This document shows positions 1 to 64,000 of a DNA stretch of 64,000 nucleotides, one piece after another (within the stretch, counting starts at the first letter, position 1; every line of letters starts with the position of its first letter). A program made the position numbers and the translations under genes. Source of the DNA: Botryllus schlosseri (lineage: Eukaryota); NCBI GenBank assembly GCA_051294905.1, contig CM119372.1, positions 13,766,001 through 13,830,000 of the forward strand. The letters are read 5' to 3'. Under the pieces are notes generated by a model. The model had not been told where the DNA came from and searched no databases. It saw nothing but the letters and a program-made list of their open reading frames with translations.

Positions 1-294
1 GGAGGCTCCGGTTTCCTGCCAATAATATAATTCATAAACATGAGTTGTCTATAATGCAACTGCCCTTATTATGTATGGGACTGATGTTATTATGCATCAA
101 CAGCCCAGCCCTAGTGTGTGATTACCAGTTGAATAGCCCAACCTGAAAAAGTCAAAGATGAAGAGGCAAGTGAGAATTTATTTCAGAGGAAGAATAGGCC
201 CTGTTGAATCTTACCTGATGCCATGCAATCATTAACACAGCCCAGTAAGTTACAGTCTGAGATTTTGTTTTCTATTTACCGATCACAATATCTA

Positions 295-765
295 CACTAC
301 AAAAAAAAATTAGACAAATTGGTCTCAAAATTAGACAAATTTGGTCTCAAATTTAAGAAATGAGGATGATTTGGTCTCATTTTACCACCCACTCACCATA
401 AATGCTATTTTCGACTCAGACAACCATATATATATTGATCTGAATAGTACATGTGAGTAGTAAGTGGCATGTACCTTGATAACTATATCTAGTGAATACC
501 TTGTAAACTTAGTACAGGATCATCTCAACACTGCAATTTCTGGTCTCTCTCATCCTTCCCCTCCTCCGCTCAGACCCCTAACACTGAAAAGGATGCCCCC
601 GAGGCACTGCTACTATTTTCGATCAATTTCTGGCTTACTTTTGAGACATAAAGTACTTGGTAAGACTAATTGGTCTTTAAGACTTATTGGTCTTTAAGAC
701 TTTTTTTTTGTAAAAAATCGATTTGAGACATTGAGACCAAATTTGTCTTATTTTTTTTTGTAGTG
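295..765. mobile_element. CACTA/EnSpm-type non-autonomous element (MITE)
   Basis: Terminal inverted repeats of ~35 bp: CACTACAAAAAAAAATTAGACAAATTGGTCTCAA at left and TTGAGACCAAATTTGTCTTATTTTTTTTTGTAGTG at right. TA flanks both ends. No coding capacity. Confidence 0.8.
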
Positions 766-1970
766 TACCGGTAGCTGTTAAAGACTGGACATCAGAAGCA
801 AATACGCAATGACAGGTACTAAGCGGCCGCACCGCTCAGCAGTTAAAGTTACAGTTATCAAATCAGTTATGAACATTAGATAAGCTAGATGGAGATTTCA
901 CGTCCGATTTTATTGATGTTTGCTGCTTCCTAGATTCACTATTATGTGAGGACAGTGTAATACCGGTATGTATTGTCAGTATATCATTAATGATGCAGTT
1001 TGTTTGTTACGGCAATATTTCCTCCGGTATGATTTTCCTTTCTAGAAATAGTCAAGAAATCAGGTTTGCGCAAAAGAATTATTGCAATGACGGCACTGTA
1101 TTAACTCTAACAGCAATCGTATGCGTGGTTAAAGCCTTAGGGGCTTATGCTGATGCAGTTATTCAAACCAAGGCAAATCATACATATAGCCTATTATGAG
1201 CATTCAGCAGTTCTTCTATTTTTTCCGCCGATAACATGGAAAACTACAAAGTGATACACACGAATGAAATAATGCGAAGATATTTTTATTCGCATTTCTT
1301 ATCGTTTCTACAGAATATTTCGAGCCAAATAACCAATTTCAGTAGAAACCACTTCGAGTCGCGGCTCCGTAGCCAAGCAGAACACGTGATTGTTTGAGAA
1401 TGTGCATGTTCCGGTTACTGGATAACAAGCTCCTTTAAATTTTAATGGTAAGAAATAATATATGTCACATTGAATGGGGTAATATGTTGCCTCGAATGAA
1501 TATGTTTGCATCTGGATTGAAGGGAAACGATTCCGAGCAATAATTCGATGAGGAAACATTAACAAACTTGAGCATCTGGGCTATAACAAATCCATGGGTA
1601 CTAGTAATAGACTAAATTTTCAATTTTGATATACGTCGGTCACATAGGCACATTATTCTCTTTCTCTCTCTCACGCATACACACATTCCCTTCCCAAGTG
1701 TTTGAGGTTTATCTAGGCTCTACGGAGCTGGTAGGAGCAGCGCAAATCGCAAACGTATTGGCCATTATTGCACAAGCGATTGAGCATTCACACTCTCACC
1801 ATGGAAAACTGAATGGGATAGAACGGTAACTGCGTGGCCTGTCAATCATTTCCGGTCGGGTAACAGTGACCTCACGAGTTGAGCAAATTTGCGCCAGTCA
1901 CAAAACCTTAGCATTGAGAAAGTGTCTGTTTTCTGTTAGTGATCTTTTGGGGCATTTGACCTTGTAGTAG

Positions 1971-2086
1971 ATGTTTTGCAGATATGTATTAGTGATTAAT
2001 TACAACTATCGAATATTGGAAATGCCTGCAAACAGTTGTGCCTTCCCTGGTTGTAATACTAGTCGGTAAAATAGTAATTCAGTACT
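1971..2086 (+). pseudogene. Degenerate duplicate of the first exon of the downstream THAP gene
   Basis: Aligns with 2337-2453. It reads MPANSCAFPGCNTSR then TAA (2067-2069), where the intact copy reads MPTNRCAVPGCNTSRK. Confidence 0.8.
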
Positions 2087-2388
2087 GTCATGGGATCTGT
2101 CTTATTATTATCATTAATATTTTAATGAATACTCATTTATACAGTGTATCTATTGAAATTATGGCCTCGAAAATCAGTGATGTTGTTGAGGAATGGTACG
2201 ATATTCCTCCGGAAATTGTCAGTAAACTTCTCTTCAACGACTTCGATCGAAGCAAGGACACCATATCTGTTCCAAATATTATACAGCAACCTGTTGATCT
2301 TGCACCGTTGCTGCACTCCATTTGACCATATATCTATGTGTTTTGCAGATCTGTATTGGTGATTAATTACAACAATTGAATATCGGAA

Positions 2389-3693
2389 ATGCCTACAAAC
2401 CGTTGTGCCGTCCCTGGTTGTAATACTAGTCGGAAGAATAGTAATTCAGCACTCTTTGTCATTTACAGGGTGGATCTCGCGAAGAACGAACAGGAAAGGC
2501 AGCACCGATCGCAACTACGTCGTTTTATATTGTCCATGCGCGATTCTACTGATAGAAGAGATAATATAATCAGTCAGCTCGATAGAGAATCGTGAGTTAC
2601 GGTATTTACATTGTTGTAACAGAAAATGATCTACATATATCTATTGGTGGTATGGGAGGTGTACGGCTATATTGCCGGCATGATATCAAAGCTGGTAGCT
2701 GCAATCCTGTGACTGATAGGCTACGTTGTTACTGGCATCATGCTATGATTCTTTTATGGACGATTTATTGTGTTTTCAAGAGCCCAAATATGTGATCGAC
2801 ATTTCCGGCCAGAAGATATTATAGCGGCAGGTGCTTCTGGGAAACGTCGGCTGAAATTGGGAGCGACACCTTGCCTCAATTTGCCTAAAAAGTCTGCATC
2901 ATTCTCTTCCCCGCCAAGGAAAGAGCCAGCGCCCAGAAACACAGTTGATAAAAAACTATATTATCAAAATGTTGCACAGTTAAAAAAGGACGCATCTCAT
3001 ATTCAAGGTAGGTCAAATTTAGAATAAAGTTGAATGCTAATTTGTGATTCAATCACTCTTCAATAGGTGGCTGGGTATCATATGAGAAGAAAGGAGAGCT
3101 TCATCTTGATTTGGAGGAAGCTGGTCATATTCAACCTAAAATTAGGTCAGTTTTGAATTTACCAGACTAAGACCTGCATAAATCTACAAATAAGGAAATT
3201 ACCAAGATTCCTGAGCTACTCTGAATTACAAATTTACAAATTGCAAACAGCCCGCACTTTTTGCAATGCTGTACGAGTAGCCTACATAGTTGAAGCGCAT
3301 TAGATTCTATACCAATTTGTATATTTATTTTTAAAATGTGACGAGCTTATGCCAACTCTGATCACTTTGTCTTACAGAATAGTGTTTGCCGATGACGCTA
3401 GTATGAAATCAATATCTTTTTTTGGATGGCCAGCATCTATTGCAACTTGTCTCGATGTTGACCATCGTTACCAAAGGTTGAAGACTACTTTGGGTAAATT
3501 TGGATCTGTGTAGGCGATAAGAATTTCTCATTTTAATTCATTGTGGGTTCAGAGAATTTGCAAAGCCTGAAACTATGTGATGGTATTCATTCAAGTAGTG
3601 ACAGCAGTGTCAACCGTCATGCTATACTGAGCTGGGAGGAAGGGAGTATGTCAGTACAAGACATTTTCAGGGCCCCCAGTTGCAATGCCATGG
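2389..3693 (+). CDS. Multi-exon THAP zinc-finger protein, probably the N-terminal part of a P-element/THAP9-like transposase; no 3' exons found
   Basis: Exons 2389-2591, 2781-3007, 3067-3145, 3378-3493, 3553-3693. All introns are GT-AG with matching phases (2,1,2,1) and two are 59 nt. The spliced protein has CAVPGC...QICDRHF...RLKLGATPCLNLP (C2CH THAP signature plus AVPTIF-like box), followed by ...LKLCDG...H...FRAPSC. Confidence 0.8.
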
Positions 3694-4384
3694 GTAAAAT
3701 AGCATTCAATTTAAATTGTGTTTTATGTTTTCCATGCTCTCACTCTCGTGCGCTCCGAGCTGCACCGTATTGTTCCAGACAGCTCTGTTGCGTCACAATA
3801 CTGAACTCCATTACAATCCAACATTTGAGGCTGATTTTGGGGGGTTCCAGGACCACGATCAGATTAAATTCGATATCAGTACCGCGGTAGCTTTCGATTG
3901 TTACCAATTTTATCGATTTTCACCTTCGGCAATCCGGTCGAAAATTATCGTCAAAATGCCTTGTCCGAATGGAAAGTGTGACGTAGACCAATCACAGTGA
4001 GCCTTGCGATTTGCTTGTGTCAACGCCATTGTAGGACACTTCCATGCATGGTCGACGGATGGCCGAATGGCCATGACACATGCATTGTACATACAGACTA
4101 TGTTTCCTTCGTTTCCATGCACGGACGGCAGAAAGGCTATGACGCATGCGTTGAAGACAGAGGTGGTCAAAGTAGTCAAGAAAGCTACTCAAGTAGAAGT
4201 AGAAGTAGCGACGAAAAAATCTACTCAAGTACGAGTAGAAGTACTTCTTCCATAAGCCACCTAAAACTACTTGAAGTAGAAGTAGAATTGAATGACTTTA
4301 AATCTACTCAAGTAAGTGAGTAGTTTTAAAAACAGTCTTCATTCGTTTGCATGGACCGGGGATATATAGAACTCCATTTGTCCA

Positions 4385-4512
4385 ATGTCCATTCTCGATG
4401 GTGTCCATTCTCGGTAATGTCCATTCTCGGTATCGTCAATTCTCGGTAATGTCCATTCTCGGTATTGTCCCTCTTGGTAAAAGCATTCTCGGTAATAGCA
4501 TTCTCGGTATTG
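4385..4512. repeat. Tandem ~20-bp repeat (CCATTCTCGGTAATGT-like), probably a transposon subterminal array
   Basis: Six to seven imperfect copies of (T/G)CATTCTCGGTA visible in the sequence. Confidence 0.75.
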
Positions 4513-5685
4513 ACCGGACACCGGAGACGCAGTACATGACCGGGCGCAATCCGACCGTGATTTGGCCGAAATAGGTGGGCGAAGCGTTCGCGATAACGTT
4601 TTTAGCTTACTTACCCAGCAATAATTTCATCATATCTCAAGATTGTGATAAAATGACTTTATAGGAATGAGCTGAGACAACTTGTAGCAGTCATTCAATC
4701 AAACAAACCGCTTTGACCTGGAACACGTCAGCCGAAATCCAACATGTAAAATGGTCATGATGAACCACTTCGTTAAAACTAACAGAACATAAAATAAGAT
4801 TAACAGAAGGTAAAATAAGATGGAAAAAAGATGAAAATTAGGTGGCATATCTTAGTATGTGGGCGATATAGATATGGGATATCGTGGTGGTGTGATAATT
4901 TCGAGCGCAGACATGTTGTCAAATAGTCTACTGGTACTACTGTTTCGTCATCGTGATTCAGAGATGGGCTCCGATTGTCTTGTTGATGACTTGCTTACCA
5001 GGGGACTGAGATAAGTTCACCTAGTTTGTGGTCAAGCCATAGTTTGTATTCATGCAATAGAAAACAACCCCTCGAATTTCGGTAGCCTAGGTAGCCTAGC
5101 GTGGGGCTGCCATACGTCCGGAATTTCACTGAAAAATTTGCGTCTGGAGAAATTTCTAAAATATGCCTAAATGTCCGGAATTTTGAAGGCTTGAAGTAGG
5201 CTCTAAAGTTCTCCATAAACAATATTATTTTCAAGCAGATATTTATGCTATTCGAAATTCTTCTTCGCGCTGCACGAGTTAATGCAACGTATATTGACAT
5301 TAGTTTGGGCATCAAGCACCACCCTCACCAAAAAATGCAATCAAAAATAAATATATATAACCATCATTTACTGAAATAAGCCCAATTGTAATCGCAATTA
5401 TAAGCTGACGGTATATTCTTATAGTCGGTTAAGGCCGACTGGATGCTTCAGTTCCGAATCTCGGGGTCGTTTGCCTTTATCTGGGGATCACGATGATGTT
5501 GGACGTAATCACCTTCCCAGGCCGTGAGTAAGTTTGGGTAAGCTGAAATTTTTTAGTGATTAGCTTATTCAAGTTTTGAGATGGGCCACGGAACATTTTC
5601 AAGTTGGAAATGAGGTCGCGATCATAAAATGTTGGAAATCACCGGATGTGCAACCTGCTGGTGCATTTTATAGTAGCCTAATATA

Positions 5686-5941
5686 CAGAGGTGGTCAAAG
5701 TAGTCACCGTCGCTACTCAAGTAGAAGTAGAAGTAACGCCGGAATTTCTAATCAAGTAGAAGTAGGAGTGGTGGTTCACAAGTAAGTAAGTAGGTATTCT
5801 ACGCTTATATTTGCCTACGAAACTGAAAACTGTCAAGTAGAAGTAGTCTAAAATCATAACTACTTAAAAAGTAGTGTGAGTAGCCAAAATCAATTTCAAG
5901 TACTTCAAAAAGTAGAGGTACTTCGTTACTGACCACCTCTG
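5686..5941. mobile_element. hAT-type MITE with AGTAGA subterminal repeats
   Basis: TIR CAGAGGTGGTCA...TGACCACCTCTG with 8-bp TSD CTAATATA. A left-half copy of the same family starts near 4157. Confidence 0.85.
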
Positions 5942-6253
5942 CTAATATATCTAAGAATCAATATTATTGACAGAATTCATCCATAAAATTTAACAGCCAA
6001 ATGCATAGGCCTATAGTAAGTGCCCAAAAAGTTACACCGATTACCCTATGGTTGGGCGGAAGGTGACAAAAAATGTTGTTTCGGACGTGATAAAAACACA
6101 CAATCAGATAGCTGTCAAACACACTCCCGACAGGCCAGACACGGCCCGCCAGACGATTTCATCCGGCCCGTGGAGAAATCTATTGCAGTTACCCTAGCAA
6201 GTACCAATCACCAGAGCTCACATTACAAATGGCCCAATTCATGACCTATGTTC

Positions 6254-9215
6254 CAGAGTTGAATCAATTACAATAATTCGGTTCAATTACAATTACGATT
6301 ACTCAATGCTAAAAATGTCAAATTACAATTACAATTACAATTACTGTTAAACATGTAATTTATTACAATTACAATTGCAATTACTGTTAAACATGTAATT
6401 GATTCGGTAGAGAGGTGTTCTTTGATAATCGTAGCGACGTAATTAGCAACAATCTCAAGCTATTCATGTTTCATTCATGATACGTAGAATACCCATTGAT
6501 TGAAAAAACTCGAACGCATTCGCATTCCTAATCATGAGTACTGAACACTACAAACACAGAAAAATGTTTGAACAAATGCGTGATCAAGTTTGATGAAGCC
6601 TTGGCTGGAAACTTGAATTTCTTTTTGCAATTGTTGCAGCAAGCCTCGGTACTGATGGCAGACATGGGGTAATCGCGATTAGTAATCGTAATCGATTACG
6701 ACGATTACAGCATTTTCAAGTAATCGTAATCGCAATCGATTACATTCGAAAAAATTCCCAAGTAATCGTAATCGTAATCGACTACTTCCCATATTTAATC
6801 GATTTCTTTGTGAAAGAACGATTATTTTTTATTTTTACAGGACCATGACATAAACTGAACATTCGTGCTGAACATGAACAAGGATTATACTAGTTAGTGA
6901 TAGCACAAACGTCAGATTTCCAAATGACACTGCTCATTATTACGTCAGAAGTGGCGTATTAGCTTTGCTCGTCATTGCGTAAGTATGAAGTATCCAGCTA
7001 TCCACACATAGTGAATGGATATTCGATGTACATTGGTGTGATTGCAAGAACACTCACCCTGCTGTATATCAGGTTATCGGGATAGTTAATCACCACTCTG
7101 CCTAGTTTAAAATAGTAACTTTTGTATTGATGTTTGGTTATGCTTAGTTAAACGCAGTTTGACCGTTGCTGCTTGGCGAGCTGTAGGCTTATGCAGCACG
7201 AACGTACACCGGACAAAGGTTTGAAATTTTGTAGGCCTGCTCGTCAAATAAAACATTACGGTTTCCACGACGAAGCATTAAAAATCAACAGCTGCTGATA
7301 TATATCATAACCGAGCCGTTTCTCGTAATGGCTGCTTGTATTACATTATCTGTATTAAGTTGAAGGCAGAATTTTATGTTCGCTTTCTCTAATTCTCATA
7401 TGATTCTACTTGAAACGGGCATCAATCGGTATTTCACAATGCTTTACTCAACATTTGGACCTGCCGCCGTAGCCATCGGCTTGTATATCCTCCTCGCCCA
7501 GACGTAGCAGACTAAAAGAAATACTTGCGTGAGACGCACACACAAATTGCCATGTCTTTAATGCTCTGTGCGTGCCCGGGTGGCATTTGCATTGTGGACT
7601 CAAATTGGACGGACCAGACTATTAGTCACGCCCACCCAGCGCGGCTATTGACAATGGACACATACCCCAAGTTTCGGCCAATGTCTTTCATCAGTAGCAC
7701 TCTTCGTGGATTCTCATGTTGGCCGAAACTGCATATGTCTTTTGGTGCGTCGTGGCGCGGTATTGAGTGGCACCTAAATGCCTGTTACTATAAATTATGC
7801 ATGCTTTTTTTCTTGAGGAGGAGACGTATGTATTTCAAAACCAAGCTATATAGAGACATTTAAATCGCGATGGTCGTAGAACATTTTCAAGTTCATGAAA
7901 TCTCTCGAAAATAGTCTATAATTTGTGTTGGTTTACGAAATAGGCCTACTTTTGATTTCCTTTCGAGCTCGCTCTCCACCCTATTAGGAAATTTTGGGTG
8001 CGGCAGTTGCGGAGTGCGGACGTAGCAAGAATGCAAATCGTTGGGTGCGATATATCGTCCTCTATGAAATGGGCAATGGGTATTTTATGACGTAACAAAC
8101 AAATGTCGCATCTTTTATAAAGAAAGTTGTTATCTCATTAGGCCTTTCAGCGCAATCCATATATTGTCTTCCAATATAACTTTTAAGATGGAGAGTAAAT
8201 GTAGTCGTGAGCAATCGTGATTACTTTTCCAATGTAATCGTAATCGTAATCGACTACTTCCTGATTTTGCTGTAATCGTAATCGTAATCGTAATCGCGTC
8301 ATTCAGAAGTAATCGTAATCGCAATCGATTACATTCACGAAGTAATCACCCCATGTCTGACTGATGGTCAGAGATTTAAAAATAAAACTCTGAACGTGGT
8401 GTAGGAAATGGTTCAGCACAAGTTTCAGAAGAATTTATTTGTTGTTCATTCAATTTTGAAATATTAAGATTGAGTTTAGCCCACTGATTATCTAACTTTT
8501 TGAGTCACGCCCCACTTTATGATAGTGCAATATTTCGTGCCCCACTTGTCGTCATATCACACAATGAAACCAGAATGTTAGTAATCCTTACAGATAGTTT
8601 GATGGTAAGGAAGGTTATGACTGTTGATGAGAGAATTCTCCAATATGAAATTCGGACTATACACAGAGCAATATAGCTATGAAATAGAGGTGATTCGCGC
8701 CAAGCGCGGAAATAATTTCAATTTACCGGAGCTTCGCGCCCTCTTTAGACGCATTCACGCCGCGCAAGGGGGGCACGCCCCCAAGTTTGAGAACCACTGG
8801 ATTAGCCTATAATGTAGTTCACAGAGTTGCTACTGAAGTATGGGAAACAGTTTAGCAAGGCTGAATTATCTACTTATAACCTGGCACGCATAGAACACCG
8901 ATGTAAATAGGCTAATTTTTTACAGGTGGGGATTGTGTACTAAGGCCCTAAAGCCTTCCGGCCCCTCGTCGTCATCCTGGTCCGTACCGGATTTTCACTG
9001 GTGTGACGAATAAATGATCGATTGATTGATTATTTTATGTTGTGATTGTCAGGTTTCCATAACAATGTACTTGAAATTGTAATTGAGCAAAATTTTCATC
9101 AAATTATAATTAAAATTACAATTACACAAAATAGAAATGCTTCGATTACAATTACAATTACATGAAAAAATGTAAATAATTACATTCAGCTCAATTACAA
9201 ATTGATCCAACTCTG
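6254..9215. mobile_element. hAT-type non-autonomous element with CAATTA repeats, carrying nested insertions
   Basis: TIR CAGAGTTGAATCAATT / AATTGATCCAACTCTG. 8-bp TSD CTATGTTC at 6246-6253 and 9216-9223. Confidence 0.85.
6659..8359. mobile_element. hAT-type element with GTAATC repeats, nested in 6254-9215
   Basis: TIR CAGACATGGGG / CCCCATGTCTG. 8-bp TSD ACTGATGG at 6651-6658 and 8360-8367. Confidence 0.9.
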
Positions 9216-9241
9216 CTATGTTCCACTCCATTCCTGTATAG

Positions 9242-10150
9242 CAGGGGCGGGCAACTTCTCCAGTCGGCGGGCCGGATATAGGAAAATTAAGTACTTGGCG
9301 GGCCGGATTGCTGAATCGATACATTTTTCTCCAATTTATCCACATATACAAGGTGTAAATCGTATTTAATGAATGTATTCTTACGACAGCAATGTCACTT
9401 CAAAGCCATTTCTCGCCGATAATGACGAAGACAATGTGGATTGAGAACAACATTGTCATACAGGCGCCGTCATGTCTGCTTATCTCTGATCAATGAACAC
9501 AGTTGCAATCACTAATTAAGATTTCAAGGCGTTCGATAAGCCCGGTACCCCAAATTTACCAAGATATCAATTCATTAGGGCTGAGTAAGTGACGAGATAG
9601 CGTCGTTGTTCAACTGTGTAGCGCCGTTGTTCAACTGTGTGGCCTATTTTATCTCGATATTGAATTCATGCGGACCGCGGCTTCTATGACATTAGGAAAG
9701 CGGCCAGCGACCCGTTTGAGTAGGTGACCCCTGACATAAGAGGTGTCTTACAAAAACCTAGAAGTATGCCGTGCTACAAGTCGGCGGCTGCGGAAACAAA
9801 AATAAGAAATGTCGGCCTGGTGTAAATGGCCATTGTAATCGACAAACATCATGATTACAACAAACGATATTAGGGTTGAGTACATCGTAAATGCCGATAA
9901 TGCAAGTCTTAATTCTCGCTTCGACGAACTTACGCGTAAGCTCCACTCTCGCACGCTGCGCAGTGCGCACATACATGTATATAATAACATACAGTCACTA
10001 AAATTTGACGTAGTAAGCAAGTAGCGGGGAATCTCGGCAGATTGTAGCCGCGGGCCACATTATCATATAAGACGGAAAACTGTCGGCGGGCCGGACAAAA
10101 TCACTTCGCGGGCCGGATCCGGCCCGCGGGCCGTATGTTGCCCGCCCCTG
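9242..10150. mobile_element. hAT (Charlie-like) non-autonomous element, copy 1
   Basis: TIR CAGGGGCGGGCAAC / GTTGCCCGCCCCTG, TSD CTGTATAG, and GCGGGCCGGATCCGGCCCGCGGGCC subterminal motifs. Colinear with 11530-12436. Confidence 0.9.
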
Positions 10151-11529
10151 CTGTATAGTGTATACAGTCGATTGGCAATGTTTTGCTATTGTGACGTCAT
10201 GTTGACAGACAATGTGTTATACCTCATTTTTGAATCCGGTAGTGGGCGCTAAAAAGTGACCAGAATTTGCTTCACACAAAATATGGTAACCCTAGCCTAG
10301 CGGTTTTTAGATTCTGACTGGTTATCCTCGAATCGGAAAAATATGCGTCGGTTTTTGTTATAACATGATGGATTGATAAGACAGAAAGAAGCCGATAGCT
10401 AGGGTTGCCACGCATCTGCTGGTCGTCTACACAACCGATTGTAACTGGGAACGGATCTGTCGGGGATTCGAGTTGGAACAAAATGAACCTATTCCTTAGT
10501 CAGCGCAATTATATTTTCCGTGAAGATTTCCAAATTACCCGTTTTTACGTCCGCTATTATATTTTTTAAAACTTGTAAAAATTATCCTCTTTTTCGGATC
10601 TCAAAATATGGTGAACCTACGATAGCAAGTACAGCTAAACCTCCAAACCTGATCTTCTACCTCTTCAACTAGTGCAGAAAATTACCATTCTTTAAATACA
10701 GTATTGCATGATAGCCCACACCCACATAGATCTTTTCGTGCCCGTATCTTGCGCAACAACACGCTACTAGGCTACTTATATATTACTAATATTTATGTTG
10801 CAAAATGGATAGTAATGTTATGCTAAACAAAGTGCGATTTCAAGATCATTTTCCGTAATCCTACATACAGGCGATGTGCTGCCCAGATGGTTAGGACTAG
10901 GGTTGCATTTAAAACAAAAATCAATATAAAACAAACCTGTTTAAAACAAGGCCCTAACTTAATGCATGTTTTTTATTTTTTATAAGCCATGACGTCACGA
11001 ATATTCAATTGTGACGTCATAGTGGATTGACATTGCCAATTGAAAATATAGGGTAAATATAGCTCCTTTGACGAAATAGCCGTACTATTAATGTTGAACC
11101 GACTATTTTGAGGGTTCCAACCATTCCATATCGATATACGTCGACTATATCGGGTGGTAATTGTTCGTAGGTTCATCCAACTTCTTTTTTGGAAAGTATT
11201 TACGCAATTATGGCATAATTTTACAACTTGAAAAAACAATTATTTTAAAGGCCTTTGTTTAAAACACTGGTTAAAACGTGTTTTAAACAAAGTGTTTTGA
11301 AACGCCGTTTGTTTCAAATGCAACCCTATATATGACGGATTGTAATCAACAGTCAACACTATGAACGAAGCAACAGTAGTAGGCTATAACTGACAAAAGG
11401 CGCATGTGTATTCATAAGCTATACGCAGGGACGGGAAACTTACAGCACGCGGGCCGGGTGCGCCCGCTGACAGTTCCGGTCTTACATGATAGTGTGGACC
11501 GAGGCCACTGTCTGCCGCATTCCCCAATA

Positions 11530-12436
11530 CAGGGGCGGGCAACTTCTCGAGTCGGCGGGCCGGATATAGGAAAATTAAGTACTTGGCGGGCCGGATTGCT
11601 GAATCGATACAATATTCGCCGATTTATCCACATTCCACATATACAAGGAATAAATCGCATTCATTGAATACATTTTAACCACAGTAATGTCACTTCAAAG
11701 CCATTTCTCGCCGATAATGACGAAGACAATGTGGCTTTGAGAATAGCATTGTCATACAGGCGCCGCCATGTCTGCTTCTATCTGATCAATCAACACACGG
11801 TGCAATCCTCAATTAAGATTTCAAGGAGTTCGATAACCCCGGTACCCCTAATTTACCAACACATATATTCGTTAGGGTTGAGAAGGTGACGAGATAGCAT
11901 CGTTGTTCAACTGTGTGGCCTGAGAAATCTCGATAATGAATTCATTCGGTCCGCGGACCGCGACCTCTACGAAATTTGAAAAGTGGCCCGCGACCGGTTT
12001 TGAGTTGGCGATCCCTGGTATAAGCAGTGTTATCGTCTTACAAAAGCCTAGAAGTGTGCCGTGCTACAAGTCGGCGGTTACAGAATGAAAAATAAGAAAT
12101 ATCAGCCTGGTGTAATTGACCATTGTAGTCGACAAACACCATGATTACCACAAACGACATTAGGGTTGAGTATACATCCCAAATGCCGATAATGCAAGTC
12201 TTCTCGCTTCAACGAACTTACGCGTAAGCTCCACTCTAGCACGCTGCGCATATACGTATATAATAACATGCACTATGCAGTCACTAAAATTTGACGTTGT
12301 AAGCAAGTAGTGGGAAATCTCGGCAGACTAGGGACGCGGGCCACATTATCATGTAAAACGGAAAACTGTCCGCGGGCCGGACAAAATCCCTTCGCGGGCC
12401 GGATCCGGCCCGCGGGCCGTATGTTGCCCACCCCTG
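11530..12436. mobile_element. hAT (Charlie-like) non-autonomous element, copy 2
   Basis: Same family as 9242-10150 but with a different TSD (CCCCAATA). It appears inserted into an older related element spanning roughly 11426-13076. Confidence 0.9.
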
Positions 12437-13737
12437 CCCCAATACTTGCTTACTCCGTCAAATTTTAGTGACTGTAGGTAATTCTTTAGTTCTTTTTTGT
12501 CATTACGTTGTGTGTTTTTGCGTCACTGAATGAAACCAAGTCGTTTCGACACCTTCCGATCTTTTCATTGTATCGCAGTTTTGTGGTGTTTTGAAATGAT
12601 GAAAATATTGTTAAAACTGATACCGATACTGATGCCAACCCCTGAAAGATTGCCATGAAACTACTTGTTCTGCTCGGGTCTACAAACATTTGCGAGGAAA
12701 TATCTTCGACCATGAACACCAACAAAACAATAAAGCGACGTTGCAATCTGACTGATGTTCATAATCATAGTTCTAACTGAGGGTTTATACGCCCGACATG
12801 CAGCCAGAGTTTAAAGAGCTTGTTCACTACATTAATCGACCATAAACGTGTCATTGACTTCAACAGCTGTTGAATTTCATTACGTTTATAGATTCAATTA
12901 ATATACTGCTTTGTTCTCTCTGCCTTAAAATTGAAGTTTTCATCAACTACTATTTAGTCCTTGTACATGTGCATAAATATACGCGATAAAATGTATCAAT
13001 TATTCAGGAATCCAGCCAGCCGAGTACTTCCATTCCCCATATTAGGCCCGCCGGCTAGAGAAGTTGCCCGCCCCTGAGCATAGGCGTATACTTCCTATTT
13101 GACGAACATGAAGACGTTGAAACTAAACTGGCGATGCAGATAATCTGGCCAAAACGCGTTGAAGTGGGAGAGACACCTCGAGTAGGGTCGGCTAACTGGA
13201 GCTAAATATGCCATATACTCGAGTAGAAAAATTCAGCTTTATCGCCCCCTCTAAATACACCTCCGAATAGTTTACATATGGGATTTAACATAGAATCATA
13301 TTGTGTGTAAAAGCATACAGATGCATAAACGGGCCTTATTTGTTGCTGTAGGCTATTACACGCGCATCCACAAATACACAAAATCAGGAAGCGCTTGTCC
13401 TCTACCCGGCCTTGAGTATTACGTCATGGTGAGATCGTTCAGTGAGTCTGTACGGAAGTCATGTTTTTTCTCACAATCGTCTTGTTCATCCTCTTCCAGT
13501 TCCTGAACTTGGCTGGCCGACATACAGGTATTTCAGACATATGCAGGCGAGCTGCGGTCCACAAATCGTTGAGGTTGTATAATGGCATCATCATTCTAAC
13601 ACCAACCAGCAGTCATATGCGCATGCATAGCCGACTTGTGTAGCAACACTGCAACAGTCATGAAACGAAAGCTCTATTTCACAAAACATTTAATTTTTCA
13701 TTTGTTACCGATGAACTGAGCGATTCAAGCGATACGA

Positions 13738-14179
13738 TTATTGCCGCTGGTAACCGAAGAGTTTGATGAATGTTTTTGAGACTTCACTAATCAACAAGTG
13801 TCCCCGTTTTGAGATCGAGATATCGTGAGGCCGCCAGAGCGAGTCTGACTTCGACAAAATCCGTCCGCAGCAATGCCCTTCCGAGTCAAACTTGACGATT
13901 CCGTGATTCCCAACATCGCACACGAATACACTGTCGTTCGCGTCAACGGCGACGCCTCCCGGATACGTGAAGGAAGCTTTTGGTCCGCCGGGGGGAATGA
14001 GCTTGCCTTTGGGTGCTCCGCGCTCGTCTAACCACCAAACAACGTTCTTCAGATGGTCCGGTACCAGTATATCACCTCTGCTGTTCGAGCAGATGCGAAG
14101 TGAATCGTCTTTTACTGGATTCATGAAACTGTTGATGCCTTCGCCGTTTTTTGACATCATGGTTATTCTCATTCGCCGC
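13738..14179 (-). CDS. NHL-repeat protein (TRIM2/3-like beta-propeller), terminal exon 4
   Basis: Acceptor TGCATTTAG at 14181-14180, phase 2 matching exon 3. Encodes FTYPGGVAVDANDSVFVCDVGNHGIVKFDSEG and LWRPHDISISKRGHLLISE (NHL repeats). Stop at 13740-13738. Confidence 0.9.
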
Positions 14180-16159
14180 CTAAATGCAGTACAATTACAA
14201 AGTCCGCTATAACAGGTGAGAAAGGATCGTTGCATAATTGACATTATAATCAATAAAAGTCCAAGTGTGAATACTGCGCGCGTCATTGGCTTTGGGATAA
14301 AAAATCAAACTAAAATACAAACAATGAATATGTGACTGAATAAAGTCGAAAACGCTATGCCGCGAAGACCAGAGAATTCTATAGGGTGTGTCAGTCCCGA
14401 CGTACTGGAACTATATACAGAGCTAGTATCGTTAGTAGATTCGACTGTGTCGTTATGTACTTCTATTTGAATTGGAGTTGCTGTGTGGCATTCACTACTT
14501 CTATCTACGGGTCATAGCAGCATTTTTACTGTAACTTAGGGTTACCATATTTTGGAATCCGGAAGGGAGGACACTTTTTAAAAAACATAAAAGTTACTTT
14601 ACCGAAATTCAAAACAACTGATTTTTAACTATTTTCTGGAAATCTTGTTATGCTGACTAAAAATAATATCATCACTTTGATTCGACTCCCGGATGACCCG
14701 CTCGAACGTCCGCATTACCTTTTTCGCGTTATTTATGCCGATTTTCGGTTAACTCTGTCCACTAGCCAGCTGTAAGGGCTGTAAAGGAGGACGAATTGCC
14801 AGAAAGGAAGAGATTTAGGCGTCCTCGAAGTATATTTTTAATTTCCTGAAAATGGAGGTAACCCTACTTTCACGTATACAAGTGTAGTGGTACAACTAGG
14901 GTTGCATACAAAACAAAAATAAATTTAAAACAATCAAGTTTAAAACAAGGTACTTGTTAGCAGTTAGTATGTCTTTATTGTTGTTTATTTTAAGCATTAC
15001 GCCACGAACTATTCCCGTATCCTATACGTCGGCTATATCGGGTACAAATCGTCCGTATAGGCTCATACTACATGATTTCTGTAAGTATTTACACAATTTA
15101 TGGCATATACAAGTTTTGAAAAATAAATCAATTCTTTTTAAAGGGAACTCTTTAAAACGGTGTTTAAAAACACCATTCGTTTTAAATTCAACCATAGGTA
15201 TACAGCTGCAACACCCGCCATGTTGTAGACTCTAGAATTCAGAATCACGTATTCACCGCTATGCGTGTGGAGAATAGATGTCCCAGACTTTGAAACTAGG
15301 TATAGTTAGTTGGACCTTGCATTAATTTCGCCACTCTGATATAATCAGGCTGGATATTCGAGTGAATCGAAAGAATTTCGGCACTCACCGCACATGGATT
15401 AGGGTTACCATATACGTCCTCATTTAAGAGGATTTTTCCTCTTTGTTGAAAGTGTCCTCGGAGGACGCCTATATGTCCTCTTTTTTGAGAATTTTGGTTA
15501 AATGTAGGTGGAAATTGGATTGAGATATAGGCCAATTAACGGTCAGACGTGCTTTTCGGGACTTGAGCGAGGTAAATGACCATTTTTAGTTAACCAGCGG
15601 AAAACCTGATAGAAATGGGTATTTTAGGAGTTGAGCCGGAAAGTTCACCTTTTGATTTAGTCAAGCAACCACAAAGTCAGGGAAAATTTGCCATTCTTTC
15701 CGGATTTTACTCCAGTATTGTAAGTCTGAAAAAAGTGTCCCCTTTTCACATTTCCGAAATATGGTAGCCCTAACATTGATGAAATACACCACAATGTTGA
15801 AATCCAAGGGTGTATCTTGTGTTTTTATGAATTGTTAGTGACAGTAGCCATGTATTTAGTATATTACAGGAAGCCATAACAACGCTTCCGATATATACTG
15901 AGTCATCTATACCTGTAATACGCGTTGTATCTAGCGGAAAGGATACAGACAGAGTGAGTGAGTTGTTGTTTAGTATTCATGGTGTGTCGACATATGATCA
16001 TTTATCACTACATGCACGCCACTCATCGTGATATGATACCTGAGCTACCGACTAATGACAATGCCCGCTTTCGTTCTATTATGTAAAACACCGCTTATAC
16101 TGATCGTATGGCAACGAGGAGTGAACATCAAGCTTCAGCATTTAGGAAGGGATTCTGGA

Positions 16160-16235
16160 GTCATACTCGATCGGACTCGAACCCGCAACACATTCGTGCT
16201 ACAGCGGTGGTACGTATTACACTACACCAGACCTG
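16160..16235 (-). mobile_element. tRNA-derived SINE head or tRNA pseudogene
   Basis: On the minus strand, an A-box-like TGGTGTAGTGTA followed ~35 nt later by a perfect B-box GGTTCGAGTCC (16183-16173). No convincing full cloverleaf. Confidence 0.55.
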
Positions 16236-16865
16236 GGCAGTGGGCACTTTACGTCCCGCAGGCCGAACGCAGGCCGTGACGTAATTCTGACCGACCAACG
16301 AAATGTCGCTTATAATAAAGAACACAAACCCTACTTTGAAAATTAACGCGTGGACTAAAACAATAAGCTGTATAAACTGACCCGGAAATAGTTTATTTTG
16401 AAGCCTGTTTATGTATGCACCGTGATTACGTAGCCTACGTATTTCGCATGCGCAATCCAGTTTCAAAATAAAGGAAAAGTAACTAAGTCTGCTGTAACAA
16501 TTAAAATCATAAGTCCCGTAGTCTCCATCAAGTATAGTTCAAAACTTATCTGTTGTAATTGTTGTAATATGTAATAATTGTACAATTCTGCACTATACGC
16601 TATATAGTCGCCAAATCTACATTCTACATAGTACAGAGGTAGAATCAACATCAGGCATATATTACCATGAAGCAGGCAGTGGCGAATGATGCCGACTCCC
16701 CTAATTTTCGACATAGAGATCGTGATGTCATCTATGTTCACGATGTCACAATGAATCGATGACGTCACGTTATTGTTAAAAATCAATTAATTCCCAGGAT
16801 TTATCCTGGCTACGCCTTAAGGAAGCAATTTCACGACAATTAGGTTATCAAGAACGTGCCTATAC

Positions 16866-17090
16866 CTGTCCACAACAGTAATGCGATCCATGGGGTCGAC
16901 AGTCATAGCGAGGGATTGCCCTATGAGTCCCGGTCCGAAGTTGTGCACGAGTTGGCCGTCGGGCGTGAAAATGCCGATCTTCGAAGTGCCGTCGTAGCCA
17001 ACGCAATTCACACAGACGTTACCGCCGCGCAACACAGCGATTCCACGAGCGCAGTAATCGTATTGCGGCATCGTTGTAGTAAACGAATGC
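16866..17090 (-). CDS. NHL-repeat protein, exon 3
   Basis: Acceptor CCTGTTTCAG and donor AG|GTATAG. Encodes HSFTTTMPQYDYCARGIAVLRGGNVCV...IGIFTPDGQLVHNFG...AMTVDPMDRITVVDR. Phases 2/2 fit both neighbours. Confidence 0.88.
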
Positions 17091-17651
17091 CTGAAACAGG
17101 GAATAATTGTGATCAGGAGTTGCCTGGTGTCAGTGATGCGTTTCTTGATGAGGACAGACTATTTATTGTGTAAAATCCGGTCAGCGTCAGGAACGTAGCC
17201 TGTACGAGATTTATGAGAATCTCACAATCGATTGCTGATGTACCGAAACAAAGTGACATCGCAGCGAGCAAAAATGTACTTTGAGAAGAGTAAGGACTCC
17301 TTTTGCCCCTATGGCTACGTCACTAATCGGTGCCTGTGTTGTGCAATGTGCACGTGCAAGTTGATCATGGATACTTCTATGGTCTGGAATGACCCGAATT
17401 AAAATCTTCACTTTTTGGCGAAGCCGGTCCACATGATTTGTACATATAAGCTTTCGTACAATCTTGAAGTATCATGTACGATCACGATCACACAATCCGA
17501 CACAGAATCTGCTTGGGCTCGTATTTTAATTACTTATGGGCTCACTTGGAACTAGTATATTTCGCCCATGCCTCAGCAGGATTTTTATATCACTATTTCC
17601 AATATATTTGCGTATTACCATCATATTATTGACCTGACCTATATGTGGATG

Positions 17652-18991
17652 CAAGGCCGTAATAGCACTTCGTCAGGCCCCCCCCCAAAACGTTGGTCTT
17701 GGGCCCCCATATGGTGATATACCTAACTTATGGGCAGCTTCGCCCCCCAGACCCCCCTCACGCTGTTTACCGCTACTTATCTGCTATTTGGGGTGTCCGT
17801 TGAGTGACTCACATTTACTCACCTGAACGCGCGATGCGCAAGAGATTTCTCTACTTCATGACTGAATCGGTCAATATGATCGGGAATTGCATTTATATTT
17901 CTATCAGTTTTTATCCCCTCTCTGCTCACATAATCTGATCTACCGGTAGAGCTGAGTGAGATGTGTTTGAAAAGGTAGGACCCTTCCATGATAATGAAAC
18001 ATCTCCGGGTGTATACCCGTTGGCAGGAATGAAACAGCACTTCGTCAGCCCCCCCAAAAAAACTTAAGTCTTGGGCTCCCATGGGTGATAGACTGACCCC
18101 CCATCACGTTGGTCGCTTTTGCCACGACATTGAAGTTGTACTGTTTAGTGAGCCAGCGCGATGCGCGAATATTTCGATCATTCATGATTAGATCGGTGAA
18201 TAAGATCGGGAATTCCATGGTATCAATTTCCTGTCCTCTGTGCTCACGTAATCAGATTTGCTGGTAGAGCTGAGTGAGAGGTGTCTTTGAAACTGTAGGT
18301 GTAGAGCCCATAAATAATAATTGAACATCTTCCAAGGGCGAACCCGTTGGTATGACTTCGTTACATAATGTTATTTCGTGATCTCCTGTCTGCTATATCA
18401 AAAAATATAGAATTGCCCAAACCTACTAAACTGAAAGATCACACGATTTCAGATTGGTATTTCTTCACTGGCATATATTTTTTCCCTGCGGGATGGTATT
18501 TGTCTTGTGAGGCTCAGATTGCCAGGACAGGAACATTCGGCGCCAGTCATTTAGGCGCCTATGGACAATTAAACCTATATGTATTTTGTATATATAACGA
18601 AGTTTTCGGTATTTCGAAGTTTTTGGTCAGCATAAGGGCAGTCCTTTACGGCCAAGGTTTTCTCGCTGTCGATCGTTCTGGCACACTTCTTGGAGTCGCA
18701 TGTTACATGGCCTAAGACTTTATATGTCTTGGTGCGTTGTGACGCGGTAAAGGTCAAACGCCGCGATATGCCCATTTCTATAGATCTTGTGTATTTTTTC
18801 TTGACGGAAGAGTACGCAATAATCAAGGTATGTGGGGAATTGAAATCGCGCGTAGCGCGAACATTTTTTAAAAAGTTGCATAAATTTTCAAAAAATACTC
18901 TATAATTTATGCTAATTCACGAAATAATTTTGGGCCCCCTTCGATCTCGCCCCCCCAATTGGGGGTTTGGGGTGCGGCAGTTACGGCCATG
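17652..18991. mobile_element. hAT-type non-autonomous element in NHL intron 2
   Basis: TIR CAAGGCCGTAAT / GTTACGGCCATG with TSD TGTGGATG. Contains an internal ~370-bp tandem duplication. Related pieces lie at ~31620-31767 and, inverted, at ~52660-53515. Confidence 0.8.
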
Positions 18992-19398
18992 TGTGGATGC
19001 AGACTTCCGATGTGATGTACTATATGCATATGGTTGCCCCGCCGTCGGTGTTTCAAAGATTTGCCCTCATTTGTAAAGGTGATTTTCGACTTCTGTCTTT
19101 ATAGAACTTGTCTTGGATCACTTGCCGTGATTATGACCGTTTTTCTTAGACACGGCTAGGCTATATTAAACATTGTTGGCTGTCACTGGTTTTTGGTCCA
19201 TGTTGATGGCAGTCGTGTCCATAGCAAATGCCGCAACTCCGAATATTTACGCTACCGCACTCTTGATATCACGTTACGCTGAAATGGCAGGCTACTACCA
19301 ACCCAAAAAGCCACGTTACTAAATAAAGTTAGGTGTAACCTATAGACGGAGCATATAATGACACTATTGATACGGGCCACAACTCGCATCATATAGAC

Positions 19399-20582
19399 CA
19401 GGGGTCGCCAACTCAAAATAGGTCGCGGGCCACTTTTCCAAATTCCTGGAGGCCGCGGGCCGCATGACATCAATATCGATATAAAAGTAGGCAACGCAGT
19501 TCAACAACCACGTCTGATAACTCTACGTTATTACAACGCTGTGCTTTCTAACATAGGCGACGGTTATAGTCACCACAAAAGAACTAATATTTTATTGAAC
19601 AAACACAAATACAACAAAAAGTATCATGATCATCAATGTCATTATATTTTGGACTATGAGCTGTACACGATACCTGACAATGACAACACTCTTTAGCCGC
19701 TAAAACAGGGGTGGCCAACATTTTTGTAATTCACGGCCGCATTTCGCGTACTCATGTAGCCTGCGGCCGCATACCGGTGGTTAGTCGTGATAAACTAGCT
19801 GGGGCCAAATACCCACGTTATCATGTCCATGTCCATTGCCGGTACACTCCGAACTAATCTATATGCACATATCGGCTTACTATGCGCACCAAATCTTTAG
19901 TAGTTATGTTGTAAAGAGCCACAGAGAACCAATCTGTAGTCGCGCGAAGCGCGAAAAATTTTTCATGTTCATGAGTGAATTTCGTCAATAAATATTAGTA
20001 TAGTTTCACATATTACTATAAAATATTTATCCTTTCTCGGCCAATGTGATCAGATTCCCAGATACAGCTGATGCAGGGGGTATCTGTGAAAACTTAGGGT
20101 TGTTATTACAAGTGTCGACAGCCGCATAATTTTCCTTCTACTGCTGCAGATTGGCCACCCATGGATTGAAGAATCAATATTGGGGTTAGCTATACACGGT
20201 AGGCCTACTTGCTAGACAACTATCTCCTCGTAAAGCATGGTCTTTTGGAGCGCCCGAAGTCGTTTTGCAGGCGTCCCGGTCTTGGCAGTAGTGGGCCATT
20301 GCACGTCAAGGCAATATGCCCATTCGTACCAGCAAATTCTTCATCCATGGAATGATATTACCATGCCGAAGCCGTATCAACTAGTGAGTAATAGTGATAG
20401 TGGGCACATAGAATGGCTCACTTTGAAAAACAACAACATTATGTTTCAACTGAAATCAATTTTAGCGTTTCAACATGATTTACTAAGCGTTTTTCTGAAT
20501 TTTTTTCAAATCAGGTCGCGGGCCGCAAAATAGGACCTCGCGGGCCGCATGCGGCCCGCGGGCCGCGTGTTGGAGACCCCTG
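19399..20582. mobile_element. hAT (Charlie-like) non-autonomous element
   Basis: TIR CAGGGGTCGCCAAC / GTTGGAGACCCCTG with TSD ATATAGAC. A second MITE-like unit lies inside at ~19706-20163. Confidence 0.85.
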
Positions 20583-20651
20583 ATATAGACCTTCGTTTCA
20601 CGCAAATGTGTTAATAGAAATGCCCGATACAAAATTCAAAATTCCACTAAC

Positions 20652-20794
20652 TTGCATTTTCTATCCGGAAGTGATATAATCTGGATTCGTTTATTGAAAG
20701 AGTCGCATGCGTATAAAGTTCGACCATCCTCGCTTACGCAAAAGTATTGAACCCATCCTCCAAATTGACCAGGTCCTCTACCACTCGATCCGAT
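20652..20794 (-). CDS. NHL-repeat protein, exon 2 (not in the ORF track frame)
   Basis: Acceptor CTATCTTTGTTTCCAG and donor AA|GTTAGT. Encodes IGSSGRGPGQFGGWVQYFCVSEDGRTLYACDSFNKRIQIISLPDRKC, the classic first NHL blade (G-x-x-G-x-G-x-G-Q-F; D-x-x-N-x-R-I-Q). Confidence 0.88.
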
Positions 20795-21844
20795 CTGGAA
20801 ACAAAGATAGACACATGGACAGTGAACGCTATCAGTGACTCTTCGGTGTTGTAGTTGAGGTTTTGGCGAAGCGGGAGGTACTCCATGTGTGATTGACAGA
20901 GGGAGTATTTCGTAAATTGATAGTTCTGTAGTAGAATTACAAGGCCTATGACAGGGGTGGGCAATTATTTACCCGAGAAATCAAATCACTAGCAGAAAAT
21001 ATGTTGGTCGGGAGGTCCAAACGTTAAACTGTATTATATGGCGCATTAATTTCATTTCTAAATTGAAAGCGTTAAATTAAATCGCTAAAACAAACTACTA
21101 AGTTGGTGTGTTAATATTAGGTAATGAGAACGGAGGATTATTATTTATCAACGAGAATTATAGTTTGGATACTAATTTTAACCGATGAAGCCATACGGAA
21201 CCTTGATGGCGGTATCGCAGCATACGAAACATATGGTACAAAGCTACGAAGGTTACTGGATGCAGCACACTTCCGAAGTCATGATCATCCCACAACATTG
21301 CCACCAAGTGGAATGAAATCGGTATGGTCGAAAAAAAAAACAAAGTATCGTATATGAGATGGATAACTGGCATTATATTGTTTGTGGTGGCATAAACGGT
21401 ACATATTTGAACTTTGACTTATTACATTCTGTTATGACGTCATAATGAGTGATACTCGACCCGAAGCGTATTACGTGATTCAGAATCGAATCGCTCAGGC
21501 ACTCGATTTTGCTCAGCCCTTGTTTAACATAGCCTTGCTGTTTTACTAGCGTCGCCAGCAGGTCTGATAATCGCGGTCACTCAGCCTGATTCGAGTGTCT
21601 TTATTTTACCGGGTGTTTTCCCTCATTGTCGACTCAAATTATAATCCTTAAATCCGGCGAACTGCTAACCTTTCTTTTTTCACATGATTTCTAAATTAGG
21701 TATTTCATTGAATAGTGTATTCGTATTGAAATTAACCCGAATATTTTCGGCTGTCAGGGGTAATCGCCAGCAACTAGTGGAGAATTGAAAAAAAATGTCG
21801 ATGTACGATGTTCTTTTCCAATTCTCTACTACAGTGGTTTTCAA

Positions 21845-24800
21845 CAGTGGCGGCTCGTCCTATAGGGCAACTGGGGCATTGCCCCACCTAAAATTCTGTT
21901 CAATAACAATTTAACCATTTATAGACGCACAGCAATCAATATATACCGAGATCACAGCGAAACCCGCGTTCTTCTTGTGCTTTCGCTTGCAAACGCCCAT
22001 ACATAGCGAAGTCTCTGCGAAAATCGAATTCTCTTCTGTGTTTTCGCTTTGTGAATGCCTAGCCGGGGCTTGCCCCGGTAGCGCTCATAACAAGCTTTCA
22101 CTATCTATTCTCTCAAAGCCACGCACAATAAAGAAACGGTGATTTACTCTCTCCTATTCGTAAAATGGCCGAGCAACCGGGGCAAATATGCCTACTCGCC
22201 CCTAAGGTGTGATGTAACAATCGTATCTATATCTGAACTCGGTTACCGTAATATGCGTTGAGTCGACCTTTGCTGGTATAGGTCGATTTTGACGGTGTTT
22301 CGCACCATGATAATTCTTGAAACTTGGTATGATATGTCGTGAAGGTAGTATTTAACACTGCTCCAAGTTTTAGGCTTGCTACTTGAAGATAATGGTAGTA
22401 ATTCCGTTTCCGAAGTTCAGTGTGTGCTGATCTATCATGTACATAGTACAGCAAACGGATTTTACTCAAAAGCCGGTATTGGTCTCCATTGATTTTGACG
22501 ATGTTCTATACCAGAGGTCTCAAACACGCGGCCCGCGGGCCGCATGCGGCCCGCCAGAGCATTTATGTGCGGCCCGCGACGACATTTTAGATTTTTATTA
22601 TTTCTACAATATATAAGTGTCACATATATCTTTTCAGGTTATAAAGTGAAAATTCCCTCTTAAATTGCTCCGAAAGCCTGAAACTATTCATCAAACTTCA
22701 CTATCAAATCAAATGCAAACGCTACCATGCAATGGAAGATTCACTATTTCGTCACATTTCCAATTCATGATGACAAACCTGACCCTTAGACGATTCGTGA
22801 CTGAAATTTGTGATTTGGACTCGGACGCGAGCTTTCGATCTTAGAATTGCTCAGACACGGGCTAACTCGATGGCGAAATGAAAATGACTCGAGTGGACTC
22901 GAAGTGACTCGGAATGCCGTGTATTTGTTAGAAACATGGACGCAAGACAACTATATTCGCGTATCAGGGGAACAGTAATAGATCAGAAGGTCGCAGCTTG
23001 GTATTTCGCTATCTAAGCAAGTAGTTATGGCAACCATTGGCAATCTGTTAGTTATACATGTTTGGTCGCTAAACCATGTTATTATATAAGGTCTCTTAAA
23101 GGTAGTGGTACGCTCCAATGATGTAACAACAATGGGCCGTTCGGCGTTCCGACATTTCAATCACTAGGACACATTCATTAATATATTTATATTATTTGAA
23201 GATATTTGGCCATGAGATTAATAAATAGCCTAGGCCTACTTATCAGAAGTATACCCGAATCCTGGATTGGAATTACAATGCTCAACCTAAAAATGTTTTG
23301 ATATCAGATCAGTCTCTATTATCAATCTGTTAAATTCAAAATATTCATAGTAGCTGCAAAATTATAACCCGATAGCTTTTATGATGGCATCATACATTTG
23401 TCCACCCATACGGTGTCTATATCTTACAATTAATATATATATCACGTACAACAACAATTCTATTCAAATAGGTATAAATGTGCTGATTCTTTTCGTGCCA
23501 GGCCTAAATTGATACAAGATTAAATCACATTTTGACGATGTGTGTTTACTGCCAGTCTGCTGAATCGGCTCACTTTCAATAGGACAATTCATTCCCACCA
23601 AATAACGCCTACTTGGAAAGGCATAAAATACCCCTATAAATGCTGCGGCCCGCGGCGTCGTCAAAACTGGAAAACTGGCCCGCAAGCACCTTTGAGTTTG
23701 AGACCTCTGTTCTATACCGAGATCGGTCATGACATTTGGCACGGTAAGTGTTAGTATCGACCGATGTAACAAGTTTTAAGTTTGTCACTGAACTATGTGG
23801 GTGGTAATTTCGTTTCCAAAGTCGAGTAAGAGCTGACTCTTCATTTATCGCCAACAAATTTACGCAAAAGCCGTTATTGGTCTATATTGATTTTAACGAT
23901 GTTCCATACCTAGATCTGTCATGAGCTTTCACACGGTATGTCTTGATTTTAGTATCGAACGCGGTGCCAAGTCTAAAAGTTGACACTCAATGATTGAGGC
24001 AGTTATTTCGTTTTCGAGGTCGAGTATGGTAGAGATGCGCGCTGATCTGATACTTAGCCTACCTACGTCATTGCGGATCTCACGCAAAAGCCGGTGTCGG
24101 TCTGTGCTAATCTATAGTCTGCGTTCCATAACGAGATCGGTGATGATATTTCCAATGGTATATCTCGATGATCGCATGAAACAGCTAACCAAGATTCTCG
24201 GTTTGCATTCAAGTATTCGCATAATTTTATGTTCGCCAATGTCCATTTCACTGTGAAATTGTGGCCTTCAAACCATTTGCTTACAATCCCCTGTCAATTG
24301 CGATAGCTATTTCATTTTCGATGTCGGCTAACAGCTGATCATTCGATCAGCCTATTCCTCGATGTATTTTACTCAAAGTTCGGTGTTCGTCTGTTTGCAT
24401 TGATTTTGACAGTGTACCATACCGGAATGGGTTATGAGATTACGTATGCTACTTCTCGATGATTTCTTGTAACAGTATACTAAGTTACGGCTTTTATTCA
24501 TGTATTTATATATTAATATATTTTCCAACGGCGATTTCGCAGCAGACTTATAGACAGTGAGCCGTATGTGTTGTGTCACAGTCTCCAGTTTCAAGGCCAA
24601 AATGTCCTACGTTGTTCCAAGACCGAAGTTCCGAGGCTGCTGTCCTTAGTTCTTCAAAGACCATTCAAATTGATGTTCTGGATTCAATATGACAGGCCCA
24701 ATCTATGAGATAACAATTGCGTATGTGTCCGAACTCGTTGACCTTTCCAGTTAGGCTTACGCAATCTCTCGAGTTCTAGTCATTGGAATTAGTCAGGTCA

Positions 24801-25420
24801 AGTCAAGTGCGAACATGAATCGTATTGAATCTTTATTCCGTACGTAGTTTACGCAGTTGCCTTTAGAGCGAAAATGAGAGGTCTAGAAGTTGTCCAGTCT
24901 ATTGATCCAATCGTACGCCGGGTGCCTCCGCTTTGGTTGCCTATTATCACCTGGTCGTAACCAGAGATGGCCACAGTCCGGTTCAGGAGCAGGAGCAGGA
25001 TTTCAATGTTTTTTTTACCTGGCCGGACTGGATCCGGATTTCGAATTTGGGGTGACGGTCGGATTTTAGGGTCTATCGATTTGCGTAATCTATAACTCTA
25101 CCATGAAATCAAAACGCATGCTACTAAGGATGACCTGATACTTGATTCGTGGCATAGGGACGATTCTTAGTTCACGTACATTTTGTAAAATAATCCTTTG
25201 ATTAAAAATAAATGAATAAAACATTTGTTACCACACTTCAAGTCACGGCTCACCGGCAAACCTCTCGCGGCACCTACGTTAAAATCACTGTTGTCGGGAA
25301 ATTCATGTGACCATCATAAAGTTACTTTTTTACGTTGGAAAACGCCATTGTGACGTCATGTTGATAAAAGTCGCTCGCAGCCCTTGCCCCACCACCCGAT
25401 ATTGTCACGAGCCGCCACTG
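21845..25420. mobile_element. hAT-type composite non-autonomous element
   Basis: TIR CAGTGGCGGCTCGT / ACGAGCCGCCACTG. TSD GTTTTCAA at 21837-21844 and 25421-25428. Confidence 0.88.
22512..23709. mobile_element. hAT (Charlie-like) element nested in 21845-25420
   Basis: TIR CAGAGGTCTCAAAC / GTTTGAGACCTCTG with TSD TTCTATAC. Confidence 0.9.
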
Positions 25421-26907
25421 GTTTTCAACCTGGGGTCCACTGACCCCTAGGGGTGCGTGAATCAATTTCAGGGGGTCCGCGAAACGTCCAAATTTGCAAA
25501 ATAGTTGTTAACCTAATTTGTATTTTTTTAATCAGAGACATCTTCAAGCAGTTTCGCTTCATATAACTGCTAAAACTTCAGGACTCACATAAGGAGAATG
25601 GCCGTTTGTGAGGGCTTATTTAACTGTGCAAACTCATTTTAATCGACAAATTGCCAATAGCCTACCGATACAAACATATTGCTGTTTAGAGGTGTCTTGT
25701 TGGGGTTAGGAATAAAAAATAATAAAAAATGAAAACATTTTCTCCAGTGATATACGTAACCGCTATTCCAGAATAACTTCAAGATGAACTGCTGAATAGA
25801 AATGACCAGTTTGGGCGTTATATTGGTGCCATATATGTGGCGATCATACCAAAAGGTTTCGTCGGAAGCCTTACGAGTTAATATTACTTTCGCTACCACC
25901 TATCTTTACTGGATTTTCGGCACTCGTTCATGTCAAATCGACGGTGCAAATTTTCAAGACACGGCCATGTATTTCAAGAAATGCATCTACAAAATTCGCT
26001 TCAAAATAAAAAAAAAAGACTTCCCAATTTTCATGTAAATAGTATGATGTTATTTTCGAGAAATGTGATATTGTTGCTGTTTATCACTAGCCTACAGTTA
26101 ATATTTGCACATGACAGATGACGGTTGCACGATCATAGAGCTAGAATTGAACTAAAACGTTGGGGGTCCGCGAAGACAAAAAGCTTGAGAACCACTGCCA
26201 TACTAGATGCTGACGATTAGGCTACCCCTGGCGAGTGTTCACTGTTTACAGTGTTCAGGTTCATTTCAATATGAATATACTACTCAATTGTATATTGAAC
26301 TACTTTTCCTCCAAGAAGCTCTTCAAGTTAGGTAATTCGTTTTGTTATGCAATGGAACATAAATGGTTTGTACTTATATGGAACAGTAATTGTTACGGCA
26401 TATATACTTTGCTACATTGGCTTTATTTCGAATCTGAAATACGTATACGACGTATGTTAGGCTACTTAATCGCGGCACATAATAAACAGGCTCCAAAGTG
26501 AACGCATTTTTCGTTCAGTTTATAGAGATAGGCGGACTATCGTTTAGTCCACGGACAGCGTTAAAAAGTAGGTTTCATAATCTATATTCCAAACAAGTTG
26601 ACGCGCTCAGAATCGTATCGCTGGATTCGCGGGCCGCACAATGCCCAGGTATGATCTATTCTATGGTCATACGATTTACATTAGTCTGACCTGAACCCGT
26701 CAATATCTATGGAAAGTCACGCGTTTTATGTATGTTGACCAGATATTATAGCACAGATGTATTGCATATTCAGCATTCATAGCAGGTATTAATTATATAT
26801 CCTGCACAGTGCATACCATACGACTTGCTACTTTCAAAAGCCATATAACCTCTCTATATTGCGTCTACAATTTGTATTAATGTACATTGTACAAGTAGGC
26901 TACATAC

Positions 26908-27078
26908 CTCGTATTTGTAATCCACTAGCCCCTGAATTGGAATTTCGAATTGCTGCTTCCGCCCGATCTGTTCGTATGGATCCTCTTCTTCCACCTCAAG
27001 ACCTACCGACATGAGATGACTGGGAGGAGGCGGAAGAATATCATCGCAATTCGGGTTGTCATGAATTCCGTAATTCAT
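26908..27078 (-). CDS. NHL-repeat protein, probable first coding exon
   Basis: ATG at 27078 follows an in-frame stop. Donor GAG|GTATGT is phase 0 and matches the exon 2 acceptor. The join reads ...GLVDYKYE|IGSSGRGPGQF. The four exons total 981 nt, giving 326 aa plus stop. Confidence 0.65.
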
Positions 27079-30000
27079 AACGCATAAGCAGACTTGCAGC
27101 AGTTAAGCATACGCTAATTTCCTTGTGTACTGTATACTTCATGCAACGACAGCACAAAGCATTATCAAGCTAAGTTCCTTCACAGAGCTGTTCCAGTCAT
27201 GCAAATTTCAGGATCATATATAGTGATGCATTGCCATGCGTAAGTTATCTAGCAATATCGGAAGTGAAATGTGACTAATACTGAATGCGCTACTCATTAT
27301 TGCTCTACTTTAGGAATGTATGGCCGTTAGTCTAAATTTTTGTAAGAGCACACTACCACATTTACCGTATACACTACACGTATAACGAACCTTCACCAGA
27401 ATACTACGTAACAGGCTTGCTGCGCTTGGAGCATTGTTAATGTTACATTGGTTCGGAAGTAGGCTTTTTACGGCTATTGTTACGCCGTGTTGTGCCAAAC
27501 TCACTATAATGTATGTATTGTATAGCCATAGCGACATAGCGCTGACGCCCTCCGTGTGATTGGAAGCATATACCTCGAGAAACCCAAATCGACAATCTGA
27601 AGTATATTGTATCGCGATGATATAATATTCGTTTAATAAATAATATTTTAAGCTGTAACATTTATTCATAGAACACAATCGAATGCAGACGTTTTTACTT
27701 ATGCGTTTTTTTTACCTGAATAACGGAAGATTTAGCCCTCATGTATGTAAATTAGGTGTTTTCCCGCACATAATGCTAGAATTGTACTACTTATCTTCAT
27801 TTCTGGTTGGAGCTGTCTGTCCTTACGAAGTAGTTTGGCCTGAAAAACTTTATTTTAACGAAATCTGGACCTATGAAGAATTCCAGTAGTTACATCACGC
27901 CTTATGGTAGAAATAATGTTCTCTACGTCGCAATTTTTCATCGTGTGCTTCTTAATATAATAACCAATGCCCACGCACTCTTGCTTCAGTTAGGATATTG
28001 CGGTACGTTGAGCATTACCCTATGTCAACCTATATGTTTCAAGCTGTAAAATGTCAAATGATAAGTTCATCCATAGCCTAGGCTATGGTTCATCGACAGT
28101 GCAAACATCTGCGATACAAACGAAATGCAGGTTGCAAAGAATTTTTGACTTTGTAAACAATTTTGACAAGTTTTTGACCTAACACTACAATTTTGACAAA
28201 ATTTTGACTTATTTTAACATGTCAGAACAACCGACCTAGTTATTACAAGTGCTGACTCTATAAGTCAGGGTTAGCCAACCCGTGGCCCGCGCGGTAGTTC
28301 TTAAAACTATATATATTATCAAAAATTGAATTGCCAACGTGATTTACTGTGAACTTGCAAGGTCAACCAAACTTGTAATTAGCCTGACCGCGAAATTTGG
28401 AATGCTGATGACTAAAAAAGCAACCGTTTCGGCGCGTTGGCGTAGCCAGGGGCGGCGAAGGTGTCCATGACTCCAACAATTTCGTAAATATATGTAAATT
28501 AAAATAAAGAAAAGAAAATTTCACGGCAGATGGATTTAACCTGAAATATCTTTCGCGTTTCGCGCGAATAAGTGACTCTAGATTTCTTTCTTTTGGTAAC
28601 CCTCCAGGAAAATTAAAATATTCGCCTAACATGTATAGGATTGAGTCGAACTGTATTCGTAATTATGAGAGAACGGGATATTCCCGGTATCACTTGAGAC
28701 CGTTGGAATGGTTCAGTCTAGTGGTGCGCAGCCCATGACGCCAGCCATCTCCAGGCGCCGAATACTCCTGTGATTGTGATGAGCCCCGCGGTACAGCTGT
28801 GACCCGCAACACATGCAACAAAAGTATCCATACTATTGACCACATTTATTCGTAAATTTGAAATGTTTTAGCGCTTCACGCGGCATGAAAATTATTGCGT
28901 TCGCCGTTGCCTAATCTAGCTCTAAATCAGGGGTGGGCAACTATTTTTCTCTGCTGGTCTAATGAGCATCAGAATATACGTTGGCGGGCCGAGTCAAAAT
29001 GTTTAGTTATATTCTCCAGCGTAGCCTATTAATTTCTAAATTGAAAGGAGTGAATTACATTGCTAATAAATGCCGCTCAGTGGATGCGTTGGTATTAGAA
29101 TTCAGTGTCTCCCAAACTTTTTTGAGCTACCGCCCCCCTGGACAACGAATGAAGTGCCACCGCCCCCCGACACCCCCCTCACCACACCTGATCATAAAAC
29201 AAAAGTGGTTCTGCATTTAATACAGCTAATAACGAGACGAATGAAGCTGGTGTATAGTTATCATCATTCTCGTCATATTGGGTTTGAGTCTTGATAGGAA
29301 CAATATCAGTCTAAATTTTAGACTCTAAAATCTCCAGTATTCACTTCATGTAGGCCTTCTGGCAAGTCTGTTTCTGATGTGAGTCAGGAACTTGGTCACG
29401 GCGCTGAGAACACGTTCTATCAAATATAAGCGGGGAAGGACAACGACGAAAAAAGCCAAACCGACTCCTGTGAGAGTGTTTATTTTTTAATCAATTGTGT
29501 ATCCAGAACGATTGATTGGAGATATTGAACTTTTGAACTCAAAATTTTTCTACACTTCAATCAGGGCTACCATATTTTGGGAATCTGAAAAGAGAAAGCT
29601 TTTTCAAGATTTTCAGACTTACAATACTGGAATAAAATCCGGAAAATGGTAAATTTTTTCTGAGTTAGTAGAAAAAAAGGTCATTTTTTCTGACTCAGGT
29701 CCCAAAAAATCCGCCGAGCGCTGATTTCCGATATCTCAGTCAAATTTTCACATGCATTTAACCAAAATTTCTTTAAAATAGGACAAATTCTCAAAAAAGA
29801 GGACATTTAGGCGTCCTCCGAGGGAACTTTCAAAAACATCAAAAAAGAGGACGAATCCTCTTAAAAGAGGACGTATGGTACCCTAACTACATTGTAATCA
29901 GCTGCTCAAACATTTCATGTCTGGAAACCACACAGAATGGATTGAATATCCGGCGATGAATTTCTAATTGGAATATATCCTGGAACAAAATCACCATCCT

Positions 30001-30666
30001 CGTGTAATTTTGTGAGATGATTGATTCATGTTTCTCCATCAAAATCAGGTATTCGAGCTGGAACGGTAGCTCAAAGCAAGCTTAAGAATTGGAACAGTTG
30101 TTGTGTTGCAAAATTCCGGTGAATTATCACTGACTTGTCACCGAATACGGACAGTGCTATGTTCACCTCTATCATTACTAAGAATGGATATATTCTACCC
30201 TTAAATTTTGAGAAATACGACTGTCAAGTAGGAGTGATGTCGTTTCTCGCAACCAGAACGCCGTGTCGAAGGCCACGGTGACAGCGCTGTGGAAAATCCA
30301 CGATCGTTTGAAACAGTAAGAAAATCAAGCAAGACTCTTAAAAAGCCATCACATCTTGCAGTGAGCAATAACTGCTCAAATACACTTCGTAGTTCTCACA
30401 ACAGCATACACTGAACCACGCTTGTCGGGGATGCTGCCGACTGCTAAATTAGTCCATCGATGAGCAGGATAACATTGTCAAGTAACAATGGACTTTTCCG
30501 ATACAGCTGAATGAATAGACGGACGACCCTAAATTGCCCTTACTTAATCTATTATGGATTTTCCTGCGAATCTAGCTGCTTTATTAATCAATCGTTTTAA
30601 CACTATACGCAGCGGTTGCCTTATTCTAAACCTACACTCCCGCATTTGCTTTCAGCGCCCCCCTAC

Positions 30667-31093
30667 CAGAGATGAGCGGATTTGAAATTTCCATGTCCTA
30701 ATCCAATCCAAATCCGAACCTTCGAATCCAAATCCTAATCCTAATCCATAACTTTTTCATATTCAAGTCCATGTCCAATCCTAATCCGATTCTAACTGGA
30801 AATTCAGAAAAAATACTAATTTATGCAATGGAGGGATTCGAAAATTTTCTTCCACAACCAACGATTCACTTGATTCAAGATAACTTAGTAACCATAAGTA
30901 CATTAATAACTGATCTGAATGAAGTTTGTCGCCATTCGCCACATGACATTTCAATCTCCCAGAAAATAGCTAAATCCAATCCAAATCCTAATCCATTCCG
31001 AAAAAAATGTCTAATCCAAATCCAATCCAAATCCGAAAAATTTTTACAAATCCTGTTTTTTCAAAACCTAATCCTAATCCATGCTCATCTCTG
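30667..31093. mobile_element. hAT-type MITE with AATCC(A/T) repeats, nested in a larger element (~29103-31211)
   Basis: TIR CAGAGATGAGC / GCTCATCTCTG with TSD CCCCCTAC. It accounts for the spurious NPNP-rich ORFs. Confidence 0.88.
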
Positions 31094-34000
31094 CCCCCTA
31101 CCGCCCCATTTTCTAGCCAGCGCCCCCCAATCGCCCATTTCATGGCCAGCGCCCCCTTCACACTCGCGAACGCCCCCAGGGGGGCGCTGGCGCCCACTTT
31201 GGGAACCACTGTATTAGATAATGAGAAAATGACAGTTAATTAACAAAAACCAATAATCTATTTATTTTCCGTCATAATTCGAAACAATGTTAAGACATTA
31301 AAAAGTATTTGTGATACTGCAAAGCTTATTGTCTTGATCGGTGCCTTCCGACCAGTTGCGGCTTGGTGAAAGCTACATATATATATATATCGATTCCGTC
31401 AAATATGAGGCGGTACTTTTAGTAAAGGCTTACTCGCCGCCGAGATTTTTGGCAGCACTCTTCGCAGAGTCGTATGTTAGCCGAAACGTCATTGTTAACG
31501 TCTTGATGTGTCGTGACGCCGTAACGACCGACGCCGAAATACTGATCTCTATAAACTAGGCGTTTTATCGAGGAGAGGGGTACCCATATCAATAGCAAGA
31601 GAACTAGTCACGATAAATCGCGCGAAGCGCGAAGAAAATTTGAATAAAGTTTGTGAATATATGAAAAAGACTCTTTAAATTATGTTAATTTACGAAATAA
31701 TTTGTTGGGGCCCCTTCGAGCTAGGGCCCCCGATTGTGGGGTTTGGGGTGCGGCAATTACGGCCCTGTATTTAGTGCTCCATACCGTCTTTGAATTTTAG
31801 CTTTCGGCTTCCTTTTTGACATGCCCGTTCATCCTTTATGGATGATGATATCTCAAATTAAAAACTATTAGTATATGGATGGATTTGTTTTACAAAATAG
31901 GTATTTGGAAACGTAGCCTATCACCAAACAATTTGAAGAACAGACCGTGTAATTCGTAATGTGACAATGGCGACAAAGAAGGTTTGAACTAAACTATACG
32001 GAAAGAGTTACTTCTTGTAACTTTAATTGTTACGACATACTTTGACATACTTCATTTTGAAACTGGATTACGCATGCGAGCCTGCGAGGGACGGAGGCTG
32101 TGTAATGTAATCGCGGCATATTAATGAACATTGAACACTTGAACAGGCTTCAAAGTAAACCAATTTCCCTTCCGGTTCAGTTTATACAGCCTATGGTTTT
32201 ATTCCACGCAGCAGTATTCAAAATTAGGTTTCACATTTTGAATTTCAAGCAACGGGCACGCGGGCCACTCAGAATAGCTCCGCGGGCCGCACTTTGCCCA
32301 GGTCTGCTCTAAACAAAGGTGATCAATTCTCAAATCACTCATTTCCACGCCTCGACTGATCCGATGTGACCCAAGTGTGGAAACTAGCCTTATAACATTG
32401 CATTGGTCTCCGTGAACCAATAATAGTCTATGAACCATCTAATTTGTATGACTTGCGCATTTTTCGGCGTTTTAGCTGGGGATTAGGTAGAAATTCCATT
32501 TGCAATCTGTACTCGGAATTTGGTGAAAAGCTCAAGGCTTCCTAGCTTTAGTGTCCACTAGCGGTCATTAGCGGTCACATAGCGGTCATCAGTCATCACC
32601 ATATGATACAGCAGTGTGTGGTTCCCAACGTGGGCGATCTATCGCCTCAAGTGGGCGATTTTGAGATACAAAGGGGGAAAATACCAAAGGGGGTGATAGC
32701 GGGCAGAACATGTTAGAACGTCCATAGTGAGAGATATGTAATTAACACGGCCAAAATATGTCCTCTTTTCCGGGTCCGTAAATTTGGAGGCGAAAATTTG
32801 TGTCGAGCTTGATGAGGGGGCGATGAGTAGAAAATAGGATAGAGTCTAACACTGGACATCACTAGTTGAGGATTGTAGATGGTATAATCTATCTGCTGCT
32901 CTGCTATACAGTCTTCTGATTTCAGCCCGACTGACAGCAGGATTTTTAGCGATACCGATGTCGCTGATTTACCATATATTTCTGCCGATATAAAAATGTG
33001 ACGTTATTCTACAGAACTTCTAATTAGTGGAAGTAGTTTCAAAAACATATCTTAAATATACGTATTACGTAATGTATTTACAACAAACTCCATGTGAGTA
33101 GGAAACTATATAGTAAGTTCATTCGAACGGGGGTATACCACTGAGCTATATAAACACTGGAGTGCGCTACTCGCGATATTTGCGTGATCAATTGGCCGCC
33201 ATCTTTGGGTTAAGTTGATAGTTGCACTGTAAGCTGGTGGTGAAGGCAGAAGTGGTTGGGTGATGTGCCTGTTTTGATTACTTTTTGGCCTGGAGGTATC
33301 GATTTCGATGGTTCGGACAATATAAGGTTATATATGTGTCACAGTATGTATTCATTTGAAAATATCTTCCTGATATAGATTGCTTTACCTCGTTGTATCC
33401 AGGTAAATAAACGTATGCTTCTGCTCAAAAATTCCTGGCTTTGAGTGCTGTTTTCACAATTACTGGGTTAAGGCAATTGTCATGGCATTGATAATTCGAT
33501 TTGGATATGATACCGGTAATCCTAAGGGAGCTTGGTGATGTTGTCTTCTTTATCCCTTCAGTTTCAGGTAGGCCTACTGTGTATGGCAATTTGATTTGGA
33601 TACGACGCCATTCGTCCTGAGGGAGCTTGCTGATGTTGTCTTTTTACTCATTATAGCTTCAGTTTCATGTACTGCGTTCTCGAATTGTTGATACAACCGC
33701 ACACTGTCATTAACTATTCTTACAAATCTTGAAAACCAACAAACAGGCACATTTAGTGTAGACAAATAACCAAGCTATCAAATGATTGCAATGGATAATG
33801 CCAGTTTTGTTGTTATGTTCCAGGTACTGTATCTATAGGTAGTAAAAGCACCTACGCCTATGACCACCAGCTTCAAGTTATTAACGGAGACTGCCTCAGA
33901 ATTACCCTGGCCTCGATTCGAAATCTTCTCACAACAATGGCGCTGATGTCAATGCTAATGCTGCCAGCTATACGTGGTGACTATAAATACCACTGACGGA

Positions 34001-34556
34001 GAAAAATCCAGCATCATGTGACATGGAAAGGCGCAGCTACAATCAAAGTTATACCATCTAATTTTTATTCTTACTTATTCATTGTGTCAAAGTAGTCGGA
34101 ATAAATCCTAGAAAGTGAAAGTGAGAATATGTGAGTTATGTGTAGCAATATGGGTTAGTGATTTCTGCAGAGGTGATCAAATGAGAGCAATAATATATTT
34201 ATATCATTGAATGAGAGATACTAGATGAATGCACGAGTCCTTATTTCTATCTGGGTACAATTGCCTAGCGGTCACTGAAATTGACGCTATGTCGGTTACA
34301 GCAATCTGCGCTCTAAGAGTAAATTAACGTTACTGATTTGATCAGATAGTAACGTTACTGATTTGATCAGATAGCAAGGTAACTCAACGACAACCTGGCT
34401 TTAGATATACCATTTCTGGGATCACACGCGCTGTACTGTGTCTACCAAAATGCTGAACTTCGTTTTCAGAAACACCAGCTTCAGTTATGAGAAACGAAGG
34501 TTTTGAATGATTTTTCTATTAAAATAACAACATGAAAAAATAAAAACAGAAATAAA

Positions 34557-36272
34557 TTAATTAATCGTTATTGACTTTACGTCGCCCTGGACGTAATTGA
34601 GGGTGATCTGAAAGTAAAATGAGGGATAAGTTAGGGCTTAATATCTGCGGACAAGGCATATTAAACGTACCGATTCAGACTGCAGCTCAAGTGTAATTGA
34701 TTTTTTCTTCTTCCGAAGATAGGGCACGGTCACCGTGATCCCCGTCTTAAAGCGGCGGCGGCGGCGACGTCGACGTGTGCGTCGGGGACGGGGGTTAGCG
34801 GGATCAACACTGTTCAAGAGGTATGAACTAAAATTCGAGAAATTTCTGACTAAACACATTGATCAACACACCTTGGAGCTGCGTCGACCTCCCTCCCTTC
34901 TTTGGTTTCTTTTGGTAGGGGAGGGAGGTCCCAGATGATCGGAGTCCTGAACAATATAGATGATTGTTTGTATAATGAAAATGACATTGGCGCCATATTC
35001 ATTGGGTTACCTTTTGACCGTTACCTCATTCTGGCAGCATGCAATCTCTTTTTAATTTGTACCACTCTACGGCGTTGCTGTTGAATGAGCTTTTGAGGAG
35101 AGGTACGTGCAGAGTAATTGTGGTCGTGGAGAACTGCTTCACCAGTCTGTACTTTACAATAACGTTTCTTATCTTGAAGTGTTGCTGGTCTCGCTTGCCG
35201 TTTGTTGGAAGCCTGAAATCAACGAATTTCAAATTAACGAATTTCATATCAACAGTGGCTAGGGTAAGGGTATGCTAATATAAACTTGACTTTAGAAGTA
35301 AATTTATAAATTCCTACTGTACCTTTGTCCTCATATATTTCGGAAAGTTCAGAAATCTTGTTGGCACCGCATTCTCCCTCAAACGTATCAACTGGCCCAC
35401 ACGGTAAATGGCACTTTCCGGAAAATGATCGGAGCAGATAACTGACGATCTTGATGGAACCCAGTTTTTTCTTTTTATGCTTTCTACCCATCTTCCTTTC
35501 AGCGATTCATTAGTAGGAAAGCTGCATTATACGGAGCATTGTATGAAGCAAAGCACACTAAATAGGCAATTCTTTGTTATGGGCTATGATAAAAGCAGAA
35601 GGTACATAAAATATCTTGTCTGATAAAATTATACATCTGTCACTTTCCACTCCATAGGCTTATTGTATTCAAGATTGAGGTAGCTTTCTAAAGCTAAAGC
35701 AGTTCAAAGGTAAACCTTGAAAAATATTTTTGAATAAATAAATTGACAGTTTCGCACAAAGCTATAAGGACTATAGATGAACTTGACTATGGAATTTGCA
35801 AATTCCACAGTATTTGTTTAGAATCTGAACAAGATATCCTGTTTTACCTATATGCTGATAAAAACCCATAGGCCATTAATTGAATCTTTCCTTGTATTCC
35901 TACTCTTGCCTACATAGCATAACCAAGAATTTAATACCACACTGATTATTGGCCGAACTGCTTGTACTCGATCATGGAGAAAATACAAAGAGTGAGATGG
36001 ACATTATTACAGATTATTACAGATATTGATGATGAACATTACATAGCTGATATGGTGACACGGATTTCTGCTGGTAGTCTGGTCTGGTCATTTCATTCAT
36101 ATAACTGCAACGAAATGTTCTGCTATCAATTTACCATGACCTGTTTATTACAACTGTGACTGATCTGGCCATGTCTGGCTGCTATGCTTATTCTGTTATT
36201 CACTTACCGGTGAAAAGTTCTGGGGTATCGCCGCTTTACTATCGACTCTTCATCACTACTGCCGTCACTATT
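34557..36272 (-). CDS. THAP-domain gene, 3' portion: rest of the split exon plus exons B-F
   Basis: Exons 36272-36208 (NSDGSSDEESIVKRRYPRTFHR), 35521-35323 (FPTNESLKGRWVESIKRKNWVPSRSSVICSDHF...RLRENAVPTRF), 35212-35025 (...VLHDHNYSARTSPQKLIQQQRRRVVQIKKRLHAARM), 34946-34872, 34809-34671 (Arg-rich) and 34607-34557 (stop). All introns are GT-AG with consistent phases. Confidence 0.85.
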
Positions 36273-36435
36273 TTTTCTGTCTGCACGGCTTGTCACCGAA
36301 TTGTCGTAATTTTACAAGGCCCTGTGGATATAAAGCTGTATCAGCTGTACCAGCTGTATTCAAATTGGTTGAATTAAGATATACGTATTGATAACTTATA
36401 TCATTATATGCACTGCTGCACTGTGATGCTAGAAA

Positions 36436-37200
36436 ATGTCACAAAGATCCTCGTCCAAAAAGAATGTGGATTACGAAACTATACTATCGAAGCTGGATGC
36501 ACTTTCAGACAAGATGGATGATCAAAAACTACAAAATGGCCAAAAGTTCTCTGAACTCATGAAAGAAATCATAGAACTCAAAAAGAGTGCCGAATTCCTA
36601 AACGAAAAATATGAGGAGATAAAAGGTAAACTTGATACTACGAGCAAGCAACTGTCGAAGGTCGAATCGGAAAATAACTACCTGAAGAAAATTGTACACG
36701 ACCTCCAAACATCCAACAGAGAGACCAATAGAGCAATAAACGATCTGGAGCAATATGGAAGAAGAGAATGCATTGAATTGCAAGGAATACCCTACCACGA
36801 GAAGGAGTGTACTGAAGATCTTGTAATGTCAGTTGCCAAAAAAGTAGATGTGACAGTCACAAAGCACGATATAAGTGTTTGTCATAGACTAGCTCAACCA
36901 ACTGAAGACTATCCTGATCCTATCTTGATAGTCAAATTTTGCTCGAGAAGAGTTCGTGACATGATCTACAACAGCAGATCAATACTGCACAAAACTAAAG
37001 AAAAAATATACATCAATGAGAGCCTTACGAAGACTAACCGAAAAAGATTCAATGCATGCCTAAAATTCAAAAGAGCCAACAAGTTCAAATACATATGGAC
37101 AAGGCAAGGAGTATCCTACTTGAGAAAGGACGACGAAAGCCAAATTTGGACAATCAGAAGTGATGATGATCTGACAAGGTATGACATCCCCCTAGAATGA
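36436..37200 (+). CDS. LINE ORF1 protein (coiled coil plus L1-ORF1-like RNA-binding region)
   Basis: 254-aa intact ORF. Heptad coiled coil followed by LEQYGRRECIELQGIP, HRL, ILIVKF, IYINESLT and KYIWTRQG motifs typical of this ORF1 type. Confidence 0.9.
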   Translation: MSQRSSSKKNVDYETILSKLDALSDKMDDQKLQNGQKFSELMKEIIELKKSAEFLNEKYEEIKGKLDTTSKQLSKVESENNYLKKIVHDLQTSNRETNRAINDLEQYGRRECIELQGIPYHEKECTEDLVMSVAKKVDVTVTKHDISVCHRLAQPTEDYPDPILIVKFCSRRVRDMIYNSRSILHKTKEKIYINESLTKTNRKRFNACLKFKRANKFKYIWTRQGVSYLRKDDESQIWTIRSDDDLTRYDIPLE

Positions 37201-37240
37201 ACTGTAACCACTAATTCAGCCTTGATCAATAGATAAGAAA

Positions 37241-40200
37241 ATGCCCGTCTTATTTCCATGTGGCTCTTGCCACAAACCATGCAAGTCAAATCAGCCTTGC
37301 ATTTGCTGTGATATCTGTGACCACTGGACTCATTTGAAGTGCACCAAACTGACGACACCGCAATTCAATCTTATCGGAACTACTGATGAGTATTATTATT
37401 GCTGCCAATGCCTAAACTCGGAGTTACCATTTTCATCACTTGACAACATGCAACTAACTAGGGAATTATCTTATGTCAAAAATTTATCTAGCTCTGACCT
37501 ACCTAAGGGATTCTCTAATTATTATAGTATAGAAGAATTTAATGCTCCTACTGATGATAGCCCTTATATTACTATGCTACATGCTAATGTAAGATCACTT
37601 CCTAAAAACAGTGGCTTAGTCACTTTGTTAATTTCTGAGTTTTCAAGACATCCTGACATACTTGCCATAAGTGAAACGAGATTATCTACTGTCCTTCCTT
37701 TTGACGTCCATATTGATGGATATACATTTATCAATGCAAATTCTCCCACAGTAGTGGGTGGAGTGGGGTTCTATATTAGGAACAATGTCCAATTCCATAT
37801 CACTTCAGAGTTTGGCCTGAATCTTCAAGGCTGTGAAGACCTGTGGATTGAAATAACTTTGGTGAATAAAAAAAAGAGAGAAAACATCATAATAGGTGCA
37901 ATCTACAGACACCCTCACCAATCGATGGCTCAATTCATAGATGCAATGGAAAACTGCTTCGAGAAGTTGACCCTACAACAAAAAACTTTTTACTTGTTGG
38001 GAGACTTCAACATAGACCTCCTTAAATCAGATAACAAATATTCTGTGGATCTGTCCAACCTAATATCATGTTTCTCGTGTCTTTCATTAATTAAAGATCC
38101 AACTAGAATAACTCATAACTCACAGACACTAATTGACCTCATATTCACCAACAATCAGGTCGAGCACCAATCCGGAATATTAAGAAGCGATATATCTGAT
38201 CACTTACCAACTTTCTGTAAAATCATGAATGCTTCAGTAGGAGTGAAACACAAAATAGCCTACACTCGTAACTATAGAAATCTCTCGGAGGACAACTTCT
38301 CGAATGAACTTTTTGATGCAATAAATGACCTTGAAGTCGAAAGTAGAACTCAAACTGATGATATAAATAATAACTTTTCATCTCTAATTAATACCATCAA
38401 CTCCCTAATTGAAAAACATGCACCTCTCCGCAAAAAAACTCGCAGGGAGATGAGATACGCAAATAAACCATGGCTGACCTCTGCAATCCGAATCTCAATA
38501 GCGACTCGACGCAAACTCTACAAGAGTCATTTTCTTTCCGGTGTAGATAGCAAAGTGGAACTGTATAAAAATTACACAAATATATTAACCAAATTGAAGA
38601 AAGGTGATCAAACAAAAACATGGGGGCTCTTTAATAAACTTTTTAAATCAACTGAGCAAAAAAAATTTCCAACTAAAATCAGCATAGGCAATACAACCGT
38701 AACATCTGAACTTGACATATGCAAGGCTTTCAACCAATACTTTGCAAATATTGGCAGAAACCTTGCTGACAAACATGTGCCTACCAATAACTACAAGAAA
38801 TATCTCGATAAACCACAACAGAACTCTATCTTTGTCCAGCCAGTCGTTGAGAATGAAGTCATCGCGATAGTTCACTCATTTAAGAATGATACAGCCACAG
38901 GCCCAGATTGTATTCCAGTCTTTATTCTGAAAGAGATCATATATACAATATTACCTATACTCACTAAACTGATCAATAAATGCTTCGAGCTTGGGATCTT
39001 CCCTGATATTTTGAAAGTAGCCAGAGTCACGCCTGTTCTGAAGAAAGGCAATCCTAAAGATCTCACCAATTATAGACCAATCTCTATTTTGCCTATTTTT
39101 TCTAAAATTACAGAAAAATTAATACTTAAAAGGCTAACTTGCTTCGTTGAGAAATTTAGCATAATATCCAGAAAACAATTTGGTTTCAGAGAGCGTCACT
39201 CAACCCAGCATGCAGTTATAGATAGTATAAATAACATCTCTAAAAACCTTTTCAGTAATCTATCCACCATCTGCATCTTTCTAGATCTAAAAAAGGCATT
39301 TGATACAGTGGATAGATCAATACTCTTGGAGAAATTATCTCACTATGGAGTTAGGGGTAACATGTATAAGCTACTACAGTCCTATTTATGTAATAGATGG
39401 CAATTTGTTAAAAATGGTGAAGTCTCAACAGACAAGCTCGAAATTGAAATGGGTGTACCTCAAGGATCAGTTCTGGGTCCTTTCCTATTTTTAATTTATA
39501 TTAATGATATAGACAATGTATCGGACTTCACAATTCAACTGTTTGCAGATGATACATCTCTCATGCTCTCATCTTGTAATACGGCTGACCTTGAGTATTC
39601 ATGTAATGCAAATCTAATAAAAATATATGACTGGATGTGTAGCAATAGACTAACAATAAATACTTCAAAAACACACTGTATGTTCTTTGGTAAAGGTACT
39701 CCAAAAGACATAGTACTGAAGCTCAATAATGAAAGACTTACTTTCCAGACGTCTCTATCCTATCTTGGCATAATTATAGATAATAAGCTATCCTGGGGGG
39801 ATCACATTAATTCAATTTGCATTAAACTATCGAAAGCCATAGGAATCTTAAGAAAAGTTCGTTTCCTATTACCACTTTCCACACGACTAACAATATATCA
39901 CACACTCTTCCACTCGCACTTGACTTATGGGGTCGTATTGTGGGGTTCAGCTAAAGCCAAATACTTGAATCGGATCAAAAGCCTGCAGAATAAAGCAATT
40001 AAATTGACTTGTCTCGCCAATCGCAGAGATAGTGTAAATCCTTTATATAGTCGCTTGAACATCTTAAAAGTTGAAGATATTCACTTTTATGAAATAGGTA
40101 AGCTCATGCATGGCTACTACAATGAGAGCCTACCAGAAATCTTCCTAGACTATTTCACTCATATCACCAGTCACCATTCACACAATACCCGAGGCTCTTC

Positions 40201-40357
40201 TATGAATCTATTCATACCCCGAGAACATCCTAAGACTATCAGTTTCCAAGGTCCTCGTATATGGAACTCCATTCCACCCCATATTAAAGATAAACCACTC
40301 CATATCTTTAAACAAGTGTTTCACGAATATCTTGTAGGAAAATATGAACATTCTTAA
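37241..40357 (+). CDS. LINE ORF2: PHD finger + apurinic-like endonuclease + reverse transcriptase
   Basis: 1038-aa intact ORF. N-terminal C4HC3 PHD (CGSC..CDIC..H..C..CCQC); APE motifs (NVRSL, ISET, IYRHP, GDFN, IDLIF, SDH); RT motifs (YRPISIL, FLDLKKAFDTV, GVPQGSVLGP, FADD, YLG). Confidence 0.96.
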   Translation: MPVLFPCGSCHKPCKSNQPCICCDICDHWTHLKCTKLTTPQFNLIGTTDEYYYCCQCLNSELPFSSLDNMQLTRELSYVKNLSSSDLPKGFSNYYSIEEFNAPTDDSPYITMLHANVRSLPKNSGLVTLLISEFSRHPDILAISETRLSTVLPFDVHIDGYTFINANSPTVVGGVGFYIRNNVQFHITSEFGLNLQGCEDLWIEITLVNKKKRENIIIGAIYRHPHQSMAQFIDAMENCFEKLTLQQKTFYLLGDFNIDLLKSDNKYSVDLSNLISCFSCLSLIKDPTRITHNSQTLIDLIFTNNQVEHQSGILRSDISDHLPTFCKIMNASVGVKHKIAYTRNYRNLSEDNFSNELFDAINDLEVESRTQTDDINNNFSSLINTINSLIEKHAPLRKKTRREMRYANKPWLTSAIRISIATRRKLYKSHFLSGVDSKVELYKNYTNILTKLKKGDQTKTWGLFNKLFKSTEQKKFPTKISIGNTTVTSELDICKAFNQYFANIGRNLADKHVPTNNYKKYLDKPQQNSIFVQPVVENEVIAIVHSFKNDTATGPDCIPVFILKEIIYTILPILTKLINKCFELGIFPDILKVARVTPVLKKGNPKDLTNYRPISILPIFSKITEKLILKRLTCFVEKFSIISRKQFGFRERHSTQHAVIDSINNISKNLFSNLSTICIFLDLKKAFDTVDRSILLEKLSHYGVRGNMYKLLQSYLCNRWQFVKNGEVSTDKLEIEMGVPQGSVLGPFLFLIYINDIDNVSDFTIQLFADDTSLMLSSCNTADLEYSCNANLIKIYDWMCSNRLTINTSKTHCMFFGKGTPKDIVLKLNNERLTFQTSLSYLGIIIDNKLSWGDHINSICIKLSKAIGILRKVRFLLPLSTRLTIYHTLFHSHLTYGVVLWGSAKAKYLNRIKSLQNKAIKLTCLANRRDSVNPLYSRLNILKVEDIHFYEIGKLMHGYYNESLPEIFLDYFTHITSHHSHNTRGSSMNLFIPREHPKTISFQGPRIWNSIPPHIKDKPLHIFKQVFHEYLVGKYEHS

Positions 40358-40695
40358 TAAATGTGTCAATCAGCGTCTCTTTGCCTAGTTTGTGTTCCTG
40401 TAGCCAGTGCAATTGTTTTATCTCGTTTATTCAGGTTACCTACTGTGATCCCACTTATTTTTTCATCTGTTTCTGATACATTGCGTATATGTTATATTTT
40501 TTGCTTGCAAATGTGTTATATTATGTGATAAGTTTCATATTACAACCATCCTTTCAGGCTGTAGCTGACTTGATGATCTCCCGATCCCTTCGCTACAGCC
40601 TGGTTCTGAATTATATATACTTTCCTTTGTATTTATCTATACCATGTTTATTATCAATGTTCATGGACCGAATAAATTCTCTCTCTCTCTCTATT

Positions 40696-40799
40696 ACTTC
40701 TTGCATACGACTCACTGGATATCTTCTTCCGCCTTTTACTGCACCCATAGGCACAGCAAAGACTACCACTACCCCTGATGAACGTACTATCTTCGACAT
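40696..40799 (-). CDS. THAP-domain gene, 5' part of the LINE-split first coding exon
   Basis: Minus frame reads GSGSLCCAYGCSKRRKKISSESYARS and continues in frame into NSDGSSDEES across the LINE. The nearest ATG (40799) is out of frame at a G run. An acceptor TTTGTTTCAG lies at 40845-40844. Confidence 0.75.
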
Positions 40800-43700
40800 G
40801 TCGAATTACACGGAATATCAATATACTGGCACGAGATATTGGGCTGAAACAAATCCTGAATGTTAGAATAATTAGTCATTCAAAGCTCTATACGCATACA
40901 GTACTACAGACCCAATACGAATCAAATATATTGAAACATTAACCGCTTTTCCATAAGCCCCTGTACTAAATCAATTTACCGTGTACCCACAATGCATCTG
41001 CGCACGGGGATCACGCAAATTTGCTTAGTCGGAGATAGCAGTAGTTCGGGGCTTGGGGTATACGTATAGTTAAGGAAAAATACACTTCCGTATTTTCCCG
41101 ATATTCGAGCAGGTGTTGTGCCCATAAATCAATCCAACTGCAATAAAGGCTCTCTCGATTATAAAATTTGTAGGGATGATGATTTCATTGAACAGGTCGA
41201 TAAATATCGACTGCAGTTAGCTGACTTCAATCAAAGTGACGGACTTGCAATATTTTCGATCATTCAGGGCTGCGGTTTCCGTTTCCTCCGTGCGCCTGAC
41301 ATTTCGAGCCGTTTGTCGGCACTAAAATAAAAAAAATGGAGGCGAGTCTACTAGTTCAATAAATCGATCAATGGACGGATTATATTTTCATGTGCCCAAG
41401 GCACACACACAATGCACAATGCTATATACAAGACTCGCAATGCGATTTAATGAACAGATAGGGGGATGCCGAACGACCAACCAGTTGAGGTCTCTTGAAC
41501 TGGCATCCACCTCGACCTAGTGCCCGATGTCACAGTATTCTTCGATGCTATTCTTTCTTCTTCGGTCCTTTTGAGAAGCAATTTCTTGCTCTTTTCTTTC
41601 GTTATCTGGTCTTTTTTCTGAGCATTTTTGTCGCCGTAGCATGCGGTTACATCGCTGGAAGGAAGGTGAAGTTGCAGCAAATAGATGCCAAGGCAATACG
41701 CACGAATCAATTGTGAAGTCACATATCTGAAAATCATGCCTCCAGCCTGGCTAATCCAGCCTAAGCCCGTTTAGGCCAACAGCGAGCAACACACTGCCAA
41801 CACCATGCATCCTGCGACGGGATTTTGTGTGGCTCACGGACAGCTTCAGTTCAGGTCCAATCTGGACCTAAGGTATTGTGAAGTCATGTTTCTTAACTAC
41901 GTCAGAACGGACCTTTGGCGTCAATATACTGTTTTATTACTGAAATATACCGCCACTGATTCAGCACACAAATAGGCCTGTATACTTTCTCTAATAATAT
42001 AATCAATAATGTCAGACACAAGACACACAAAATGCACGATGCGATAAGACACAATGCGCTGTAATGAACAGATAGGCGGATTCCTAACGACCAGTAGCGG
42101 TCTCTTAAACTGGCATCCACATCGGCCTATGTCACTGTTCCTTTTTCGATGTAAGTCTCTATTCCGAGTCTCTTTCTTGCACCTTCCATTCTTTTTGTCA
42201 TTGCGCTTCTTCATCGGGTATGTTTCTGGGCTTTTTTGTCGCCGCAAGAACAGAGATGCGGTGGGGCCCTACGTAGGCCCCGGATGCGGGGGAAGAGGAG
42301 CCCAGAATAACCTCAGACGGGGAATTGGACTAGAGCCGACTATAGGCGGCAGGCGCTTTTCGTCAGCACTATACGCTATCTCCCCCCCGTAAAGATTCAG
42401 ATTAGAAGTAAAAGTTGCCCGCCTTTGGCTTAGGGCTGTACCATGGAAGTAAATGATGGTTCCAAAACATTCTCTCACGTCTGGCCACCACATGCAAGCC
42501 TGTGACATCAGTAATCCATTTCCCTGTGACTGTTGGAACGTTGCCAAACACTTGGTGGGGTGTAATTTTATTGAGTCATCTCAAACGCAGACTACAGTAA
42601 GTTTAAATCTCAATTAACGATTCGCTGATGTGAATTACTCTGTCTTTATACTAAAGTCGTAGACCACTACAATGTCACGCGGTTTACAATCATATTTGAA
42701 ATTTGCCAAAACAAACCTTACGTAAAATCCCTACCGCGACAAAATTTGGCCAACGACAAAATTGTGTATTACGGCGTACTCGTGGATTGCAGCCGTTATC
42801 AACTTCATACATTTTGTTATCTGCAATTGTTGTCTGCAATTGTAGGTAAATTGAAGCATTGCCTATGAGCTGAGAGATATTTACTGTCCAACCTAACTTT
42901 CGCTATAACAAGATAGCGAACTAGAAGACAAATGCGAAAAATTTCAACGAACAACCAAATCCAGGGTAGACCAAGCCAAATATGCCGCGAAAGTACAGTG
43001 CGGATTGCGGATAGTTTCAATGTTCAGTTTATCCATCAGTATTTTCTTTCACACTTGGCATATGGCATATTTTCATAAATACCATATCGCAAGACAGCTA
43101 TTATACCAGAAGGTATAGTAATGTAATATATAGATCGGGAGTAGGCTAGTTGCGGTAAAGCGTTTCACTCCAACGGATTCGGGTCCCGAAATGCAAGGAT
43201 TGGGGTTACGGATCAACGGATAGCTCTTTACATTTCACGAGCTTAGCGTAACGTTCGTTGCCGTATATTCGAATGATTTGAAGCGAGAAGAAGTAGGGAT
43301 ACGCTTGACTACAATAGTTACGCGTGCGTGGTACCCCATAATGTCTCTTATCGAAATGGCTATGAATGCCCACCATTTCAATGCCGAAGATTCAGCCAGC
43401 AGACGCACCGAAAACTGTAAGTACGATATTCATGCTCGTAGTAGAATCTAAAGATTAACCATCAAGAGTTCGATATCTTTCCATCAGCAAACATTGATTT
43501 TGCCTTATTTTGAGGTGAGATGGATATCTAATATTACATCAATTCTGACGTGATTAATACATGGCGTATGTAAACTATACTACAACTACAAGCAATTACA
43601 ACTATTTGCGTAGTACCGAATACTGATAGTAATTTGGCCTTCTTGGATGGCATGTATTAATGAGCAGAAGTATACAATTTTATAGATTTGTCCATGACAT

Positions 43701-45856
43701 GTTCAATTGTTCATATATGTAGTTTAAAAGAGATTATGATCGCGATAACAGCGAATTGATATGGTAAAATATATTAGTTTACAAGTAGAACTCAAATATG
43801 TGACATAATGTAGCGTTTATATACGTGTAACAGTTTCTGGATCGATATCGCCTATATACGGCGACTTTATTAAATTTCCACGTGAATCTGTGTGTGCATA
43901 TGACCGTCACTGCTGATTCGAACAAGAGAAGTCATCTCACTGTACCACCCTGTACGTTACATCACGATCATCAATACATCACATCGTGCCTATTGTTCGC
44001 TATATAGACGTCGACAGGTCCTCTTTTTTGAGATGGTGGCAAATATTGAATTTTTATCAGCATCTACTACTTTCGTCGAACTTGTATAAATATAGCTGTG
44101 TATCGAAGGCATCCGGCAAATGAGATAATTTTTCTTATTCAACTCGTCGTTCGTGTTTTGAGAAAAACACTTGCTTGAACAGATTGCAAAGTATAGCTCA
44201 TGCCCTCCATTTCTTACAAATGTGAATTGTGGCATATCATCATAACCTACTGCTGTGGTGGATCGTTTGCGGTGCATAGCTCCGTGCCAGGATCATATAT
44301 AAATGTATAGTGGTCGTCTTTACGGAAGAACTCGGGTATTTTCATGCATTGAATCCGTGGTGGTCACTGATCTCCCATCTCACAATATCTTCATTGTGAT
44401 TTTACCAGCATAAACGCACTCGTTGCTAGAGTGATGTGTGCAACGCACGTAGCACGTTCGTTCATCTTCATTTTTTCGTTATTCAAATCTGTTTGCAGGA
44501 AAGCCTAGCCCGTCACAAATTGTTTTGAAATTCACCGGAACGAATAGACCTGAGTAATACGAAGTTTTTCAAGGTCATATTGCGGTGATGATTGGGATCT
44601 ATGATGAATCATATGCGTGAAAACGTATTGGGAGTAGCAGGTATAATAGACAAGTTAGTGGAAGGTGTGGCATTGAGTGCCTGATTGTGAAATATTGCTA
44701 TTAATTCCATTGGCAATACAACTAACTAAATTAGTTAGCAATATGGTTACACCTGTTCTCCATGCGCAATAAATATGGAATGGCTTTTCGTGAATTCGGT
44801 TACACCCCATAAGTGAGTGTAGGTGTGGGAGACTCGAACAATGCGGGTCGTGTTCATGGGTATTCGTGCATAAAATAAATTGTGAATGGACTCGTGAAAT
44901 AATATAGAGGATTCCAAGCGTCTACAATGACATGTCGAGTCGACGTGGCAAGCTTTCACTCAAGATTTCTTTCCGGAACCCAATATATAACATATAATTT
45001 GCGATCTGCAACAAAGTAAAAGATTCGGAATTCGCACAGATCCTGAGAAGAAATAAGACCCGTGACTACTATGAAGTAGAATGTTGGTTATCTTATACTG
45101 ATTAATGATTATTATCATAATTCTGATCACACATATATGGGTAATTGGGTAATGTTTGGCGACGAAGATGTGACATCACAGACAGGCCAACTATACTATG
45201 TAAACTATCTTTTGAACGAGATGACGGTAATTCCGATACTGCAACAGCAATGCGTTGCGGGATGATTGTGACTGAGCTCTACTCATGCGTATGAAGGAAA
45301 GGAATATTGATGTAGGCTCCAACCGCCCCCTATAAGCTGCCTACTAATAACGCCGAGCATAGAACTAGCCTACCGGAATGTAGGCCTGCAGGACACTCAT
45401 AATTCCACACACTCACAAAGCCATATGTCCCCATAAGCCTGTATGAGTATTGTCGAAGTCACGTCACGATAATCGTGCGGAAAAAGAAAGCGAGGGCTTT
45501 CCTTGTCGTTTTTGAATTCAGAAGTAAATTCATATTTGTCATCATAATCACAATTATCGGTGGCTCTAATATTTTTATCAGCTCAAGACACAATGTATAC
45601 AATGCGATACAAAGACACATGTTATTGACAGTCAGGAAAATCTTGAAACGACTAGGTGCGCGCATCAAACTAGCAAATCGGTGATGATTACTGACTTTTG
45701 GACTCAAACGTCTCTGGTAGGCTGGTATCAGTCCAGCCTTGTGCCGACTTTGTCATTTTTAGACTGTTTACGCGTGAGATCAATTCGCATGTAGCCTAAA
45801 CTGTTGTGCCTAACATTAACAATATCAAAAGGGATTGAGGGAGGGGACAGTCATCG

Positions 45857-46113
45857 AGCATGTCCAGTGTCCACATTCAAGTCGAAGTACAAACAATTTC
45901 TACTGAATCAATACTAGTTATCCCTCTAGTTTACCGGACCAGGACCACGACGTGACATATCGATCTCGCATTCCGACACATGCCACTTTTTTTTCACCTG
46001 TCCTTTTATATTACCTTTTTTACTTTTAATTCAGTGTGCATGCCTCCTTTTATAAATCGCCTAGGCCAGGTGGGTGTCTGATTAGTAATAAATTGAATTG
46101 AATTGAATTGAAT
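45857..46113 (+). mobile_element. 5'-truncated LINE 3' end, same family as 49325-50699
   Basis: Shares GTCCACATTCAAGTCGAA.TACAA...CGATCTCGC...ATTCAGTGTGCATGCCTC with the 50-kb copies. Ends AATAAA + (TTGAA)n. Confidence 0.75.
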
Positions 46114-49100
46114 AGTGAAAGAAGAGTTTTTCGATTACTGAAATTATACGACCATTGCAGTAACAACTAGATTTATAGTTTCTGTACTTTTTTCAGCCGT
46201 GAAATCCTTGAAACCTCGATTAATCATATGACAGCATTCAAAACATGCAGTAAAAAACCACGCATCTTAGTGAAGTCTCTGTGAAGTCATAATGTGATAA
46301 TAACCCAGCATGGTCACAAGTGTATCTGAAATAGGTTCTGCCGAGATCGAGAAACACAAAATTATCTTCAGTGTGGCGCAGAACACGCATTATTTTCTTT
46401 GTGGTCGTATATTTGAACTTTACTCATGATATCTTATGACATCGCAATGAATGATACCAAAGTCGCAACCTAACACTCCTTTCGGCATGGAATCATTAGC
46501 GTACTCGAATTTGTCCAGTTCTATACTAAGTCCTTCAATAGCAACCGCTGGCGTAGTGAAGTCGACTGCACGCACCCAAGCATTTGTTATCAGAAAACAT
46601 TGCGTAAGCTTCACAGATTGTAGGTTTCAGGTATTTCGTACAATAATTTTAATGATACAGAATTCGAATCACGAGACACTCCGCGAAATCGAGTCGGCAT
46701 ACGTGGAACACAGTTTTTTGCTTGTTTTGAATCACTTATTTGGATAGGAATAGATCAGTAAATATGAAGAGGGGGAGTATGCCAAAAGTATAAACTGGCT
46801 GTTAAACACTCCACTATATTGCGTAGGCCTATACTGTATTTGAAGTGGCAATTCACAAACCCAGGCTGTTCCCATTCGATAAATTTCATGGAAACGTTAT
46901 TAACAAAATTGAACGCCCAAACAATTACAGAATCTAGTGTCGAATCCAGAGTCTAGTTTGTGTTAACTATTGCCTCCTAATCCTGCTATACCAGGATTAT
47001 AGGCTGGATCAGTGAACTCTTGAGAAAAAAATAATTCCGGCTGTTTCGGACTGGCAGTTGCTGTGTTCGATTCATTTATTAAAACTTACATAAGCTTTTC
47101 TATATCCTCCTTGCAGCATTAATGGCCGACCAACCAAAGGCAAAATCACCCATGATGCACAGAAATTGACCTGTTGTAAACGCACCTCTGCTGACAGTAC
47201 GACCAGAAACGTCACCTATACAATACTAAAATGAACTATGACCAGCTTATTCTATTGATATAGTTACGACCGTTGATATCAAGTTAGTCATTATTCAAGT
47301 ACCTGTAGAGAACAGCTTATGATATCTGAATATTGGTAGCTAATTGGACACTGCGAAGAAATTCTGCATTAAAAAAGATGAACGTTGCCAAAACAGTAAA
47401 GCTCGATATCTGATTTAACAGGATAAAATTGGTCCGTGGTTGTTATTCAAGCCGAGATACAACACCCTCGCAAATGATCGAATAGGCCTACAGTGTTGTC
47501 AACAGACATGATCAAGCCAATGAAAATAAACAAACAACTGCCATCACCCCATAATTTGGACGATGATTCGAGTACTCGAAGCCAAATACTCAATTCGGAA
47601 TAGAATCACTCGGGTACTAGATTTTCCCCAGCCCTAGTAGTATTATGCATTTCCCACATTAGCATGGCACGGTGCATACGCAACGCATACGCTATAATAA
47701 GGAGAGAGAAAGGGAGACGTAGTCAATTTGTAGGCGCGAATGCGACACTGTGCAACCGACAAAATCGCAACCAGTTCTGGAACATATTAGACACCGCTTA
47801 GGATTTTGAAATGAAGGTGTGACATTAACACCAATGGTTCAGAAGAGGTACCATTGTGTGACGACTATTTTGTTATTTCGAACTATTCAATGTTTTTCAA
47901 TCGTGAAGACGTCGCAAAAGAAAAACATTGGCAATGCGAGATATACATTCATCTCCATAACACCGACGGAGTTGGATGCCGCTTGTGCTATTATGTTATT
48001 CGAATGGCACTTGCTCTTTTACTGGTTACTCCATCATCTATATATTATGATTGGCGCATGAATTGTTATTATTCCGGGAGATAACTTCGCATGAGCCTTT
48101 GACTTTTGGGACGCCATGACGTTCAAGTGCTGGCTATGTAGGAACGGGCTACATGTATTTATTCTACACTGGGCAGTGTTAGGGAATTTCGGCACAGTAC
48201 GAAAAACATTCTAACACTGATAACATTTGTCTCGTGGTCAGGGGAGCATTTCTATGCTTGCATTCACGTATCTGCTGTCATGGAGTTGCTCTCTGATGTA
48301 CGTGGCTACCTTACACCGAACTTCGACGGTCTAAGAATTGCAAGCACTATCCAGTTATACCTTTGAACTATGTAGGCTACCTATAGAATAAAATTAGCTT
48401 TTGTTGAATGTAGATACATGATGGTTACTTGCTTTGTAATGTTTATAGTCAGTGCAATTCACTGGAGAGAATTACAAGTCTTCAGCGGAGTCGATCGTTA
48501 CGGTCAATGCAGGAATGCAGTCAGAATCAAGTCAGTGGAGTGTAAAAAGTGCTGAATAAAGTACGACCAAGTTACGGTCCAGTCACGGCATGGAAACATA
48601 GATGACACGGAGTTAAATCCAAATCCCAATAGCTGCTAGTAACGCATTTCTTGGGCAATATATTAAGACAATGCGCAATGGCAGAGCAAATAACAAAATG
48701 TGGCAATGCGATAGCCATAAAACAAATGGCGGAACGGCGGTGGGCGAGTCCTGGTGTAGGTTTATATTTTATAACGATCTGAAAATGCCACTATATTTTA
48801 ATCAGAGTTGATACCAACGAAAGTTGTGTGGCCGTTCTGTCTTTTGTTCCTCTAATAATCTATATACCTCACAGAAGATGATGCCACTGTCTTTCAGGTT
48901 CGAGACTGAAATGAGAGGTTCCACCGAATGCGAACTCACAGTATATGTATTACTCAAAAGCAGCAGTCAAGCACACAACCCAGCGCAGCAGAAATACGAT
49001 TCACAATCATGGTTCCTCTTTTTCCCGCCGGCGTGCTCTCTTAACCGGAGATCACCCAGCCTCCGGATCCGAGCGGTTACAGTTAATTATATATTTTGTA

Positions 49101-49324
49101 CTTTTAATCGACTACATCTAACTTTTCGATAATAGACACTTACGTGACCTTGACACGAACCAATCAGGTTGCAGCAGAATGTAAACAAAGAACAAGGCCG
49201 GGCCAGCTTACTATGAGCTCTTATGGGAAATGGTTGAAAAATGAAGGTTTTAAGCAAATTTACGTTGAATTGGCGATGACTGGCCTTATCTAGCATGCCA
49301 GAATAGTATCAAGAATCAGTTTGA

Positions 49325-50699
49325 TATGTTACAACATGACATCCTCTGCTGGGGCGCTGCAAGTAAAAATGCACTCAAACCACTGCAAAAACTACAGCAT
49401 AGCGTACTCCGTATCATAGCTAAGGCCCCAGAGGGGCCTGGTTGTCCATCCAACAAGTCGCTGCTAAAGAGATTCGGTGTCCTAAAAATAGATGACATGC
49501 AGAAACTAGAAATCGCCAAGTTTATGTATCAGTTCCACTGCGGTCATTGTCCCGAATATTTCAATGACTTCTTTACCTCGGAATCAAAGCGCACAAGTAC
49601 AACACACGCGCGTCCACGTCGTCCAAATATCAATATCAATAGCTAGGGCCCCAAAGGGGCCTGGCTGCCCATCCAATAAGTCGCTGCTGAAGAGACTCGG
49701 CGTCCTAAACATAGAAGATATGCGGAAACTAGAAATCGCCAAGTTTATGTATCAGTTTCACTGCGGTCGTTGCCCCGAATATTTCAATGACTTCTTTACC
49801 TCTGAATCAAAAGCGCACAAGTAGGCTACAACACACGCGCGTCCACGTCGTCCAAATATCATATGATCGACCGAAAAGATCATCGCTCTATCAAATATGC
49901 CGGACCTAATGTGTGGAACAGTGTCCCGCCGGCCATCCGGCAGTCGACGAGCATGTCCACATTCAAGTCGAAATACAAGCAATTACTACTAAATAAATAC
50001 AGTCCATCCTCAAGATTACCGGACCACGACTGACCTATCGATCTCGCTTCCCATGACATGCCACCCTATTTATTGTCGCTTCCTTTTTCTATACTATCTT
50101 CTTTACTTTCATTCAGTGTGCATGCCTCTTCTTTACATCGCCTAAGCCAAGGTGGCTGTCCGATTCCATAGACAACTCCTAGTCGCTTCGACATCTTCCT
50201 TTCTTTTCATTGTATCGCATTTTTTGTGGTGTATTGAACTGATAAAATTGCTAATAAACCAATGATGATGATGATATCATATGATCGACCGACAAGATCA
50301 TCGCTCTATCAAATATGCCGGACCTGATGTGTGGAACAGTATCCCGCCGGCCATCCGACAGTCGACGAGCATGTCCACATTCAAGTCGAAATACAAGCAA
50401 TTACTGCTAAATGAATACTAGTCCATCCTCAAGATTACCAGACCACGACCTGACCTATCGATCTCGCCTTCCATGACATGCCACCCCATTTCTTGTCGCT
50501 TGCTTTTTTCTATGCTATCTTATTTACTTTTCATTCAGTGTGCATGCCTCCTCTTTACATCGCCTAGGGCCTAGGTCAAGGTGGTCGCCTGACTCCACAG
50601 ACTACTCCAAGTCGCTTCGTCACCTTCCAATCTTTTCATTGTATCGAACTTTTGCGATGTATTGAACTGATAAAAATTGCTAATAAACCAATGATGATG
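49325..50699 (+). mobile_element. 5'-truncated CR1/L2-group LINE, containing a second copy of the same family (49633-50273)
   Basis: Encodes ORF2 C-terminal motifs (ILCWG...LQKLQ...LKIDD...LEIAKFMY...GPNVWNSVP). Two AATAAA + (ATG)n tails. ATATCA duplicated at 49627-49632 and 50274-50279. Confidence 0.85.
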
Positions 50700-51233
50700 T
50701 ATTATAGCGGTGGTCTCCTCACAGCGGTCTCCTCACAGCGAGAGAGATACAGATTCTTTTTCGCCTTCACCATTGAGACGCTTTGACGACTGAGATGCGA
50801 TACGACCGCACGGTCACTTAGTCTGCAACCCCGATTTTCTCCTCCATGCTATCCGTGGATGCTGAGCGCCAAGCACGATAGCTGCGGATACCAGTCATAA
50901 ATAAATTCTTATGGGTCGTCAAAACCTGGATAACGCACTGACAGTGCACAAATCTGGGGTTTGTGTTAGTACATCCCACGCAGGAGATATGTATAGGCTA
51001 TTTTCAACGGCATATGGATCTGGCGACCCTGAGATGAATATGACAGCTTAGCAATAGAACAGTGATTCTATGCCTTTTTATAGCCCAGTGCCCCCTTTCA
51101 GAAATGTGACGATATATAGCACCCTTCCTCGTATTACAAGGCCCGTAGTTAATATGACGATTGTCGATACGGATAGGCTGTAGGGTAGGCCTACCACCTA
51201 CTACATTAACGCTTTGCACAACTATAGGATGCG

Positions 51234-52287
51234 TAGGGATGGTGTGAACGTGAGGTTCACGTTCGGGTTCTGTGTGTGAACTAGAGATATTTAAAACTAG
51301 ATATCATTGGTGTGAACCTTAGAAATTTAGAGGTTCACGCGTTCACAAACGAACCTCGGTAGGTTCTGCACTGTGAACCTTTTTCATATATTACAATTTT
51401 CACTTCATTATAACATCTTTGGTTGAAAGTTATTGCATGTCAACTGCGAGCCACTCTATGCGTGGCGCTGGCAGCATAAAAAAAATCAACACTGAACGAC
51501 CATGCACCTTGAAAATCTCAAAAATTCTACTTTCTTAATTACAAATGTTTGCTCGAAATATCCAGCTTTCCATTTGTGAATATTTAGTGACTCTCTGATG
51601 TGAGCTTGACCCGCAATCACACGAGATCAAGAGGGAAATACGCTACATGTAGGTACTCAATTTAGCCAGGGATATCTCTGACTTAGCGAATGATGCTTAT
51701 TCAACCAATCAATGAAACTGATATCGTTGTCAGATGCAAAAAAATGTAGCTGCCGTACGGGGTCAATCTTGATTTCATGTGTTTATTGTAACATAAAAAA
51801 ATCCGTGCGATTGGGGCGTTGGCTACTGCTGTATAAATTTTTAATGAAGTAATATCGGTTGCAAGTATAGAAACCCGTTTTACACTCCGCTCAATATCAA
51901 GCAATTTCAAGCAATAGCAATACTCAGGCGCCGAATACATTGTACGGTGTGGCCTAGACCGTTGAGGCGTATATTTCCTCGCAAGTCCTCGTCGAAATTG
52001 TTGGCAAAGCGACGTAAGATATGGATTTCATGGGACTATTATATCATTTGATTGCTCCAGTTGATACATTTGGCGTCGTTTAAAACGTCAATATGTATAG
52101 GCTACTTCAGCGTTGTGGCATTATGTGGTCAAAAATATAAGCTATCACTTTACTGAAATGTAGGGCTGGAATCAGCAATATGGCGTCACATGACGTCATG
52201 GGGTTCACGTTTGCGTTCACACAGAACCTTTCAAAAAGCTTCACGCTCACACGAACCTGAACCTTTCAGAGGTTCACACCATCCCTA
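51234..52287. mobile_element. Non-autonomous DNA transposon with GTGAAC/GGTTCAC repeats
   Basis: TIR TAGGGATGGTGTGAAC / GTTCACACCATCCCTA. No TSD is recognisable. Confidence 0.7.
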
Positions 52288-54212
52288 ATTTTCCAATGTC
52301 GATTTCGCAGTCTCGGTCGCAGTCACAGTCTCCAGTTTCGAGGCCAAAATCTACTATGTCGTTCCGAGACCGAGATTCCGAGGCTTCTTTCGTCTTAGTT
52401 CTTCAAATACCATTCAAAATGATGCGTTGGATTCAATACGGCCCAATCTATAAGATAACAACGGCGTATGTGTCTAAACCCGCTGACCTTTCCGGTTAGG
52501 CTATACAGTATACTATACACCTTATCTCGAGTTATAGTCACATCTGCAGATTGTTAGTTAGGTCAAGTGCGAACATGAATCGTGTTGAATTTTTGCTCCG
52601 TACGCCGTTTATGCAATTTCCTTTAGTTTACAGCAGGAGTGTCAAACTCAACTTACCACGCCATGACGCACCAAGACATTTGAAGTTATAGGCCATGTAA
52701 CATGCGACTCCGGGAAGTGTGCCAGAACGATCGGCAGAGAGAAGACCTTGGCCGAAAAGGACTGCCCAGTGCCCATGTGCTAACCGGAAACTTCGATGTA
52801 TATACAATACATATATATTTGTTTAATTGTCCATAGGTGCCTAAATGGCTGGCGCCGAATGTTCCTGTCCTGGCAATATGAGCCCTACAAGACAAATGCC
52901 ATCTCGAGGGAACATTATTTGCAAGCAAAAAACACCTATTTGGAATCGTGTACGTCTTTTAGTACGGTTGGGCGATATCAATATCTTTTGACATAGCAGA
53001 TAGAAGGTCACGAAATAGCATCATGTAACGAAGTCATTATACCAATGTAGAGTTACCATATTTTGGAGTCGGGAAAGGAGGACACTTTTTCAAAATTTTG
53101 AAACCCAGAATTCCGGAGAAAAATCTAGAGAAAATGGTAAATTTTTCTCACTTCGTGGAAAAGGTAGGACCCTAAATAATAATTAAACATATTCGGGGGT
53201 ACCGGTAAATCTAAATCCGTGAGCAAAGAGAGGATAAAAACTGATAGCAATATATCTCCAATTCCCGATCAAATTGACCTATTCAATCATGAATTATAGA
53301 AAGCTTGTCGCGCGTTTAGCTGGAACAAGCTCACTCACTAAACGGACACCCAATATAGATGATAAGTATCGGCATAAAGCGTATAGCCTGAGGGGGGTAT
53401 GGGAGGCTAAGGCCTCCAGACGTTCGGTTTATCACCCCCGGTTCATCAACGTTTTTTGTGAGTGGGGGGAGGGCGGGCTGACGAAGTGCTGTTACGGTCC
53501 TGCAGGTATGAACTACTATACTTCGTATTTTCTTCCGAATAATTTAAAATACGTACGGAAACAGCTAATTCATGAGTCTTTCTTAAGATTCCATCTTGTC
53601 TAAGTGACTTCTTGGCTTTAGCGATATTCCGAACAATTTTGAACATATGCCTCTGTAATGTTATTGCCTCGAAATACGGATTGCTGGGCTTGACACTACC
53701 AACGTTTTTTCATAAGATTAGGTGGACCTGGTGGATAGATATTTTTGAAACTCCAGGTGAAACTGTCAAGTTTTAAAATTTAAATCCCTGCGAAAGCAAA
53801 TTCATCTCATGCAGAGTAGAAAATACAGTTTTCGTCGTTAATTTTCCTTTCCTTTTCGCGATCTGTTCAAGACAGTCATGGTAAGTCGGGATGGCAACAC
53901 TCAAAGAATTAGTCACCAATAAGCAAATAGAGATGGTGTGACGAAAGAGCTAAGTAGCTAAATTAATATGTAACAGTACCATATCAGTAATGTTCCCACT
54001 AATTTTTCACGAGTCTGCGCGCACTAACCAACTCACTGCGCTGTCCATTGGACAACAGTGCGTAACGACTAAAAAAAGGGTCATCAGTTCGGTCTTGTGA
54101 GCGGCACACGTTTTTTTCTGTGCGTGACGACTTGTTGAGAACCCCTGCCTTATTCGGTCCCCGCTGGCTAAAAATAAGAGAGAAAAAAGAGAAACACTGC
54201 TTTAGCTATACG

Positions 54213-56457
54213 CCGACTTGGACAACTAGTACATTTTCAGCGTTTCCAAGTTAGATTAAAATTAGAATTAGAGCCCCACAGCTTTTTTGAAATTGAATTA
54301 GAATTAGAATTAGGAGCTTCACAGCTTTTTCCAAATTAGATTAGAATTAGAATTAGAATTACTGAATTCGCAAAAACTTGGAAATTGAATGAAATTATGA
54401 TTGATAAATAAATACAGCTAAAATCAAGTTCATTTCAAATCACAGTGCATTCACATAACCAAGAGAATGGTGAGCGTCTGCACATCAAGCTTGGCTCGTT
54501 TTGCACGATACCAGGGGTCACTAACACGCGGCTCGCGAGGTCACATTTTGCGACGATCTGATTTGTGATTTCGGAAGAATGCGAAATAAAGTATTTACAC
54601 ATGCTGAAGCAATCATCCTCTTTTTCTGGTGCAGCTGAGGCGGGAATATCTAGAGCTTCTATCCTCGAAAGAAGTTCTACAAATCCCTGAGTTGAGGGCA
54701 TGAAAGTGAATAAGCCTGTGTTAGCTATCTCTTTTTCTTTGCTGTCGTTATGTTTGTGATCGAAACTAGCATGTTGCTCGCAGACTACTAGCTATTATGC
54801 CAGCATAGCTATTATTCGTCACAAAAACTACTATGACTGTATACGGTGTAAGCAATGCGATGACAGCTTGGCACTGAATTTCCCTGCGTGAGAGGGATAT
54901 TCTCGCTACAAAATGCGTAGGAAAAAGAGGCATTTTCAGGAAAATTGTATATTAGATTAAAATTAAAATTAGAGCACAGGAACATTTCACAAATTAGACT
55001 AGAATTAGAACTAGAGCAGGGGTTCTCGAACTGGGGGGCGCGGGAGGCTCTCAGGGGGGGCGCGAGAAATTTTTGTCAATTTTGTCAATGTCTGTATAAA
55101 TTGTGACTAAACATGTGTTTCATAGCCATTCTGAAGATACGATTATTGAAGATTAAACTTAATTCGTATTCTAGAAAACTTGCCAAACTCAAACTACAGC
55201 AGTCGCGCTGAACGGAGTATAGGCTGACTTCAACTTCATTTGAGCAAATTTTTGATATTCTTTGAAGATTTAGTGAAATTCCTACGTGCAAGTCATTCAT
55301 TACTTTATAGCTTTGGCAGTAGCCTAAATCTCTGTGCGCTAGGTAGCTGTTGTTGATAGCTGGCGAACTGCACTGCCCAAGACAGACTTAGATGCAATAT
55401 AGGTTGCCCGGTTTCGCCCTCAATTTGGCTATAAATCAACACAATTTAATTCATTTCCAAACCTGATCAAATTTAGCATGGCAGGACAGAACGACGCCGT
55501 GCTCTTTGTAGTCACTACCAGCATCAGGATTATTCTCAGTGCAACCTACCTTGAAATTAATTGATGTCCTTTTCAATGTTCTTTTTTGTTATTTTCAAAC
55601 AAGTTTGGGGAGGTTTGTCAGCAATGTAAAAGACTAAACAACTGGAATGCGGATTCAAAACTGGCGTAAGATATACCTTATGTATTCTATTAGATCAGGG
55701 GTGGGCAGCCCGTACGGCCGCACACGGCCGTAGAAGGGAATTTGTGCGACCGTCGACGCCTAATTCAATTGGTATGTGTTGGCAGCCGTAGACATGCAAA
55801 TTGCAATTACGAATTCACTCTCGAATTTTCGAGAGATTTTATTTAATCTTGAAATTTTCTTCGTGCTCCACGCAATTCAACAAGACTTCATTTTTCGATT
55901 TTAATGCAGTAGCGCCCTTTTTAATTGGAGCAGGAATGGGAATCCTCAAGAAATAACAATTCATTCGCGGCTCTGAAAAATTTTCGCGCTTGGCGCAACA
56001 ATATCCACTCCCAGCAACTATTCATAACATTGCCACTCGCGATTTCGGTGCGTACAATAGGCCGCTGTGAAAAGTAGAATAGTCCGGAGTTCACCGGGAA
56101 TGGATATGAACAGTTTACGATAGGTATTTTGCGTCCAGATCGTTCATTGCGGCTATGCCCTGGAATGCGGCCTCAGGCTACATAAGTAATCGAAATGCGG
56201 CCATGATTAGCAGGAAGGTTCCCCACCTCGATATTAGATGATGTGCTCTTTTTGACATGACGATAAATGTAAGGGGGGTCAGGGGGGCGCGATTTTTTTG
56301 ACCATCGCCAAGGGGGGGGGCGCGTGTCAAAAAAGGTTGAGAACCGCTGAACTAGAGCATAAGGACATTTCACAAATTAGATTAGAATTAGATTACTGGA
56401 ATTTCGCTATAATTTAGTGAAATTAGACAACTAAAATTATCTAGTTGTCCAAGTCTG
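54213..56457. mobile_element. hAT-type element with ATTAGA repeats
   Basis: TIR C(C/A)GACTTGGACAACTAG / CTAGTTGTCCAAGTCTG with TSD GCTATACG. Confidence 0.85.
55017..56349. mobile_element. hAT-type element nested in 54213-56457
   Basis: TIR CAGGGGTTCTC / GAGAACCGCTG with TSD AACTAGAG. Confidence 0.85.
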
Positions 56458-58154
56458 GCTATACGTAGCTAATGGCAATATGTTTCGTTCGAGGTTTCTG
56501 AATAAGAAACTGCATCTCGATTGTACCCAAGACAATGTTGGTAGGTCCGTGAATGGGCCTCACGCACCGTTTTTACCTCTTGTTGTTTCGCGGGCCATAT
56601 TACCAGTCGATTTTGCAATCTGAGCTGTAGGTAGGCTATCACTGTCTTTGCCGTAATCTTAGTTATTTTAGATTAGGGTTACCGTATTTCTGTGACCCAA
56701 ATTATGGGCACTCTTCAGCGCCCACTAGTGGATTTCAAAATGAGTTATGAGCACATTGTCTGTCAATATGACGTCACACTAGCAAAACTTTCCTCATAGA
56801 TCAGAGGTGGTCACGATCAGGTTCAGGATTATGTGGCTACGTGTTGTGTAACCGGGACCGGAACCACATTTTTCAGCCCCTTTCCGCCCAAATAAACAAT
56901 GATTCTGAGTCTACCATGGTAATCGATGCAACTTTTGTGAGGGCTTGCTATGTGAATCTGGTTTCTATATGCATCTTGTCGCTAAATTTTTTGAATGAAT
57001 TCGGTAAATAATATTGGTTTTTCCATAGCGGTAGAGCTGGTGGGGGATGATGAGTTCGATAATACAGGGAGCAAAATTGTACATTGATAGGTCATTTTCA
57101 TGACCCCCCGACAAGATTGTTTATCACCCTTACGCTGGTGCGCACCATGGAGCTGGAGTGGAACACCCCACATCCACTGGTTTCCAACCTTTTATGATCG
57201 CGACTCCATCTCCAATTTGAAAATGTTCCGTGGCCGACATCAAGATTCGACGAGCTGATTACTAAAAGAAGTCAGCACCTTTGCTCAGACTTACTCACGG
57301 GCTATTTTGGAAGCTGATTACGTTCAACATCTTCGCGAACCCCAGAATAAAGGCAATCGACCCCCACGTTTGGAACCACTATCTTTGAATAAAGCATTTA
57401 AACGGCCTCAACGATCTCTAGTAAATGAAGGTTGTTTTTATTTTTATTTTATTGCAGTTTTTGCGAGGGTGATAGTACCGATAATAATATCAATAAATGT
57501 GATAGTAAATCGCGCGGGGCGCGAAGAAAAATATCACGTAGCATAAATATTCTCAAAAATAATGTTTTTACGTTGATTTACGAAAAAATGATGAGCCTTC
57601 GTCAAACCTTCAAAATTCCGGATATTTGGCCTATTTTAGAAATTCCTCCCGGACGCAAGTTCGAACAGTGAAATTCCGGAGAGAGAAAGATATTTTAGAT
57701 AGAATCTTGCAAATTCTCAATTTGATATGATACGGAGTCACCTTAGCAGCTTAGCTTAAGAGACCGCGCTGGTGATCACTTTCATCGTGTTTCGAAACAT
57801 CACCGGGTGGCGACAAGACAAAAAGGCGTTGCGACATTGCGAGGATTAGTCATAAATCATAGCCATCCCGACACGACAATAGTTTTTTGAAAAATATGCA
57901 CCAAGACTATATAGACAAAAAATCGCGTGAATAGATACCAAATAATGTGTCAATAATTCCTAATTCCCTGCAGCGACTCCAGGCAGGCTAATGACTTAAT
58001 AACGCCAGGTAGGCCTAAAGCAGGAGCGGGCAATTTCTCCTGTCGGCAGGCCGGATATGGGATACGCGATGGCAAGGTTCACTAAGCAGTCAAACATGAC
58101 CGATTCTATGTTAGAGCGGGTACTTCGGGAGTGGATAAAAACGTCCGCTATTAT

Positions 58155-58494
58155 TAGGGCTACCATACGTCCTCTTTTAAGAGGATATGTCCTCTTTTTT
58201 GAAAGTGTCCTCGGAGGACGGCCTTTTGTCCTCTTTTTTGAAAATTTAGGTTACATTTAGAGCAAAATGCGAGTAATATGCCGTAAATTAGCACAGAACT
58301 GGTGCTCCGGCGGGTATTTTCGGAGTGAAAAACGGTGATTTGAGCTCTGAGCGGAAAGATGACCTTTTTTTTAGTCAACCGACCACAAAAGTGGGAAAAA
58401 TTCACTGATTTTTGAGAATTCTTCTCCGGTTTTGCAAGTCTCAAATTTCTGAAAAAGTGTCCTCTTTTTAGATTTCCAAAATATGGTAAGCCTA
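58155..58494. mobile_element. TAGGGTTACCATA-family MITE
   Basis: TIR TAGGGCTACCATA / TATGGTAAGCCTA, TSD GCTATTAT, internal GAGGAC/GTCCTC motifs. Related copies or ends at ~10283-10620, 14538-14865, 15400-15772, 29563-29885, 56675 and 59823. Confidence 0.85.
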
Positions 58495-58949
58495 GCTATT
58501 ATAGGCTAACTTTTGTAACTTGTGAAATCTGTCTTCTCCGAATTTCACAATATTGTAATCCGACATTTGACACACCAATAAATAAGTTTGTATTTGACCC
58601 TGGATCAATTACCACATCTTTGAAACGGGCACTCTCCTCAGAATGTGACAACGCTGAACGACACAGCCCTCATGGATATGGAGCTATTAAAGCACACGGT
58701 GATTTCATTGAATCAAAAAATACTGTATGCAGCTGAAATACGGGAATACCATTCGTAGGTAGCAAGAAGGCACATAGCATCATCTGCTAATAAAGAAACA
58801 CTAATAATAACAATCACTAGCATAGCTCAAAAAAAGCAAACGGTAGGCGGGTGTACTTATATCTACGCTTTTTAAAGCAGGAATAATAAAACATTAAAAC
58901 GCATTGCATATTTCGTGAATGAAATTTCATTTTTCCCTCTGATCTCGCA

Positions 58950-59095
58950 CTACGTCTCGACAGTGTTGTCAAGTTGATTCGTGACTTCGCCTTCGTCGAT
59001 CCGTATGCGATTCCTTGGTTCTTTTGCAAAAAACATCATCAACGGTATCGACACGCCGGTGAACGACAGCATCAGGTAGTTAGAAATTGACGGAT
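58950..59095 (-). CDS. MFS transporter (SLC49/DIRC2-FLVCR-like), terminal exon
   Basis: Acceptor TTTTCTTTGCAG, phase 1. Encodes the last TM helix (NYLMLSFTGVSIPLMMFFAKEPRNRIRID) and the stop. Confidence 0.82.
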
Positions 59096-60628
59096 CTGCA
59101 AAGAAAACAGCAGGAGAACGCACGCCAAGCCATACGTGAATGGTTTGCAAGGTTTAAAGCAGGGTTGGTGGGACCATGATGATTGACAGGTTTGCGATCG
59201 CAAACTGACCCTGTCAAATTCTACCATTTTAGCACCCGCAGTTGCTTTACTCACTGCCGAGTAGCGAGATACGGATGAGCGCACAGTGCATTTGGTCCTA
59301 TTTTGCAGTCTGATTCTACCACGAATTATCTCGTCATTGGTTACGATGTACGCACGCCCAGAAATATTTCCAAAATTCGAACCTTAAGGGCCTGACACAT
59401 CTTCCACCTCCGTTTCCGCGGGCCACACGCCTAACCACAAAATCACTACAAATACAAGACTTCTTCATTCAATTCATAGGTAGGTCGTGGCGTCTTGCTA
59501 AACTTGAGCTTCTTACGCGGGGACGTTTTCAGCCTACTGACTTACTTCAAGAGTTTTTGAAACCATACCATTTAGTGTTTACATTCTATCGAGTCAATTT
59601 GCCTTGGGCGAGAAGATTCATCTTGCTAATCAAACAGTGGTCTGATCGGCGGATGACAACTCGTCCGCAATGCCTCGTCACACGTTTACTTCAGTGAGAA
59701 AGGGAGAGAGAGAGAGAGAGAGTCTATCGGATTTTCTGAACGTGGAACGTTTCTAATGTGCTTGATTTGCTATAATAAAATTCTAGTCGAACATCTGCTT
59801 TTCCTGAAAATGCTACCTTAGGTAGGGTTACCATATTTTTGTGGATCAAATTCCGGAGCTAGCGGATTTCAAAATGAGGTGCGATACATAGTCTGTCAAT
59901 ATGACGTCGCACTAGCAAAGCTTTGCCTATCGACCAGAGGTAGTCACGATCAGAAGCAGGAGTATGTGGTTGTGTGTTGTAACCAGGACCGAAAAAAAAC
60001 ATTTTTCAGCCCCTCCCGCTCAAATAAAATCTGATCTTGGGCACACACAGGGTATTCAATGCAACGACTACTTCCCTTCGGAATCAATTGCGCACAACTA
60101 CTGGGCCTACGCACGCGCGTCCTCGATAAACAACTACAATATGACCCGGACTTGATGCAAGAACACGCATCGCTCTACCAAATATGCCGTCATGATGATA
60201 TATATTGAACTCCGATTTCATATGAACCAAACTTGAATTCAACCTGATTCGGAATTTCATTCAATTTCCAAGTTGTTGCGAATGCAGTAATTCTAATTCT
60301 AATCCAATTTCGAAAAGCTGAAAATATTCTAGTTGTTCGATCCAACCACAGCGCATCAGTGCTCGGTGATTCATGCAATGATTTGATCTAAGTTTTTACG
60401 CCTGCTACCTGGGCTAAGGACTGGTGGGTAGGTTTTCGGAAACGACCAGAAGGGAGACGAACCCAACATTTTTTAGGAAACTGTCATAGTATGGCAATGG
60501 ACCAGCGTGTAGAACCATATTTAGTGTTCACTGATGTTCATAAATGAATGTGCATGTTAAGAAATTATTGGTCGGCCGTAAAAATGAACGCTGATCAAGA
60601 ACAATAAGTGCAAGAACACTGATCATAC

Positions 60629-60805
60629 CTGAAAATTGCAGAACGAATAGCAATATGAAACTGAAGAGATTAAAAAGCCACACGATAATACTGGCGGAGG
60701 TAGCTTCGCTGGTAGGATACGCGGCATCCGCACCCATTTCCATCCCAAGCGGAACAGCGGCATTGATTGTTATACCGATGATGATGCACACAGTCCATAT
60801 ACCCG
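60629..60805 (-). CDS. MFS transporter (SLC49/DIRC2-FLVCR-like), penultimate exon
   Basis: Encodes INAAVPLGMEMGADAAYPTSEATSASIIVWLFNLF, matching the SLC49 P-x-x-x-E-x-x-x-E/D-x-x-Y-P-x-x-E motif. GT-AG, phases 1/1. Confidence 0.88.
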
Positions 60806-60864
60806 CTAAAAAGGTACTAACCGTCAAATATCAAGTGATGCGGGAAGAAGACATTTGAGATTAC

Positions 60865-60998
60865 CTTTGGACTTTTCAAACCCTGGGACCCGTATCCATC
60901 CGAGGCTCATATTTATGAAGTAAAGATACGAAAAGAAACCGACCACAAAGAGAACGAGCAGCAGCAATTTGATATGTCCTTTGAATTTGTCCGCAAGC
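60865..60998 (-). CDS. MFS transporter (SLC49/DIRC2-FLVCR-like), internal exon; upstream exons not located in this window
   Basis: Acceptor TTTTTTGCAG, donor G|GTAATC, 59-nt intron to the next exon. Encodes LADKFKGHIKLLLLVLFVVGFFSYLYF (MFS loop motif plus a TM helix). Confidence 0.85.
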
Positions 60999-63900
60999 CT
61001 GCAAAAAAAGCGACGGGACTTGGACTCGTGTTAACTTCCTTGTGGAGGTCGAGACGAGATTTCACATGAGATCAGGATTTGTGTATTGTGACCTACTGAC
61101 ATATATGGATCCAACTGCAGAATGCTGCCGTTGGTTATATTAGATAGCTGAGGTGATTATGGAAATAGTGATACCTGAAGAAGATATTGATCGAGTTTTA
61201 GTTGCTCACTTCAAGTCAACTTCCCGGTGGTCACATACGACTACGTGACAACATATGACGTTCTTAAAGTATGGGCTGCGAAGGGTATAATTTTGGTTCG
61301 CAACGGCACAAGAGAGATCTTTTAATATGTATGTAATATTTGTTGCATTTGATGCAACAGAAAAATTTTTCGTGCTCCGCGCCATATCCTCTGGGTAGTT
61401 GGGGAATTCCCGGGGTCACTGTGTTGGATGCTATACCCAGTAAGTAAGACACGTAGAAAAGTCAACAACATTATGATTTGATCATGAAAATATGCCAACC
61501 TTTGTACACACAAATTGGTTTGTAGTCATAAGATTTGTCCGGCATTGGTTTCTCTAGAAAACACTGTCGGAGACCGATGGGACGCTGTAGTGTAGGGCTG
61601 TGAAACTAGCAGGTGCGGGAATATGATGTACAGGTATTTCGAACCCATACAGTTCCACGCCCGGACACATGAAAGAAAGAAGTTTTGGCCAGCATATTAT
61701 GTATAAAGTGCGGTGTCAAAGAGCTGCGGCGATAAAACCCCGGCCAAAATTGACAATCGCCGGTTGACCAAAATCTTCGATATTGATATGTCCACAGTCC
61801 AGTCGTCCACATTTTTGGTGCTGGGCATAATTAGTCAAATGATGTGTTATAGACACCATGCGAGAGGACAAATGCGTTGTGACATCGTAAAACTTGTCGC
61901 GTTATAATATAGCACCTAGCCGACATTTGACGTGACACGATTACAGGTAGAATATTTTAGAATTTACCACAGATTGATCTGATATCAGACTATTTGAGCC
62001 GTGTATCCTAATCCGGGTTTCTGGTATAATCCTGATAAATAGGCTGTTGTTCATGTCATAGCCAAACTCAAACTCAAAATGAACTGGAAATGTGACATAA
62101 TAGCTGATCTTCCACCGCATGGCAGCTTTTGAAAATGATAGTAACGTTTGATGAGATTTCAGGTTTTTGCAGTAGTTTCAGAGTAAACATCAAGTTCTCA
62201 AATCTGAAAGAGATGTGTGGCAGTTGAATATATTGTCGAATAGCTAAAAATACAATATGCCATCGCCGGCCGCACAAAATGTTCTCGCGGGCCACGTGTC
62301 TGAGACCCCTGCTCTATAAGGTGCACCAAAATTGGTGTGCAGCCTTTATTTAGATGACCTAACAATGTTATCAAGAAGCCATTACAATTTTTTAAAAAGC
62401 CATTTTTAAACACCCCTAACGTACAGTATTGTTCCACAATTGCACATTCACATAAGAAAACTACAGAGATTGTAGATTCTCTATAGGAAAGCTGTAGTAT
62501 TGTTGGCAAGAACGACACTCTCGTCTTCGAAGTGGAAGCAACATCCGCAAAGAACAATCTTATTGCAACAGGGGAAGTGGAGTATTTTTTCCCGCATTGT
62601 TCAGTATATGTAATTTTTGGGGTAGCTAAAAATGTTACCACGATAAACGGGGTCACAAGACAAAAATTTGGAGAGCCCTGGTGATCAGAGATGTTGATGT
62701 CGAAAGTACCGAATACGGTTTACCAATCTTACATCCCCCTGAGCCTGCTGGTATCACCAGACGTGGTCGGTAACTTTTACTTTGTCCGGTTCTTAATTAT
62801 GTTTATGAGCTTCCTAATCATGTGGTTATGGTTTTAGACTACTGCCACTTTACAGTTTTTAGAAAAAACACTTAGTTTTGGGGTTTTGGGTATGTTTGCA
62901 TCACCTAAATAGGTGAAATTGTCACACGGTCCCACCGGCTGGACAAAGTAGCCCCTGTATCACAATAATTGAATATATTTTCGAAGATTTTATTTTTAGT
63001 GCTATAAATCATTCTGTGTTAGTCGAATAGATGCACCAATTGCAAAAGCAGTCATGTCCCGATGAACTACTAAAAGTATGTGACGAGGCAGTTACTGCCT
63101 TATCTGTACATCTCTAAATTTGTAACATTGTCACCAGGGCTGTGGAGTCGGAATTTGGCAATTTTTCGCTTAATGGAGTCGGAGTCTCTTTTTACCACAC
63201 CCTGGAGTCGTGAAAACTATAGTGGCTGGAGTCGGAAATTGTGAAAATGACCCTGACTCCAAGTTGTTTATTATGAAAACAATTGCTTTCAAAGCTATCT
63301 TTAAATTACTAATAATAACCAGAATAAGATTTTTATACACTATCAATTCTGTATCATTAACGATATTGACATAATTGGATATTATTTGCAAATTGCAATT
63401 CAGTTGCATGAAGGAAGAAAATCGCAATTTTCGCGATGCAGTCACAAATTGATGCAATATTTGGAATTATACCATGATACTGTGACAGATTAAATACATC
63501 CTCTGGTTTTGTACAGTTGTTTAATTGGTGTAAATATAATCGAACGCTGCTTACCACTTGACAAAATCAAAAATATTTGTACTGTAGCTCAGCTGTTTGG
63601 GTCGAACAAATGATTAAGACTGTAAATCCTAGTCGTTGAATACTTGACCAAGTGCATGTAGGTAGATAGACGTATGCTATTTGACTACTTCTTAAATTTC
63701 GTTTGGGACGAGAGTGAGAGTGTGTGTGCTTGTAATCAGTACAGTGTCTAATGTGAAAATTGGTAAGTTAGTTGCTGACTCATACACAAGAGCTACACTT
63801 CCATAGTTTTATCTACATTTTAATGATTCAGGATTGGATCTATGTCATCGTTGAATGATTCATACATAATAGGGTATTAGAGAGTCCATGTCATAAAAAC

Positions 63901-64000
63901 TTATAAAATATGAATAAGGAAGATTATTTAGATAGGCATTCTTCCATGTTAATTGCATAATGAATAATTCTGTGGCACAGTGAAACAATTTTGCATGCTA

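What the first reader, a model, noticed from the sequence alone, without database searches (positions are those of the whole stretch)
34557..40843. Hidden THAP zinc-finger gene whose first coding exon is split by an intact antisense LINE
Seen in sequence: deleting 36273-40690 and one CTATT copy rejoins the minus-strand frame as LCCAYGCSKRRKKISSESYARS-NSDGSSDEESIVKRRYPRTFHR. This splices in phase to FP...W...ICSDHF...RLRENAVPTRF, then to a DHNY motif and a coiled coil. Established: this C2CH + AVPTIF + (D/E)HxY HCF-1-binding motif + coiled coil layout is that of THAP1-like transcription factors. The THAP motifs do not appear in the ORF track. Inference: the intact ORFs and exact TSD indicate a young insertion, possibly a polymorphic knockout allele.
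Basis: partly seen in the sequence, partly recalled or inferred. Interest (0 to 1): 0.85.

Follow-up and report, generated by a model that had tools for sequence, protein, structure and literature searches.

The report
LINE nested in dead P-type transposon
The "hidden THAP gene" is the front end of the transposase gene of a many-copy P-element-type jumping gene, and this copy, already crippled by a large deletion and a frameshift, was later hit by a young LINE: ordinary nested mobile DNA, not a knocked-out host regulator.

Summary
A 4.4-kb LINE (36273-40690, + strand, two open ORFs, CT tail, CTATT duplication) interrupts a minus-strand THAP-coding exon. Six uninterrupted copies elsewhere in the genome read straight through the predicted empty site.

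The interpretation does not hold. Both flanks of the LINE occur at 39 or more other loci at 91-99% identity. They belong to a ~7.4-kb DNA transposon with 8-bp target duplications in 7 of 7 copies. Its 913-aa spliced protein runs THAP, (D/E)HxY motif, coiled-coil stretch, P-element HTH, split RNase H with GTP-binding insertion. That is a P-element/THAP9-type transposase.

The window copy (33139-41055) is broken three times:
- an internal deletion removed all catalytic domains;
- a 1-base deletion separates the ATG from the zinc finger;
- the LINE splits exon 1.

The LINE family is young, with a sibling 100% identical over 1177 bases. Whether the insertion is polymorphic could not be settled, because paralogous copies mimic an empty allele in reads. 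This is a new member of a known kind, of low interest.

The parts
33139..41055 (-). Whole copy of a P-element/THAP9-type DNA transposon. It is internally deleted and carries the nested LINE.
   Evidence: BLAST of the full-length copy L021 against the window gives three blocks: element 4-372 = 41055-40688, 359-1613 = 36278-35024, 5569-7425 = 35030-33138. Termini and duplications were read.
41056..41063 (.). 8-bp target-site duplication of the P-type element (GTATACCC read on the minus strand), 5' side.
   Evidence: The same 8 bases stand at 33131-33138. Seven of 7 copies examined have 8-bp duplications.
33131..33138 (.). 8-bp target-site duplication of the P-type element, 3' side.
40691..41055 (-). 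5' end of the P-type element. It holds the terminus CAAGCC..., a 12-bp subterminal inverted repeat (ATTTGCGTGATC), the ATG at 40797-40799, a 1-base deletion near 40773, and the first part of exon 1 with the C-x4-C of the zinc finger.
   Evidence: Alignment with six other copies. Subterminal repeat. Thirty-nine other loci at 92-99% identity.
36273..40690 (+). Inserted segment. It consists of 86 bases of non-LINE sequence (36273-36358), then the LINE with ORF1 36433-37200, ORF2 37226-40357 and a (CT)6 tail at 40679-40690.
   Evidence: Other LINE copies start at query positions 87-131. Siblings are 98-100% identical.
36268..36272 (.). CTATT, the LINE target-site duplication on the LINE's 5' side.
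   Evidence: It is single in the six uninterrupted copies.
40691..40695 (.). CTATT, the LINE target-site duplication on the LINE's 3' side.
36208..36272 (-). Second part of transposase exon 1, ending in ...TFH(R), with the GT donor at 36206-36207.
   Evidence: It aligns without a gap at the insertion site to P0010, a database THAP9-like protein whose Pfam THAP hit covers profile 1-87.
35323..35521 (-). Transposase exon 2, the C-terminal two-thirds of the THAP domain (FP...W...CSDHF...AVPTRF).
   Evidence: Pfam THAP 1.9e-10. THAP1 and THAP2 structures at about 1e-9. The intron 2 joint is seen in RNA.
35025..35212 (-). Start of transposase exon 3. It holds DHNY (35114-35125) and the first half of the basic/heptad stretch. 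The frame is cut by the internal deletion and stops at TAA 35021-35023.
   Evidence: Other copies read on into 792 aa of P-transposase domains.
35024..35030 (.). Breakpoint of the internal deletion. About 3.95 kb (element 1614-5568) is missing, with up to 7 bases shared by both sides.
   Evidence: Only the window spans it, 1 of 41 matches with 40 of 133 candidates scored.
33139..35023 (-). 3' non-transposase part of the element, 97% identical to element 5569-7425.
   Evidence: ORFs of this part have no Pfam family.

Best explanation
The window holds a dead copy of a P-superfamily (P element/THAP9-like) cut-and-paste DNA transposon on the minus strand, at 33139-41055, flanked by an 8-bp target duplication.

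In full-length ~7.4-kb copies elsewhere, three exons encode a 913-aa transposase. Its parts in order are an N-terminal THAP zinc finger with a long acidic/serine insert, a (D/E)HxY motif, a basic heptad stretch, a P-type HTH, an RNase H domain split by a GTP-binding insertion, and a C-terminal region.

The window copy suffered three events whose order is unknown:
1. An internal deletion of about 3.95 kb removed everything from mid coiled coil to well past the stop codon. Such deletions are typical of gap repair after excision; that origin is inferred.
2. A 1-base deletion lies between the ATG and the zinc finger.
3. A young APE/RT LINE retrotransposed in antisense into exon 1. It made a 5-bp CTATT duplication and carried 86 extra bases at its 5' end.

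Shown: the anatomy, the copy number, the duplications, the domains, and splicing of intron 2 in RNA from some copy.
Inferred: the mechanism of the deletion, target-primed reverse transcription for the LINE, and that the copy has no function.
For: Repeat status:
- The LINE's left and right flanks each match 39 other loci on many contigs at 91-99% identity (40 of 71 and 40 of 299 candidates scored, so these are lower bounds).

Element structure:
- L021 and L026 share 7436 bases at 98.4% identity. L022-L025 are internal-deletion derivatives with the same two ends.
- 8-bp duplications flank 7 of 7 copies.

Protein:
- The exon 3 frame of L021 (792 aa) hits Pfam Tnp_P_element HTH 3.7e-24, TNP-like RNaseH_N 5.6e-46, GBD 5.5e-47 and RNaseH_C 3.6e-22.
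- It matches the solved Drosophila P transposase 6P5A at 3e-17.
- The spliced L021 product is 913 aa with no internal stop. It is 50% identical over 923 columns to P0010, named 'DNA transposase THAP9' by its source.
- The window's excised and spliced frame aligns to P0010 at 4e-37, running through the LINE site and both exon junctions.

Family activity:
- Five loci have an open 792-aa frame at 99-100% identity, and five more at 89-92%.
- The intron 2 joint (GT..AG on the minus strand) appears in 2 raw RNA reads of X24 and in one contig of X6.

Published P-element hallmarks match. The review PMC7776569 (passages read) lists 8-bp duplications, subterminal inverted repeats, internally deleted copies, and the order THAP, leucine zipper, HTH, split RNase H with GBD, CTD.
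Against: - No long terminal inverted repeat was found. The tips share only CA...TG, plus a 12-bp subterminal inverted repeat 36-39 bases in. Drosophila P has 31-bp and zebrafish P-like elements 13-bp terminal repeats.
- The Tnp_P_element_C hit is below its cut-off (17.9 against 22.6 bits).
- Exon 1 alone gives no Pfam THAP hit, in the window or in L021. The N-terminal C-x4-C part of the domain therefore rests on alignment to P0010 and on reading the motif.
- The 1-base deletion is seen only in the assembly. All contigs covering that place in run X1 carry the extra base. They are probably from paralogs, but an assembly error is not excluded.
- The coiled coil was judged by eye and by alignment only.
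Confidence: 0.93

Rival explanations
1. One reading: a cellular THAP1-like transcription-factor gene of the host whose first coding exon was knocked out by a recent LINE insertion, possibly as a polymorphic null allele.
For: - The THAP hit of exon 2.
- The (D/E)HxY motif and basic heptad stretch.
- The exact rejoining of the frame.
- The young LINE.
Against: - The 'gene' is a dispersed repeat of 39 or more other copies with transposon ends and 8-bp duplications.
- Intact copies encode a complete P-type transposase.
- The window copy also has a 3.95-kb internal deletion and a frameshift.
Confidence: 0.02
2. Before the LINE landed, this deletion derivative worked as a KP-like repressor. It would have been a 186-aa THAP + (D/E)HxY + half coiled-coil protein that occupies transposase binding sites, so the LINE insertion removed a transposon-control factor.
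For: - The deletion leaves the DNA-binding end in frame, with a stop directly at the breakpoint. This is the layout of the Drosophila KP repressor. The KP papers appear in the reference list of PMC7776569; the 207-aa size is recalled.
- The family looks active, with 5 open copies at 99-100%, so a repressor would have a target.
Against: - This breakpoint is unique to the window, 1 of 41 matches, so the derivative was not amplified or selected.
- A frameshift precedes the zinc finger.
- Only half of the heptad stretch remains.
- No expression specific to this copy can be told from reads, because paralogs are 97-99% identical.
Confidence: 0.04
3. The copies arose by segmental or tandem duplication of a host gene family, not by transposition.
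For: Two near-identical full copies lie 85 kb apart on contig C10 in opposite orientation.
Against: - Copies sit on at least 14 contigs with unrelated flanks.
- Homology stops at the same two nucleotides in every copy, and each copy has its own 8-bp duplication.
Confidence: 0.01

Closest known systems
Drosophila P element and its 87-kDa transposase (PDB 6P5A/6PE2); zebrafish P-like (Pdre/THAP9) elements; human THAP9
   Same: - The domain order is the same: THAP, dimerisation stretch, HTH, RNase H split by a GTP-binding insertion, C-terminal region (review PMC7776569).
- 8-bp target duplications, subterminal inverted repeats, and many internally deleted copies beside a few full-length ones.
- A (D/E)HxY motif after the THAP domain, as predicted for human THAP9 at residues 123-126 (10.1101/2020.10.06.328815).
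   Different: - The element is 7.4 kb against 2.9 kb for Drosophila P.
- No clear terminal inverted repeat beyond CA...TG.
- The THAP domain carries a ~25-residue acidic/serine insert between C-x4-C and FH.FP, shared with P0010.
- About 3.6 kb follows the transposase stop, including a 156-aa frame copied from a DUF6729-protein gene family.
- Only 3e-17 to the fly protein. The best database relatives are 50-65% identical.
THAP1-like cellular transcription factors (THAP1, THAP11/Ronin)
   Same: A C2CH THAP finger with AVPT(I/R)F, a (D/E)HxY motif and a following coiled-coil-like stretch.
   Different: The host factors are single-copy genes without transposase domains or transposon ends. Here the same exon 3 reads on into a transposase, and the unit is a mobile repeat.
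KP-type internally deleted P elements (repressor-encoding)
   Same: An internal deletion keeps the THAP DNA-binding end and part of the dimerisation stretch and removes the catalytic part. A stop follows at the breakpoint.
   Different: The breakpoint is unique and not amplified. The frame is broken by a 1-base deletion and by the LINE. No function was tested.
APE-type non-LTR retrotransposons (LINEs) with microsatellite tails
   Same: Two ORFs. ORF2 has an APE endonuclease and a reverse transcriptase. There is a short target duplication and a simple-repeat 3' tail. Copies have variable 5' ends.
   Different: - The clade was not determined.
- ORF1 matches the baculovirus FP domains (Baculo_FP_2nd 3.4e-10; Baculo_FP at 16.6 bits is under its 24.7-bit cut-off).
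- ORF2 begins with a Cys/His-rich PHD-like stretch that is not significant (E 0.36).
- This copy has 86 foreign bases at its 5' end.
Kolobok superfamily (THAP-bearing transposases; noted elsewhere in this genome, e1-7786766)
   Same: A THAP domain at the N-terminus of a spliced transposase.
   Different: Pfam finds P-type HTH, RNase H and GBD domains, and the duplication is 8 bp of varying sequence. Kolobok's TTAA target is recalled.

Membership tests
P superfamily DNA transposon (P element / THAP9-like) | N-terminal THAP C2CH DNA-binding domain | tested here: met
   Exon 2 hits Pfam THAP at 1.9e-10 in the window and 7.2e-11 in L021. The N-terminal part aligns to P0010, whose THAP hit covers profile 1-87. 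Exon 1 alone gives no hit.
P superfamily DNA transposon (P element / THAP9-like) | [quoted passage not shown] | tested here: met
   Met in full-length copies: PF12017 3.7e-24, PF21787 5.6e-46, PF21788 5.5e-47, PF21789 3.6e-22; 6P5A 3e-17. In the window copy these domains are deleted.
P superfamily DNA transposon (P element / THAP9-like) | 8-bp target-site duplication | tested here: met
   Seven of 7 copies, each with a different 8-mer. The window has GTATACCC.
P superfamily DNA transposon (P element / THAP9-like) | Terminal inverted repeats (13-31 bp in described elements) | tested here: not met
   Only CA...TG at the tips. A 12-bp subterminal inverted repeat lies 36-39 bases from each end.
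P superfamily DNA transposon (P element / THAP9-like) | Full-length copies accompanied by internally deleted non-autonomous copies sharing both ends | tested here: met
   L021 and L026 are full length. L022-L025 and the window copy are deleted, each with a different breakpoint.
P superfamily DNA transposon (P element / THAP9-like) | C-terminal domain (Tnp_P_element_C) | tested here: inconclusive
   17.9 bits against a cut-off of 22.6, E 0.0048. About 240 residues follow RNaseH_C.
THAP1-like cellular transcription factor gene | Host gene: one or few copies, no transposon ends, protein ends after the coiled coil | tested here: not met
   Thirty-nine or more other copies. Shared termini with 8-bp duplications. 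Intact copies continue into the transposase.
THAP1-like cellular transcription factor gene | HCF-1 binding through (D/E)HxY | not testable with these tools
   The DHNY motif is present (35114-35125). A (D/E)HxY sits 99-116 residues before the HTH anchor in 53 of 70 relatives that have 100 or more residues upstream. Binding itself was not tested.
APE-type non-LTR retrotransposon (LINE) | ORF2 with APE endonuclease and reverse transcriptase; insertion flanked by a target duplication; 3' tail | tested here: met
   Exo_endo_phos 3.5e-10 and RVT_1 3.2e-34. The CTATT duplication is confirmed by 6 of 6 empty paralogous sites. The tail is (CT)6.
APE-type non-LTR retrotransposon (LINE) | Assignment to a named clade (CR1, L2, I, Jockey ...) | not tested
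   No reference set of LINE reverse transcriptases was on hand and no tree was built.

The most novel reading that the evidence does not exclude
This P-type family may still be mobile in this species: 5 copies are open at 99-100%, spliced RNA exists, and the insertion at this very site may be absent in another individual. Its positionally conserved (D/E)HxY motif, present in 53 of 70 relatives from several animal phyla, may mean that recruiting HCF-1 is an ancestral working part of P-type transposases, later inherited by domesticated THAP9 and perhaps by cellular THAP factors. On that reading, short THAP + HxY deletion derivatives like this one would act as KP-like repressors.
Probability: 0.2. 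Interest if true: 0.45.

Novelty: new member of a known kind. Interest (0 to 1): 0.15.

Why it matters
It matters mainly for annotation. A convincing-looking 'THAP1-like gene knocked out by a LINE' turns out to be a transposase fragment, so it should be masked as a repeat and not modelled as a host gene or scored as a loss-of-function allele.

The useful by-products are two apparently recent mobile families in this genome:
- a 7.4-kb P-type DNA transposon with intact 913-aa transposase copies;
- a LINE with siblings 99-100% identical.

A third by-product is the observation that the HCF-1-type motif sits at a fixed place in most P-type transposases. That gives a testable link between mobile P elements and the cellular THAP/HCF-1 system.

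Tried and rejected
- **Pfam on exon 1 alone.** No family at E up to 1 or 10 (window 40693-40875; L021 779-946). The first 22 profile positions with a long insert are too little for the model. I used alignment to P0010 instead.
- **First Pfam call.** It was rejected for a wrong frame and re-sent with corrected coordinates.
- **Reads for an empty allele.** The joint 36267->40691 (skips 4423) is present in contigs of X1, X5 and X6. The one long record shown (X6, 550 bases) differs from the window by 16 letters and 1 gap, and carries the extra base near 40773. It therefore comes from paralogous copies. This gives no verdict on polymorphism of the LINE.
- **RNA holders.** No RNA holder was listed by the look-up of sequencing runs.
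- **Intron 1.** Its joint was not listed, so only intron 2 is confirmed by RNA.
- **Strand of the RNA in X24.** It could not be used. First mates lie on the minus strand, although the intron is GT..AG on the minus strand, so the library is either unstranded or forward-stranded.
- **Amplification of the window's deletion.** Tested and rejected: 1 of 41 matches spans the breakpoint.
- **LINE clade.** A literature search for Baculo_FP in LINE ORF1 found nothing bearing on it (listing only). The clade is left open.
- **Earlier notes of this scan.** None near this place and none by sequence.
- **Paper reading.** They failed on a two-letter term and were re-sent.

Full report
**1. The observation**

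A frame holding C-x4-C (CCAYGC) runs up to AATAG at 40691-40695. About 4.4 kb of foreign sequence follows. After a second AATAG at 36268-36272 the same frame continues to a GT donor at 36206-36207.

On the + strand the foreign segment has two long open frames:
- 36433-37200, 255 aa;
- 37226-40357, 1043 aa.

Pfam calls the second an APE endonuclease plus reverse transcriptase (Exo_endo_phos 3.5e-10, RVT_1 3.2e-34). The first is a coiled-coil protein with a baculovirus-FP-like domain (Baculo_FP_2nd, 3.4e-10). The 3' end is (CT)6 directly before CTATT.

Exon 2 (35323-35521) hits Pfam THAP at 1.9e-10, above the curated cut-off, over profile positions 23-87 of 87. The missing first quarter of the domain must therefore lie upstream. 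Exon 2 also matches the solved THAP1 and THAP2 domains at about 1e-9.

**2. The 'gene' is a repeat**

I searched the window's own 495-Mb assembly with the 323 bases left of the LINE and the 310 bases right of it. Each search found the window plus 39 other loci at 91-99% identity on many contigs. Only 40 of 71 and 40 of 299 candidates were scored, so these counts are lower bounds.

In 30 of the 39 loci the right-flank match lies directly adjacent with a 5-base overlap. For the other 9, nothing appears's capped list.

I fetched six copies (L021-L026) and aligned them with the window after leaving out the LINE by coordinates. All six read straight through the insertion site with a single CTATT.

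**3. What the repeat is**

- L021 and L026 share 7436 bases at 98.4% identity.
- L022-L025 have the same two ends but lack different internal parts.
- Homology among copies stops at the same nucleotides, CAAGCC... at one end and ...CTCAGTG at the other.
- Each of 7 copies, the window's included, is flanked by its own 8-bp direct duplication. The window's is GTATACCC, at 41056-41063 and 33131-33138.

In L021 the exon 3 frame does not stop where the window's does. It runs for 792 aa and hits Tnp_P_element HTH (3.7e-24), TNP-like RNase H N-terminal (5.6e-46), the GTP-binding insertion domain (5.5e-47) and RNase H C-terminal (3.6e-22). A hit to Tnp_P_element_C is below its threshold. The frame matches the solved Drosophila P transposase 6P5A at 3e-17.

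Splicing L021's three exons at the same GT/AG borders gives a 913-aa protein with no internal stop. It is 50% identical over 923 columns to P0010, which its source names 'DNA transposase THAP9'.

The review PMC7776569 (passages read) lists the hallmarks of P elements: 8-bp duplications, subterminal inverted repeats, internally deleted copies, and this domain order. All are met here except a long terminal inverted repeat. The tips share only CA...TG, and there is a 12-bp subterminal inverted repeat 36-39 bases from each end.

**4. The window copy**

BLAST of the full element against the window gives this layout:

| Element positions | Window positions |
|---|---|
| 4-372 | 41055-40688 |
| (LINE) | 36273-40690 |
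| 359-1613 | 36278-35024 |
| 5569-7425 | 35030-33138 |

About 3.95 kb is deleted. That stretch held the second half of the coiled coil, the HTH, both RNase H halves, the GTP-binding domain and the C-terminus. Up to 7 bases are shared at the breakpoint.

The frame stops at TAA immediately after the breakpoint.

The breakpoint is unique to the window, 1 of 41 matches with 40 of 133 candidates scored.

All six other copies have one more base near 40773. That base puts the ATG at 40797-40799 in frame with the zinc finger. The window lacks it, so its THAP frame has no start codon.

The copy is thus broken three times. The order of the events is unknown.

**5. The THAP layout belongs to the transposase**

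The window's excised and spliced frame aligns to P0010 at 4e-37. The alignment is continuous across the LINE site and both exon junctions. P0010's Pfam THAP hit covers profile 1-87 at residues 8-106. The long acidic/serine stretch in which the LINE sits is conserved between the two proteins.

Of the 120 database relatives listed (plus L021), 70 carry the HTH anchor motif and have 100 or more residues upstream of it. Of these 70, 53 have a (D/E)HxY motif 99-116 residues before the anchor. In the control stretch downstream of the anchor the motif occurs 0.18 times per 140 residues.

A predicted HCF-1 motif is reported for human THAP9 at residues 123-126 (10.1101/2020.10.06.328815, passages read).

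**6. Activity of the two families**

P-type family:
- Five loci have an open 792-aa frame at 99-100% identity.
- Five more are open at 89-92%, and one at 63% (57 of 351 candidates scored).

In the raw RNA run X24, 2 reads show the joint that removes intron 2 (35213-35322, GT..AG on the minus strand). One contig of X6, which is only guessed to be RNA, shows it too. Some copy therefore makes spliced mRNA. The intron 1 joint was not listed.

LINE family:
- Over its first 1028 bases, five other loci are 98-99% identical.
- Over its last 1177 bases, one locus is 100% identical, six are 99% and four are 98% (40 of 211 candidates scored).

'Young' is therefore supported.

**7. The LINE's 5' end**

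Other copies share sequence with the window's only from about 36359 onward (query positions 87-131; alignment). The 86 bases at 36273-36358 lie inside the duplication but are not LINE sequence. They resemble a 33-bp tandem repeat that occurs in inverted arrays elsewhere and is abundant in the RNA reads. This could be a 5' transduction or a template switch. It was not resolved.

**8. Polymorphism**

Contigs of X1, X5 and X6 contain the form that skips 36268-40690. The long record shown differs from the window by 16 letters and a gap and has the extra base near 40773, so it comes from paralogs. With copies 97-99% alike, short reads cannot tell an empty allele from a paralog.

There is one hint in the opposite direction. 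An X5 contig of 604 bases covers the unique flank from 41055 rightwards and continues leftwards for 320 letters that do not lie on the transposon. An X1 contig stops at 41055. This would fit absence of the whole transposon at this site in the X5 individual. No more reads could be laid, so this is untested.

**9. Verdict**

This is a LINE nested in a dead, internally deleted P-type transposon copy. The biological reading, a host THAP1-like gene with a knockout allele, is wrong. It is a new member of a known kind, of low interest.

The boldest reading not excluded is that the family is still mobile and that its conserved (D/E)HxY motif is a working HCF-1 link ancestral to THAP9.

Earlier notes of this scan report other P-type and Kolobok elements in the same genome. 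They add context and were not re-tested here.

Noticed in passing
window 36273-36358; also G000:C2:9608398-9609573, C15:12646546-12647816, C7:9362648-9363783, C5:24929328-24930405: The 86 bases at the LINE's 5' end resemble a 33-bp tandem repeat. Elsewhere this repeat forms paired inverted arrays about 1 kb apart, which look like foldback or MITE elements. RNA reads pile up on it and show 'goes back 28-41' joints.
   Followed up: partly
L021:4428-4898 (absent from the window copy); L031:1564-5328 (-): Full-length copies of the P-type element carry a 156-aa open frame downstream of the transposase. It is 81% identical to part of a 1255-aa frame elsewhere that holds Pfam DUF6729 (1.5e-86). It looks like a captured fragment of another gene or element family.
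   Followed up: partly
window 38926-40218: Six RNA reads of X24 (2 start places) skip 1291 bases inside the LINE, with GT..AG on the minus strand. This is a spliced antisense transcript through some LINE copy.
   Followed up: no
window 41055-41333 (run X5, record 16): A contig from another individual covers the unique flank and runs on for 320 letters unlike the transposon. This hints that the P-type insertion itself is absent there.
   Followed up: no
window 35169: Six of 7 RNA reads of X24 lack 2 bases here relative to the window. The expressed copy or copies therefore differ from the window copy in exon 3.
   Followed up: no
G000:C10:4341767-4344142 and C10:4426137-4428512: Two full-length copies with 100% identical transposase frames lie about 85 kb apart in opposite orientation. 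Just upstream of the second lies a 3'-terminal fragment of another copy (L021 92-498).
   Followed up: no
window 36433-37200: The LINE's ORF1 matches the second baculovirus FP domain above its cut-off (3.4e-10). It matches the first FP domain below cut-off (16.6 against 24.7 bits). I found no paper on this resemblance.
   Followed up: partly
L021 spliced protein, C-terminal region: A second (D/E)HxY-type motif (EHDY) lies in the C-terminal part of the transposase. The motif occurs 72 times in 57,233 residues downstream of the HTH anchor among relatives, so part of that background may itself be conserved.
   Followed up: no
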